55,791 bases of DNA, from positions 1 through 55,791 of the forward strand of contig CAYJPR010000001.1 of assembly GCA_964372075.1 (NCBI GenBank), written 5' to 3'. Position 1 is the stretch's first letter; every line of letters begins with the position of its first letter. The notes beneath the pieces are model-generated. The model searched no databases. It was not told the DNA's origin and worked only from the letters and a program-made list of their open reading frames with translations. The stretch comes from an uncultured Desulfovibrionaceae bacterium. Its GTDB lineage: Bacteria; Desulfobacterota; Desulfovibrionia; Desulfovibrionales; Desulfovibrionaceae. The position numbers were made by a program, and so were the translations under genes. Below are positions 1 to 55,791 of this stretch, in pieces.

Positions 1-84
1 TTTAGGCTTAGCTTTGTGTTCTGTATCTGATGAAGTCATGGTGACCATTTCCTTTTTATAAAAATAATTTCCCGAACAGTACTC

Positions 85-1515
85 CTACGCCGTCCCTTTG
101 GCAATGTGAGAAGAGCGCACACGCACTGCCATAATCACATAAACTAAAGCCGCTAAAGCTAAGCCTACCACAAATGGAGGCCAAGAGCGCAGCTGGCTCG
201 GGAGCATATCCAAAGAAAGCAAAGCCGTACTTGGTACCACCAATAAATACCAAGAAATACAAGACAAAGCCCCTGTAAGAGCACTGGCTGTGGCGGCGCG
301 TGCGCAGGCATGTTTGCATAAGACAAGGCTTATGTAGGGCACAAAGGCCGTAGCACCGATAACGCTCCAAGATGTGGTGTAAATTAGAGAAATAACTTTG
401 CCTTCCATCTGCGCTGTAATGGCACTGATAAGCACACACACCACCATGGCGCCTAGCCAAGTGGTCTTGGTGGTTTTACAGCCCACAATATCTTCGGTGA
501 ACGATGATGCCGCAATATGGAAAAGTGCCGTACAGGTGGAAATGGAAGCAGAAATAATGGCTATGCAAAAGATTTGCTTACCAACGCCAGGCAAAAGCAT
601 ATTTACCAAAGCGGGAATAACGGCATCACTATTGGCCATTTCCGGAACAATAAGACGAGAAAGAGAAGCAATAAAGTACATGCCCCCCACAATAAGAAGC
701 AGCACCAAAGAAGCCACGAGAGCAGCTTTTTTCACTTCTTTTTTATCTTGCAGGGCAAAATGGCGCTGAATCATTTGCGGCTGTGCCCACACGGCTACAG
801 AAGTCACCACCACAAGAGACACAATAAAGAATCCGGAATCCCCCGAGGAAAAAGAGGTAAAGCCGTTATTGGCAGCAGAGGTAGCCGGCAGAAGCGATAA
901 AGCCTGCACGCCTTCCACAGGACCACCCACAAGGCTCAGTACTTTATAAGCCAATAAACCAATACCTAAAAGCATGATGCCGCCTTGCATAGCTTCTGTA
1001 AGGAGCACGCCACGCATACCACCCCACACCACAGCAAGACCCACCACCACAGCTAAGAGCCATACGCTGGCCCCATAACTTAAGGGGAACATATCCATAA
1101 GCAAGAGCGCGGCCCCTTTTATAACAGCTGCAGCGTATACAGAAAGGAAAAAAGCAAAGATACAGCCCAAAATCTTACGCAAAAAAGGTGCATTATGCCC
1201 CAAGGAAAGGAGCTGCGCCGGCGTGCGCGCTTGAAGCTTTTGTTGCAATTGCTTGGTGGGCCATGCCAAAACATAGTACACAAAAAGCGTTCCCAAAAAC
1301 ACATTACCAAGGGCAATAAACATCATTTGTAAACCAAATTTATGGGCAAGACCGCCAAAACCAATGAGAGCCACGGCAGAAATATACGTTGCCACATAGG
1401 CCAGCGACTGAACCCCAAAGCCCACCTTACCGCTGAGCAAAGCATCCTTACCGGCGCCCATACGCGCCAAAAAGAAAAATACTGCTATGTACGCAACCCA
1501 AATGATAACTTCCAT
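85..1515 (-). CDS. sodium:solute symporter (SSF) family transporter
   Basis: ORF 85..1563 is polytopic and hydrophobic throughout. It has an SSF-like N-terminal region (GK..L..G..SLAYVATYISAVALIGFGG). I trimmed the start to ATG 1515 (MEVIIW), which has GAGGA 5 nt upstream. Confidence 0.8.
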   Translation of the reverse strand: MEVIIWVAYIAVFFFLARMGAGKDALLSGKVGFGVQSLAYVATYISAVALIGFGGLAHKFGLQMMFIALGNVFLGTLFVYYVLAWPTKQLQQKLQARTPAQLLSLGHNAPFLRKILGCIFAFFLSVYAAAVIKGAALLLMDMFPLSYGASVWLLAVVVGLAVVWGGMRGVLLTEAMQGGIMLLGIGLLAYKVLSLVGGPVEGVQALSLLPATSAANNGFTSFSSGDSGFFIVSLVVVTSVAVWAQPQMIQRHFALQDKKEVKKAALVASLVLLLIVGGMYFIASLSRLIVPEMANSDAVIPALVNMLLPGVGKQIFCIAIISASISTCTALFHIAASSFTEDIVGCKTTKTTWLGAMVVCVLISAITAQMEGKVISLIYTTSWSVIGATAFVPYISLVLCKHACARAATASALTGALSCISWYLLVVPSTALLSLDMLPSQLRSWPPFVVGLALAALVYVIMAVRVRSSHIAKGTA

Positions 1516-1812
1516 GACCATCCTCACTTTTACTTTTTTTGCATAAAAAAAAGCCGCTTCCACTACGGAAACGGCTTATACTTGTAAATGTTTTTTACCC
1601 TACAACAAAGACCCTTCCCGTAGCTTGACAGGCAGGTAATAATAATAGCTGTTAAAAAATACGTTAAACATACAATTATCCTTTGTTGTGATGGAGTCAC
1701 TTTTACGTAAAACTTGCGCCCTGTCAAGAAATAATACAGTATAAGCAAGAGTTTTTTGAAGAAAAAGGGTTTATTTTATACCATTTGGTACATTTACTAC
1801 CAAGGAGAGTCC

Positions 1813-2124
1813 ATGCTTTTAGTCTATACCACCACACCCACCCTAGCAGAAGCCAAAGAGCTAGCCGCTCATATAGTTAAAGAACGCCTTGCCGCCGGGG
1901 CCAATATTATTCCCGCCCTTCACTCCATCTATCATTGGCAAGGCGAAGTGGTTCAAGCTGAAGAATGCGCTTGCCTATTTCAAACCACCAAGGAGAATTT
2001 TGTCGCCCTTGAAAAAACCTTACAAGAAAGGCATAGCTATGAAGTGCCTTGCATCATAGCTATGCCTTTAGAAAAAGCGGAAAAACATTTTGCAGCGTGG
2101 ATACAGCAACACTGCCACCCTTAA
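1813..2124 (+). CDS. cutA: divalent-cation tolerance protein CutA
   Basis: About 103 aa with the typical CutA1 pattern (MLLVYTT.P....A..LA..IV.ERLAA.ANI.P...S.Y.W.GEV...EE..L..KT). AGGAGA lies 4 nt before ATG 1813. The longer ORF start at 1756 has no such support. Confidence 0.85.
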   Translation: MLLVYTTTPTLAEAKELAAHIVKERLAAGANIIPALHSIYHWQGEVVQAEECACLFQTTKENFVALEKTLQERHSYEVPCIIAMPLEKAEKHFAAWIQQHCHP

Positions 2125-3390
2125 CTATTGCTTTGTAGTAGTCTCCTGCGCTGCAGCAGACGCATTTGCCGGCGCTTGTCCTTGGCCTTGGCCTTGAAAT
2201 GCCGCCGGCTGATTATTTTCAATAATATGCTTATCTCCATACATGCCGTAAGCGCTGTGCATAATCCAATGCATAATGGGAGGAACCCTATCTTTTAAGG
2301 TAGCAACATTCCACGTGATATCTTTGGTTCGCTCGTAAATTTGTTGCCAATGGGTAAAGGAAAAACGCACATCCACACAATCCGGATCTGTACACGGCGC
2401 TAAACCTTTACACTCTGCTTTGAGCCACACAAAAAGGCGTTTGGATTTTTCCTGCTCCGTATTCACCACAAGGAAGAGGCACAGCTCCATATGTTTTTCT
2501 ATGGCAAAGGGAAGCTTTTCTATATCATCGCGCAAAAAGCGCAAACGTATACCGCAAGCGGAAATATTAATAATACGGAAATCACTTTCGCCGTCAGGGC
2601 GAAACATGCCAAAAGCCTTACCAAGACCTTGCACTTTATCGGCAAGCATATTGGTATCTTTTGCATACAGCCATGCAGAAGCTAAAGCTACCGATTCTGG
2701 GGCCGGCTCAATACGCACTTCTTCGCGCGATTGTGAATCCCCTAAAATACTGGGACGCTGAATAACAATATACTTTTCACCGCCCTGCTCCATTATCTTG
2801 CACACAAAGGAAGCAAAGTGGTACAAAGTTCCTTGGCCATTTTGCACCAATTGCAAATACACATCTATGGGCGCATGATCCCAGCCATCATAAAGAGAAC
2901 CGGGCACAAGGCGCAAAGTTAAATAAGGGTTGCAGGGGCGCTTCTCCTTATTTTGTGTATCTTCTTCTGCTTCTCCCTCTTCCCCTTGGGAAAAAGCTGT
3001 GTTGGTAGAGTGCATTTCTGCTATGCCGTGGCATTGGATATGCTTTTGCGTAATGGAAGAACGCGTACATACAAGATCAAATTTCGAATTTAATTCAATG
3101 GCTCTGTCTAAAATATTAGCCACAATTTGATCGGCGTCCACTTCAAAAGAAAAGTCTTTTTCCTTGGTTGCGCCCTTGCGCTGTTTACTCACCCAGACAA
3201 AAGAAATGACCAGTACAACTACGGCCATAACAACTAAATACATGAGAATGGTTTTTGTCATGGGAGTGGGACTCCACAACAATTCTAAACCGGAAGCCCC
3301 CGCGCTGTACATGGCCCAGCGACTGGGTTCTTCATAAAAGCCTTTCTCCGCCTGTGATACTTGATGCACGTTCCTAGCAGGTGTATACAT
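2125..3390 (-). CDS. membrane-anchored protein with a C-terminal PilZ-like domain (putative c-di-GMP receptor)
   Basis: One TM helix (ILMYLVVMAVVVLVISFVWV). There is an RxxxR (SREEVR) followed by NISACG (D/NxSxxG), but the spacer is longer than in classical PilZ. The tail is GQGQGQ/Ala-rich. The start is uncertain: TTG 3420, ATG 3390 or ATG 3261. Confidence 0.45.
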   Translation of the reverse strand: MYTPARNVHQVSQAEKGFYEEPSRWAMYSAGASGLELLWSPTPMTKTILMYLVVMAVVVLVISFVWVSKQRKGATKEKDFSFEVDADQIVANILDRAIELNSKFDLVCTRSSITQKHIQCHGIAEMHSTNTAFSQGEEGEAEEDTQNKEKRPCNPYLTLRLVPGSLYDGWDHAPIDVYLQLVQNGQGTLYHFASFVCKIMEQGGEKYIVIQRPSILGDSQSREEVRIEPAPESVALASAWLYAKDTNMLADKVQGLGKAFGMFRPDGESDFRIINISACGIRLRFLRDDIEKLPFAIEKHMELCLFLVVNTEQEKSKRLFVWLKAECKGLAPCTDPDCVDVRFSFTHWQQIYERTKDITWNVATLKDRVPPIMHWIMHSAYGMYGDKHIIENNQPAAFQGQGQGQAPANASAAAQETTTKQ

Positions 3391-3531
3391 AGCACAATAC
3401 CTTGTATTTATTATGGTCAAGGACAGAAGCGAGCAGCCTCAGCAAATAGATACATTTACGCTACAACAGAAGTGCCTTTATGGCAACACCTTTTCTTATA
3501 TGGTGATTTTTCTCAAGCACTTAATCACCGC

Positions 3532-3563
3532 AAAAAAATAAGCCGAGAGTCTCCCCTCGGCTT
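3532..3563 (-). terminator. rho-independent terminator downstream of the catalase gene
   Basis: Minus-strand RNA reads AAGCCGAG-GGGAGACU-CUCGGCUU followed by AUUUUUUU. The stem is a perfect 8 bp and lies 28 nt after the stop codon. Confidence 0.8.
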
Positions 3564-3590
3564 ATATATTTTCTACATATCTGATACTAT

Positions 3591-5036
3591 TTACTTAGTA
3601 GTATTTTTCAAAGCGGCTGCCACGCCAGCGCCATAATCTGCATGAGCACGGGTACAATGGTCTACATGGCGTTGTTGCACCTCAGCACTGGCCCCTTGCA
3701 AAGCCCTAGCTGTATTTTCAAAAAGTACCTGTTGCTGCTCCGCATTCATGAGCATAAAAAGTTTACCGGGCTGGGTGAAATAATCGTCATCATCTTCACG
3801 AGTATCCCAGTCCCATGCAGGCCCCTCTAAATCTAAAGCTGGCTCACGAAACTCCGGCTGATTTTGCCACTCACCTACAGAATTAGGTTCATAAGGCGTG
3901 GTGGCGCCAAAGTTACCATCCACACGCATGGCCCCGTCTCGATGGTAACTATGCACTGGGCAACGCGGTTGATTCACAGGAATAAGATGATGGTTCACAC
4001 CCAAGCGATAACGCTGGGCATCGCCATAGGAGAAAAGGCGCCCTTGAAGCATTTTGTCGGGAGAAAAACCAATGCCTGGAACAATATTAGCCGGATTAAA
4101 AGCCGCTTGCTCCACCTCAGCAAAATAATTTTCCGGATTTTTATTCAGCTCTAATACACCCACTTCTAACATGGGCGCATCACCATGATACCACACCTTG
4201 GTCAAATCAAAAGGATGATAGGGCAAATTCTTCGCCGCTTCTTCCGAAAGCACCTGCACAAAGAGTGTCCACTTAGGATAGTCACCGCGCTCAATGGCTT
4301 CAAACAAATCTCTATGGTGGCTATCTCTATCCTTACCCACAACAGCCTCGGCCTCAGCATCGCTTATATTCTTAATGCCTTGCTGAGTACGGAAGTGGAA
4401 TTTCACATAAAAACGTTCATTGTTGGCATTTAAAAAACTATAGGTATGACTACCAAAGCCATGCATATGGCGATACGTAGCCGGAATGCCTCTATCACTC
4501 ATAAGGATAGTCACCTGATGCAAGGCTTCCGGTAAAAGCGTCCAAAAATCCCAATTACTCTGAGGATTATGCATATGCGTGCGTGGATCTCTTTTTACCA
4601 CATGGTTCAAATCAGGAAAATTTAAGGGATCACGCATGAAAAATACAGGCGTATTATTCCCCACTAAATCCCAATTGCCTTGCTCTGTATAAAATTTCAT
4701 GGCAAAGCCGCGGATATCTCGCTCAGCATCGGCGGCTCCGCGCTCCCCTGCCACTGTGGAAAAGCGCAAGAAAAGATCCGTCTTTTTGCCAATCTCAGAA
4801 AAGAGCGTCGCCTTGGTATACTTTGTTATATCATGGGTCACCGTAAAGGTGCCGTAAGCCCCACTGCCCTTGGCGTGCATACGGCGCTCAGGAATGACTT
4901 CACGGTCAAAATGGGCCAGTTTTTCCAAAAACCAAACATTTTGCAAGAGCATGGGCCCACGCTTTCCTGCTGTTTGCACATTGGTAGCGCCGCTCACAGG
5001 GCAGCCGGCCACAGTGGTAAGTTTCTTATCAGACAT
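3591..5036 (-). CDS. katA: monofunctional heme catalase
   Basis: 481 aa with the canonical catalase core ([62 protein letters not shown]). Confidence 0.97.
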
Positions 5037-5382
5037 TTTCTTCTCCTTAATCTTTTACAGGATACAAAATAGCATGAACTAACTTTAACCTAAAAAATCT
5101 TAGCACATAAAACATCTTCTCAATAGCTTCTTAACGCACAGCAACATGTATATCTTTTTTGTGGGGGAGAGAGAAAACCTTTCTCAAACGGAAAAAGCCC
5201 CATATAAGCAGGGGTATCCCTTTCCAAAAGCCTCTCTATTACAAAGCTTGAAACACTTATTTACACAATAAGCGCGTTTTGAGGGGGGATTTTTAGTATG
5301 GGGCGGGAAACTTTTTGGCGCTAGCAAAAATTCCCCCCAGTAAAAAATAAAACAAAAAAACACGTAAAAACATATAAAAACC

Positions 5383-5412
5383 ATAAAAAAGGACAGAGTC
5401 TCCCCTGCCCTT
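5383..5412 (-). terminator. rho-independent terminator downstream of the EF-G-like gene
   Basis: Minus-strand RNA reads AAGGGCAG-GGGAGACU-CUGUCCUU followed by UUUUAU. The single G.U pair forms only in the minus orientation. Confidence 0.65.
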
Positions 5413-5420
5413 TTATAGTA

Positions 5421-7484
5421 TTACTCAGCTTTCGTTTTTTCGTATTCAGCTATCACTTTTTCAGCCACTGGCGGTGGTGCTTCTTCGTAATGGGCAAATT
5501 CCATGGTGAAGACGCCTTGACCACCGGTCATGGAGCGTAGGTCTGGCGCATAGCGTAAGACTTCGCTCATGGGCACATGGGCTTTGATTTCTGTAATTCC
5601 GGACACAGAATCAGAGCCTAAAACTTTACCACGCCTAGAGGATAAATCCCCAATAATATCACCCATATTTTCATCGGGCACAGACACAGCAAGGGTTACG
5701 ATGGGCTCTAAAAGCACAGGCTTTAAACTTTCCAAGGCCTTTTTAAAGGCAAGGGAACCGGCAATTTTAAAGGCCATTTCCGAGGAGTCTACGTTATGGT
5801 ACGAACCATCATACACTTTCACGCGGAAATCTACCACCTGACAACCGGCAAGGAAACCACGAGCTGCGGCTTCTTGCACGCCCTTATCGATGGCAGGAAT
5901 GTAGGTACGGGGAATAACACCGCCCACAATGGCATCTTCAAATTGATAGCCACTGCCGCGTGGTAGACCTTCCAGCTCGATCCAGCAATCGCCAAATTGA
6001 CCGCGTCCACCCGATTGTTTTTTATGGCGCCCTTGCACTTGGCATTTGCCGCGAACAGTTTCACGATAGGGAACCTTAGGCGTTTTTAAAACAATTTCCG
6101 TTTTATAACGGCGCATGGCCTTTTCTACCGAAAGCTCAATGTGCAATTGCCCCATACCGGCCAGCAAAATGCAGCCGGACTCTGGGTCGCGGGAAAGCTT
6201 TAAGGTAATATCTTCTTCAAGCACCTTTTGAATGGCGTTAAAGACCTTTTCTTCCTCACCTTTTTCCTTGGGTTCCAAGGCATAGGTAATGAGCTGCGGG
6301 GGCAAGATAGGCATGGGGAGCACAAAAGGCGCCTTATCGTCATATAAAGTATCGCCGGTGGCGGTATTTTTTAATTTACCAATGGCAATGATGGAGCCGG
6401 GGCCTAAGGTTTCCTTGCAAGGGCTTTGGTTTTTACCCGTTAAATATGCCAAGGAAGAAAGGCGCTCTGTTTCTTCTGCGCGTGCATTTTTCAAAACGCT
6501 ATCGCCAGAAATGGTTCCAGAAAGCACGCGAGCCATGGAGAGTTGTCCGGCAAAGGGGTCCACAATGGTTTTAAAGATAAAGCAAGCGGCAGGACCATCT
6601 TCGGTGCTGGCGCGCTCATTGCCTTCTGCATCCATAAAAGCAGGACGCTCTAAGGGAGATGGCATAAGCTTTTGAATGGATTTTAATAATTGCACGCCGC
6701 CTTTATTTTCGAGGGCCGCACCGCAAACCACAGGCACAAGGGCCCCAGAGGCTACGCCAGTGCGCAGACCTAAAGCGATATCTTCTGCGCTGAGCATACC
6801 TTCTTCAAGGTATTTTTCCATGAGCTCTTCATGAGACTCAGCAATATTTTCCACTGCGATATCGTGTATTAAAGCCACTTCATCTTCTAAGTCCACAGGA
6901 ATGGGAGCTTCAATGGAAGCGCCATTTTCTCCAAACATGAGCGCTTTACCGCCAAAAATATCTACCAAACCAAGGAAGGTTTCACCTGCCACTATGGGCA
7001 TGAAAAGAGTGACGGGCTTGGCACCCAGCATGGTGGCAATGCCGTCATAGGCCATTTGAAAATCGGCTCTATCTCTATCCATTTTATTGATGAACATGAC
7101 AGCTGGTAAATTTTGCTGACGCACATGACCCCACATTTTCTTGGTGAGAGGACGTACACCGTCCACGGCGTCTAGTACAAAAACTACCCCATCTACGCCT
7201 TGTAAAAGGCAAGATATATCGCCCACAAAGCCCCCAGCACCGGGAATATCTACCATATAATGGCGATTATCTTCCCAAGTATAGGTTGCAAAGCCGGGCT
7301 GAATGGAGCCGCGACGGCGTATTTCTTCTGGTTCGTAGTCAAGGCTAGTGGTGCCGTCTTCCACGGCCCCTAGGCGATTGATTATGCCTGTTTGAAAAAG
7401 AAGCATTTCTGCTAAAGAGGTTTTGCCACAGCCGCCTGTGCCCACCAGGGCATAGGTGCGTTGGCTATCAAGTGATTTGGCCAT
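5421..7484 (-). CDS. elongation factor G paralog (divergent EF-G-like translational GTPase)
   Basis: EF-G five-domain length and similarity throughout. P-loop GTGGCGKTS, G3 DIPGAGGF, G4 NKMD. Start at ATG 7484 (MAKSLD) with GGGAGA upstream. Confidence 0.85.
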   Translation of the reverse strand: MAKSLDSQRTYALVGTGGCGKTSLAEMLLFQTGIINRLGAVEDGTTSLDYEPEEIRRRGSIQPGFATYTWEDNRHYMVDIPGAGGFVGDISCLLQGVDGVVFVLDAVDGVRPLTKKMWGHVRQQNLPAVMFINKMDRDRADFQMAYDGIATMLGAKPVTLFMPIVAGETFLGLVDIFGGKALMFGENGASIEAPIPVDLEDEVALIHDIAVENIAESHEELMEKYLEEGMLSAEDIALGLRTGVASGALVPVVCGAALENKGGVQLLKSIQKLMPSPLERPAFMDAEGNERASTEDGPAACFIFKTIVDPFAGQLSMARVLSGTISGDSVLKNARAEETERLSSLAYLTGKNQSPCKETLGPGSIIAIGKLKNTATGDTLYDDKAPFVLPMPILPPQLITYALEPKEKGEEEKVFNAIQKVLEEDITLKLSRDPESGCILLAGMGQLHIELSVEKAMRRYKTEIVLKTPKVPYRETVRGKCQVQGRHKKQSGGRGQFGDCWIELEGLPRGSGYQFEDAIVGGVIPRTYIPAIDKGVQEAAARGFLAGCQVVDFRVKVYDGSYHNVDSSEMAFKIAGSLAFKKALESLKPVLLEPIVTLAVSVPDENMGDIIGDLSSRRGKVLGSDSVSGITEIKAHVPMSEVLRYAPDLRSMTGGQGVFTMEFAHYEEAPPPVAEKVIAEYEKTKAE

Positions 7485-7700
7485 TGTGTTCTCCCGTAGC
7501 TTCAAAGTGAAGGAGGGCAATGCATTGCACACACTCCAGAAAAACGAATTCCATAAAACTTACCTTTTACTGTGCCCTAAGAAGTGAAAAATGTCTACAC
7601 TGTATACAAAATAAGATTATGGTGGGAAATGGCCTTGCCACAGCTTTAAAAAAAAGACAGACTATACCTACTCCATCTGCCTAAGGAATAGACACATACT

Positions 7701-8300
7701 ATGGATTTTCTACCTCACTTTCTCACCATAAATACCCTTGTATATGCCCTACTTGGCATTCCTGCCTTGGTGGGCTTTGTGGTTATGATGCGCATGATGA
7801 GAAAGGGGCGTTCCAATTTTACCGAGCGTCACAAGGCCATGGACCAGCGCATTTTACAAACTTCCACAGAAGTGGATGAGCTTAATAAAACCCTGCAAGA
7901 AGGGGAACAATTGCATATTATAGCCGCGGCTTTGCGCGAAGCAACACGCTTACATCCCCAAGCTGAACTGATAGAAATTGATGAGCAAGAACACTTTGTA
8001 CGCCTTGCTTTGGAAAAACAAACCTTCTTTATCTTGTATAAAGAAAAAAAACATAACATGCGCTCCACAGGTAAAACCGTGTACGGACAAGGGCATTTTG
8101 AAGTGCAAGGCCCACTCCCCTTAAGCCAAACAGAGCCTTTACTAACTCAAGAAAAAGATCGAGCTCCTCATAAGGCACCATGGGCACAGGGAAAGATATT
8201 TTATTCTTTAATGGAGCTAGAGCTCTACCTCACACAAAAATTTCATGTGCCTCAAGCACATAATCTCCCCCCTGCTTTGCGCAAGAAGAGCCTACACTAG
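7701..8300 (+). CDS. hypothetical protein with an N-terminal TM anchor
   Basis: 199-aa ORF with one hydrophobic helix (LVYALLGIPALVGFVVMM). A bidirectional terminator follows it. I recognised no family. Confidence 0.5.
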   Translation: MDFLPHFLTINTLVYALLGIPALVGFVVMMRMMRKGRSNFTERHKAMDQRILQTSTEVDELNKTLQEGEQLHIIAAALREATRLHPQAELIEIDEQEHFVRLALEKQTFFILYKEKKHNMRSTGKTVYGQGHFEVQGPLPLSQTEPLLTQEKDRAPHKAPWAQGKIFYSLMELELYLTQKFHVPQAHNLPPALRKKSLH

Positions 8301-8330
8301 CAGGCTCATATAAAACCTAAAATACAGCAC

Positions 8331-8368
8331 AAAAAAAGCCCCGTGGCCGAAACCGCGGGGCTTTTGCT
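8331..8368. terminator. bidirectional terminator between the hypothetical gene and rpsA
   Basis: 10-bp stem AGCCCCGUGG/CCGCGGGGCU with a 6-nt loop. An A-run precedes it and a T-rich stretch follows it, so it can serve both convergent genes. Confidence 0.75.
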
Positions 8369-8383
8369 TATATATGTGAAAAA

Positions 8384-9889
8384 CTATTTCTTGTTTTTCT
8401 TATCCATAGCAGCGGCAAAAGCTTGGCTAAGATTACCAAAAGAACCACCATCAGAGGAAGCTGTGCTAGCACCCTTGGCAGCACGAGGAGCAGAGCTCTT
8501 CATATGCTCTTTCCAAGAGGTATCTTCGCGCTCTTCACGCTCTACGCTTTCTTCTGCACCAAGGCTCATGCGGCGTTTTTCCACATCAATGGACATAACC
8601 TTTAAGGTTACGCTTTGGCCTTTGGCAAGAGCTTGCAATTCTTTAGCGTTCTTAGCTTCTTTAGCGGCGCCGTTAGGTAGTAAACCGGTGATGCCAGGAG
8701 CTATGTTAACAAATACGCCAAATTGTGCGCGGCTTTCCACAGTACCTGTTACAAGGCTACCCACGGGGAATTGCTCTGCCACAAGGCTCCAAGGATCGCT
8801 TTCAGCATCACGCATGGACAAGGAAAGACGACGTTTTTCTAAGGAAAGCTCTTTCACTTTTACAGACACGGTGTCGCCCACAGCCACGAAATCTTCGGGC
8901 TTGTGTACGCGCTTGGTCCAAGACATTTCAGAAATATGCACAAGGCCGTCAATGCCAGGCAATACTTCTACAAAGACACCAAAGCTTGTTAAGCGAACTA
9001 CACGGCCACTCACAACGCTACCGATTTCAAGGCGGCCTTGTACGTCGGCCCAAGGATCGCCTTCGGCTTGCTTACGGGAGAGGGAAATACGCACATTGCC
9101 CTTAGCATCTTGGGTAATGGAAAGCACTTTAGCGCGAACCATATCGCCATCGCTTACAGCTTCATCAGCGCTGCTTACGCGGGACCAAGTGAGCTCAGAA
9201 ATATGAATCATGCCCTCTACGCTAGGGGCAATTTCCATGAATGCGCCAAAGGGAGCTAAACGCGTGATGCGTCCTTCCACGGTGTCGCCTTCTTTCAAGC
9301 TTTCTAAAAGTTTTGCCAAAGATTCTTGACGCTCACGCTCTAAGACTGCGCGATGCGATACCACAATGTTGCGGCCTTGGCTTTCAATACGGGTGATGAT
9401 GAAGGGCAAAGTTTTGCCAACCACAGCATTGGGGTCGTCAAAAGAAGTGCGACCAATTTGGCTACCGGGGCAGAAAGCACGCTTTTGCATAACTTCTACA
9501 TTGTAGCCACCATTGCAGGTGCCAAGCACTTTACCATCTACAGGAATGCCGGCATCGCGGGCATCTTCTAAAGCAGATACGCCGCTACCACTGCGGGAAA
9601 GACGAATTTCTTGCGCACTTACAGACGTTACCCAAGATTCAATGGTGTCGCCCACAGCAACTGTGGCTTCGCCATTGGCATCGAGAATATCTTTACGATC
9701 CATAATGCCATCCACTTTGATGCCGATATCTAAAAAGATATTTTCGCCGGTCATGGCAATGATGGTGCCACTCACCTTTTGGCCAGGCTGTAAACGCTTG
9801 GTAGATGAATTATAGGTTTCAAGAAGGCTTGCAAAGTCTTCGCTCATATTTTCAGCGTCTTGCAAATTTGAAGGGGTATTATCGCTCAT
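8384..9889 (-). CDS. rpsA: 30S ribosomal protein S1
   Basis: Repeated S1 (OB-fold) motifs are visible along the protein (G..V.G.V....G.F..I....G..H.SE). Start at ATG 9889 (MSDNTP) with GAGGA upstream. Confidence 0.92.
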   Translation of the reverse strand: MSDNTPSNLQDAENMSEDFASLLETYNSSTKRLQPGQKVSGTIIAMTGENIFLDIGIKVDGIMDRKDILDANGEATVAVGDTIESWVTSVSAQEIRLSRSGSGVSALEDARDAGIPVDGKVLGTCNGGYNVEVMQKRAFCPGSQIGRTSFDDPNAVVGKTLPFIITRIESQGRNIVVSHRAVLERERQESLAKLLESLKEGDTVEGRITRLAPFGAFMEIAPSVEGMIHISELTWSRVSSADEAVSDGDMVRAKVLSITQDAKGNVRISLSRKQAEGDPWADVQGRLEIGSVVSGRVVRLTSFGVFVEVLPGIDGLVHISEMSWTKRVHKPEDFVAVGDTVSVKVKELSLEKRRLSLSMRDAESDPWSLVAEQFPVGSLVTGTVESRAQFGVFVNIAPGITGLLPNGAAKEAKNAKELQALAKGQSVTLKVMSIDVEKRRMSLGAEESVEREEREDTSWKEHMKSSAPRAAKGASTASSDGGSFGNLSQAFAAAMDKKNKK

Positions 9890-9952
9890 GGGATATCCTC
9901 GGTACAATTGAATTTAGCTGTGAGCTATATACTATAAAAAGCACAAAGGCAA

Positions 9953-11086
9953 TCATTTACTTTCGATGGTCAAATATAGGTCGCCCTGCCATTTGCCCAC
10001 TTTCTTGCCAAGGCCTTTTAAGCGTAAGGGTTTGCCTACCACAAATTCTTTGGGCAGGGTAATTTCTACAGTGGAAAGTTCTTCAGAGAGACCGCGACGA
10101 ATTTGTAAACGAATACGCGCCCCTACAAAGAGATTTCTGGCTGGCATTTTGATGGTTTGCTCATCATCAATTTGCTGTTTAAACCAGCCCATAATTTTTC
10201 CAGAAAAAGAATTAGCCATGTGCATGGCACTTTTAGCATCATTTAAGGTCACCTCCACCGTGGGCGGAGCTGCTTTTTCTGCTTTGGGGGCTGATTCCGG
10301 CTTTACAGATTCTTGCGTCTTTTTTTGGCTAGACTCTTTACTTTCTTCTGCCTTGCTGGAAGCAGAATGAGATGTCGTAGTAGCAGAGGTATCAGCAGTA
10401 GCGCCTTTTTCTGCGCTAGAACTTCCTTGCTTGTTTACGGCGCTATAAATATCTTCAAACACACGCCGCGCAAAAGGATCATCCAAAAGGTCGCGTAATA
10501 CATCTTCTTTGGCATAGGCTTTATGAGCGCGCTGACGCTCGGCATGCACTCTTTCGGCCCACTCTTCACGCTGTTTTTGCCAATCTTGCGCCTCTTTAGC
10601 CTCAGCTTTAGCTTTAGCTTGTTGCTCTGCTCTGGCCTTAGCCTCTGCTTGCGCTTTTACTTTGGCTTCTTCGCGTTGACGAATACGTTCTTGGCGTTCT
10701 TTTTCTTTTTCTTCGCGCTCACGCTCTTTAGCTTGGCGGGCTTTTTCCCGCTCTTCACGCATACGAACCTTTTCAGCTTCATAAGCCTTGCGCTCTGCTT
10801 CGCGTTCTGCTTCCCTGCGTGCATTTTCTTCTTGGCGCTTTTGCTCAACCGCAGCTTCTGCCTTGCGTCTTTCTTCTTCCGCTTCTAAAATGCGCGTCAA
10901 AGAAACATAGGCTTCATTTAAATCCTGAAACTTATAGCCGGCTTGTGGCGTATCAGGATTTAAATCTGGGTGCAATTCAAAAGCCCTGCGTCTATAGGCC
11001 CTTTTGACATCGTCTAAAGAAGCATCTTTAGGCAATTGCAAAAGGGCATAACAATCAGCAAGGCTTAGGGTACGCTTTTTACTCAT
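9953..11086 (-). CDS. J-domain protein with a long charged helix and a DnaJ/CbpA-like C-terminal region
   Basis: N-terminal J domain with HPD (YRRRAFELHPDLNP). It is followed by about 130 aa of E/K/R/A-rich sequence, a Ser/Thr-rich linker and a C-terminal beta-rich part (GKPLRLKGLGKK..GDLYLTI). Confidence 0.8.
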   Translation of the reverse strand: MSKKRTLSLADCYALLQLPKDASLDDVKRAYRRRAFELHPDLNPDTPQAGYKFQDLNEAYVSLTRILEAEEERRKAEAAVEQKRQEENARREAEREAERKAYEAEKVRMREEREKARQAKEREREEKEKERQERIRQREEAKVKAQAEAKARAEQQAKAKAEAKEAQDWQKQREEWAERVHAERQRAHKAYAKEDVLRDLLDDPFARRVFEDIYSAVNKQGSSSAEKGATADTSATTTSHSASSKAEESKESSQKKTQESVKPESAPKAEKAAPPTVEVTLNDAKSAMHMANSFSGKIMGWFKQQIDDEQTIKMPARNLFVGARIRLQIRRGLSEELSTVEITLPKEFVVGKPLRLKGLGKKVGKWQGDLYLTIESK

Positions 11087-11103
11087 ACTACAAAATAACT
11101 CTT

Positions 11104-11547
11104 TTATTTAATAGAAAAAAGTGCATGAGCTTCCTTGGTAGCGTCGCTAGCACCAAGGGCATTTTCTTGTAAATAAGATAAACCTTCTTGCACAAAGGCT
11201 TGATGATCACTTTCCTTGGCAATGCCGGGACAGTAATCCTTAGCAAGGAAAAAACTTTCATTATCGAGCATATTTCCGCGAAAGAAAGGCCACGCACGGC
11301 AAATATCCGGACGCGCCACATGCACGCCACAACCTACGCCTTTTTTGAAAAAGATACAAAAAGCATCATCCCCGCTACGCACCTTAAGTTTACCATTGTG
11401 CATAGCGCCAAATTTTTCACTAAATTCTTGGGCGCTTAATTCTAAATATGTACACAAGCGAGCTAAATCACTGGGGCTTACCACAATGCCGCCTTGCCCT
11501 TCGCAACATTGACCACACATGGTACATTCAAAAACAGATGTTGACAC
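11104..11547 (-). CDS. YkgJ-family Cys-cluster (Zn/Fe-chelating) protein
   Basis: N-terminal CxxCxxCC motif (FECTMCGQCCEG) and a second Cys cluster (FCIFFKKGVGCGVH...RPDICR). Confidence 0.7.
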   Translation of the reverse strand: MSTSVFECTMCGQCCEGQGGIVVSPSDLARLCTYLELSAQEFSEKFGAMHNGKLKVRSGDDAFCIFFKKGVGCGVHVARPDICRAWPFFRGNMLDNESFFLAKDYCPGIAKESDHQAFVQEGLSYLQENALGASDATKEAHALFSIK

Positions 11548-11549
11548 TT

Positions 11550-11963
11550 TTATACTCCAAAGAGTTGTTGATGTACTATTTTAATGCAAATATTTTCCAC
11601 TATATGCACGGGCTTTTCTGCCAAAATAGTTACAGCTTCAGGGGAAAAAATACCTTCCTGCATCCAAAAACATTGTGGTGGCGTGGCTAGTTCCAGCACC
11701 TCTTGTGCATGAGCAGGACAATAAGCAGAGGCTCTAAAAAGATTGACAATATCTATGGCATGGGGAATATGCGCTACACTTTTATAGGTAGGAAGGCCCC
11801 ATACATTTTGCCTTTGAGGATGCACAGGATACACCGTATAACCTGCTTGTAAAAGATAGCGCCCAACGGTATCGACAGGTTGCCCAGCTTTATCTTTAGC
11901 GCCTATAATAGCAATACTTTTTGCTTCTGATAATATTTTCTTTAAACGGGTATCAAAAAACAT
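11550..11963 (-). CDS. CoA-binding domain protein (YccU/YneT-like)
   Basis: 137 aa with the pattern IL...KSIAIIGAKDK.G.P...V.RYL...GY.VYPV.P. Confidence 0.75.
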   Translation of the reverse strand: MFFDTRLKKILSEAKSIAIIGAKDKAGQPVDTVGRYLLQAGYTVYPVHPQRQNVWGLPTYKSVAHIPHAIDIVNLFRASAYCPAHAQEVLELATPPQCFWMQEGIFSPEAVTILAEKPVHIVENICIKIVHQQLFGV

Positions 11964-12180
11964 GCCGCCTCCAAGGGCGCAACTATACGCAGGTATGGCA
12001 AGAAGTGCAATTTCTTTTACATGGCTTTCGGTATAGATAACGCTTGGTCGTACGTCCTACTGAGTAGGAAAAATATGACCCTTGTCATACACAGCAAAAA
12101 GGTATACTTTTTGTCTTTACAAAATATACATGGATACCATATTTTTTATGCCTTTTGAGATGAGCTGAACAAGGATTCCT

Positions 12181-13416
12181 ATGACCACACCGTGCTTTAG
12201 TGTAGAAAAACTGCCATTGGAAGAAATGCAGCGTCGCCACCAATTATGCCGTGAGCTGTGCCAACACTATCACCCTCAAGCCGGCGGTATGCTCTTTTTT
12301 TCCCGCCTTGCTGTTTATTATATGACAGGCACCTTTGCCGATGGTGCTTTTTGGTTACCTTTAGAAGGTGCACCGCTGCTTTTTGTACGTCGCGGCGCTG
12401 AACGCGCGCAACTGGAAAGCCCCATAGAACACATCTACACCTTCCCGCTTTGGAAAGAATTACCCCATATATGCCAAGAAGCCGGTTCCCCTTTATCACC
12501 TACTATTGCGGCAGAAATGGGCGCTTTGCCGTGGAATATGTCCACGCAATTACAATTTGCTTTGCATACGCATAGTTTTGTTTCTGCAGATGCCCTACTT
12601 TTAGATGCGCGCTCGCGTAAGTCCCCTTGGGAACTTAAAAAAATGCGCCTAGCCGGTGCGCGTCACCATGAGGGTGTTTTTCACCGTATTCCTGAACAGA
12701 TTCACGCCGGTATGAACGAGCGCGAGTTAGCCATTCAATCATGGAAAGTCTTTTTTGCTTTAGGACATAGCGGCATGAACCGCATGGGGCATTTTGGCGA
12801 AGAATGCTTTTTAGGCCATATTGCCGCCGGTGATAATGGCAACTATCCCAGCCATTTTAATGGTCCCTTGGGCCTTAAAGGCGAACACCCCGCCGTGCCC
12901 TATATGGGCAATGCGCAAAGCATTTGGGAAAAAAATCAAATTTTAGCCATGGATATTGGCTATGTGCTTGAAGGCTATCATACGGATAAAACGCAAGTCT
13001 ATTTTTCCGGAAAATTACAAGATATGCCCCTAGAAGCTCGCAAAGCCCATGATGCCTGCATAGAGATTCAGCAAAGGGCCGCCGAGCGTTTACGCCCAGG
13101 GGCCATCCCCAGTGAAATTTGGGAGGAAGCCAAAGCCAGCGCCAAACGCCACGGCATAGAAGAAGGCTTCATGGGCCGTGATGGTAATAAAGTGCCCTTC
13201 CTTGGGCATGGTATTGGCCTTGTTATTGATGAATTTCCCGTCATTGCTTCCCGTTTTGACGCGCCCCTCATTGAAGGCATGACCATTGCCCTTGAGCCCA
13301 AGGTGGGTCTGAAAGGTCTGGGTATGGTGGGGGTAGAAAACACCTTTGAAGTGACCGCACAGGGCGGTATTTCTCTTACCGGTGAGGATTTTTCCGTCAT
13401 AGAGGTGCAAAAATAA
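12181..13416 (+). CDS. M24-family Xaa-Pro aminopeptidase/dipeptidase with intact metal ligands
   Basis: Pita-bread fold motifs are present with all five ligands: MDIG (D), HTDKT (D), GHGIG (H), ALEP (E) and VENT (E). Confidence 0.85.
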   Translation: MTTPCFSVEKLPLEEMQRRHQLCRELCQHYHPQAGGMLFFSRLAVYYMTGTFADGAFWLPLEGAPLLFVRRGAERAQLESPIEHIYTFPLWKELPHICQEAGSPLSPTIAAEMGALPWNMSTQLQFALHTHSFVSADALLLDARSRKSPWELKKMRLAGARHHEGVFHRIPEQIHAGMNERELAIQSWKVFFALGHSGMNRMGHFGEECFLGHIAAGDNGNYPSHFNGPLGLKGEHPAVPYMGNAQSIWEKNQILAMDIGYVLEGYHTDKTQVYFSGKLQDMPLEARKAHDACIEIQQRAAERLRPGAIPSEIWEEAKASAKRHGIEEGFMGRDGNKVPFLGHGIGLVIDEFPVIASRFDAPLIEGMTIALEPKVGLKGLGMVGVENTFEVTAQGGISLTGEDFSVIEVQK

Positions 13417-14663
13417 TGTTTACAGCCACACAATTACCCGCCGAAGAAGCTAAAATTCGCCAAGAACAATGTCGCCGTCAATTACAAGCCTTTGCCCCAG
13501 AGGCCAGCGGTATGCTCATTTTTTCGCGCACCAACATTTATTACCTTACCGGAACCCGTTCCAATGGTATCTTATGGTTACCCAGTAAGGGAGAGCCTGT
13601 GCTTATGGTACGCAAAGCGCCTGAGCGTTGTCGTCTGGAAAGCCCGCTTAAGCATATTGTCTCCTTTAAATCCTATACGCATATTCCGGAACTGTGTGCG
13701 CAATGCGGTGTTCCCCTCACAGGAGAACAAGGTACCAGCACCGTATTAGGTGCGGAAATGCGTGCTTTGCCTTGGTCGTTGGCAAAAATGCTCCAAGAGC
13801 GTTTAGCCTCTTTTTCCTTTTGCGATACCAGCGCCGTTTTTGATATTGCAAGGCAAGAAAAAACCCCCTTTGAACTACGCCTCTTACGCCATAGCGCCCA
13901 GCAGCACAGCCTTGCTCTGCAAGAGCATATCCCTCAAGCCTTACATGTAGGCATGAGCGAACAAGATATTAGCCACAAAATGTGGGATGTGTTTTTCTCT
14001 CTGGGCCATGGCGGCATGTTACGCCAAGACCGCTATAATAGTGACATTTTTCTAGGAAATATTGCCACAGGAAAAAATGCCCTCTACCCTACCCCCTTCC
14101 GCTCCCCTCTGGGCTGTGTGGGCGAGCACCCTGCCATGCCCTATATGGGCTATGCCGGAAGCGTATGGCAAAAAAACACCGCTCTTATGCTAGACACAGG
14201 CTTCATGTTTGAAGGCTATCACAGCAGCGCTGCCGCCACATACTTTGCTGGTAAAAAAGAACATATACCTACAGCCATGGCTGAGGCTTATGCCTTTTGT
14301 GTGCAGGTTATGGAAGAAGCGCAGAAAAAACTTAAGGTAGGCGTGAATTTAGCTGAAATATGGCATACGGCGCATTCCAAAGCTCAAGCGGCCGGATACG
14401 GTAACACCTTTATGGGTATGGAAGGCAATTATACCCCCATACTGGGTTCCGGCCTTGGACTAAGCATGGAAGAATGGCCTGCCATAAGCGCACAAAATGT
14501 GCTCTGTACCAATCATGCCGTATTAACCCTAAGCCCCATGGTGGCCCTGCCTGAATATGGCATGGTGGGGCTTAAGGCTGTTTTTGAAGTGCAGGGGCAA
14601 AATGCCATTTGTATAACGCCCTATGCAAAAGAAATTATTTGTGTGGAAGAAGCCCCACAATAA
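13416..14663 (+). CDS. M24-family paralog with degenerate metal site (probable pseudo-peptidase)
   Basis: It aligns collinearly with the upstream M24 gene. Ligand positions read LDTG (D kept), HSSAA (D to S), GSGLG (H to S), LSP (E to S) and LKA (E to K). The start overlaps the upstream stop as TAATG at 13414-13418. Confidence 0.8.
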   Translation: MFTATQLPAEEAKIRQEQCRRQLQAFAPEASGMLIFSRTNIYYLTGTRSNGILWLPSKGEPVLMVRKAPERCRLESPLKHIVSFKSYTHIPELCAQCGVPLTGEQGTSTVLGAEMRALPWSLAKMLQERLASFSFCDTSAVFDIARQEKTPFELRLLRHSAQQHSLALQEHIPQALHVGMSEQDISHKMWDVFFSLGHGGMLRQDRYNSDIFLGNIATGKNALYPTPFRSPLGCVGEHPAMPYMGYAGSVWQKNTALMLDTGFMFEGYHSSAAATYFAGKKEHIPTAMAEAYAFCVQVMEEAQKKLKVGVNLAEIWHTAHSKAQAAGYGNTFMGMEGNYTPILGSGLGLSMEEWPAISAQNVLCTNHAVLTLSPMVALPEYGMVGLKAVFEVQGQNAICITPYAKEIICVEEAPQ

Positions 14664-14696
14664 CTATTGTAAATAATATACATATATCTAACCTTA

Positions 14697-14739
14697 AAAG
14701 CCCTTTGTTGTAGCAAATTACAACAAAGGGCTTTTATTA
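14697..14739. terminator. bidirectional terminator between the M24 pair and the aldo/keto reductase
   Basis: Perfect long stem AAAAGCCCUUUGUUGU / ACAACAAAGGGCUUUU with an 7-8 nt loop. The flanks are T-rich in both orientations. Confidence 0.85.
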
Positions 14740-14806
14740 TGGCAGTTAGATTCACGCCACCTTTCAACAAATAGCGCTTGTATGCTCGTATTTCCAGCAG
14801 GATACG

Positions 14807-15958
14807 TTATGACGTATGGAAAATTTCTTTTGCTTTTTCCATATTTTCACGAATTTGCACGCCAAAGGGGCAATTGGGCTCACACTGTCCGCACATAAGA
14901 CAATCCTGCGCATTATTAGACAAAGAAGCATAATGTTGACGCACACTTTGCGCAACGACGTCTTGTTGTAAGGCTAAATCCAGATACTTGGTCACGGCCG
15001 CAATATCAATCTGTGAAGGGCATGGCTGGCAATGATTGCAATACATACATCGCCCTGTCATAACTATCTTTTTCTCATTGGCAAAAATATGTCCGTACTC
15101 ACGTTCTTGCGGTTCTATGGCATAATATTCCACAGCCTGCTCCACTTGCTGCGCCGTATCACAGCCAATAAGCACAACCCGCACCCCACTGCGTTGCAAG
15201 CAATAATGAATGCATTGAGGAACAGTCATTGCCACACCAAAAGGTGAACTTTTTTCGCTCAGTAAGCTTCCTGCGCCTAAGGCCTTCATAACGGTAATGG
15301 CAACACCTAGGTTTTCACAAGCACTATACAGTTTTTGCCTTGCCGCATCTACAGTCCATGCTTGCTCGCCTAGGCCTTTATAATCCATAAGCGTATATAT
15401 ATCCGTTTCGGCATGCTCCATATCATAGGCCGCATTTATACTAAACATCAATACATCTATAAGCCCACTTTCCACAGCTTTTAAAGCAATGCGCGGATTA
15501 TGTGAACTTAAGCCTATATGTTTTATGATGCCCTTTTCTTTTTGTTCTTTGACATAGTGAATAATATCGGACTCAAATACAGATACATAATCATCTTCAC
15601 TATCTACATAGTGAATCATGCCTATATCAATATAGTCTGTGCCTAATCTTGCAAGTAAGTCTTCAAAGGAGTCTTTTGTTTTTTGTAAATCACGTGTTCT
15701 TTCATATTGATTATCTTCAAACACGGTACAAAAATGCCCTTGAATAATAAATTTATGCCGTCTGCCTTTAAGAGCTTCGCCAATGGCATCTCTGGTGGGA
15801 GCTTGCGGCATAAACACATCTAAAAAGTTTATGCCTACTTCTTCAGCTTTATCTATAATGGCGCAAACATGCTCAGTGCTTTTATTATTAAACCATTCCC
15901 CGCCCAAACCAATTTTGCCAACTTTTAGTTGCGTTCTGCCAAGTGTTGTATATTCCAT
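14807..15958 (-). CDS. aldo/keto reductase fused to a C-terminal 4Fe-4S cluster domain
   Basis: AKR N-terminus (LG.T.L.V..IGLGG). The C-terminus has two Cys clusters (CMYCNHCQPCP, CLMCGQCEPNCP). Start taken at ATG 15958 (MEYTTLG). Confidence 0.8.
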   Translation of the reverse strand: MEYTTLGRTQLKVGKIGLGGEWFNNKSTEHVCAIIDKAEEVGINFLDVFMPQAPTRDAIGEALKGRRHKFIIQGHFCTVFEDNQYERTRDLQKTKDSFEDLLARLGTDYIDIGMIHYVDSEDDYVSVFESDIIHYVKEQKEKGIIKHIGLSSHNPRIALKAVESGLIDVLMFSINAAYDMEHAETDIYTLMDYKGLGEQAWTVDAARQKLYSACENLGVAITVMKALGAGSLLSEKSSPFGVAMTVPQCIHYCLQRSGVRVVLIGCDTAQQVEQAVEYYAIEPQEREYGHIFANEKKIVMTGRCMYCNHCQPCPSQIDIAAVTKYLDLALQQDVVAQSVRQHYASLSNNAQDCLMCGQCEPNCPFGVQIRENMEKAKEIFHTS

Positions 15959-16110
15959 AGTGTACCCCATTATGCGTATAGTGAATATTGTATGCAAGTA
16001 CATTCGTGCAGAATATTACTTGGTTTTATGCAATAAGTAGTTAAGCAATATAAACATTTTTACACTACGTCAAGAGAGCACCTTCATTTCACTTAGGAAC
16101 ATACAGGTAA

Positions 16111-17766
16111 CTATTTACTCGTTGTAATTCTTTTGCTGGGGCGCACATCAGCATATTCACTGCCCACTACCCCATGCAAGTTTTTGGTGAAATAGGTAAT
16201 AAGAACATCACTATCAAGCATAAACATATCTTTTAAAATTTTTGCATTTTTGAACATAGACATGCCATCACCTGCTTTTTTCACCATATAATCATGCGTG
16301 GCAAGGGTATATATTTTGCTTTCATCAAGGGCTTTTCCGCCTATCCTAATATTTTTTACGCGATATGCACCTTCCACAGAAATAAAGCTTCCTTGATCAT
16401 TCACTTTCACGCTGGAGGGAATGGAGCCATCAATCTCATATGACATACCGGACACTTGTAAAAAACCGCCATTGGCAGCCGGCCATGTGCGCGAAGCCAT
16501 TTCCAAAGCATCTTTAATGGTTTTACCACTCACCTCTAGGGAAATAATGCTGTTGCCATAAGGATGAAGATTGATAATTTCTTTATAGGTAATAGGCCCT
16601 TTATCTATATTTGCTCTCAGGCCACTGCCATTGGTTATGGCAATATCTGTTTCAAGAATGCTACGATAGGCATCTGTAACTAAATTTCCAAGATTAGTTT
16701 CAGCCATGCGCGAAAGCTCTGCTCTTCCCTGAGTTGCCACCAGTTCATACTCACTGTGCGCGACTTCTTTTTCTAAAATTTCTTCAAATTCAGCTTGTAC
16801 TTCATGGACTAAAGCTTGTACTTTTGCATCTTTTTTCGTGTACTTACCCTGCCCCCCAAAAAGCAGAGCTGTAATGTCATTTTCAGGGCTTTGATTGGGG
16901 TCGATGATGATTTTCCCAATTCTTTCTAGCTTTGTACCGGTTTGCGAAAGAATAACATCTTCATTATTTTTATTTTTATACACTGCACCTTCCACAATAG
17001 AATGCGAATGCCCATCAAGAACCACATCAATACCTTCGGTATGGGCTATAAGGTCAGTGGAACGCCAGGGAGCAGACGTGGCATCTATACCCAAATGAGC
17101 AAGGGCGACCACATATTCTGCACCTTCTGCGCGCGCTTTATCCACGCTTTCTTGCACATTTTTATAGAGCTTTTGCCCACTTTTATCTTCCGCTAGGGTA
17201 TATATCAGCTTACCTTGTTCATCTTGAAAATAGGTAACGCTTACTTTTGTAAAGGACTCAGGGGTTGTTATGCCTACGAAAGCAATATCAATACCATCAA
17301 TGGTATGTATTTCATAAGGAGCAAATACGGATTTCCCTGTTCTCATATCTATAAAATTCGAGGAAACAATTTTTGATTCCATCATACCGGTAAGTTCGAA
17401 CATTCGCGGTATTTCATAATCAAACTCATGGTTGCCAAGAACGAAATACTCATACTCAACGGCATTCATCAATTTAACAATAGCTTCACCTTTCGTAAGC
17501 ATGGCCACGCTTGCGCCTTGTACTGCATCACCTGAATCCACTAATATAACATTATCAATGCCGTATTTTTCTTCCATATCTTTTTTATAAGCGGCTAAAC
17601 CTGCATAGCCAATATGGTCATCAATGCCAGCATGAACATCATTTGTATGAAGAATAACAATTTTTTCATGCCTGTCAGCTTTATGTGGCGCTTGTTGCGT
17701 TTGATACGCACAGGCCGATGCCAGCAGTGAGAAGGTAAGCGTTGAAAGCAAAAGTAGTTTTTTCAT
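16111..17766 (-). CDS. secreted bifunctional metallophosphatase / 5'-nucleotidase (UshA-like), probable lipoprotein
   Basis: Signal peptide ending in LLASAC. Calcineurin-like motifs are present (ILHTNDVH, DSGDA.QG, GNHEFD, LAHLG, GHSH), and the C-terminal 5'-nucleotidase domain follows. Confidence 0.9.
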   Translation of the reverse strand: MKKLLLLSTLTFSLLASACAYQTQQAPHKADRHEKIVILHTNDVHAGIDDHIGYAGLAAYKKDMEEKYGIDNVILVDSGDAVQGASVAMLTKGEAIVKLMNAVEYEYFVLGNHEFDYEIPRMFELTGMMESKIVSSNFIDMRTGKSVFAPYEIHTIDGIDIAFVGITTPESFTKVSVTYFQDEQGKLIYTLAEDKSGQKLYKNVQESVDKARAEGAEYVVALAHLGIDATSAPWRSTDLIAHTEGIDVVLDGHSHSIVEGAVYKNKNNEDVILSQTGTKLERIGKIIIDPNQSPENDITALLFGGQGKYTKKDAKVQALVHEVQAEFEEILEKEVAHSEYELVATQGRAELSRMAETNLGNLVTDAYRSILETDIAITNGSGLRANIDKGPITYKEIINLHPYGNSIISLEVSGKTIKDALEMASRTWPAANGGFLQVSGMSYEIDGSIPSSVKVNDQGSFISVEGAYRVKNIRIGGKALDESKIYTLATHDYMVKKAGDGMSMFKNAKILKDMFMLDSDVLITYFTKNLHGVVGSEYADVRPSKRITTSK

Positions 17767-17971
17767 GGTATTCCTCCTTTTAGTCTATGTGGTCCATGTA
17801 GAAAAAATATATTTTCTATGTTTATACGCTCTGGTAAACCGTTTTTAATACTTTTATTTCAGACAATATATATCTTTAATACCTAGAGAGAGTGTAAAGC
17901 ATTTACTCATGCCCATAAAGACAAACTTGCTTGAGAATGGCTACGGCTATAAATGAAAGCCCTTAACGTTC

Positions 17972-18000
17972 AAAGCCCCCTACATTTCGTAGAGGGCTTT
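17972..18000. terminator. hairpin just downstream of the HD-GYP regulator gene
   Basis: 12-bp stem with one mismatch (AAAGCCCCCUAC/GUAGAGGGCUUU) and a 5-nt loop, 28 nt after the stop. The U-run is poor in the minus orientation, so its function is uncertain. Confidence 0.4.
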
Positions 18001-18027
18001 ATTTTACATATGAAGAGTACGTCTTAA

Positions 18028-19074
18028 CTACACTTCTTTTAAGTTAGCATTCACATATTCTTTAATAAATTCAAGGTTATCTAAGAACACCTTCAAAAGC
18101 TCTGCATCAAAGCTTTTACTGGAATTATGCTGTAATATTCCTATTACTTTTTCCTCAGGTAACCCCGCTCGATACACTCTGTCAGACAAAAGAGCGTCAA
18201 ATACATCGGCAATACTTACCACTCTTGCTTCAATAGGTATTTCTTCACCACGCAAGCCCTTAGGATATCCGCTACCGTCCCAGTTTTCATGGTGATTTCT
18301 TGCTATGAGCTCTCCCATCTTGATAACGGGATTTTGTGAACCTAAAAGCATATCAGCGCCCACCACTGCGTGAGTGCGAATAATATTAAATTCCTCTTCA
18401 GTAAGTTTACCAGGCTTACGTAATACACTGTCAGGAATAGCAATTTTACCTATATCGTGTAGGGGGGCGGCGCTTTTTATAACAGAGATTCTTTCCTCAT
18501 CCCACCCTAGCAACATTCCCATACAAGCACTAATTAACCCAATACGTTGTACATGTTCCCCTGTTTCTCCATCGCGCATTTCTAAGGCGGTGAAAAGACG
18601 TCGTACAATTTCTTCTTGCGCGTCGCGAATAGTTGCTGTTTGTTCTAAAACCAAGGAGTGAAGATTCTTATTCATATGACGCAATTGATGTTCTGCATCG
18701 ATAACTCTATTGCCTACTTGAATACGCATTTGTAATTCTGCGCCTTCTGAGCCTTTAACAATATAATCGTCCACTTCACCTTGGCTAAAACCTTCAATTT
18801 TATCTGCAGATTCACTACGCCCGGTTAGTAAAATAATGTAAATATAATGCGTATCTTTGCTCAATTTTCGTACATTGCGCGCAAGCTCAATACCATCCAT
18901 AACAGGCATCATCCAATCAGTAATAAGCATATCTACATTTTCAATATCTGAAGAAATAGCATCAAATGCTTCTTGTCCGTTGGCACACTCTATAACCTCA
19001 TGTCCCATGCGGCGCAAATGACTAGCAAGAATAAGCCGACTCATCTCTTGATCTTCTGCAATAACAATACGCAT
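18028..19074 (-). CDS. response regulator with receiver plus HD-GYP domain (c-di-GMP phosphodiesterase type)
   Basis: REC domain (MRIVIAEDQ...DMLITDWMMP.MDG). HD-GYP signature is present (APLHDIGKIAIPD..L.KPGKLT..EF...H, HHENWDGSGYPKGL). Confidence 0.9.
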   Translation of the reverse strand: MRIVIAEDQEMSRLILASHLRRMGHEVIECANGQEAFDAISSDIENVDMLITDWMMPVMDGIELARNVRKLSKDTHYIYIILLTGRSESADKIEGFSQGEVDDYIVKGSEGAELQMRIQVGNRVIDAEHQLRHMNKNLHSLVLEQTATIRDAQEEIVRRLFTALEMRDGETGEHVQRIGLISACMGMLLGWDEERISVIKSAAPLHDIGKIAIPDSVLRKPGKLTEEEFNIIRTHAVVGADMLLGSQNPVIKMGELIARNHHENWDGSGYPKGLRGEEIPIEARVVSIADVFDALLSDRVYRAGLPEEKVIGILQHNSSKSFDAELLKVFLDNLEFIKEYVNANLKEV

Positions 19075-19085
19075 AATTTTACCTT

Positions 19086-21902
19086 TTATGAATGTGTGTT
19101 TATATAAGTTTGCATCTCTTGCGCCAAAGCTTGTGTTGTCCTTTCTAATTGTTGCATAATTATATCTAGCTCTTTATGGAAACCTTGTAAGGTATTGCTC
19201 CTTCCCATTTGTTCCAACTCAAGAGTATAAGTGTAAACCTCAGACTTGGTATAGTACCCAGTAAGTCCTTTCAATGTATGAGCAGATTCCATAAGAAGTA
19301 CGGCATCTTGCGCCTCTATGGCATTTTTAATCTTTTCTACAAGCAATGGCATGTCTCGCAGATAAATATTCATACTCATTGTGGTAAGGGCAATATCGCC
19401 GCCAAAAGAGCGTTGAAGAGCGTCCATATCTAAGAAGGTGCCCGATGGGCCCGATGGGCTCGACGTATCTGTCGAAACGCTTTGCAATACATCAGTAACA
19501 GGCTCTACTTCCACAACTTCTTCCAAAGCCGAAGCTTTCTTTATACCTAACTCAAATCGTTCAATCAGCTCTTCAAGGCTTTCTATTAAGCTTACAAAAG
19601 TTATGGGTTTTGACACATAACCATCCATACCACAGGCCAAGTAGCGTTCTTTATCTCCCTTAAGGGCATTGGCTGTCATGGCAACTATGGGAACATGCGT
19701 ACCATGCCCCTCGCGGATTTCCTTTTCGCGAATATGTACCACAGCTTGCACCCCATCCATGACAGGCATTTGAATATCCATGAGTATAATATCAAAAGTA
19801 CTATTTTGTAAAATATCCAATGCATCTTGCCCATGATTGGCAATGGTTACCGTATGCCCTAATTTATGAAGCATGCCCTTGGCTACAAGTTGATTCATTT
19901 CCATATCTTCCACGAGTAAGATATTAAGGGAAATGCTGGAAACGTCCATAGTCTTTTGATACGCAGGTTTTGCTTCATCCACAGCTATACCGCTCGCAAT
20001 ATGTAGCATGGCAAAAAACAAATCTGTAGAACGCACAGGCTTTCTCAACGTTCGTGCAAAAAGAACTTTCTCTTCTTCGCTGGGAAAATCTCCAGACGTG
20101 AGTAGTATTATAGGAATATGACGTAACAGCGCATCATTTTTTACAGCCTTGCCAAAATCAATACCGTCTTTTTCCGGCATTTGCATATCAGATAAAATAA
20201 AGTAAAATTCATCTCCATCTTGGTGAGCTTTGCGCAGTATTTCAAGAGCCTCATCTACATGGGTGCTCTCCACAGGACGCATATACCAATGGGACAATTG
20301 GTCTAGAAGAATATGACGATTGGTCTTATTGTCGTCCAGCACCAACACGCGCAAATCATGTAACATTTCAGAAGAACTTACAAAATACTCTTGCTGGGCA
20401 TCTTTATCCCAAGGGAAAGAAAGGGCAAAGGCAAAAACACTTCCCTCACCTGCCTGACTTTGAACTTGTAATCGCCCTCCCATAAGCTCCACTAACTTAT
20501 GAGAGATGGATAAACCAAGGCCCGTGCCCCCATATTTACGGGTTGTAGAACTATCCACCTGCTCAAATGCAGAAAATATTTTGGCTAATTTTTCTGGCGG
20601 AATACCAATTCCCGTGTCCTTAATACGAAATTGTACAGTGACAATATCTTCATCTTTTTTAAGCACATCAACCAATAAGCCCACTTCACCTTTCTCGGTA
20701 AACTTAATGGCATTGTTCACAAGATTGAGCAAAACTTGACGCAAGCGCAATGCGTCCCCACGCACATAGGGCGGTGCATCAGGAGCAATACGCACAGGAA
20801 ATTCTAAATTTTTAGCATGGGCTACGGACGCTAAATCTTGCATGACATCATACACAACGTCGTAGAGAGGGAAGGTTTCCGTCTCCAAGGTAAGCTTGCC
20901 GGCTTCAATTTTTGAAAAATCTAAAATATCGTTCAATACATTGAGCAAACTATTGCCGGCCTTTTGAATACGTAAAACAGTAGCGTGTTGCTCTGTATTA
21001 AGCGAGGTATGCGAAAGAATTTCAGCCATACCTAAAACACCATTAAGCGGTGTACGTACTTCATGACTCATATTAGCCAAGAATTCGCTTTTACTTTTAC
21101 TCGCCTTTTCCGCCACTTCTACCGCAATATCTTTTTTTCTGAGAAGCGAAATATAATTTTTAAGCTTTTGCCCACCCCAAATAAATAGACAACAAATAAC
21201 TAACCATACAGCCATGTAAAAAAGGAGCAAGACCTGGATAGCGCTCTCTTCTTTAGCTAAGGGTTCCTCTAAAGATACAGACACGCTTATAAGGCCCACC
21301 CAATCACCAACACGACTATCAATATGGCACGATATACATGGTTCCTTGGCAGGAACAGGTGCCAAAAAACGCATAAAAGGCTGCTCTTGTATGTCATTCA
21401 CCTCGTAGATCATTTTCTTTTCAGCATTTTGCAATTTAGTATACGCTTGCTCTTCCCACGCATCAGCTTTTTCCTGCGCTTGGTCTAACTCTAAGGGTAA
21501 AAGCCGACTAAATACTTTGGTGTCTTCGTTGTATTTATAGGTAAAATTAAGGAGTTTTGGAGGATTATACTTGATAAAATTCCAGTAGTTTGAGCTAGAA
21601 GAAGAGTTCCTTTGTCCATTAACAGGTGGCGTATACATATAGCCCATTTCAGCCACAGCCATAAGAAGGTAAAAATCCTTCACCATGGAGGTTCGCGCCT
21701 GCATATAGGTGTTGTATAAGGTAAACTCTTTAATTTTTTGTATGTTGTACGTGGCAGAAGCTATGGTCAATGCTGTCACAATGCCAATAACACAAAAAAC
21801 AAAAAATGAAATATGTTTGCGCTCTGCCTTTTTGGAAGAGGCAAAGGAGGGAGAGGTAGTTTCATCTTCTGTAGCAGGCGGTGTAAGGATTTTTTTGGCC
21901 AT
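19086..21902 (-). CDS. hybrid sensor histidine kinase: heme-c (CxxCH) periplasmic sensor, HisKA, HATPase, two REC domains and Hpt
   Basis: The TM1-periplasmic domain carries CISCH (codons at 21324-21338) in a DUF3365/Tll0287-like context (ADAWE...F.RFLAP......C..CH....VGD..G.ISVSV). H-box SHEVRTPLNG. G-box GGTGLGLSI. Two receiver domains follow, and the C-terminal Hpt has HTLKG. Confidence 0.9.
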   Translation of the reverse strand: MAKKILTPPATEDETTSPSFASSKKAERKHISFFVFCVIGIVTALTIASATYNIQKIKEFTLYNTYMQARTSMVKDFYLLMAVAEMGYMYTPPVNGQRNSSSSSNYWNFIKYNPPKLLNFTYKYNEDTKVFSRLLPLELDQAQEKADAWEEQAYTKLQNAEKKMIYEVNDIQEQPFMRFLAPVPAKEPCISCHIDSRVGDWVGLISVSVSLEEPLAKEESAIQVLLLFYMAVWLVICCLFIWGGQKLKNYISLLRKKDIAVEVAEKASKSKSEFLANMSHEVRTPLNGVLGMAEILSHTSLNTEQHATVLRIQKAGNSLLNVLNDILDFSKIEAGKLTLETETFPLYDVVYDVMQDLASVAHAKNLEFPVRIAPDAPPYVRGDALRLRQVLLNLVNNAIKFTEKGEVGLLVDVLKKDEDIVTVQFRIKDTGIGIPPEKLAKIFSAFEQVDSSTTRKYGGTGLGLSISHKLVELMGGRLQVQSQAGEGSVFAFALSFPWDKDAQQEYFVSSSEMLHDLRVLVLDDNKTNRHILLDQLSHWYMRPVESTHVDEALEILRKAHQDGDEFYFILSDMQMPEKDGIDFGKAVKNDALLRHIPIILLTSGDFPSEEEKVLFARTLRKPVRSTDLFFAMLHIASGIAVDEAKPAYQKTMDVSSISLNILLVEDMEMNQLVAKGMLHKLGHTVTIANHGQDALDILQNSTFDIILMDIQMPVMDGVQAVVHIREKEIREGHGTHVPIVAMTANALKGDKERYLACGMDGYVSKPITFVSLIESLEELIERFELGIKKASALEEVVEVEPVTDVLQSVSTDTSSPSGPSGTFLDMDALQRSFGGDIALTTMSMNIYLRDMPLLVEKIKNAIEAQDAVLLMESAHTLKGLTGYYTKSEVYTYTLELEQMGRSNTLQGFHKELDIIMQQLERTTQALAQEMQTYINTHS

Positions 21903-21949
21903 CTGAGCCTCCTTATAAGCATATACATACTCACATCTAATTCATTTAA

Positions 21950-22798
21950 TTAGGGCTTTGGTGGCCCCGGAAATTTTTGTCGCGCTTCTTCTTTATAGAT
22001 TTCTACTTCGCTACCATATTTTGAAGAGTGTTCATCAAGAACGTATTTGAGCTCTTCTGCTTTTTTTTCGACATAGTCAAAACGCATATCTTCAATTTTT
22101 TTCATTTTTTCTTCGTAAATTTTAAATTTTGCGTATCTTTCATTAAATTCATGACTTTCCCCGCATATCGCTTCTAAGTTTTTTAAAATAAATTCAAAAT
22201 CATTCAAGATAGTTATCAATTGTTTTACAGCTGGGGTAGTGTCATCAATTTCCTCAGCATGGGAAAATTGAACATCTAAATTTTGTAATATTTTTCCATA
22301 CATTATTTCATGATAAAAGGCTTTTTTGACAAAAAACTCTCCCCAAAAAATACGTGCATTCCTTTTGCGTTTTATATCTGCAGAAGAATTAATGTTTTCT
22401 TCAACCTTCATACCAAAGGGAACAACGGCACAAAAATACATGGCGGAAAAAGACATCATGGGAACAAGAATATTTATAATAAGATTTCTAAATCCGTACA
22501 GATGATAAAAGTGCATCATGGAAAATATCCATACCAATAAGAAAGCTACGCTATGCACGGCCGAGTAAAAGCGTAATGTGTCGTACACGCTGTGTGAGGA
22601 ACGAGCCAAGACAAATAAAAGATAATAAAAACTCAAGCCGCATATGGCTGCAAAACAGGCACTGCTTATGGCAAATACTAAGAATAAAGGTATACTTTCT
22701 ATAGCGTCCATATAGCTAAATATTGCCATATATAAGAGAAAAGAAAGCGCAAAAAGTAAGACAGCTATGGCAGATTCTGTAAAAAATGTCTTTTTCAT
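21950..22798 (-). CDS. hypothetical polytopic membrane protein with a cytoplasmic helical C-terminal domain
   Basis: 282 aa with 4-5 N-terminal TM helices and a K/E-rich helical tail. The DNA is very AT-rich. I recognised no family. Confidence 0.55.
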   Translation of the reverse strand: MKKTFFTESAIAVLLFALSFLLYMAIFSYMDAIESIPLFLVFAISSACFAAICGLSFYYLLFVLARSSHSVYDTLRFYSAVHSVAFLLVWIFSMMHFYHLYGFRNLIINILVPMMSFSAMYFCAVVPFGMKVEENINSSADIKRKRNARIFWGEFFVKKAFYHEIMYGKILQNLDVQFSHAEEIDDTTPAVKQLITILNDFEFILKNLEAICGESHEFNERYAKFKIYEEKMKKIEDMRFDYVEKKAEELKYVLDEHSSKYGSEVEIYKEEARQKFPGPPKP

Positions 22799-22808
22799 AA
22801 ATTCACCA

Positions 22809-23453
22809 TTAGCTATTCCTACGGGCTTGTTCTTCTATACCTTTAGCATACAGCCGGTCTCGATAGGCTTCATCTCGTCTCTTGTTATAATCTATAATTT
22901 GCTGCCATCTTTCCATTTCTTCCTTATCTATTTGCTGCCTGACAGTTAATCTTTCTTTAGGCTTTTCAGGCTCACCCATCAGCTTGTCATAGACATACAG
23001 CAATGCTAATAGACTACCCAGCACAAACTTGATACCGCTTGGCACATCGTCAGACACAAAGGCATATATGATAAGAACAGACAATGATATAAATGAGATA
23101 ATGTAGAAAACAAATTTAACTATACTTATAGTATAAATAGATAATATTTTATTTGAATGTTTTAAACGTGAGGAAAGAGTATATACAACCATACTATAAA
23201 AAACTGTGGTAAACAAAAAAGCGTATAGCGAATCTGGAAGAAATCCTAGTAAAAACAATAAAACATAGGCTACAGCACCGATAGAAAATACTACTTTTTG
23301 AAACTTATCAAGCTGTAGAGACTGTTTAGGAGAAGCGCTATCTTTTTTATAAAAATTATCTTTGGAAATTTTTAATTCTTCCGCATGAAATGTTATGGCG
23401 CCAATAAGCTCTTCACCTCTATTTTGCAAAGCATTATAGTCATTTTTATTCAT
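22809..23453 (-). CDS. hypothetical four-TM membrane protein
   Basis: 214 aa with a soluble N-terminus, four hydrophobic helices and a charged tail. The DNA is very AT-rich (9 G/C in 23101-23160 by my count). It lies 10 nt upstream of the next gene. Confidence 0.55.
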   Translation of the reverse strand: MNKNDYNALQNRGEELIGAITFHAEELKISKDNFYKKDSASPKQSLQLDKFQKVVFSIGAVAYVLLFLLGFLPDSLYAFLFTTVFYSMVVYTLSSRLKHSNKILSIYTISIVKFVFYIISFISLSVLIIYAFVSDDVPSGIKFVLGSLLALLYVYDKLMGEPEKPKERLTVRQQIDKEEMERWQQIIDYNKRRDEAYRDRLYAKGIEEQARRNS

Positions 23454-23525
23454 AACACATCACCCTTTGATTTTTGCTATGCACTATGGCACCGCCTTAA
23501 AAAAGACGGTGCCCGACCTTTCTGC

Positions 23526-24137
23526 TTATTTTTTTCTGAATAATACTTGTGCTGCGGGCACGGGGGCATTATCTGTGGGGCTTTTTATGCGCAGTTCGAA
23601 GCCGCTGCCTCTATTCGCACCGCCAGTAGCTTTCAAGTTTCGGTATGCACCTGTAGCAAATCTAAATTCTACAGGATGTATGCCGGGCTCTAGCTCAACA
23701 TTACCCACTATAGTGCCGTCACCTTCGTAACCATTGGCTACTGATTTTCCATTTACATATATAGCGCTATAATTATCCCACCCTTTTGTGTTTATCATAA
23801 GCACATAATAGCCTTTCTTTTCTGCCACAATATAGGCTTGGCCTTGCCAGCCAATGCTTTTATTCTGAATGGGAAAGCCTAAAGACTTCTGATAATCATT
23901 AACCATGGCGCCAGAACTTTGGGCTTTAAAGCTACCCATAGATGCGGGAGGGAAGTTTGTTACATTCTCACCTTTGGAAAAGGCATAAATATTGGCCACC
24001 CAGCCGGGTTCCAAATCGTTACGCTTAATATCGCCGGATTTTTCTTCCATTTGTGGCACTTCGGAGGCATTTACAGGTGCTATGGCAGCAATCACAAAAA
24101 GAGCAGTCAGCATAAATCCAAAAAATTTCTTTAACAT
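23526..24137 (-). CDS. secreted PA14-like beta-sandwich protein
   Basis: Start moved to ATG 24137 (MLKKFFGF...), which has GGAGA 5 nt upstream. Signal peptide ends in VNASE. The PA14-like pattern reads GW.ANIYAF, IGWQGQAYIVAEKKGYYVLMI, AIYVNGKSV, VELEPGIHPVEFRF, GFELRIKSP. Confidence 0.5.
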   Translation of the reverse strand: MLKKFFGFMLTALFVIAAIAPVNASEVPQMEEKSGDIKRNDLEPGWVANIYAFSKGENVTNFPPASMGSFKAQSSGAMVNDYQKSLGFPIQNKSIGWQGQAYIVAEKKGYYVLMINTKGWDNYSAIYVNGKSVANGYEGDGTIVGNVELEPGIHPVEFRFATGAYRNLKATGGANRGSGFELRIKSPTDNAPVPAAQVLFRKK

Positions 24138-24204
24138 GTTATTCTCCAATTCTACGTTATAGTTACCTATTTCATCGGCAAAAGCTCTTTTGCCGCTCCC
24201 CACC

Positions 24205-25290
24205 CTATTTTTCTATTATGGAATACGTACGCGAACCATCTTTATGGAAGAAGATAACACGTAGACGTATGTTCGCATCATTCACGGACCCATTATCTTG
24301 TAGCACAAGTTCCAACGGTGTGGCCTTACTCACATCAAGACTAAAGGAGGCGTCACCAGCATTGAGTAACTTACCATTATGCATAACCCCCAGCACGCCC
24401 AGTGCCTTGATTTTCACATCCTTGGTTTTCCAAGAGGGGTTTTGGCTGTCGGTGGTTTCTATGCGCACTGCCACCAGCGGGCTGGGGCTTAAAGCTAATA
24501 CTCGAATGCCTGTGTCGGGCTTTTTATCCGGTGCAAAAGCCGTAAGGCTCATGGTGTCCGTGCTCAAGACCATAGGCACAGCACGGCCCGGTTTTCCCAC
24601 TGCAGGCGCTGTGGGGTTCACAGGTTTTTTTTCATTTATTTTGCCCTTGTGTTCAGGAAGCTTAGCCGCCTCGCCTTTCATGGAGTCCCACATGGCTTGT
24701 TGCGTGGCCTGGGGCACGGGCTTCCACTGCGCCTTGGGGCTTATGGCAGGGAAATTTTCCCATTGCCATTTGCCATTGCCAAGATCTTTGGGCTTAGGTT
24801 GCGAGCCAAAGCGTTGAAACTTATTTTTGCCTATTTCCATGCCGGCTGTGCGCACCATAATACGCATATTGCCTGCTATGGCTTGTTGCACAAGATAGGC
24901 CTGCTCAGCACTTAAGTAAAATTCCCATTCAAAGCTTTCACTGGCGTTGGGCTTGATTTCGTCATCTATAGAGATTTTGCTAAGCCAATGCTTCCACTCT
25001 CCATCCTCCGTATCGGCAAAGTAAAAGAGAAATTTTGTAGGTAGTACTGGCGCTGTATGCGTATTTTTCACCGTAGCTTTTATACGCAAAAGTTCATTGC
25101 CACCTTGTGACTTGGCAGTTTCGTAGCCGCCGTCCGTCACTTGCAAAAGATCAAGTACGGCATTGCTATTGGTTTGCGCTGCCAAAACAGCCACATCAAC
25201 CTTTTGCTCTTCTGCAGCCCCTACCAAAACAGGAGCCGCAAGCAAAAAGCCTGTCATGACTAGTCCCAACATATTTTTTTGCATATCCAT
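24205..25290 (-). CDS. secreted two-domain protein, stand-alone paralog of the giant protein's C-terminal module
   Basis: A signal peptide (LLAAPVLVGAAEE) is followed by collinear similarity to residues ~1053-1430 of the upstream 1430-aa ORF (AAQT.SNAVLDLLQVT..., FEWEF, RLRVIFFHKDGSRTYSII). The start may be the third codon (ATG 25284). Confidence 0.8.
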   Translation of the reverse strand: MDMQKNMLGLVMTGFLLAAPVLVGAAEEQKVDVAVLAAQTNSNAVLDLLQVTDGGYETAKSQGGNELLRIKATVKNTHTAPVLPTKFLFYFADTEDGEWKHWLSKISIDDEIKPNASESFEWEFYLSAEQAYLVQQAIAGNMRIMVRTAGMEIGKNKFQRFGSQPKPKDLGNGKWQWENFPAISPKAQWKPVPQATQQAMWDSMKGEAAKLPEHKGKINEKKPVNPTAPAVGKPGRAVPMVLSTDTMSLTAFAPDKKPDTGIRVLALSPSPLVAVRIETTDSQNPSWKTKDVKIKALGVLGVMHNGKLLNAGDASFSLDVSKATPLELVLQDNGSVNDANIRLRVIFFHKDGSRTYSIIEK

Positions 25291-25320
25291 TCCTATTTTT
25301 ACAATTTTAGAAACAGTGTA

Positions 25321-28300
25321 TTAGCGTTGTATTATGGAATACGTACGCGAACCATCCTTATGGAAGAAGATAACACGTAAACGTATTTTAACATTACTAA
25401 TATTACCATTATCCTGCATAACGAGATCTAAAGACACAGGCTTAGAAACATCCACACTGAAAACCGCATCATTGGCGTTGATAGCTTTGCCATCTTGCAT
25501 TACAGATAACACACCTACAGCCTTAGTCTTAACACTTTGTGTTTTCCACGAGGCATTGCCAGCACCAATACTCTCCACACGTACACCCACCAAGGGGCTT
25601 TTGCCATGAGCCAGCACGCGTATGCTCGAATCAGGCTTACCATCGGGCGCAAAGGCGCTGAGGCTCATGGTATCCGTAGTTGTGGCTACAATAACAGCCT
25701 TGCCGGGTTTTTTGGGCGCAGGGGCTGTGGGTTGAGCATCAGTTTTGGCAGACGTAACAGGTGCAGGCTTAACTTCGGCTTTAACTGGGGCTTTTGGCTT
25801 AGCCTCAGCTTTAGCTTCTGGCTTAGCCTCAGCTTTCACTTCTGGCTTGGTTTCAGTTTGAGCAGACGTCTCAGCTTTAGTCGCCACAGTAGCTACTTTA
25901 GGTATACTATTTATGGCACCTCTATGTGCAACCACAGCTGCTTTACTCTTTTTCATGCTCTCCCAAAGAGCCTTTTGTGCATTTTCCTCTGCACTTTTCC
26001 ACTGTGGTATAGGTTTTACGGGTGCAAACTTAGCCAATTGCCACATGCCGTCAGGTAATTGTTTGGGGTCTACCATGGTGCCGAAGCGCTTATACGTAGT
26101 CTTGTTTATAATAGCTTCGGAAGTACGCACCATAAAATGCATTTTTCCGGCTTCCACTTGTTGTAAAAGATACGCTTCTTTTTCATTGGGGAAAAATTCC
26201 CATTCAAAGGTCTGCGTAGCGCCAGGTTTAATATTTTCTGAAGTAACTTTAGTAACCCAAGGCAACCAACCTTGGCCCTCAGCATCTTCAAAAAACATCA
26301 TAAACCTTACTGGCTTTATAGCTTGTTCTGTTTTATTTTGTACGGTTGCTTGCACACGTAATTGCACCGTGCCTTTTTCTGTTTTAAATACTTCATAGGC
26401 TCCGCCAGTAACTTGTAATAAATCCAATACGGCATTACTGGTTGTTTGCGCAGCCACTGAGCGCAAGAGGGCTTTTTTGCTATTGGCAAGCTCTTTTTCC
26501 CGATCAGGGAAACGCTGTCTAAACTGCCCTCTTTGAACAGCACTAAGCTCCCCTACTATGCCTTGCAAAACATATTTCTTATCTTTTTGTACAAAAAGTA
26601 GATTGTTTTTAGCAGTTTCCAGCATAAGCATTTCTGGGGTGAGGATATGCACACTGCTTCTTTCAAGTGTGCTTGGAGTAATTTCCAACTTACCTACAGT
26701 AAACTTACCATGCCCTGATACAGATTTAACTATCTGATCGCTTTGTTCCGTATATACTTTCTTTTCGAAAAGCTCGTTATGACTCTGCTCTTCTAAACCG
26801 CTAGCTCTATCTTGCAGGTTTTTCCACGAAACAAGGTTTGGCACATTGACGAATTGTAAAAATTCCTGACCATTTTTAGTACTCAAAGCCTCCACCATAA
26901 ACATAAGTTTTTGGCGGGGTTCATCTAGCTTATAATTGGCCACAAGTTGCTTCCATGCTTGCGCCATAGCATTGCCACTTGTTGTAAAAATAGAGATGTC
27001 TTTGTTTGGCGGAGCTATAAGCTTGTATGTTCCGTCAAAAAGAACAAAGAGCACAGCCCTATTCCCACTACTTGTAGGTAAGGTGCCAAGTACTATTTTA
27101 TCTTTCTCATTAAGGAAGGAAAAGACGGCTTTTTTCCAAGCTTCAGCATCCCACACGGCCTCTAAGCCGCTAGGAGCCGTACCTGTAGTTATACTTTGCT
27201 TGAAATGCTCTTGCGTAGAGTACAGAGGTGCCAATTGAGAGCGCAATTTACTTCTAAGCCTATCTTGCTCATTCAGTGAAAGTATACTCATGGCAGGTTC
27301 CATATACTTCACCGCCAAGGGAACATTTTTTTCCGTAATGGCCTTTACAATGTTGGCTGTGGCTTCTTGCATTTTTTTCTGCATATCAGCTAGCGATTTT
27401 TGCTTACGGGCTTCTTCCTTGGCTATTTCTTCTTCTAAAATTTTAACGCGAGCATTCACGCCTGCTTGCCAATTTTCAGGACGTTTTAAAGACTCTTCCA
27501 AGGAGGCATGGCGCACGATTTTCCACGCATCATTTTCTGCTTTACGTTGCAGTAAAAGATAAATAAATTGTTCCGTCAAATTCACGACAGCTTCTAAAGG
27601 TGTTGTTTGAACAAAAACAACCTCAGAGAGACCTTTACTTAAAGGCGTCTTGCTCTTCCATTTGCCCGTACTTACTTGCTCTAAAAAAGCCTTCACATCG
27701 GCATTGGTCTTAGCATTGACGGCCATGGCCTGAGCTGTTTTTTCAAGATCGCCATTATCGCGCAAGAAGGAGGGCAAGTCTATATATTGCTCAAAAACTG
27801 TAGGATCTTTGGCTGTATAAGCTTTTTGCAAAGCAGTAAGAACTTCTTGCACAGAGTTTTTTAAAGCAAATTCTATTTCATATTCTTTGACAAGCTCAGC
27901 TAACTTAGTATCCCAATCTTTAGGGCGAGCTAAGCCCCCTGCAGTACTAATTCGCGCTAGCTTCCACGGTTCATCCCCTTTTTTTCTCTCAAAAAGATAA
28001 AAAGAATCATCTTCTCTTAGATGCGTCACAACTTCTAATTCATCCACAAAGAAAATATCTAAATTTTTCAAGCTAAATTTAGACGTCCCATTACGAATTT
28101 CATCAAGAAATTTATTTACGTCAGCATTACTCTTACCATATTTGGCTATGGCGATAGCTGTTTCATTTAAATCCCCGCTATCGCGAATAACCATAGGTAG
28201 TGCAAGGTGTTTTTCAAATACCTCTGGAGCGTTGTTAACTATAGCCTTATTAAGCTCAGCTATAATATCTTTAACTTCCTTCTCCCATTTGGCTTCATTA

Positions 28301-29613
28301 ACTACGTTTTCTTGAGCTTTAGTATACAGTTCTTCAAATCGTTTTGCCAATTCTATATTATATTTTTCTACACTAACTGGAATAGCGCTACTATCTCTCT
28401 CAAATGGAAAATACACACTTTTTTTATTTTCTCTTGACATGTATTGTTCAAACTGTGCATATGACTTAGATTTAACAATCCATTTATTATTTTTCTTAAT
28501 ATGAATAGTATATATACAATTTCTTTCGAAACTTCTAATATCATCATTCAGCCATTTATGGCGCAATTTCTTAGCAGAATCTACATCAGTAAAAGGTGAA
28601 ATAGAAATTTCTTTTACAAGCATAACAGTATCACTTTTCCAAATGACTTCAGTAAGAAAAGATATAGAAAAATTAGCAATATAGTCGCCATATGTTTCAG
28701 ACTTTTTTAAAACATCTGTACCAGAAGCGATATATTTTGACATATTGGATTCATTTTTTATATTAAACTCAAATCCCCTGACCACTTTATCCCAAAATCC
28801 AGCAGTATCATACGCATTTTTATTTTTAATCAACGTAAGATTCTGCCCAGCTAGCCCAAAAGAATCTATGGACAAAACCGCAGCTTCTTCCCATTTCTTC
28901 TCAGCAATGGCTTTAACAATGGCTTCTATTTGCGGCCCCATTTCTTGCAAATACAACTCTGCCCCTTTCTTACGCGCGGCAATGCGGGCCAGTTTATCTT
29001 CCTCTACCTTGCGCGCAGCTTCAGCTCTGTCCATAGCAGCTTTTTTATTACCAGCAAGGCTTACAACGCGCCATTTTTTATCAATAAACGCAAGACCAAG
29101 CACGCCTTCTTGCCCATCGGGCATGGTAGCCACGGCAGCAATAATGCCCTCTTGTTCGCCTACACCCATTTCACCATAGACAAGACTATTCAGCACGTTG
29201 GGGTCAAAGGGTAAGGTGGGACTTTTGTATTTACGGCAATAGTTGGCAAAGTCTCCCGAAGCCACCATACCATCCAAGGTTACAAAAAAAGCATCACTAA
29301 TGGCATAGGATTGCATAGCGCGACTAAGGCCCAAATGACGAGCCCTTTCTATATGCTTACTCGTAACATAAATATTTTTAAGCCATGCATAAGTAGGATT
29401 TTCATGATCGTTCATGTATACGTCTTTAAGGCGTACCCAATACTCCTTAGGCACGCGCTCCATAAAGGCCACATGGTCATTATTTTCAATGGCAGTAACT
29501 AAGGCTTTGACACCTTCTTCAGGTTTTTCACCGCCAATGTTCAAAAAACCCGTGCTCAAAGTGAGCGTTATGCCCACAATGGCAAAAGATAACAATTTTT
29601 GTACCATACGCAT
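25321..29613 (-). CDS. giant secreted or anchored repeat protein: six NTF2/DUF4878-like modules plus a C-terminal two-domain module
   Basis: 1430-aa uninterrupted ORF with an N-terminal hydrophobic signal or anchor. Six modules each open with a helix of type (V/I)..(A/L)..A(I/L)...(N/D)...F and close with a beta-hairpin of type F(V/L)..K....WK(I/L). Coiled-coil linkers separate them. The C-terminal ~380 aa are paralogous to the next gene. Confidence 0.85.
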   Translation of the reverse strand: MRMVQKLLSFAIVGITLTLSTGFLNIGGEKPEEGVKALVTAIENNDHVAFMERVPKEYWVRLKDVYMNDHENPTYAWLKNIYVTSKHIERARHLGLSRAMQSYAISDAFFVTLDGMVASGDFANYCRKYKSPTLPFDPNVLNSLVYGEMGVGEQEGIIAAVATMPDGQEGVLGLAFIDKKWRVVSLAGNKKAAMDRAEAARKVEEDKLARIAARKKGAELYLQEMGPQIEAIVKAIAEKKWEEAAVLSIDSFGLAGQNLTLIKNKNAYDTAGFWDKVVRGFEFNIKNESNMSKYIASGTDVLKKSETYGDYIANFSISFLTEVIWKSDTVMLVKEISISPFTDVDSAKKLRHKWLNDDIRSFERNCIYTIHIKKNNKWIVKSKSYAQFEQYMSRENKKSVYFPFERDSSAIPVSVEKYNIELAKRFEELYTKAQENVVNEAKWEKEVKDIIAELNKAIVNNAPEVFEKHLALPMVIRDSGDLNETAIAIAKYGKSNADVNKFLDEIRNGTSKFSLKNLDIFFVDELEVVTHLREDDSFYLFERKKGDEPWKLARISTAGGLARPKDWDTKLAELVKEYEIEFALKNSVQEVLTALQKAYTAKDPTVFEQYIDLPSFLRDNGDLEKTAQAMAVNAKTNADVKAFLEQVSTGKWKSKTPLSKGLSEVVFVQTTPLEAVVNLTEQFIYLLLQRKAENDAWKIVRHASLEESLKRPENWQAGVNARVKILEEEIAKEEARKQKSLADMQKKMQEATANIVKAITEKNVPLAVKYMEPAMSILSLNEQDRLRSKLRSQLAPLYSTQEHFKQSITTGTAPSGLEAVWDAEAWKKAVFSFLNEKDKIVLGTLPTSSGNRAVLFVLFDGTYKLIAPPNKDISIFTTSGNAMAQAWKQLVANYKLDEPRQKLMFMVEALSTKNGQEFLQFVNVPNLVSWKNLQDRASGLEEQSHNELFEKKVYTEQSDQIVKSVSGHGKFTVGKLEITPSTLERSSVHILTPEMLMLETAKNNLLFVQKDKKYVLQGIVGELSAVQRGQFRQRFPDREKELANSKKALLRSVAAQTTSNAVLDLLQVTGGAYEVFKTEKGTVQLRVQATVQNKTEQAIKPVRFMMFFEDAEGQGWLPWVTKVTSENIKPGATQTFEWEFFPNEKEAYLLQQVEAGKMHFMVRTSEAIINKTTYKRFGTMVDPKQLPDGMWQLAKFAPVKPIPQWKSAEENAQKALWESMKKSKAAVVAHRGAINSIPKVATVATKAETSAQTETKPEVKAEAKPEAKAEAKPKAPVKAEVKPAPVTSAKTDAQPTAPAPKKPGKAVIVATTTDTMSLSAFAPDGKPDSSIRVLAHGKSPLVGVRVESIGAGNASWKTQSVKTKAVGVLSVMQDGKAINANDAVFSVDVSKPVSLDLVMQDNGNISNVKIRLRVIFFHKDGSRTYSIIQR
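25806..25870. repeat. 24-nt tandem repeat (about 2.6 copies) encoding the (AEAKPEAK)n linker in the giant gene
   Basis: The unit ggcttagcctcagctttagcttct at 25806-25829 repeats at 25830-25853 with 2 changes. A partial third unit follows. Confidence 0.8.
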
Positions 29614-29639
29614 GGAAGAACTCCTTACTAGATTTTAGA

Positions 29640-29750
29640 TTACCGCTCTATAGGCGAATAACGTCTTGAACCGTCTTTTATAATAAAGTACGACGCGTAA
29701 GCGAGTTTTAGCGTCTTGCAAAGCACAATAACCTTCTAAGATGCTTATTT
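29640..29750 (-). pseudogene. frameshifted 3'-terminal relic of a third copy of the C-terminal module
   Basis: The minus strand reads ...LQDAKTRLRVVLYY, then a 1-nt insertion, then KDGSRRYSPIER and a stop (TAA at 29642-29640). This aligns position for position with ...NVKIRLRVIFFHKDGSRTYSIIQR-stop of the giant gene. No start codon or upstream homology is visible. Confidence 0.6.
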
Positions 29751-29846
29751 TTACATAATTTAAAGAGAGCACTTTTGTTGTGCCTCAGAAATATAAAGTT
29801 TTACTAGGATCGTTGACACATACATGATTTTTCAGTGCCGACTATA

Positions 29847-31040
29847 TTAAAACAATGTTCTTTGTGTTGCATTTTGAAGCGTCGGCAGTTTTGGTTCCAC
29901 AAATTCCCCTGCCTCCACGCCGCGTCCTTCCCAGCTTCGTTCACTAAGGCGCAAAAGAGCTTCTGTGCTGAGTCGCAACATATTCCCCTGCACATTGAAG
30001 GTGCTTTGTGCATGCGCTTTGCCAAAGGTGGTAGTCCCCATGGAGGTGGCGCGTTCATTATCCACCAAGGCTACTATAAAAGCTTCTGCGGCGCTGGCGG
30101 TGAGGTCGTCTTGCCAAAGAATAAGAGGATATGTTTGAAGAAATTTTCCGTCTTTATTGGTGCTGATATATTTTTTCTTGGGCAAAGAATCCGTTTTATT
30201 TTCCCGAATTTTTGAGATACCCAGCAAGGTTCCTTTAGGTAGAAATTCTGCGGCGCAATTTCTTGCAGCCAAAATACTTCCGCCGCTATTGCCCCGCACA
30301 TCCACCACAAGTGGTTGATTTCCTGCTTGTTGTACTTTTGTGATAAAAAGCTTAGTGGTATTTTTATCAAAGTACCAAATGCGAATGCGAGCAAAGCCTT
30401 CATGTTGAATTAAATCCACATGAGGAGGAAGGAATTTTTCTCTTTTAAGGGTAAAAGTAGGAAATGTGTTGTTTCTTTCAACATTTAATGTCAGTGCAGA
30501 GCCTATGGGCCCCCCAAAAACCTTACGAGCAGATTCTATAGAATCCACCCCTGTGAGCACATCGCCTTCTAAAATACCAGCCTTGGCGGCAGGCCCGTTA
30601 GGATAAGGTACACAAACAATTTGCCCTTTTTTGTTTTTCACTAAAGCCATACCTACACTACCAGCATTTTTAGCAGGCAAGCTCATTTTAAATTCAGCGG
30701 CAGAGGTAAAGGTGGCCCATTTGTCAAAACCGTGTAAATAGGCGCGTATTTCGTTAGCATAAATGGGTTGCCATGCCATGTCCTTTGTCATCAGTTCAGA
30801 GCTACTTATCTGTGAATCTTGAACTTTATGCATGGCCTCTTCACCCATTAAAAGAATACTATGAGATTCTTGTGGCGGTGCAAGAGCCGATTTTATGACT
30901 ACTTGCACCACCCTTTCGGTAATGCCCTGCTTTATCGGTTGCTCTACCTGTACAATGGCGCACACAGACGCCGTCGCCACAGCAGATACCATACAAAAAC
31001 TTAGAAAAAATATACGTAAAACAGGCATTACATTTTGCAT
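29847..31040 (-). CDS. S41-family C-terminal processing peptidase (Ctp/Prc-like) with a PDZ domain
   Basis: Signal peptide. PDZ region (GSVGMALVKNKKGQIVCVPYPNGPAAKAGILEGDVL). The motif VVDVRGNSGG is present. Catalytic Ser lies in TASAAE and catalytic Lys in TFGKAHAQ. Confidence 0.85.
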   Translation of the reverse strand: MQNVMPVLRIFFLSFCMVSAVATASVCAIVQVEQPIKQGITERVVQVVIKSALAPPQESHSILLMGEEAMHKVQDSQISSSELMTKDMAWQPIYANEIRAYLHGFDKWATFTSAAEFKMSLPAKNAGSVGMALVKNKKGQIVCVPYPNGPAAKAGILEGDVLTGVDSIESARKVFGGPIGSALTLNVERNNTFPTFTLKREKFLPPHVDLIQHEGFARIRIWYFDKNTTKLFITKVQQAGNQPLVVDVRGNSGGSILAARNCAAEFLPKGTLLGISKIRENKTDSLPKKKYISTNKDGKFLQTYPLILWQDDLTASAAEAFIVALVDNERATSMGTTTFGKAHAQSTFNVQGNMLRLSTEALLRLSERSWEGRGVEAGEFVEPKLPTLQNATQRTLF

Positions 31041-31043
31041 TTC

Positions 31044-31538
31044 TTACTCCATGAGTAAAGCGTCCATATCTTTTTGTAACTCAGCGTACTCTTGATTCAA
31101 TTTTTCAAGATAGGCTTTACGCTCTTCCACATTTTGGGTGGCTGTATTGTTTCTCATTTGTTTTTCAATATCAGTGGCGCGTGTCTCAAGTTCGGTGATC
31201 TTTGCAGCTTGTGTGGTATCTGCTGTTTTACTTTGCGCCAAACGTGTCTTTAAGCTTTCAATATTAGTTTGCATTTCACGCAATTGACCTTGCTGAGCGG
31301 CCACAGTAACCACTCTTTCGCCCACTGCTTTTTTCAAAGCTTCACTTTCTTCGCGTTCTTTGGCTTGTTGCGCTTCAATGGCAGCAAGGCGTGCCTCACG
31401 TTCTTTAATACGTGCTTCATAGGCTTCTGGGCTGTATGAAAACAATCCACCTTTAGATGGATCCGTAGTTGTAGCAGAGCAGCCCACAAGTAAAAGTGCT
31501 GAGGCAAGTACGGTCATAATTCTTTTTTTAGGTAACAT
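31044..31538 (-). CDS. coiled-coil lipoprotein
   Basis: Lipobox LLVGC after a signal peptide, and the rest is heptad-like E/K/Q/A-rich sequence. Start set to ATG 31538 (MLPKK), which has AGGAGAG 5 nt upstream. Confidence 0.7.
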   Translation of the reverse strand: MLPKKRIMTVLASALLLVGCSATTTDPSKGGLFSYSPEAYEARIKEREARLAAIEAQQAKEREESEALKKAVGERVVTVAAQQGQLREMQTNIESLKTRLAQSKTADTTQAAKITELETRATDIEKQMRNNTATQNVEERKAYLEKLNQEYAELQKDMDALLME

Positions 31539-31552
31539 CACATCTCTCCTCA

Positions 31553-32221
31553 TTAAATAGAAACACGCATGGACATATTAGCTAACTTATTAGATTCTTC
31601 ACGCAACTCATCCACTTGTAATTGCATTTTAGCAATTTCATGCTCAATAATGGCAGCTTCGCGTTCACGCTTTTCACTGCGAGCATCAGCCACAACTGCT
31701 TTTTGCGCTACAATAACTTTTTCCATATCTGCAATATAGTTATTGGTAGTCTGCTGCTGATTTGCCAATGTCGCTTGCATTTTCTTCATATCTGAGGCCT
31801 TAGCCGCTTGCATTTTATAGGCGGCGGCTAATTGCTGTGATTGAGCATCCAGCTTCGTCAGCTCTGCTTTCAATTTATCATTATAGGCTGCAGTATTTGT
31901 ATTAGCCGCTTGAGCCTTAGCTATACTATCATCCAGCCAAGCTTCACGTGTTGCGTAATCTTCTTTCTTTTTAGCAACATACAATCCAACACCTGTACCA
32001 ACAAGAGCTCCGGCGCCAGCTCCCACAGCAATCCATCTGGCATTTCCCGTAGCTATGGCGGCAACACCACCTAGTAAAGCGCCAAAGATAGCACCTGCGC
32101 CGGCGCCTTCGCCAACGGTCTGAGCACTATCACTATTAGTGCTTCCATCCGGATTTGTTCTTGCCGCGCAGCCTGATAATACCAACATCATGCACAGCAT
32201 AATTAAAGCAAGGTTTTTCAT
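31553..32221 (-). CDS. glycine-zipper lipoprotein with a C-terminal coiled coil
   Basis: Lipobox VLSGC. Gly-zipper stretch GAGAGAIFGALLGGVAAIATG...VGAGAGALVGTGVGLYV, followed by about 130 aa of coiled-coil-like sequence. Confidence 0.75.
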   Translation of the reverse strand: MKNLALIMLCMMLVLSGCAARTNPDGSTNSDSAQTVGEGAGAGAIFGALLGGVAAIATGNARWIAVGAGAGALVGTGVGLYVAKKKEDYATREAWLDDSIAKAQAANTNTAAYNDKLKAELTKLDAQSQQLAAAYKMQAAKASDMKKMQATLANQQQTTNNYIADMEKVIVAQKAVVADARSEKREREAAIIEHEIAKMQLQVDELREESNKLANMSMRVSI

Positions 32222-32232
32222 AACTCCTCCTA

Positions 32233-33849
32233 TTATTTTAAACTATTTTCATAGTCTTTTCGCCATTTAGGAATATTTGTTCTTTTATTACGTACAAAAT
32301 CTGTATAGTGAGCTTTTATAAGCTGCAGTACAGCTAAGGATGCTGCTATCTCTTCAGGTTTCATACCTTTTTCGGTATAATTTTGTGTTGCTTTTTCCCT
32401 CGCTGCAAAAGCATCTTGGATAAGCTTAGTAGGAAGAGCTTCCATTCCCATAAGGTTAGCACTATATGTTTCTAAAGCCTCATTAATATTAAAGGCAGCT
32501 ACTTGAAAAGGCTTTTCCAAACGCGCATTTTTTTCTTTATCTTCCTTGAGGCGTCCTTCCATATAGGCGTATTTTTCCAATATGGTTCTCAACCTTTGCC
32601 CTACAGAGTGCGTATAGTTCACCCAGGTAGTTGCCGTTCTTATGTCTGCCTCATGCTGAGCTTTTTGCCCTTTTTGCATGCCATCAAGCGCATAAGCCAA
32701 CTCTTGTGCCCAATTTACTTGAATATGCTCATCTTTTGAGAGTTTATTTAAAGATTGAATTCGCTTCATGGCATCAACAAACGATGCTTCTGCTTGATCA
32801 CTAAGCGGAGCCATAGACAGCGTAGCTGGTGTTTGTGGTTGTACGGCGCTGTCCAACTCTTCTTCAAAAGCTTCTTCAATTTCAGCAATGGTTTCTCTGT
32901 CTGTAAGAAGAGGAGCAGATAAGGTTAAACGCATTCCCAAAGTAATTTTGGCATTGGGCTTTACTTCGTTGCCGCGACGTAAAAGATAATAGGGCTCTTC
33001 TTGCCTTTGAGCTGAAAGTAATTTTTCCTCGTTCATAATGTAGGACCCGCCACGACTGGTAAAGCCCCCACTACGTCCTTCATAATACCTGAACTGATAC
33101 TGACTAGAGGTCATTTCTTGTACATTGCCCAACATATCATGCAGGCCCAAAGGGTTAGCCTTAAGTAAGCCTATGGGTTTCATTTTTCCATGAGAAGAGG
33201 TAGGACCGTTAAACCATTCGTAAGCAGCTACTTGGTCATCATAAGGCGTAGCACTTTCAAAAAGAGATTTTTCTACCTTAATGCCGCCGCGCGCAGCAAA
33301 CTCCCATTCTGCTTCTGAAGGTAGTCGTACGAAGCCAGGATAGTTATTGGATTTAGGCAATGCGTCTAAACCGTTAGCATAGAACCACTGATTCAACGCA
33401 TCAATAAACTGTATGGCTTCAAAATAGGTTAGATTGGTCACGGGAAGACTATCTTTTTCAGCACTGGCTTCTTTGTCAGTCAAAGCCGCAGGCAAAGCCC
33501 CCATAACTGCGCGGTACTGCCCGCGCGTAATTTCATACTTACTTAAATAGTACATCCATAAGGGCTCTTCTCCCTCACTAAAAAAACTCCCCCCCACCAT
33601 GACCTTGGTAGGACGCATGCGAAAATTTTCTTCTTCAGCATCTCCCATAATGAAAGACATGCCACCACTATAAGGACTCTCCCCTCGCACTTGAATGGCG
33701 CGAAAAGCAAAACAAGTATCCTTAGGCCCAGGTAAAACCAAGTCACCTTCCATGGGCTGGGGGTTACAAACACTTTTTTCTACAGCCAAAGCCACAGTAG
33801 GCAATGCATAACACAGAGCCAACAGAGCAAAAAACAATAGCTTTTTCAT
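32233..33849 (-). CDS. secreted FGE-sulfatase (SUMF1)-fold protein lacking the catalytic Cys pair, with a helical C-terminal extension
   Basis: Start at ATG 33849 (MKKLLFF) with GAGGAG 5 nt upstream, followed by a signal peptide. FGE-fold motifs are present (RLPSEAEWEFAARGG, HDMLGNVQEM, SRGGSY, LGMRL). No Cys follows GGSY. Confidence 0.8.
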   Translation of the reverse strand: MKKLLFFALLALCYALPTVALAVEKSVCNPQPMEGDLVLPGPKDTCFAFRAIQVRGESPYSGGMSFIMGDAEEENFRMRPTKVMVGGSFFSEGEEPLWMYYLSKYEITRGQYRAVMGALPAALTDKEASAEKDSLPVTNLTYFEAIQFIDALNQWFYANGLDALPKSNNYPGFVRLPSEAEWEFAARGGIKVEKSLFESATPYDDQVAAYEWFNGPTSSHGKMKPIGLLKANPLGLHDMLGNVQEMTSSQYQFRYYEGRSGGFTSRGGSYIMNEEKLLSAQRQEEPYYLLRRGNEVKPNAKITLGMRLTLSAPLLTDRETIAEIEEAFEEELDSAVQPQTPATLSMAPLSDQAEASFVDAMKRIQSLNKLSKDEHIQVNWAQELAYALDGMQKGQKAQHEADIRTATTWVNYTHSVGQRLRTILEKYAYMEGRLKEDKEKNARLEKPFQVAAFNINEALETYSANLMGMEALPTKLIQDAFAAREKATQNYTEKGMKPEEIAASLAVLQLIKAHYTDFVRNKRTNIPKWRKDYENSLK

Positions 33850-33869
33850 GCACACTCCTCTACGTAGAA

Positions 33870-35741
33870 CTATTCGTCGCGCAAACTTTCAGACGCTTCA
33901 ATTTTAAGTAAACGTGCAGCCGCAGCAAGCCCGGCTAACACAGAGGCCAACAAAGCTAAAAGCACAGCCCAAAGTTGTTGTTGCCACTGTAATCGGCACA
34001 AAACCTCACCAGGAAGGATAAAATCTTGTGCTAACATATTCATATAAAAAGCGAGGACATGAAAAAGAAGAAGGGAAAGAAGCATGCCAAGCCCTGTCAT
34101 GACAATACCAGCTGTCAAGGGAAAGGCACACAAATTGGAACCATGTATACCTAAAAGACGCAACACAGCAAGAGCACGCCGTTTACGCTCTACACTAGCA
34201 TACAATGATGCCAAAAGACATATAACACCGCCCAAAACGGCAGCACTGGCAATAAGACCTAAAATCAGTGTAAGATACCTATCCATACTGCGAACACGTT
34301 CTATGTCAGCCATACGAGTTTTAACTATCACATTAGCAGCTTCAAGTTGCGCAGCCAAAGGAGCTACATCATCCAGTGACCGTGCATACATACGAAAACG
34401 TGAATAATTTTGTCTTCCCAATAGAATTTGTACTTCGTCCCTATCCTCTGCTTTGATAGCAAGAGTTTCTAAAGGGCGTGAATACAAAAGGTTTAAACGC
34501 GCCACAAGTCCGGGGGCTACCACGGCTTGCCCTACAGGTATATCAGCGTGGGGCAACACATGTAATGGCAAGGTCAAGCTCTCTTCATCTTGCGCCTTAA
34601 AAGTAGCTATCGCTTTGTTTTCAGATAATTTTTCTGCATCCTGGGGTGACAGTAAGAGCAGGGCTGGAACTTTTTGAACATCATGCCAAGTAACAGCGGA
34701 CCATGCTGCGTCTGTAGGACTTATACCTTGCCACGCCTCTGTAGGCCAAAGAGATGAAGCATGTACTTGTAAAGAAAGCTTCGTACCTTGCCCTTGTGGG
34801 CCCTGTAGAATAAGCTCTAAAGGAGCGTCCACTGGACCTGCCATAGGAACAAAAGCCCACTCTTGGCCACGTAAAACATTACGCAACTCTTGAAGCTTAA
34901 ATAATGAAACGGGACTATTCCCAGCCTCCAGCTGTAAAGAATGCCAACCTTCTTTTGTCTGCACTACATTTTCTTGTAAGCGTACAAAGCCCGTTCGTTG
35001 ACGCAACTGAGCTATAGCAATAGGACTTAAAGACTCACGCGTATACAACACGCCACCATAAAAAACAGGATAAGCTAAAGGCTTTTCCCCCGGCCAGCCA
35101 AAAGATTCAACACTAAAACCATCTCGAAAAGCCTCCATATGCTCTAATTGTTCCAGAGGGATGAAAGCTAAATCGCGCCCTGAAGCTTGCTGCGGCAAAA
35201 TACCACTAACCACAAATTTGCGTGAAGCTTTTTCAATGCCCCCGCCTTTTTTTTGGCGAGAAATAGTGATTTCAATACTATCTGAAGAAGAAATTTGAAG
35301 TTTTTGAGCTAAGGAAGCCGTGAGTACGCAGGCATCATTGTCTGGAATTTGCACGCGATAACTCTGTAAGAGCCAATCCCCCGCTCCTGTGGGCTGCATA
35401 TCAGCGCGCACCATTTTGTCTGATTGAGCAGGGTTGCTAAAAGAGCCCCCCACGCCTAATTCGCGCGTTTTTGGCACCACAAAGCCCACATGTGCATTGT
35501 TTCTCCACGTTTCAAACCACGCACTATCAAACGTAGACGTTCCTTGAGGAATAACTTCCATATATGATGGATCGTTAATCATGCGCTGACGCATAACCTC
35601 CACGACGCCATTTTTTAACCCAAAAAACAACAGTAATGGTAAAGCTATAGCGGCTACCGTAAGCACAAGGCAAACTGTCATGCGTGCATCATGGCGCAAA
35701 TCCTTACAGGCCATCCAAATTACAGAAAAAAACTCACGCAT
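33870..35741 (-). CDS. FtsX/MacB-type (type VII) ABC permease with an oversized periplasmic domain
   Basis: TM1 near the N-terminus, then a soluble insert of about 440 aa, then three C-terminal TMs with the FtsX-like pattern (ERKRRALAVLRLLG). Start ATG 35741 overlaps the ATPase stop by 8 nt. Confidence 0.85.
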   Translation of the reverse strand: MREFFSVIWMACKDLRHDARMTVCLVLTVAAIALPLLLFFGLKNGVVEVMRQRMINDPSYMEVIPQGTSTFDSAWFETWRNNAHVGFVVPKTRELGVGGSFSNPAQSDKMVRADMQPTGAGDWLLQSYRVQIPDNDACVLTASLAQKLQISSSDSIEITISRQKKGGGIEKASRKFVVSGILPQQASGRDLAFIPLEQLEHMEAFRDGFSVESFGWPGEKPLAYPVFYGGVLYTRESLSPIAIAQLRQRTGFVRLQENVVQTKEGWHSLQLEAGNSPVSLFKLQELRNVLRGQEWAFVPMAGPVDAPLELILQGPQGQGTKLSLQVHASSLWPTEAWQGISPTDAAWSAVTWHDVQKVPALLLLSPQDAEKLSENKAIATFKAQDEESLTLPLHVLPHADIPVGQAVVAPGLVARLNLLYSRPLETLAIKAEDRDEVQILLGRQNYSRFRMYARSLDDVAPLAAQLEAANVIVKTRMADIERVRSMDRYLTLILGLIASAAVLGGVICLLASLYASVERKRRALAVLRLLGIHGSNLCAFPLTAGIVMTGLGMLLSLLLFHVLAFYMNMLAQDFILPGEVLCRLQWQQQLWAVLLALLASVLAGLAAAARLLKIEASESLRDE

Positions 35742-36486
35742 ATATTCGCCCCTGAGTACTGGGAATATGTGTTGTAGGCCATTGCAAGGTTGAACGCACA
35801 TGACCATGCTCATTGGTAGCTAAAGAAAATTCTGCCCATGCATCGGCATGCTGATACATAAGCTCTTTATCGTGGCTAACTATAATGGCAGCAGCACCAC
35901 TCTCTTGCACAACTTCGCGGAAAATACGACAAATACTTTGTGCAGCACTACTATCCACAGCGGCGGTGGGTTCATCGGCAAGAACCAAGGCAGGACGGTG
36001 AATTAGTGCACGAGCAATAGCCACCCTTTGCCTTTGCCCTCCTGAAAGGTGCTGAGGCTTCTTGTCCACTTGATTGGCTATGCCAAGCCTATCCAATAAT
36101 ACATCGAGCCACGCAGCGCTTTGCGCCTCGGAAATACCAAGAAGCCTTGCTGGAAGCAAAATATTCTCACGCACACTCAAAAACGGTAGAAGTCCACCAG
36201 ATTGTAAAACATAACCTAATTTCTGTTTTCTTACACAGGCCAGCGCCCCTGCACTGGCCTGTGTAAGCGAAATAGAGTTTTCATCTGCATATTGAAGTGA
36301 CATCTGCCCTTGCTGAGGGCGCAAAATGAGTGCCAGAATATCTAACAGAGTAGATTTTCCACACCCACTTTGCCCTATTACCGCTATAACATCTCCTGCT
36401 TTCAGGTGAAGTAGCGGCACCGACAATGTAAACACTGCGCCGTTTTTTTCGCGTGTTAGCTCTATGTCACGTGCAGATAACAACAT
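35734..36486 (-). CDS. ABC transporter ATP-binding protein (MacB/LolD-like)
   Basis: Walker A GQSGCGKST, signature LSGGQRQRVAIARAL, Walker B LVLADEPTAAVD and H-loop VSHD. Confidence 0.92.
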   Translation of the reverse strand: MLLSARDIELTREKNGAVFTLSVPLLHLKAGDVIAVIGQSGCGKSTLLDILALILRPQQGQMSLQYADENSISLTQASAGALACVRKQKLGYVLQSGGLLPFLSVRENILLPARLLGISEAQSAAWLDVLLDRLGIANQVDKKPQHLSGGQRQRVAIARALIHRPALVLADEPTAAVDSSAAQSICRIFREVVQESGAAAIIVSHDKELMYQHADAWAEFSLATNEHGHVRSTLQWPTTHIPSTQGRIYA

Positions 36487-38573
36487 TAGGGCAAAAGCTC
36501 CAAAGATATAGGTGTTACATAATCATCCGCAGCATCACCTTGATTTAAAGCAACCCATTGATCCGGTGTGCTATGTATGCTCTGATAAGCTGCTACCTTA
36601 GCGCGTAAACTTTCAATAAATTGATCTTGCTCATCAGGACCAAAACTTTCCCAAAGTTCTGAAGACATGGTCATAATTTGACTTTCATAAGGAAGACCTT
36701 GTAGGAAAGCAGGCACTAATCCGGACTCTTGTAAGCTTTTTGCTTTAGCCAACTGATCAGCATTACGTGCCGCAGCTGCAGAGACGCTTTGCAAAGAGGT
36801 AAAGAAATCGCCACTACCCATTTGTGCTTCAGCTCCTGCTTCAATAATTTCATTAAGCATCACAGCTAAACTATCTAATTGACGCTTAGAAATGAGCAAA
36901 CGCACGTCTAAGGATTGAATGGAAGCATCGGTTAAATCTTTATCCGTTACCCACGCTTCGATATCATTGGGAGCTTGAGTTTCTGTAGCTCGTCCAAGCC
37001 ATGTAACCATACCCGCTTGTAAGCTTTTTTGTATTTGCTCTGATGCAGATTTACCATCTGAGCTTTTAACTTCTGCAGTATCTGCCGCAGGAGTAGCTGC
37101 AGCTGGCGGAGTTGGCGCAGCAGAAGTTTGTGTCGCCGCAGCAGCATTTCCTTCTTTTAAAGCTACCTCAAGAACCTTTGCAATTTCTGTAACATAGGTA
37201 TTTGAAAGCTTCACAAAGTTCAGTCTATCGCCGGAGGGTACTTGTAAAAGCACGGCACTATCAGTACCCTTATTTGTTGTAAGCCCCTTAAATTGTCTTT
37301 CAGCTAATTTGTTATATTTTTTACGAATTTTTGGCTGAACATGAATACCGAAAATACTTACATTGTTTTCAGATGCCAAAGTGCGTAATGTTTTTTCATC
37401 TAATTTAGTACTGTTCCACTTATGACCGCTTTCGTGTGAGGGTGCATCACCCACAAGAATAATAATACGTAAAGCGCCATCACGCCATGCAGACTTTTCA
37501 ATGGCGGTTTTTACCCCTGCAAACATATCCTCGTGTACATCCACGGAGTCTGTTGTGGTTTCTTTAACTTCTTTAAGGGTAGTCACAAAGGTGTCTAAAG
37601 GTTGTAACTCAGGAGTAAAGTTCTTGGTAAGGTAGCCTATATCTTTAATTTCTTCTGAATCTCTATACGCTACAATGCCAAAACGAATGCGATCTGCCAC
37701 TTCTTTCTTTTCTGCCAAAGACTTACTCATGGCTTCTAATGTATTGCGAACCTCTTCAATATAAGGTTGCATACTGCGTGTGGTGTCCATAACCCAAACA
37801 ATGTCAAATTTAATATCTTTTTTCTGCGCCGCTACGTCACTTTCTGTGGTTGTGGCAGCCTTCAAAGCTTCGTCATTTTTACGGATATCAGCCGATTTAT
37901 CACGCTTAGCATCTTCCTTACCACTCACAGCCGCCAACAAAAGTTTGCGACCTTCATAACTTTCCATTTGTATTTTCTTATGTTCCAAAATAGGCAACAA
38001 ATAGAATTGCTTTGTGATATCAATAGCAAGCTTTGGTTCTACAGAAATAATAGGAAAATCGGCAGGTAGCGGGGTTGTAGCTGCATTATCTATGGCCGCA
38101 TACAATGTATTCACATCTTGCGTACGCTTTTCTGCAGTTTCTTTTAGTAAAGCATCAAGACTTTCTTCTTCCTCAAACATGAGCACAGATTTACGTCCCT
38201 GAGGGTGACTAAACGCTAAGCACATGGTTTGCTTCCACTCAAAAACATCAGAAGCCTTCATCCATCCTGCAATAGTGCCTTTTTCGTCAGTACCAACTTC
38301 ATACCAGCCGGTACCAGTTTCACGGGCTTCACCACCTGGGCGTGTATAAACAAAATAAGATTTAAAGACAGGAATTTGCCCGTCAATAGCAGTAGTTTCA
38401 GAAGCATCCTTATACAGCTTCGCTTGAGGACGAGCCAAAACCCTCAAAGAAAGAGGTGAACCTTCCTCAATGCTAACAGGTTTTTTCTCTGCGGCTTGCA
38501 GGTCAGAGAACAAAAGCGTCTGCGCTACCATTACACATAACGCAAACAACACTACACGGAAAAAACGTTTCAT
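36486..38573 (-). CDS. secreted SH3b-like plus von Willebrand factor A (vWA) domain protein
   Basis: Signal peptide (LFSDLQAAEKK). The N-terminal segment is SH3b-like (GWYEVGTDEKGTIAGWMKASDV). The vWA domain has an intact MIDAS (VMDTTRSM ... GDAPSHE). An Ala/Pro/Thr linker precedes a helical C-terminal domain. GAGG lies 5 nt before the ATG. Confidence 0.85.
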   Translation of the reverse strand: MKRFFRVVLFALCVMVAQTLLFSDLQAAEKKPVSIEEGSPLSLRVLARPQAKLYKDASETTAIDGQIPVFKSYFVYTRPGGEARETGTGWYEVGTDEKGTIAGWMKASDVFEWKQTMCLAFSHPQGRKSVLMFEEEESLDALLKETAEKRTQDVNTLYAAIDNAATTPLPADFPIISVEPKLAIDITKQFYLLPILEHKKIQMESYEGRKLLLAAVSGKEDAKRDKSADIRKNDEALKAATTTESDVAAQKKDIKFDIVWVMDTTRSMQPYIEEVRNTLEAMSKSLAEKKEVADRIRFGIVAYRDSEEIKDIGYLTKNFTPELQPLDTFVTTLKEVKETTTDSVDVHEDMFAGVKTAIEKSAWRDGALRIIILVGDAPSHESGHKWNSTKLDEKTLRTLASENNVSIFGIHVQPKIRKKYNKLAERQFKGLTTNKGTDSAVLLQVPSGDRLNFVKLSNTYVTEIAKVLEVALKEGNAAAATQTSAAPTPPAAATPAADTAEVKSSDGKSASEQIQKSLQAGMVTWLGRATETQAPNDIEAWVTDKDLTDASIQSLDVRLLISKRQLDSLAVMLNEIIEAGAEAQMGSGDFFTSLQSVSAAAARNADQLAKAKSLQESGLVPAFLQGLPYESQIMTMSSELWESFGPDEQDQFIESLRAKVAAYQSIHSTPDQWVALNQGDAADDYVTPISLELLP

Positions 38574-38774
38574 AGCAACCTCGCTGAAATAGATAAGAAT
38601 TTAATAAAACTCAACAACTCGGTAGATTTTCATTGGAACACCTCAAGGTGAGTAGTCTATCCACCTGTAAACTTTAGCTCTTCCCACAAATGTTAACAGT
38701 ATTCTATTAACAGTGAGAGTGCTAGATAAAACTTGTGTTAAAATACAAAACCTCTGCAATTTAAGCAAGTACTA

Positions 38775-38803
38775 TTGAATATTACTTACAAATTTAATAT
38801 AAT
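38775..38803 (+). promoter_or_regulatory. candidate near-consensus sigma70 promoter facing rightward
   Basis: The plus strand reads TTGAAT-N17-TATAAT. It points toward the C9 tract and the glycosylase pseudogene. The AT-rich context lowers its specificity. Confidence 0.3.
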
Positions 38804-38834
38804 ATCACCAAAAAACTCTTAAAAACTACAATAT

Positions 38835-38863
38835 AGTATATAGTTAAAAGCTTACTATATCAA
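38835..38863 (-). promoter_or_regulatory. candidate sigma70-type promoter facing the vWA cluster
   Basis: The minus strand reads TTGATA-N17-TATACT, about 260 nt upstream of the vWA start. The surroundings are very AT-rich, so a chance match is plausible. Confidence 0.25.
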
Positions 38864-38918
38864 TGTGATATACCATGAAAAACCTTCTTTCGAGAAGACA
38901 TTTGCTTACCTGTAGTCT

Positions 38919-38927
38919 CCCCCCCCC
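38919..38927. repeat. homopolymeric C9 (G9) tract
   Basis: Nine consecutive C residues lie inside otherwise very AT-rich non-coding DNA. Confidence 0.9.
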
Positions 38928-39299
38928 AACAATTAGCTAGCTTATAAAGCTTCACTAGGTATAAAGCATGAAGCAGTACAGATAGATAGCATGCATGGTA
39001 TTTCAAAAGTATTAATTTGACACATAAAACATGAATTGGTAATTAAAAATTATTAATTAAGCTAAAATTATTAAATTTTAATAATTACGCCTTATATCTT
39101 ATTAAATAAATGTTTTTTCTATGATTTAAAGCAATATTTTTATACAATTGTATAGAGCCTAACAATAACCATAAAAATGGACATCATAGCATTATTCTAG
39201 CGATAGATTTTATTGAGGAAAAGTAAAATTACGCCTGTAACGAATTGCCGTTACGTATAAATTTCGGAATTATATGTAGTTTGAGTTTGGGAAGAAAAA

Positions 39300-39732
39300 A
39301 GTAGCCTACTTAAAAAAGAAAGATAAAAAAACTTGGCAAAGCCATTGATAAAATCGTGATGGTACACAAAGTATAGATAGAGGCATTTTTACGGCAATTA
39401 TCAGAGCCATATTAAGGCAACAAATATCACGGCAAGCAAGTTAAAGGGTATTGGCTATGGACGGCTGAAATGCTTCTTGCCAGAGCCTTACAATGCTATG
39501 ACGTTTTAATTTTGGCGATATTGCCATCCATCGTGGGCTCCGAATGCTCTATAGTTATGAAGAAATTACCAAAGAAAGATTCGAACGGTATTGTAAAAGA
39601 TATTCTCCTTATGGAACTGTAGCCAGTGTATATCTGTGGGCCACTGCAGCTGGAGCACTACCAAAGCTAACTGACCCCAAAAGCAAAAAAACAGCAATAA
39701 AGAAGCAAAGCCTAACTATTAATTGCTTTTAG
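39300..39732 (+). pseudogene. decayed HhH-GPD DNA glycosylase (AlkA / 3-methyladenine glycosylase II-like) pseudogene
   Basis: The family motifs are split over three frames. Frame 1 gives FTAIIRAILRQQIS and then a stop. Frame 3 gives LKGIG. Frame 2 gives WTAEMLLARALQCYDVL. Frame 1 resumes with FGDIAIHRGLRMLY...YSPYGTVASVYLW. The segment between QQIS and the HhH motif, about 60 aa in intact proteins, is missing. Confidence 0.6.
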
Positions 39733-39863
39733 ATAATTTTTTTGTTTAAGTGACGCAATGAACTTTGCCAGAAATGAACGTATGGAATATTTTTTAAACA
39801 TCGACTAGTTAAAGATGTATTAGCAAATCACATTTAGCTATCATTCCTAACAGTAAAATAATA

Positions 39864-39900
39864 CAAAAAAAGCCCTTACCATATGTATAGTAAGGGCTTT
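39864..39900. terminator. terminator downstream of feoB (usable in both orientations)
   Basis: 10-bp perfect stem AAGCCCUUAC/GUAAGGGCUU with a 10-nt loop. An A7 run precedes it, which reads as U7 for the minus-strand transcript. Confidence 0.85.
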
Positions 39901-39930
39901 TATGCGTATTTTATGCTATTTTTTAGCTAA

Positions 39931-41934
39931 TTATTGAGGAGTGGCAACGCCATACTTTACATTGGAAAGCATATTCCCTTGCTTTGTTAAGTACACTAAC
40001 AATCCTAACAGGGCTATCACAACCACAAGTCCTGGGATAAAGCCAGCACCTACTGTACCAAGGGTGATGAACGTGCCCACTTGGTACACAAGAAAGGCAA
40101 TAACAAATGCTGTACCAAATTGTAAACCAATGCCGGAGAACAACCATTTTTTGTTTTCCATTTCAGCATTCATGGCACCAATGGCGGCAAAGCATGGAGG
40201 GGTGAACAAGTTAAACATAAGATATGCTAAGGCCGCCGCAGAAGTCATCCCCATGGTTTCTGCCACCGTAGAAGCGCCGCTTACAAGGGCCAATTCTTCT
40301 GTGTCGATGAAATTTGTAATGCCATATACCACTGCCAAGGTGCCAACAACGTTTTCTTTGGCAATAAAGCCGGTAATGGCTGCTGCCGCCAATTGCCATG
40401 CACCAAAACCTAAAGGAATAAGCAAGAAAGCAAAGGGGCTTGCAATGGAAGCTAATATACTTGTTCCTTCTGCACCTTCGGCAACAACGCTAAATGTCCA
40501 ATCAAATGTCTGCATAATTTGCACAAGAGCGTTACAAACTAAGATAATGGTAGCAGCTTTAATGATAAATGCTTTACCACGAGAAAGTGTAGACATGGTG
40601 GCACGGTAAAGGCTTGGAATTTGGTATTCTGGCAATTCCATAATAAAGAAAGAACGCGCATATTTTTCGCCTGTTACTATCTTTATGAGATAAGCGCCCA
40701 TGATAATAAGCGCTATTCCTGTAAAGTACATGCTGGTACCCACCCAGGGAGCATCAGCAAAGAAAGTGCCGGCAAAAAGAGCAATAACAGGTAATTTAGC
40801 ACCGCATGGCATAAAAGGAGTAAGCATGGCAGTGGTTCTTCTTTGGCGCTCATTTCTAATGGTACGGGTAGCCATAACACCTGGGATGGCACAACCTGTG
40901 CCAATAACCATGGGGATAATGGACTTTCCAGAAAGACCTACTATTTTGAAAAATCTATCCATAACAACAGCAACACGAGCCATATAGCCGCAATCTTCCA
41001 AAAGGGCTAACAAGAAGAACATCACCATAATAAGTGGTAAAAAGCCGAGCACAGCCCCCACGCCGCCAATAATACCGTCTAATAAAATGGAGCTGAGAAG
41101 CGGAGAAACATCTTCGCCAAGGGCGCCTGCTGCCCATTCATTAAACATATCTATATAGCCCACAAGCCAGTCGGCAATAAAGGTGCCAAGCGTGGTTTGT
41201 GAAATATAAAAAACACCCCACATAACGGCCATAAAAATGGGTATTCCAAGCCATTTATGCGCAAGAATACGGTCAAGGCTATCTTGCATGGTTTGTGAGT
41301 CACTTGATGTTGCGCGTGTTTCCACTTGCTGCACAAGAGTGTTTATGAATTCATATCTTTTTTTATCTGCAGTTTTTTGCGCATCTTCATCGTTTATAGC
41401 AGCACTTTCCACATAGGCAGCTTGCTGAGTTTTACCTTTTACAGCAATGGCACTAGCAATAACGTCCTTAAGTCCCTTATCATTGGTGTCTATGGAGATG
41501 GTTGATACTACTGGGCAGTTAAGCGAGGCAGAAAGTTTTTCTACATCAATAGTAATATTTTTTTTCTTATTTAAGTCACCTTTATTAAGAGCTACCACAA
41601 CAGGTATACCCATATCTAAAAGCTGCGTCGTTAAAAATAAAGAACGTGAAAGATTAGTAGCATCTACTATATTAATAATAACATCTGGAGCCTCTGTTTT
41701 CACAAAGTCACGTGTAATATTTTCTTCAGATGTAAAGGGAGACATGGAATATGCTCCGGGTAAATCAACTGCAATAAGCTTTTCAGAGGCGTCATAAAGG
41801 CTTTTCTTTATACTGCTCTCTTTCTTTTCAACTGTAACGCCAGCCCAGTTTCCTACTTTTTCAATTTTACCTGTAATAGCGTTAAAAAACGATGTTTTTC
41901 CGCTATTAGGGTTCCCCGTTAATGCAATTCTCAT
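39931..41934 (-). CDS. feoB: ferrous iron transporter FeoB
   Basis: N-terminal G domain (IALTGNPNSGKTSFFN, DLPG, NKGD) followed by the polytopic FeoB membrane domain. Confidence 0.95.
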   Translation of the reverse strand: MRIALTGNPNSGKTSFFNAITGKIEKVGNWAGVTVEKKESSIKKSLYDASEKLIAVDLPGAYSMSPFTSEENITRDFVKTEAPDVIINIVDATNLSRSLFLTTQLLDMGIPVVVALNKGDLNKKKNITIDVEKLSASLNCPVVSTISIDTNDKGLKDVIASAIAVKGKTQQAAYVESAAINDEDAQKTADKKRYEFINTLVQQVETRATSSDSQTMQDSLDRILAHKWLGIPIFMAVMWGVFYISQTTLGTFIADWLVGYIDMFNEWAAGALGEDVSPLLSSILLDGIIGGVGAVLGFLPLIMVMFFLLALLEDCGYMARVAVVMDRFFKIVGLSGKSIIPMVIGTGCAIPGVMATRTIRNERQRRTTAMLTPFMPCGAKLPVIALFAGTFFADAPWVGTSMYFTGIALIIMGAYLIKIVTGEKYARSFFIMELPEYQIPSLYRATMSTLSRGKAFIIKAATIILVCNALVQIMQTFDWTFSVVAEGAEGTSILASIASPFAFLLIPLGFGAWQLAAAAITGFIAKENVVGTLAVVYGITNFIDTEELALVSGASTVAETMGMTSAAALAYLMFNLFTPPCFAAIGAMNAEMENKKWLFSGIGLQFGTAFVIAFLVYQVGTFITLGTVGAGFIPGLVVVIALLGLLVYLTKQGNMLSNVKYGVATPQ

Positions 41935-41961
41935 GATTATCTCCTCTAAATAATATACATT

Positions 41962-42204
41962 TTATATTGATATAGCTTTTGCTAATTCTATATCTATACT
42001 GTAGCGAGCATCTTTTATTACAACCACAAAATTATTGTTTAGCTTTGAAACAATGGTGATGGTCTGACCTTCATAACAACCAAGAGTAAAAAGAAACTCT
42101 TTCATTTCAACATCAGAACCTGTCACAATATCTTGAACTATATAACTTTTATTAAGTTCACCTTCGACTAAACTTTTTCTCACTTCAGATTTGGAATTGC
42201 TCAT
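41962..42204 (-). CDS. feoA: FeoA-family protein
   Basis: 80 aa with an SH3-like FeoA pattern (L.......Y.V..I......M..FL..LG...G..I.IV). It lies immediately upstream of feoB and has AAGGTG before the ATG. Confidence 0.85.
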   Translation of the reverse strand: MSNSKSEVRKSLVEGELNKSYIVQDIVTGSDVEMKEFLFTLGCYEGQTITIVSKLNNNFVVVIKDARYSIDIELAKAISI

Positions 42205-42230
42205 AAATCACCTTGCTTTTCAAGAATTTC

Positions 42231-42276
42231 TTACACAAAAAGAAACATTCCTCAGTTATTCCCATGAGGAATGTTC
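42231..42276 (-). terminator. intrinsic-terminator-like hairpin between the small Cys-rich ORF and feoA
   Basis: Perfect 11-bp stem (42244-42254 pairs with 42265-42275) with a 10-nt loop. On the minus strand it is followed by UCUUUUUGUGU. It sits about 30 nt upstream of the feoA start. Confidence 0.55.
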
Positions 42277-42303
42277 TTCTACAACAACTATCGATACAAA
42301 AAT

Positions 42304-42444
42304 CTACTTTTTATGTGAGCCATCGCAACTTCCAGCACTGGAGCATCCAATACACTTTGCTCCCTTTTTCTTTTGCCAGAAAATATACCCCACAGCAGCG
42401 CCCAAAATGACGATTAAAATACCTAATACTATTGCATCATTCAT
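42304..42444 (-). CDS. FeoB-associated Cys-rich small membrane protein (46 aa, absent from the ORF track)
   Basis: My hand translation gives MNDAIVLGILIVILGAAVGYIFWQKKKGAKCIGCSSAGSCDGSHKK. That is one TM helix, a KKK stop-transfer and a Cys-rich tail. AAGGTGG lies 9 nt upstream of the ATG. Confidence 0.65.
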   Translation of the reverse strand: MNDAIVLGILIVILGAAVGYIFWQKKKGAKCIGCSSAGSCDGSHKK

Positions 42445-42665
42445 AATAAACGACCACCTTCATCAAATAATAAAGATATATTACCAGCATCGAAATCGAA
42501 AAGCAATTTCATTTTGAAAGCTAGCAAAAAAAATAAAAAATCTCTTTAGTTTTTTCAGAAAAAAAACAAAAAAAAAATTAAATAAAAATGAAAAAAATCA
42601 AGAATTGTTCAAATGATAATACAGAAAGGTGAATCACAAAAAAAGTAAATGGCTTAATTTGCAAA

Positions 42666-43742
42666 TCATTTTGAAAAAATCAAGCGTGCAGTAAATATTT
42701 TTTCTTTTTCATCAAAAAGGATATGGAGTTCACCCTGCATCCTTTTCATCAATTCAGAAACAATGGAAAGCCCTAAGCCAGATGAAGACTCATTCCTATT
42801 TTTATCAGCTGTGTACAGCCGCATTGTTAAATGGGTAACCATGGAAGACAAATTTTCTTTTGCAATATTTCTTACTTCTATAACTACCTCTTTTTCTGTT
42901 TGAAAAAGCTCAAGCTCAATCTCCGTGTTTAGCACACTGTATTTATGCGCATTCTCAAAAATATTATCCATAATTCTATGGAAATTTTCCACATCCACTC
43001 GAAGCAGGCAGCTTTGCGCTTTTGATTTAAAAACAATAGGATATGGTTTAAGATCTAATATTTGAGAAAGTAAAATTTTAATATTTATTTCTCGTAAATT
43101 CATTTTTATATCATCACTAATGGCTTTGCTGTACAAAAATAAATCTGAAATAAGTTTTTTAAGTCGCAGAGAATTTTTTTCTGCTATTTCCAAATAAGAA
43201 TAAGCTTCATTGTCTACAGGCGTATTATTTTTTGCAAGATCAAGATAGCCTATAACAGAGGTTAAAGGAGTTCTTAAGTCATGAGAAATATTAGTTATAA
43301 GCATTCTTCTCTGTAATTCATGAGCACGCTGTGCATGTGTTTTTTGCCAAAGTTCCTCTTTTATTTCATTTACACTTTGCGCAAGGCGTGCCAGTTCATG
43401 CGAACCAACAACAGGTATAGAATAATTGATGTCAGGATCGGGAATTTTTCTAATTCCTTCTTCAATAGCCTTAATATATGTAACAATTCTTGAAATTATG
43501 CCAAAAGATAATACAAAGAACACCATGATGGAAAAAACTCCCGCACTAATATGGTGCGCCTCTGAGAAAATTGCCATCTTGATGGATTCAAAAAGCCCTA
43601 TGGCTCCACTTCTTTGAAAAAAATGTGCTACCCCTACCAATATTAAAAACAAAGACACACTTATAAATGTCGAGAAAAACATTTGTAAAAATAAAATAAT
43701 ATACAGTGAATTTCTTTTATTTTTAATCAACACGATATCCAA
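42666..43742 (-). CDS. two-TM sensor histidine kinase (HisKA plus HATPase_c)
   Basis: H-box ITNISHDLRTPLTSVIGY, N-box IFENAHKY and G-box SSGLGLSIV. It overlaps the upstream regulator gene by 20 nt. Confidence 0.9.
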   Translation of the reverse strand: MDIVLIKNKRNSLYIILFLQMFFSTFISVSLFLILVGVAHFFQRSGAIGLFESIKMAIFSEAHHISAGVFSIMVFFVLSFGIISRIVTYIKAIEEGIRKIPDPDINYSIPVVGSHELARLAQSVNEIKEELWQKTHAQRAHELQRRMLITNISHDLRTPLTSVIGYLDLAKNNTPVDNEAYSYLEIAEKNSLRLKKLISDLFLYSKAISDDIKMNLREINIKILLSQILDLKPYPIVFKSKAQSCLLRVDVENFHRIMDNIFENAHKYSVLNTEIELELFQTEKEVVIEVRNIAKENLSSMVTHLTMRLYTADKNRNESSSGLGLSIVSELMKRMQGELHILFDEKEKIFTARLIFSK

Positions 43743-44436
43743 CTCCCCAAACTGTTTTTATATATTCAGGATTTGAAGTATCATCTTCTATTTTATTTCT
43801 AAGATTACGTATATGTACAGAAACAGTACTTTCTGCATTGAGCGTCGTATGTTCCCCCCATACGTTGGTATAAATTTGTTCTAGATTATATACCCTTTTC
43901 TGGTTTTTCAAAAAAAGCTCTAAAATAGAAAATTCAATTTTTGTTAATTTTATAGAAACACCTCTTTTAGTAAGGCTTCTTGCAGCTAAATTCATTACTA
44001 AATTATTATAAACTATTTCATTTTTATTTATTCTAGCTGAAGTTATCGGAGAAATATTTTCAGAATAATTTCTATATCGCCTAATGTTAGCTTTAACTCT
44101 TGATATTAAATCTATGGGGTTAAATGGTTTAGTAATATAATCATCAGCTCCGGATGAAAATCCTGTAAATTTATCCATATCTTCAGATTTTGCCGTAAGA
44201 AATATTACAGGTACAGTATATTTTTTACGAATTTCAAGGCAAGTTTCAGGCCCATCCATTTTAGGCATCATGGAATCAAGAAGAACAAGATCAATGGATT
44301 TATCCACGTCTTTTTCTAGTACTTCAAGGCATTGTAAGCCATTTTCTGCTTCAAAAACTTCGTAAGAATCATTGATTAAATACAATTTTATGAGATTTCT
44401 AATATCATTATCGTCATCAACAACCAAAACTTTCAT
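43723..44436 (-). CDS. OmpR/PhoB-family response regulator
   Basis: REC domain (MKVLVVDDD...DLVLLDSMMPKMDG...LTAK) and a winged-helix C-terminus (YIKTVWGVGYRV). Confidence 0.92.
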   Translation of the reverse strand: MKVLVVDDDNDIRNLIKLYLINDSYEVFEAENGLQCLEVLEKDVDKSIDLVLLDSMMPKMDGPETCLEIRKKYTVPVIFLTAKSEDMDKFTGFSSGADDYITKPFNPIDLISRVKANIRRYRNYSENISPITSARINKNEIVYNNLVMNLAARSLTKRGVSIKLTKIEFSILELFLKNQKRVYNLEQIYTNVWGEHTTLNAESTVSVHIRNLRNKIEDDTSNPEYIKTVWGVGYRVD

Positions 44437-44610
44437 GGCACACCTCGTCTCATATTCCTTTTAGATATAACACACTGTTTTTTGCAAGCTACTAGATATT
44501 TTTATAACCAACGCACATGCTCACCCACAGCCGTAGTAAGCAGGCATAATAGTATTCTGTACGCATAGCTATACCCTTTTTAAAACCCTCTGCCTAGTTG
44601 GTATTTTCCT

Positions 44611-44642
44611 AAAAAAAGGTGAAAGGGGTTCACCCTCTCACC
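44611..44642 (-). terminator. rho-independent terminator downstream of the cytochrome c peroxidase gene
   Basis: Minus-strand RNA reads GGUGAGAGGG-UGAA-CCCCUUUCACC, a stem with one mismatch, followed by UUUUUUU. Confidence 0.7.
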
Positions 44643-44745
44643 TGTTCATAAACGTATATGCTATTAAAAACAAAATTTTGTTGCGTCAGCTCTAAACATT
44701 TACAGCACGTTTAGGCATACCTCATACGCACGACCTACTTACGCA

Positions 44746-46122
44746 TTATTGCACAGGCACGACAAGGGCTTTTCCCTCAAATGTTCCCGTAAGCGTCTCT
44801 AAAAAAGCCACTATGCTTTTTCTATCTGCTGACGAAACCTCTATGCCTGCCAAATATGTCCCCATAATGCGCACGACATCTTCCAAATTTGTTACTGTTC
44901 CATCATGCAAATACGGTGCTGTTAAAGTAATATTACGTAAATTTGGAGTTTTAAATTTATGTAAATCTTCAGCCTTATGGGTAAAGGCTTTCAAACCAAT
45001 ATCCGAGGCTAGAGGGTTGCCGCGATCTGTAAAATAATCCTTCTTTAAATTCATAAATTCAAAGGATTGCCCCCCAAGGGACTTACCCACATGGCATGAA
45101 GCACAGCGATAGGCCTTGAACCGCACATAGCCATGTTTAGCAAGGTCACTAATGGCAGCATCATCTCCTGCTAACCACTTATCAAAGGGGCTGTCCGGGG
45201 TAATAAGGGTTTTTTCATACTCTGCAATGGCATGTGTAATATTCTCTTCTGTCCACCCTGAAGGGTACAACCTTGTAAATTCTTGCGTTAAAGGCGCATC
45301 TTTAGCAAGTTTTTTAGTAATTTCTTGCCAATTGGGGCTACCCATTTCAATGGGATTAAGCGGTGGCCCTGCAGCTTGAGCTTGTAAATCCGCCGCGCGA
45401 CCATTCCAAAACTGACTTTGATTATAGACGGCATTAAAAACCGTAGGAGCATTTATATCTCCTTCTTGTTCCCGTATACCTTTAGAAAAGCGTAAGGCAT
45501 CGGCACCGCCCTTGGCAAAGTCGTGACACGAAGCACATGAGACAGTATTATCTACAGAAAGCCTTGCATCATTAAAAAGCTTTTTCCCCACACGCGCTTT
45601 TGCTGCATCATAGGGCACAGCTTCAATCATCTGCACAGGTTCATTGGCATGACGCACCGCCATGCCTTTGGACGCATAATACTGGGCTCTATTCACGCTT
45701 ACCCATTCAAGAATATCTTTTTTATCTTGCTCTGAGAGCAAAGTATCCCAATGCACAGCGCTAAATTTAGCCGGTGGCATGGTATTATGTAAAACCACCC
45801 ACTCCATTTTAGCCAAGGTGCTTTCCCCTACTTTACTACTATTTTTAACATCGGTTAACTCTATGCGTAAATCCATGGCGCGTATGCCATCTTCATAATC
45901 TTTTTCTATAATTTCTTTAATTCCAGGAATTTTTGCATAAAAAGGGAGATCGATATCTCGCGTGTGACAAGCCATACACTTTTCTTTAACAAGTGTATCC
46001 ACATTCTGAAATTTTTTCCGAATTTCTACTTCATCCACAGGCAAGCTCAAAGCCATGGTAGGTGCAAGACTCAAAGTGAAACACCATAAGCTGCCCCAAA
46101 ATACCCGTATAGCTTTCTTCAT
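44746..46122 (-). CDS. triheme cytochrome c peroxidase (YhjA / quinol-peroxidase-like)
   Basis: CCP/MauG-family body with two CxxCH motifs (CASCH twice). An N-terminal extension carries a third (CMACH), and a hydrophobic leader precedes it. Confidence 0.85.
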   Translation of the reverse strand: MKKAIRVFWGSLWCFTLSLAPTMALSLPVDEVEIRKKFQNVDTLVKEKCMACHTRDIDLPFYAKIPGIKEIIEKDYEDGIRAMDLRIELTDVKNSSKVGESTLAKMEWVVLHNTMPPAKFSAVHWDTLLSEQDKKDILEWVSVNRAQYYASKGMAVRHANEPVQMIEAVPYDAAKARVGKKLFNDARLSVDNTVSCASCHDFAKGGADALRFSKGIREQEGDINAPTVFNAVYNQSQFWNGRAADLQAQAAGPPLNPIEMGSPNWQEITKKLAKDAPLTQEFTRLYPSGWTEENITHAIAEYEKTLITPDSPFDKWLAGDDAAISDLAKHGYVRFKAYRCASCHVGKSLGGQSFEFMNLKKDYFTDRGNPLASDIGLKAFTHKAEDLHKFKTPNLRNITLTAPYLHDGTVTNLEDVVRIMGTYLAGIEVSSADRKSIVAFLETLTGTFEGKALVVPVQ

Positions 46123-46246
46123 ACGTCCCCCTTAAAAGCCTAATTCCTAGCTTTTTACTGCTAATAAAAACTATTCTTAAAAAGGATGACATATTTACAT
46201 TTTCAAATCAAGCAAAAGGACATGGCGCGCAGACCGTTTTTTTTTA

Positions 46247-46273
46247 CAAAAAAAAGACACAGTATGCTGTGTC
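46247..46273 (-). terminator. rho-independent terminator downstream of the TPR gene
   Basis: Minus-strand RNA reads GACACAG-CAUA-CUGUGUC followed by UUUUUUUU. Confidence 0.75.
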
Positions 46274-46350
46274 TCAGTTTGATGACAAAACCCTTTCAAG
46301 CCTTTGGGCCACTCAAGATAGGCAAGCTATCTCGATGGATTTTTACGTAA

Positions 46351-47037
46351 TTAAATATTATCTAAAGAGCTTAATTGAAAAGTTCCCAAATCTTCTTTTT
46401 GCAAGCGTAATACAGCAATATATTGTAATGTTTTTTTATAAATACGACTGTCTGGATTAATATATTGCGCACTCAAAATATGCTGCTCAGCTTCATCATA
46501 ATCGCCCATTTCAATAAGTATACGAGCCACATTAAAATGCGCATGGTCATCATTGGGAGAAAGCATAAGAGTGCGTTGCGCAAAGGCTACAGCTTCGGGA
46601 TAGCACTTTCTTTTACGCAATTCTATACCAAAGTCATTGAACATATGCTTATGCTTGTCCGTAATACCCTCTTGAATTTCCAATAAATTCTTAAAAAGTG
46701 GTAAAGCCGTTTCCACAGAGTTAGTACGTTTTATACGCACAAGGGCCTTACGAAAAAGCTCGCGCAAAGTGCTTTCCACATCTTCTGTGGAAGCTCGTGT
46801 ACTTTGTGTTGTAAGAAGGCGATGGGCTTCAGTCTTAGGGTATTTCTTTATATGTGGTTCATGGGTGAATTTTGTGGTAAGGGTTGCTGCGTCCACGGTT
46901 TTGAGCATGTCCACAGCTTGAAATTGCCCATTAAGCATTTGTATGGAATACACAGACCCTGCTGCCCATACAAAATAATAGGTTTTTTTCCCTGTGGCAT
47001 CTGTCCGTGAAAAAACGCCAACAAATTCCTTATCCAT
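46351..47037 (-). CDS. TPR-repeat protein of unknown function
   Basis: 228 aa. The C-terminal half has TPR-like helices (AVAFAQRTLMLSPNDDHAHFNVARILIEMGDYDEAEQHI). Confidence 0.6.
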   Translation of the reverse strand: MDKEFVGVFSRTDATGKKTYYFVWAAGSVYSIQMLNGQFQAVDMLKTVDAATLTTKFTHEPHIKKYPKTEAHRLLTTQSTRASTEDVESTLRELFRKALVRIKRTNSVETALPLFKNLLEIQEGITDKHKHMFNDFGIELRKRKCYPEAVAFAQRTLMLSPNDDHAHFNVARILIEMGDYDEAEQHILSAQYINPDSRIYKKTLQYIAVLRLQKEDLGTFQLSSLDNI

Positions 47038-47124
47038 TATGCTCCCCTTGCTATGCTCTACTAGCCTTAAAGCAATACACTATAGTTCATAAAAAAGCAA
47101 TTCCTTACAAAGAGCATTTTTCCA

Positions 47125-49887
47125 TTAGAAATCAAGGTGTAAAGTATTTGCAAAAGTAACTCTAATGGCACCAACACTATGAGTCCCATACACTTGCATT
47201 CCATGTGCCTCTAAAGCTTCACGAACAGCCCTATGCGGATGCCCATATGAATTTTGTCGCCCAGCACTCACAAGAGCTACTTCAGCCCCCACGGCCACAT
47301 AAAACTCTGGTAACAAAGCATCTAGCGCTCCGTGATGAGGCACTAATAACACCTTTGCGCTTATATCTTGCCCAGATGCAAGTACCCCTTGTAAAGAAGC
47401 GCGGCTGGCATCTCCACACAATAAAGCTAAGCCTTGCCTGTGTTGCCCTTCTCCCTGTACCAAGCGTAAAATAAGCGAGGCATTATTTTTGTTAAGTACA
47501 ACACCTTGAGGCGGCCAAAGCACTTCCAAAAATACAGCTGTACTTGGATCATGACCATCTTCTGTTAAGGGTACGTGCATACCTGCGTGTAAAGATTCAC
47601 GCCGTAAACTAGAGTTAGCCATTTTTTGCCAAAGTTCTTGATTTGTTTTGCCAAAAGTATGCCCATTGGTGTAGAAAAAATCTGACTGTAAATGCGGCAA
47701 CATATGCAACAAACCACGTAAATGATCCGTATCGGGGTGCGAATTAATCATACCATAAACACGAGGAGCTTCATTATACAAAAGACTTGGCATAACCAAT
47801 TGCGTACCTGGGTCAAAACGCTTGGAAGTGGAACCGCCTCCATCCACTAAAACACGTTGCCCATGCGCTACATTCAAAGCTATGGCTTGGCCATGCCCCA
47901 CATCAAAAAGCGTTAAGCGCACAGAAGATTGCGCATAGCCCATATAGCGCAACAGCGGCGCCACACATAAAAGACATGCTGCCAACACAAAAAGCCTATA
48001 AATATTTGAAGGTATGGGCGCCCTATCCTTACGCCCTTGTACGCTATCTTTCCAAGAAATCCGCCCCACAAGCAAAGCTAAAGCCAACATAAGGGGAATC
48101 CACGCAAATATGGTGCTTGCATGCGGTCGTAGCACCGCCATACTTTGTAAAAAAGAATACTGCTCAAAAAATTGTATAACAGAGACTAAGGCTTGGCAGG
48201 GAAGTACAGCCAAAGAAATCGCAAATAAAGCTACACTTTTTGAAGCGCATAAAGAAAGTAGAAGGCCCAAAGCTCCCCAAGGTAGAACCCACATGGCTAG
48301 TACAGGAAGCCAAAGACAATTTGCCCAAAAATAGAGCCCCGCAGGTGGAAAGTAATACAGCATATAGGGCAAAAGTACCACTTGAATGGTACAAGAAATG
48401 ACAAAGCATTGCACAAAGAATCGTCGTATGCTTAACGCTTTACGTGTAAAAGCCGTGGATTTACTGCTGCGCGCACCACGCTTTTTTGCATACTGTTCCC
48501 CATAGGATAAAGCCGGCATGACAAGGCATAGAGAGGCCACACAAAGCAAGGAAAGCTGTAAGCCCATGTCATACAAAGCTAAAGGCCACATAAGGGTGAG
48601 TATACAGGCAGTCCATACAAGTGCATGGCGTAAGGTGAACACCTGCTGGCGCCACAACAAAAGAAAAACCACTGTCAGTAAGCATAAGGCACGCAATAAA
48701 GACGAAGGCGCATTACCCAGCCACGCATAGGCCCATGCCAAAGGAAAAGAACACAATATATAAGCTTTATATCGTGGCATATGTAAAAAAAGCACGGGAG
48801 ACAGCGTAGAAAGAGCGCGTAGAGCTAGCCACACAGCAAAGCCCACCACGGCTAAATGTTGCCCAGAAAGAGCCAAGGAGTGCACAAGAGATAATACCCG
48901 CATGCCCTCCACTGTCCCTTGCGCCAAAGTAAACTTTTCTCCTAAGAGCAAGGTCGGCAAGAAGGCCAAAGCCTGCCCGTACTGGGCATTTTTTCCCTGA
49001 GCCGCTTCGTGTAAGATGTGCGAAAAAGTTTGTACTATATCTTCTCGTACAGCGGCCCAAAAGAAAGGCTTGCCAAAAACTTCTACAGCTCCCCTGTTAT
49101 CGCGAGTCCATAAGCGCCAAAAAACGCCCTGACTTTGCCAATAAAAGCCAAAGTTACTTCCCCAAGGATTCTCATAGCCTTCTGTGGTGCGTACCTTGGC
49201 TGTAAGGCGTACATATTGCCCCGGTATGGGGCGTTGTAAAAGATGCTTTTGTTCTGGACGTACTTGTTCTGTACGTGCTTTTTCAGACCATTCCCATGTC
49301 CATACAGCCAAGCCATCTAAAGGGATTTGAGACAAATTGGCACCAGAAAAAGACCTCGCCACAGATGCTCTGCCGCCAGCTCTCTCTTCCACAGGTTTGA
49401 GATGACGCAAAAAAATACGCCAGCGCCCTTCCACTAAAGACTGCACACGTACCACCTGCCCTTCAAGGCGTAAAGTCACAGGCTGGCCTTGTTCTTGCGT
49501 CCAAGACGGCACGGGAGGACGCTCAGGAAACACAAAAAACACTGTCACAAAACCTGCACTAAAAAGAACCATAGCCCAAAGCGCAGGACCTTTGGCACGT
49601 AAACGCCCATCCATATAAAAGAGAAGCAAGGCCACACTAAGGGCCCATACAGGCGCATGGGGTCCCCAAAGCCCACAGAGCCAAAACAGGCTTAAGCTTT
49701 GCCACAAGAGTAAGGGTTGTAAAAGAGGTGAAAAGGAAGGATTTAAGGAAAAAAATTCTTGAGCCCGTTTTTTTGTCTTATACTTTACTCCCATAGCCGT
49801 AAAAGCCTCAGCTTGATCTGTGGCATGGCTGGCAGATTCACTGGGAACTGCTGGTTCTGGTAAGGGAACAGGATGGGCTTTAGGCAT
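47125..49887 (-). CDS. comEC: ComEC/Rec2-family DNA internalisation protein with a C-terminal metallo-beta-lactamase domain
   Basis: Polytopic competence-domain core. The C-terminus has an MBL-fold motif (LFDVGHGQA...VDGG...NSHPDTDHLRGL). Start taken at ATG 49887 (MPKAHP) with AAGGAG upstream. Confidence 0.85.
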   Translation of the reverse strand: MPKAHPVPLPEPAVPSESASHATDQAEAFTAMGVKYKTKKRAQEFFSLNPSFSPLLQPLLLWQSLSLFWLCGLWGPHAPVWALSVALLLFYMDGRLRAKGPALWAMVLFSAGFVTVFFVFPERPPVPSWTQEQGQPVTLRLEGQVVRVQSLVEGRWRIFLRHLKPVEERAGGRASVARSFSGANLSQIPLDGLAVWTWEWSEKARTEQVRPEQKHLLQRPIPGQYVRLTAKVRTTEGYENPWGSNFGFYWQSQGVFWRLWTRDNRGAVEVFGKPFFWAAVREDIVQTFSHILHEAAQGKNAQYGQALAFLPTLLLGEKFTLAQGTVEGMRVLSLVHSLALSGQHLAVVGFAVWLALRALSTLSPVLFLHMPRYKAYILCSFPLAWAYAWLGNAPSSLLRALCLLTVVFLLLWRQQVFTLRHALVWTACILTLMWPLALYDMGLQLSLLCVASLCLVMPALSYGEQYAKKRGARSSKSTAFTRKALSIRRFFVQCFVISCTIQVVLLPYMLYYFPPAGLYFWANCLWLPVLAMWVLPWGALGLLLSLCASKSVALFAISLAVLPCQALVSVIQFFEQYSFLQSMAVLRPHASTIFAWIPLMLALALLVGRISWKDSVQGRKDRAPIPSNIYRLFVLAACLLCVAPLLRYMGYAQSSVRLTLFDVGHGQAIALNVAHGQRVLVDGGGSTSKRFDPGTQLVMPSLLYNEAPRVYGMINSHPDTDHLRGLLHMLPHLQSDFFYTNGHTFGKTNQELWQKMANSSLRRESLHAGMHVPLTEDGHDPSTAVFLEVLWPPQGVVLNKNNASLILRLVQGEGQHRQGLALLCGDASRASLQGVLASGQDISAKVLLVPHHGALDALLPEFYVAVGAEVALVSAGRQNSYGHPHRAVREALEAHGMQVYGTHSVGAIRVTFANTLHLDF

Positions 49888-49978
49888 AGCTCTCCTTAAA
49901 AAAAGGGTACTATACACATATAATACCCTGTTCTGCAATGACAAGAAGAGTTAGTAAAAAGCTTTATATGACAACGAG

Positions 49979-50443
49979 TTAGTCGCGCCCACTCAAAGTG
50001 CGTTCCACATCACGCTCTTCTGCGCGGCGTTTTAAGCTTTCTCTATGATCGTGCAATTTCTTACCGCGGCCCACAGCAATTTCTAGCTTAATCTTACCTT
50101 GTTTAAAGTACAGCTTCACCGGAACAATAGTAAGGCCCTTTTGCTCTACTTTAGAAATAAGCACTTCAATTTCGCGTGAATGCAAGAGTAATTTTCTCTC
50201 ACGCGTGGGATTTTGCACCACATAGCCGGCATTCTCATAAGGGGCAATATGCATACCCACCACAAAGGCTTCGCCATTTTTAAAATCCACATAAGAGTCC
50301 ATAAAGTTGACCTTACCTTGACGTAAGCTCTTTACTTCAGGACCCGTTAAGCTGATGCCGGCTTCTAAAAAGTCGCTCAACTCATAAAGATGACGTGCTT
50401 TCTTATTGGGTGCAATGGTTGCAGGAGAAGGTTTCTTTGCCAT
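49979..50443 (-). CDS. smpB: SsrA-binding protein SmpB
   Basis: 154 aa with the canonical pattern (I..NKKA...Y......EAGI.L.G.EVKSLR.GK....DSY......GEAF....HI.PYE). Confidence 0.95.
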
Positions 50444-50457
50444 AGTTTATTATTATC

Positions 50458-52224
50458 CTAATGCGAGGGAAAAATTGTCGAGTAAAAAGAATAATCATCC
50501 ACCAAGTTCTGCGCAAGGCATTCTTTCACAATACGCATACAGGCCGCCGTATCTGAAGTTCTGAGCACCATTTGCGACATGTGCTGGCATTGCTCTGCAT
50601 GTAAAGAGCGCACTAAATGCTTAATGGCCGGAATGTATTGCGGCGTGGCAGATACGGTATCTACGCCCATACCAATGAGCACAGCTAAGCAATAAGGGTC
50701 AGTAACCATTTCCCCGCATACAGCCACACTTATGCCCTCACGATGCGCACAGTCAATGACACGCTTTAAAGAACGCGTCACTGCAGGATGCAGCGGCTGA
50801 TGTAAATACGCCACATGCTTATTGCCGCGGTCTATGCCAAGCAAGTAATGCACAAGATCATTGGTCCCAATGCTGAAAAAGTCGCATTCACGAGCCAGAG
50901 CATCGGCTATGAGCACAGCTGAAGGCACTTCTATCATAATGCCTAAGGGAAGACGCTCAGCATGGGCAATACCTTGCGCTTTCAAGTCTTGTCGCACTTC
51001 TTGTAAAATATGCTTCACGCTATGCACTTCTTCCATACAAGAAATCATGGGCAGCATAATGGCCATGGAACCGTGCAAAGCAGCCCTGTACAAGGCGCGA
51101 AATTGCGTACGTAACAGGCCTTGGTGGCGCAAGCAAAAACGAATACCGCGAAGCCCCAAAGCCGGATTAGCTTCCTTAAGGCTGGTCTGCGTATCCAACA
51201 TTTTATCGGCGCCCACATCGAGTACACGAAAGATTACGCGTTGCGGCGCGGCTTTTTGCACCACTTCGCTATATTCTTTATAAAGCTGTTCTTCTGTGGG
51301 AAGTTTACGTCCGCGTAAGTAGGCAAATTCCGTACGATACAGACCAATGCCTTCGGCCCCATGATGGCAAATATTATCCACCTCACTGGCTCTTTCAAGG
51401 TTAGCTTGCACTTCTACGCGCACAGCATCTCGCGTTTCTGCCACAAGATGCCCACTTAAACGTACATTTTCCACCCAGGCTTCGTATTCAGCACGTTTTT
51501 GATGATACACTTCCAATTCTGCATCGTCAGGGGCAATAAGCACACAACCTTGTAAAGCGTCCACAATAACAAGGTCACCTTCTTTGGCAATTTCTAAAAT
51601 CCCCGTCACGCCCACCACAGCAGGAATACGTAAAGATCTTGCTAAAATAGCCGTGTGGGAAGTTACGCCGCCCTCTGCCATGACCAAGGCTAAAATGCGC
51701 TCTGCCGGCAAGTCTAAGGTATCCACCGGAGATAAATCTTCGGCCATATGCACCCGCGGAGAATCCCCCACCATGGGCACATATTCCTTGCCTGCCAAGC
51801 GGCATTGCAAGCGCAAGCCCACAGCGCGTAAATCCAAAGCCCTTTCTTGCAAGTAGGGATCATCAATATCTAAAAAAGCGGCGCTCAGTGCATCAATGGC
51901 TTTTTGTAAGGCCCAAGGAGCGCACAAACGCTGAGTGTGCACAAATTCCTCCGCATCATCTAAAAGACGAGGGTCCTTGCTAATCATGATATGCGTTTGA
52001 ATTATGCTTCCAAGCTCTGCCCTATCGCCGCACATATTTTGTTGACTGGCACGCAAATCTTCATGCACATGTCTTGTGGCAGCGCGCAACTTTTCTATTT
52101 CATTATCAATTTCTTCAGGAGCTATGAAGCGCTCTTCCACATGCGCTTCCTGATGGGTGCGCACAATTTTGCCAATGGCAATACCGGGAGAAACCGCTGT
52201 ACCAAAAAGTTGTGAACGTGCCAT
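50458..52224 (-). CDS. ptsI: phosphoenolpyruvate-protein phosphotransferase (PTS Enzyme I)
   Basis: 588 aa. The phospho-His region reads GGVTSHTAILARSLRIPAVVG. The PEP-utilising C-terminal domain has FFSIGTNDL. Confidence 0.92.
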   Translation of the reverse strand: MARSQLFGTAVSPGIAIGKIVRTHQEAHVEERFIAPEEIDNEIEKLRAATRHVHEDLRASQQNMCGDRAELGSIIQTHIMISKDPRLLDDAEEFVHTQRLCAPWALQKAIDALSAAFLDIDDPYLQERALDLRAVGLRLQCRLAGKEYVPMVGDSPRVHMAEDLSPVDTLDLPAERILALVMAEGGVTSHTAILARSLRIPAVVGVTGILEIAKEGDLVIVDALQGCVLIAPDDAELEVYHQKRAEYEAWVENVRLSGHLVAETRDAVRVEVQANLERASEVDNICHHGAEGIGLYRTEFAYLRGRKLPTEEQLYKEYSEVVQKAAPQRVIFRVLDVGADKMLDTQTSLKEANPALGLRGIRFCLRHQGLLRTQFRALYRAALHGSMAIMLPMISCMEEVHSVKHILQEVRQDLKAQGIAHAERLPLGIMIEVPSAVLIADALARECDFFSIGTNDLVHYLLGIDRGNKHVAYLHQPLHPAVTRSLKRVIDCAHREGISVAVCGEMVTDPYCLAVLIGMGVDTVSATPQYIPAIKHLVRSLHAEQCQHMSQMVLRTSDTAACMRIVKECLAQNLVDDYSFYSTIFPSH

Positions 52225-52226
52225 AA

Positions 52227-52589
52227 TTATTCCTTAAATCCCGTAAAAAAAAGTTCAGCAATGCGGGTGAGACATGCTTCGGCATCCTCTCCCTGAGCGT
52301 AAAAGACAAGCTCACTTCCTGCCACAGCGCCAAGGGTTAAAATATCTAACATACTCTTGCCATCTGCGCTATTTTTACCACACTCTACATGCAGCGAGGC
52401 TTGAAAAATTTGTGCGGCTTCGGCAATACGCGCTGCGGGTCTTGCATGTAAGCCCAAAGAAGAATATACTTTAAGCCTGCAACATAAGCCTCGTAGTGTT
52501 TGTTCAAATGCCATGTCTTTGGTAATATCTTGAGCCATGTCTTTAGTCATATTTGGGGCCATATATTGTACCATGTCTGCCACAAACAA
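52227..52589 (-). CDS. ptsH: phosphocarrier protein HPr, with a possible N-terminal extension
   Basis: HPr core with GLHARPA (His15 equivalent) and GKSMLDILTLG (Ser46 equivalent). The start is ambiguous: TTG 52589, GTG 52583 (AAGGA 7 nt upstream) or ATG 52514. Confidence 0.85.
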   Translation of the reverse strand: MFVADMVQYMAPNMTKDMAQDITKDMAFEQTLRGLCCRLKVYSSLGLHARPAARIAEAAQIFQASLHVECGKNSADGKSMLDILTLGAVAGSELVFYAQGEDAEACLTRIAELFFTGFKE

Positions 52590-52595
52590 ATCCTT

Positions 52596-53408
52596 TTATT
52601 GTGAAACAACAGGTTTTATGCTTTCTAAAAATAAAGCCGCAAAAAGAAGTATCACCAGCACAAGCCGCGGCACATGGGCCCTTTGAATGAGCAAAGCTGC
52701 CACAAGCACACAAAAAACGGCCCACACCTCATTGCCCCAATAGAATATGGTTTCCCCATCCACCATATTCCAGAAAATGGCAGCCAAAAGAAAGGCATTA
52801 CCCAATTTAATGCGCTCAGCCCAATTTATCAGGTCAAAAGTGCGTAATATGTGTAATGCCCCAAAATTATGCTTTACCCCCATATAAAACATATACATGC
52901 GGAAAAAAATCACCATAGCAAGCAAGCATCCTGTCCAAGCCAAAGCCGCTGTCACCATGGTGTTTTGCATAACAAGAGGACTATTCCACAAAGGTGCATG
53001 AGCCACAAAAGCACTGGGAATGCCATATAAAAAGCACAAAAAGCAACCCAAAGCCCAAAAAACCAACACCGACCCGCTAAAAAAAGAGTCACCAATGGCA
53101 GAAAGTGTGGTGGCCGTGGTGTGCAAAAGCCCTTCCATGCCCTCAGCGGACATTTTCTCTTGAGCTATACGCTCTTCTAAAGCAAGGAAAATACCCACCA
53201 AAAGAGGTGCCATGAGCGTATGTGTACGCACATGGTGTATATAGCGCTTACGGGCCGCGCATAAGGCCTCATCCTGTGTATGTAAAGCTTGCAAAGCCGG
53301 ATCTAAAGCATATAAAAAGCCCGCCCTTTGCATATGCCGCGCACTCATGGCCGCTCCCACGCTCCAAGAGCGTCGAAAGCATTGCCAAAGTACTTTTTTA
53401 GGCAGCAT
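52596..53408 (-). CDS. PTS mannose-family EIID-like membrane protein
   Basis: 270 aa and polytopic. The N-terminus resembles the EIID signature (FRRSW...A..S..MQ..GFLYALDP.L). Confidence 0.55.
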   Translation of the reverse strand: MLPKKVLWQCFRRSWSVGAAMSARHMQRAGFLYALDPALQALHTQDEALCAARKRYIHHVRTHTLMAPLLVGIFLALEERIAQEKMSAEGMEGLLHTTATTLSAIGDSFFSGSVLVFWALGCFLCFLYGIPSAFVAHAPLWNSPLVMQNTMVTAALAWTGCLLAMVIFFRMYMFYMGVKHNFGALHILRTFDLINWAERIKLGNAFLLAAIFWNMVDGETIFYWGNEVWAVFCVLVAALLIQRAHVPRLVLVILLFAALFLESIKPVVSQ

Positions 53409-53413
53409 AGGCT

Positions 53414-54799
53414 TTACTGGGCATCAAGCCATTGTTGAATGTCTGCCAATTGCTTTTGCACCGATTGCGGCCCGGTGCCACCGGGAGTATTACGGCGCAG
53501 CACAGCGGCTTTATAATCTAAAATGGCAAAAACATCTTCTTCAATATGCGAGCAAATACTTTGCAAAGTGGCTAAATCCAAATCTTCAAGCCCCTTACCT
53601 TCTTGCTCAGCAAGAGCCACAGCGGCGCCGGTTATATGGTGCGCCTCGCGAAAAGGTATACCCTTGCCCACTAAATAATCTGCCAATTCCGTGGCATTGA
53701 GAAAACCTGCTTTACACGCCGCATACATACGATCAGTGCGGAAAGTCAAAGCTTCTAACATACCAGCCATAAGCGTGAGCGATGCACGTAAGGTGGTGTC
53801 GGCATCAAGAAAAGGCTCTTTGTCTTCTTGTAAATCTCTATTATAGGTAAGCGGAAGGCCTTTTAAAGTGGTGAGCATGGCGGTGAGACTGCCATACACA
53901 CGCCCCACTTTACCGCGCATAAGCTCTGCCACATCGGGGTTTTTCTTTTGTGGCATGATGGAAGAGCCCGTGGCATAGCCGTCGGGCAACTTAATGAAAC
54001 CAAAGGCCGGATTAGCCCAAATGAGAATCTCTTCGCAAAAGCGCGAAAGATGCATCATGGTGCAAGAGGCCGTAAATAAAGCCTCAGCTAAAAAATCTCT
54101 ATCGGCCACAGCATCCATGGAATTATGGAACACGCCGTACATATCCAGCTCTTGCGCCACAGAATGCGGATCCAAATTATAGGTGGTGCCAGCTAAAGCC
54201 GCCGCACCTAAGGGAGAAATACGCACCCTGCGCTCGCACTCTTGCATACGCGCAGCATCGCGGGTGAACATCCACGCATAAGCCAGCATATGCTGCGCAA
54301 GGCTTACAGGCTGAGCCGGCTGTAAGTGGGTATAGCCCGGCAAAATGGTGTCTTGGTGCTCTTTGGCGCGTTGTACAAATACAGCCACCAAAGCTTGCGT
54401 AAGGCGTTGCCATTCACGCATGCTATCAGAAACAAAGAGACGAAAGGCAAGGCCCACTTGGTCGTTACGACTACGCCCTGTGTGCAATTTCTTGCCCACG
54501 TCTCCCACAATTTCTGTCAAACGCGATTCAATATTCATGTGTACATCTTCGAGGGCCATCTTCCACTCAAAGTCACCGGCTTCAATCTCTGCTTTCACAG
54601 CATCAAGACCTTGCACAAGCTGCTCTGCCTCTTGAGTTTCTATAATACCCTGACGACCAAGCATACGCGCATGGGCTTTGGAGCCCGCTATATCATGCGC
54701 ATACAAAGCCTGATCATAGGAACAAGATTCTGTATAAGCGGCCACAGCCTCTTCGGGGCCTTTAGAAAAACGGCCACCCCAAGATGTATTTTTTGACAT
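53414..54799 (-). CDS. argH: argininosuccinate lyase
   Basis: 461 aa with the fumarate-lyase superfamily signature ([12 protein letters not shown]) and a typical ArgH N-terminus (WGGRFS...). Confidence 0.97.
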
Positions 54800-54832
54800 G
54801 AATATCTCTTCTTTTTTCGAAATGCGCTACGT

Positions 54833-55791
54833 TTACTTAAGGTTCATTTTTTGCTTCATGCCGGCAATGGTGCGAAGGCGCAAACCATCTAAGCGAATAA
54901 AGCCGGCGGCGTCCTTATGATCATAAGTAGCTTCGTCAGCTTCTTCAAAGGTAGCCAAATCATGAGAGAAAAGACTATAAGGAGAAGTACGCTGCATGGG
55001 CCAAGCATTACCTTTATAAAGCTTTAAGGTCACGCTACCGGTGACATATTCTTGGGCTTTATCCATAAGAGCTTGCATAACTTCACGCTCAGGAGCAAAC
55101 CAGAAGCCGTCATAAATAGTAGTAGAATAACGAGGCACCAACAAATCACGTGTGGCTAAAACTTCGCGGTCAAGGCATAAGCCTTCAAGGTCACGGTGCG
55201 CAGTGTATAAAATGGTACCACCGGGAGTTTCATACACGCCGCGGCACTTCATGCCCACGACACGGTTTTCTACCATATCTAGGCGACCAATGCCGTGCTT
55301 AGCACCCAAGGCATTCAAATGCTTGATGATAGTTGCCGGAGACATGGCTTCACCATTAAGGGCAATGGGATTGCCGCGTTCAAAATCAATGGTGATCATT
55401 TCAGGAGTATCGGGAGCTTCTTCCACAGGCACGCATAAACGGTGACAAGAAACATCGGGCGCTGCGCCTGGATCTTCCAATTCAGAACCTTCAAAGCTGC
55501 AGTGAAGCATGTTTTCATCCATGCTATAACGCTTGGCTTCAGAAGAAATGGGAATGCCATGCTTATCGGCAAATTCATTGAGCACCGTACGGGACATAAG
55601 ATCCCACTCACGCCAAGGGGCGATAACGCGCAAATCCGGAGCAAGAGCATTGACGGAAAATTCAAAACGTACTTGGTCATTTCCCTTACCGGTGGCACCG
55701 TGTGCTACAGCATCTGCACCTTCTTTACGGGCAATCTCCACAAGACGCTTAGCAATAAGCGGACGAGCAATGGCGGTACCAAGCAGGTAAC
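54833..55791 (-). CDS. argG: argininosuccinate synthase, 5'-truncated by the window edge
   Basis: The reading frame stays open to the window end (...[43 protein letters not shown]...). The N-terminal ATP-binding part lies outside the window. Confidence 0.95.

Follow-up and report, generated by a model that had tools for sequence, protein, structure and literature searches.

A short block shared by two diverged secreted-protein genes of a Desulfovibrionaceae genome is very probably a gene-conversion tract copied from the giant to the small paralog

Introduction

In a 55.8-kb stretch of Desulfovibrionaceae DNA (the whole of which we call the window), two adjacent genes encode paralogous secreted proteins that have diverged to synonymous saturation, yet a block of 57 nt at their 3' ends is nearly identical, silent sites included. 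What made, or kept, this one stretch alike? The original prediction for this locus named three candidates: recent gene conversion, a recombination anchor shared by cassettes, and a constraint acting on the DNA or RNA itself. Here we compare the block with the rest of the duplicated module and with related loci in other metagenome-assembled genomes (MAGs), and we conclude that it is very probably an ectopic (interlocus) gene-conversion tract, copied from the giant gene to the small one. The phenomenon is already known; this is ordinary gene conversion, here traced unusually cleanly.

Results

The locus. The giant gene (25321 to 29613, minus strand) is an open reading frame for a 1430-aa secreted protein of unknown function. 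The small gene (24205 to 25290, minus strand) encodes a 361-aa protein made up of a Sec-type signal peptide and a copy of the giant's C-terminal two-domain module (giant residues 1042-1430 plus the stop codon; 25321 to 26490, minus strand, delimited by local alignment to the small protein). In that alignment, residues 26-361 of the small protein pair with giant residues 1043-1430, its last 388 residues, in line with the earlier description of the 361-aa gene as a signal peptide joined to the C-terminal ~380 residues of the giant in copy. The two module copies are 52% identical in amino acids and 59% in nucleotides, and the sole long gap in their alignment is a 53-residue linker rich in Lys, Ala, Pro, and Glu that is present in the giant only. 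A 30-nt spacer (25291 to 25320, minus strand, read from the sequence) runs from the giant stop codon to the small-gene start codon. Downstream lies a conserved gene for a 203-aa secreted protein (23526 to 24137, minus strand), whose ATG at 24137 agrees with the starts of its orthologs and whose product is 80% identical to its counterpart in locus L005 and 61-67% identical to those in L001, L004, L010, and L011. At every related locus this gene comes after the small gene, or after the giant if the small gene is absent. A promoter and terminator scan of 23400-25500 returned nothing informative. Every locus used comes from a TPA contig of a short-read MAG, named in the SPAdes style (NODE), and a literature search found no paper for study accession ERP123703.

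The block as an outlier. On the minus strand, the two copies of the block lie at 24214 to 24270 in the small gene (codons 341-359, IRLRVIFFHKDGSRTYSII) and at 25330 to 25386 in the giant (codons 1410-1428, located by pattern match), and they are identical at 55 of 57 nt, the two mismatches being CTA/TTA and AAA/AAG. In the 30 nt directly upstream, only 18 positions are identical by the codon table; the original prediction had placed the block and made both counts correctly. A repeat scan with a 12-nt seed did not list the pair; a pattern search recovers both copies and finds no third one in the 55.8-kb window. Across 19-codon sliding windows, nucleotide identity peaks at 0.965 on the block, against 0.59 overall and ~0.74 in the best window clear of the 3' end, and windowed pS is 0.15 on the block compared with 0.39 in the next lowest non-overlapping window and a median of 0.75. 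The sharp rise in identity proposed for the 3' end is therefore real, and the block is a clear outlier.

Outside the block, the two genes use the same codon at 73 of 156 identical residues, where 71.0 would be expected from codon usage, and pS is 0.77; synonymous sites there are saturated. Inside it, 17 of 19 codons are identical, against 8.1 expected from the codon usage of the window (P = 1.4e-5), which bears out the earlier contention that protein-level selection alone is insufficient. Shuffling the labels across all windows, a cruder test, yields p = 0.018. The two synonymous differences correspond to a block dS of ~0.16 between small and giant. No other stretch of the protein family is as conserved as the block peptide, and for this reason the amino acids of the two copies match; the match in codons is, on our reading, due to conversion and explained only by it.

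Mosaic structure and direction. Comparison of the window small gene with both its ortholog in L001 and its paralog, the window giant, reveals a mosaic. Overall, 256 sites are ortholog-like and 103 paralog-like, whereas within the block 15 of 16 informative sites are giant-like and a single one is ortholog-like (three-sequence site-pattern test, permutation p ~1e-5). Both flanks of the block in the small gene are predominantly ortholog-like, the last two codons (EK) having four ortholog-like sites and no paralog-like one. One breakpoint lies past the third base of codon 340 and the other ahead of codon 360, so that the tract measures 52 nt at minimum and 57 nt at maximum. Its 3' boundary is set by an unconverted small-type tail, GAA AAA TAG (Glu-Lys-stop; 24205 to 24213, minus strand); the L001 small gene ends GAA AAA TAA, and six of seven giants end in CAA/ACA CGN/AGA (QR or TR), the exception being that of L005. 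A scan for conversion tracts gave no other comparison with p < 0.04 and no further significant tract in the rest of the module or in the L001 pair; between the window and L005 giants there was no excess of paralog-like sites (p = 0.66).

The transfer thus ran from giant to small, a polarity based on the single small-gene ortholog in L001 together with the family-wide comparison. Unusually fast evolution of the block in the L001 small gene would turn some of the giant-like sites into changes specific to L001, but would still leave the identity at synonymous sites unexplained. The converted state is carried by one genome only.

An unconverted pair and free codons. Locus L001 holds the same giant/small pair, its small gene lying at 10001-11083 and encoding a protein 78% identical to that of the window. 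Here the giant and small blocks share 68% of their nucleotides, with a pS of 0.75 and five residue differences; they are as diverged as the rest of the L001 pair, which is the unconverted state. Giant orthologs of 1302-1543 aa occur at six other Desulfovibrionaceae MAG loci. Nine family members retain the peptide R(L/M)RV(I/V)F(F/Y)HKDGSR(T/N)YS, and their blocks are only 56-81% identical to one another in nucleotides. In L4_1311 the block differs from that of the window in its first residue alone (M for I), at 81% nucleotide identity, and blocks of paralogs within a genome are 67% (L5_1059 versus L5_1459) and 72% (L4_1194 versus L4_1311) identical. Taken together, the mosaic small gene, the unhomogenized L001 pair, and the freely varying codons identify the block as a tract of 52-57 nt copied from giant to small.

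Within a 5.8-billion-cluster protein collection, the small-type protein was found only in the window and L001, the window version coming from a single contig. A word-indexed protein search returned only 3 and 4 matches, and no further relatives came from JGI metagenome contigs, scanned once with the protein and once with the block pattern.

An apparent giant-small fusion in L005. This locus (CAYJHD010000001.1) is the nearest relative (S41 peptidase 84%, downstream gene 80%, and giant 68% amino acid identity), and it is without a small gene. Its giant is giant-like through the AAG of the block and small-like from there on (GAA AAG TAG), the switch in type falling inside a 27-nt identical run, and the spacer that follows aligns with the spacer downstream of the window small gene. 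This arrangement of giant body, block, small-type tail, and small-gene downstream spacer resembles direct-repeat deletion and fusion by unequal recombination, so that the small gene was likely deleted by recombination within the block, which probably served as a substrate for homologous recombination. The deletion is read from a single MAG contig, with the ancestral state taken from phylogenetic distribution, the small gene occurring both in the window and in L001, which is more distant. As a candidate for a relocated small gene, a 302-aa protein on another contig of the L005 MAG (L009) was rejected; it is the ortholog of the L2_255-type paralog.

The window and L005 giants are identical at 54 of 57 block positions, with a block dS of 0.27. 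Three codons differ where ~6.6 would be expected, a deficit that is not significant (binomial from counts, P ~0.06) and may reflect a mild local reduction of the synonymous rate in the block.

Alternative explanations. Could the block be a functional DNA or RNA element (an mRNA 3' structure, or a regulatory or protein-binding site) whose synonymous sites are under selection? It does contain a short imperfect inverted repeat (ATACGT...ACGTAT), the 122 nt at the giant 3' end (25285-25406) fold with a z of -2.26 (5 of 200 shuffles equally good), and just three of 57 nt separate the window and L005 giants. The small-gene copy, however, folds on par with shuffles (z = -0.74), the whole window has no Rfam 15 match at the gathering score, and the similarity between the two giants is within expectation for that pair. 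Above all, codon choice for this peptide varies freely among orthologs and paralogs, and in the block the L001 pair differs at synonymous sites as much as saturated sequence does (pS 0.75). The proposal of a nucleotide- or RNA-level constraint finds no support in these comparisons, the folding scores of -0.7 to -2.3 being unexceptional; such an element is largely refuted by L001, L004, L010, L011, and L012, and we regard it as extremely unlikely. An artefact of short-read co-assembly, in which a chimeric join or repeat collapse created the window block or lost the L005 small gene, seems to us just as hard to credit. All the loci are contigs of short-read MAGs; where two long repeats are identical, an assembler can skip the loop that they enclose, and the 1.1-kb contig left over would disappear in binning. 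Against this, small-type sequence flanks the window block on both sides within 57 nt, which would require two switches in less than one read length, and the exact repeats are merely 22 and 27 nt. Repeats of that size are shorter than the largest k-mer typical of metaSPAdes. A search of the protein collection, moreover, found no stray small-type protein beyond the window and L001, and the 302-aa product encoded on the other L005 contig belongs to a different paralog.

A dedicated recombination anchor, by which a programmed cassette system would exchange or remove C-terminal modules and so vary the secreted proteins, would accord with the L005 giant, which resembles a giant-small fusion with its crossover within the block, and with the occurrence of the same C-terminal domain in many family members. 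We nevertheless judge it highly improbable: the window has only two copies, both complete genes with start codon and signal peptide; scans of 30 ORFs across it found no recombinase, invertase, or reverse transcriptase; family members of the same genome do not have the block in common at the nucleotide level (67% and 72%); the L001 pair is without a homogenized block; and one deletion event is within reach of any direct repeat. Of the suggestion that the block anchors recombination among cassettes, the cassette system is therefore not borne out, while the crossover inside the L005 block lends the anchor a weak, partial support. A coincidence of codons, on top of protein-level selection and a codon bias common to both genes, is a reading to which we attach almost no weight. 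The peptide is the family's most conserved segment, and both copies sit in one genome with the same codon preferences, but the excess of identical codons (17 against 8.1), the four residues switched to the giant type relative to the ortholog, and the sharp boundaries on both sides all oppose it, and two independent tests reject it at P ~1e-5.

The protein family. Conserved at the extreme C terminus of many otherwise unrelated large secreted proteins is a beta-rich domain of ~135 aa, and at several loci the gene for a protein with this domain adjoins those for an S41/PDZ C-terminal processing peptidase and a GldK-like FGE-sulfatase lipoprotein. In the window, the S41/PDZ peptidase gene is at 29847-31040. 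These large secreted proteins of Desulfovibrionaceae MAGs, united by their C-terminal domain and encoded in an operon with an S41 peptidase, form an uncharacterized family. The giant gene has no match above cut-offs in Pfam or NCBIfam, and the small protein none at E up to 0.01 in either; one sub-cut-off match (Transglut_C, 17.3 bits against a cut-off of 26.6) falls in the module of the giant. Pfam scans of nine further, distant family members were uninformative: at E up to 0.001 seven gave no match, and the remaining two gave hits that lack a significant matched stretch. A blastp self-comparison of the giant protein gave no internal repeats at E < 1e-3. In an AlphaFold2 model of the small protein (pLDDT 52.6, low confidence), a disordered linker seems to connect two beta-sandwich domains. 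Foldseek comparison of this low-confidence model with the PDB gave weak, generic Ig-like beta-sandwich matches (TM ~0.2 on the query), among them ApaG/DUF525-like proteins and transglutaminase C-terminal domains, too weak and generic to be used for function.

Discussion

The history that best accommodates these observations would begin with an old tandem duplication that copied the C-terminal two-domain module of the giant and, with the addition of a signal peptide, gave rise to the small gene, after which the two copies would have diverged to synonymous saturation. Later, in the lineage of the window, the small gene very probably had 52-57 nt of its 3' end, corresponding to the last two predicted beta-strands of the C-terminal domain, overwritten non-reciprocally with giant sequence. 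Four residues of the small protein thereby turned giant-type (L to F, E to K, T to S, and A to S) and the giant's synonymous codon choices were copied along, with the last two codons (EK) and everything upstream kept small-type. The two synonymous differences now seen would have been gained by the small copy after conversion. The original prediction of recent gene conversion thus agrees with the mosaic small gene and the unhomogenized L001 pair, with the qualification, given a block dS of ~0.16, that the conversion is young relative to the saturated duplication and of the same order as the split from L005. In the L005 lineage, the perfect-identity runs of the homogenized block (22 and 27 nt, in direct orientation) then probably supported an unequal crossover that deleted the small gene; for comparison, the minimal efficient processing segment of Escherichia coli RecA is 23-27 bp.

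The comparisons show the mosaic, its breakpoints, the direction of transfer, and a related genome left unhomogenized; we infer the molecular route (repair that was either homologous or by template switching, the copies being 1.1 kb apart), the timing of the conversion, and whether selection favored the converted allele. In the unconverted paralogs, exact runs in common do not exceed 14 nt, so the initiating homology would have been very short for classical RecA-dependent exchange.

Bacterial examples of ectopic gene conversion include the homogenization of tuf genes and of rRNA operons. Conversion between paralogs has also been described for the PE/PPE and PE_PGRS genes of Mycobacterium tuberculosis (PMC12046097, PMC13061034), where its signature is a mosaic recipient with a dense cluster of donor-type variants and recipient-type flanks (PMC12046097). 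The window locus is similar in that a short stretch was copied non-reciprocally between paralogs and the recipient is a mosaic. It differs in that the paralogs are very diverged (59% nucleotide identity, with synonymous saturation), the tract is only 52-57 nt and confined to the segment under the strongest protein constraint, and the evidence comes from MAGs of different species rather than from strains or long reads. Two further systems were considered and rejected. A diversity-generating retroelement, which has a reverse transcriptase gene close by and repeat differences restricted to template adenines, does not fit, no reverse transcriptase domain having been found in the 30 ORFs scanned and the differences upstream of the block hitting all bases and codon positions. 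Nor does antigenic variation from silent cassettes (pilE/pilS, vls), where several promoterless partial cassettes have flanking repeats in common with a single expression site, since the 55.8 kb contains just two copies of the block, each in a full gene, and the L001 pair is without it.

A more speculative reading, which we consider unlikely though worth stating, concerns the C-terminal domain. The T9SS CTD of Bacteroidota is a C-terminal sorting and secretion domain common to many cargo proteins. By analogy, the ~135-aa beta-rich domain, ending in the block peptide RLRVIFFHKDGSRTYSII and likewise found at the C terminus of many secreted proteins with S41/PDZ peptidase and GldK-like neighbors, could be an undescribed sorting or processing tag; unlike the T9SS CTD, it matches no NCBIfam or Pfam model above cut-offs and its host belongs to the Desulfovibrionaceae. 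Such a tag would be read by the conserved neighboring machinery, for which the S41/PDZ C-terminal processing peptidase, the GldK-like FGE-sulfatase lipoprotein, an FtsX/ABC pair, and a glycine-zipper lipoprotein are candidates, and the converted allele might have been fixed because the last beta-hairpin of the small protein must suit the recognition partner of the giant. If so, conversion at the block would be a case of selected co-evolution among cargo tags and not a neutral accident.

As a gene-conversion tract, the block offers a worked example of how a very short tract can be detected between otherwise saturated paralogs, with its direction and boundaries fixed to within a few bases, and the same repeat was apparently the crossover point for gene loss in a sister lineage. 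For annotation, it follows that the 57-nt repeat should not be taken as a regulatory or RNA element. The uncharacterized secreted protein family to which these genes belong may be a more interesting lead than the conversion tract itself.

Tandem paralogs with a homogenized 3' end

The 361-aa small gene (24205-25290, minus strand) lies directly 3' of the 1,430-aa giant gene (25321-29613, minus strand), across a spacer of 30 nt. The original prediction described it as a signal peptide joined to a copy of the giant's C-terminal end, and the alignment bears this out: residues 1 to 25 look like a Sec signal peptide, and residues 26 to 361 align to giant residues 1043 to 1430 with 52% protein and 59% nucleotide identity (335 aligned codons). 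The sole long alignment gap corresponds to 53 residues of Lys/Ala/Pro/Glu-rich linker that the small protein lacks. In the giant, a low-complexity linker of this composition (KPEVKAEAKPEAKAEAKPKAPVKAEVKP; 25759-25851, minus strand) separates the two C-terminal domains; it is not found in the small gene and differs widely in length across giant orthologs.

We reproduced the predicted identity of 55 of 57 nt in a 3' block (24214-24270 versus 25330-25386), as well as the 18 of 30 identical nt counted just upstream; there is no third copy of the block within the window. In 19-codon sliding windows, the block is clearly an outlier in both nucleotide identity (0.965, against a maximum of ∼0.74 for windows not at the 3' end) and the synonymous difference measure pS (0.15, the lowest of all windows; next lowest, 0.39; median, 0.75). 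Outside the block, where pS between the paralogs is 0.77, the same codon is used at 73 of 156 identical-residue positions and 71.0 would be expected from random draws from the codon usage of the window, indicating complete synonymous saturation. Inside it, 17 of 19 codons are identical versus 8.1 expected (Poisson-binomial P = 1.4e-5). Two M24 (Xaa-Pro) peptidase genes elsewhere in the window (12181-13416 and 13416-14663, plus strand) also form a tandem paralog pair and share a 67-nt stretch with 78% identity (12869-12935 versus 14110-14176).

Gene conversion from the giant to the small gene

The related Desulfovibrionaceae locus L001 (CAYJDE010000002.1) has the same giant and small pair, and its small gene shares 78% protein identity with that of the window, with saturated synonymous sites. 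The two L001 blocks are not homogenized (68% nucleotide identity, pS of 0.75), and their peptides, IRLRVIFLHEDGTRTYAII in the small gene versus ARLRVIFFHKDGSRTYSIV in the giant, differ at five residues. We compared the window's small gene site by site with this ortholog and with its giant paralog. Over the whole comparison, ortholog-like sites outnumber paralog-like ones by 256 to 103, whereas the block has 15 paralog-like sites and 1 ortholog-like site (permutation p ∼1e-5), and the last two codons return to the ortholog-like state (4 sites to 0). The upstream breakpoint is bracketed by two third-base positions, that of codon 340 (AAC), which is small-type, and that of codon 341 (ATA), which is giant-type; the downstream breakpoint separates codon 359 from the small-type codon 360 (GAA), placing the tract length at 52 to 57 nt. 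Compared with its closest ortholog, in locus L005, the giant has no cluster of paralog-like sites (p = 0.66), which indicates transfer from giant to small, and the reciprocal scan gave no convincing signal in any other comparison. The same mosaic signature is known from the PE/PPE genes of M. tuberculosis (PMC12046097).

Taken together, the mosaic small gene and the unhomogenized L001 pair identify the block, as read from these alignments, as a product of gene conversion from the giant, the first explanation offered in the original prediction. That prediction also considered a nucleotide- or RNA-level constraint, which we reject because relatives keep the peptide and change the codons. Nine further family members, six of them giant orthologs, carry essentially the same block peptide with freely varying codons: the block of L4_1311, a family member from locus L004, has 81% nucleotide identity to that of the window, the sole peptide difference being M in place of I at the first residue, and the others have 56 to 79%. 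The window has no Rfam match, and folding of both 3' ends gave z-scores of −0.7 to −2.3. Protein-level selection alone was rightly judged insufficient, since it accounts for the conserved peptide and conversion for the matching codons.

The third option, a recombination anchor, survives only in the weak sense that the repeat was probably used once as a crossover site, in L005. This locus is the closest relative (84% protein identity for the S41 peptidase, 80% for the downstream gene, and 68% for the giant, with 73% at the nucleotide level) but lacks the small gene; a 302-aa family member elsewhere in the same MAG falls in another paralog group. The L005 giant is giant-type through AAG (block codon 10) and then has the small-type end GAA AAG TAG, whereas QR or TR is the ending of all six other giants. 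Along its length, the spacer after the L005 giant aligns with the one that follows the small gene in the window (L005:9180-9320 region). The switch after AAG thus lies within a 27-nt perfectly identical run shared by the window's two block copies, and the structure looks like the expected product of an unequal crossover between blocks that deleted the small gene. The fusion is seen in one short-read MAG contig, and an assembly skip across the repeat is a formally possible explanation for the missing gene, but a large protein collection contained no orphan small-type protein. Loss of the small gene in L005 is the parsimonious reading, as the more distant L001 still has it.

The block differs by 2 nt between the window's small gene and giant, by 3 nt between the giant and L005, and by 5 nt between the small gene and L005, with no change unique to the window's giant. 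This pattern suggests that homogenization may be about as old as, or older than, the split of the window and L005 lineages; alternatively, it may have been renewed since, and it is recent relative to the duplication only. The longest exact run common to the L001 paralogs is at most 14 nt, so the initiating event probably used very short homology, via template switching or rare homeologous exchange.

Protein family and gene neighborhood

The window is ordinary chromosomal DNA, encoding EF-G, ribosomal protein S1, catalase, FeoB, ComEC, PTS enzyme I, and two-component systems. Every relative of the two genes is from an uncultured Desulfovibrionaceae MAG; study ERP123703 contributes six of the loci, and the family is also present in one other assembly and in a Logan run. 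Neither gene has an above-cutoff match in Pfam or NCBIfam; the giant's duplicated module has a single subcutoff Transglut_C match, and the small gene has none. Both genes end in a C-terminal domain of ∼135 aa (24205-24615 and 25321-25725, minus strand). An exhaustive profile search returned 72 representative clusters, 39 with E < 1e-30, and in these 39 the domain is nearly always at the extreme C terminus of proteins of 136 to 1,796 aa. More distant family members have it internally and repeated. The AlphaFold2 model of the small protein, of low confidence (pLDDT 52.6), suggests two β-sandwich domains with a disordered linker, in which the block makes up the final two strands, and Foldseek returned only generic Ig-like matches for it.

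A conserved cluster, in which the giant is the final large gene, encodes, in order, a VWA protein, an ABC ATPase, an FtsX permease, an FGE-sulfatase lipoprotein (weakly GldK/PorK-like), a glycine-zipper lipoprotein, a coiled-coil protein, an S41/PDZ C-terminal processing peptidase, the giant, and a ∼204-aa protein. Upstream of the giant, the cluster occupies 29847-38573 (minus strand), with a counterpart at L012:1-9909; the order from ABC ATPase to giant recurs in L012 and L013, and L005 shares the S41 peptidase, giant, and ∼204-aa genes, with the peptidase gene immediately upstream of the giant's neighbor. In L012, ∼2.7 kb separate the giant ortholog from a downstream gene for a phage-integrase-family recombinase (12646-13563), which has no equivalent in the window. 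Downstream of the small gene, a mechanically called ORF (23526-24203, minus strand) has a GTG start directly next to the stop codon of the small gene. In five other loci the ortholog's start corresponds to the ATG at 24137 (MLKKF...), so the true coding region probably covers 23526-24137 and encodes a 203-aa protein with a signal peptide. Between the small-gene stop codon and the next gene is a 7-bp hairpin (GGCAAAA GAGC TTTTGCC; 24177-24194, minus strand); similar hairpins occupy the corresponding position in L005, L001, and L004, with weak covariation support.

Both interlocus gene conversion and deletion mediated by repeats are well established, and the case in this window is therefore a further, cleanly resolved instance of modest interest. 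We hypothesize that the cluster forms an envelope or secretion apparatus serving proteins with the common C-terminal domain, and this uncharacterized domain family, together with its S41-peptidase operon, may be a more interesting lead than the conversion itself.
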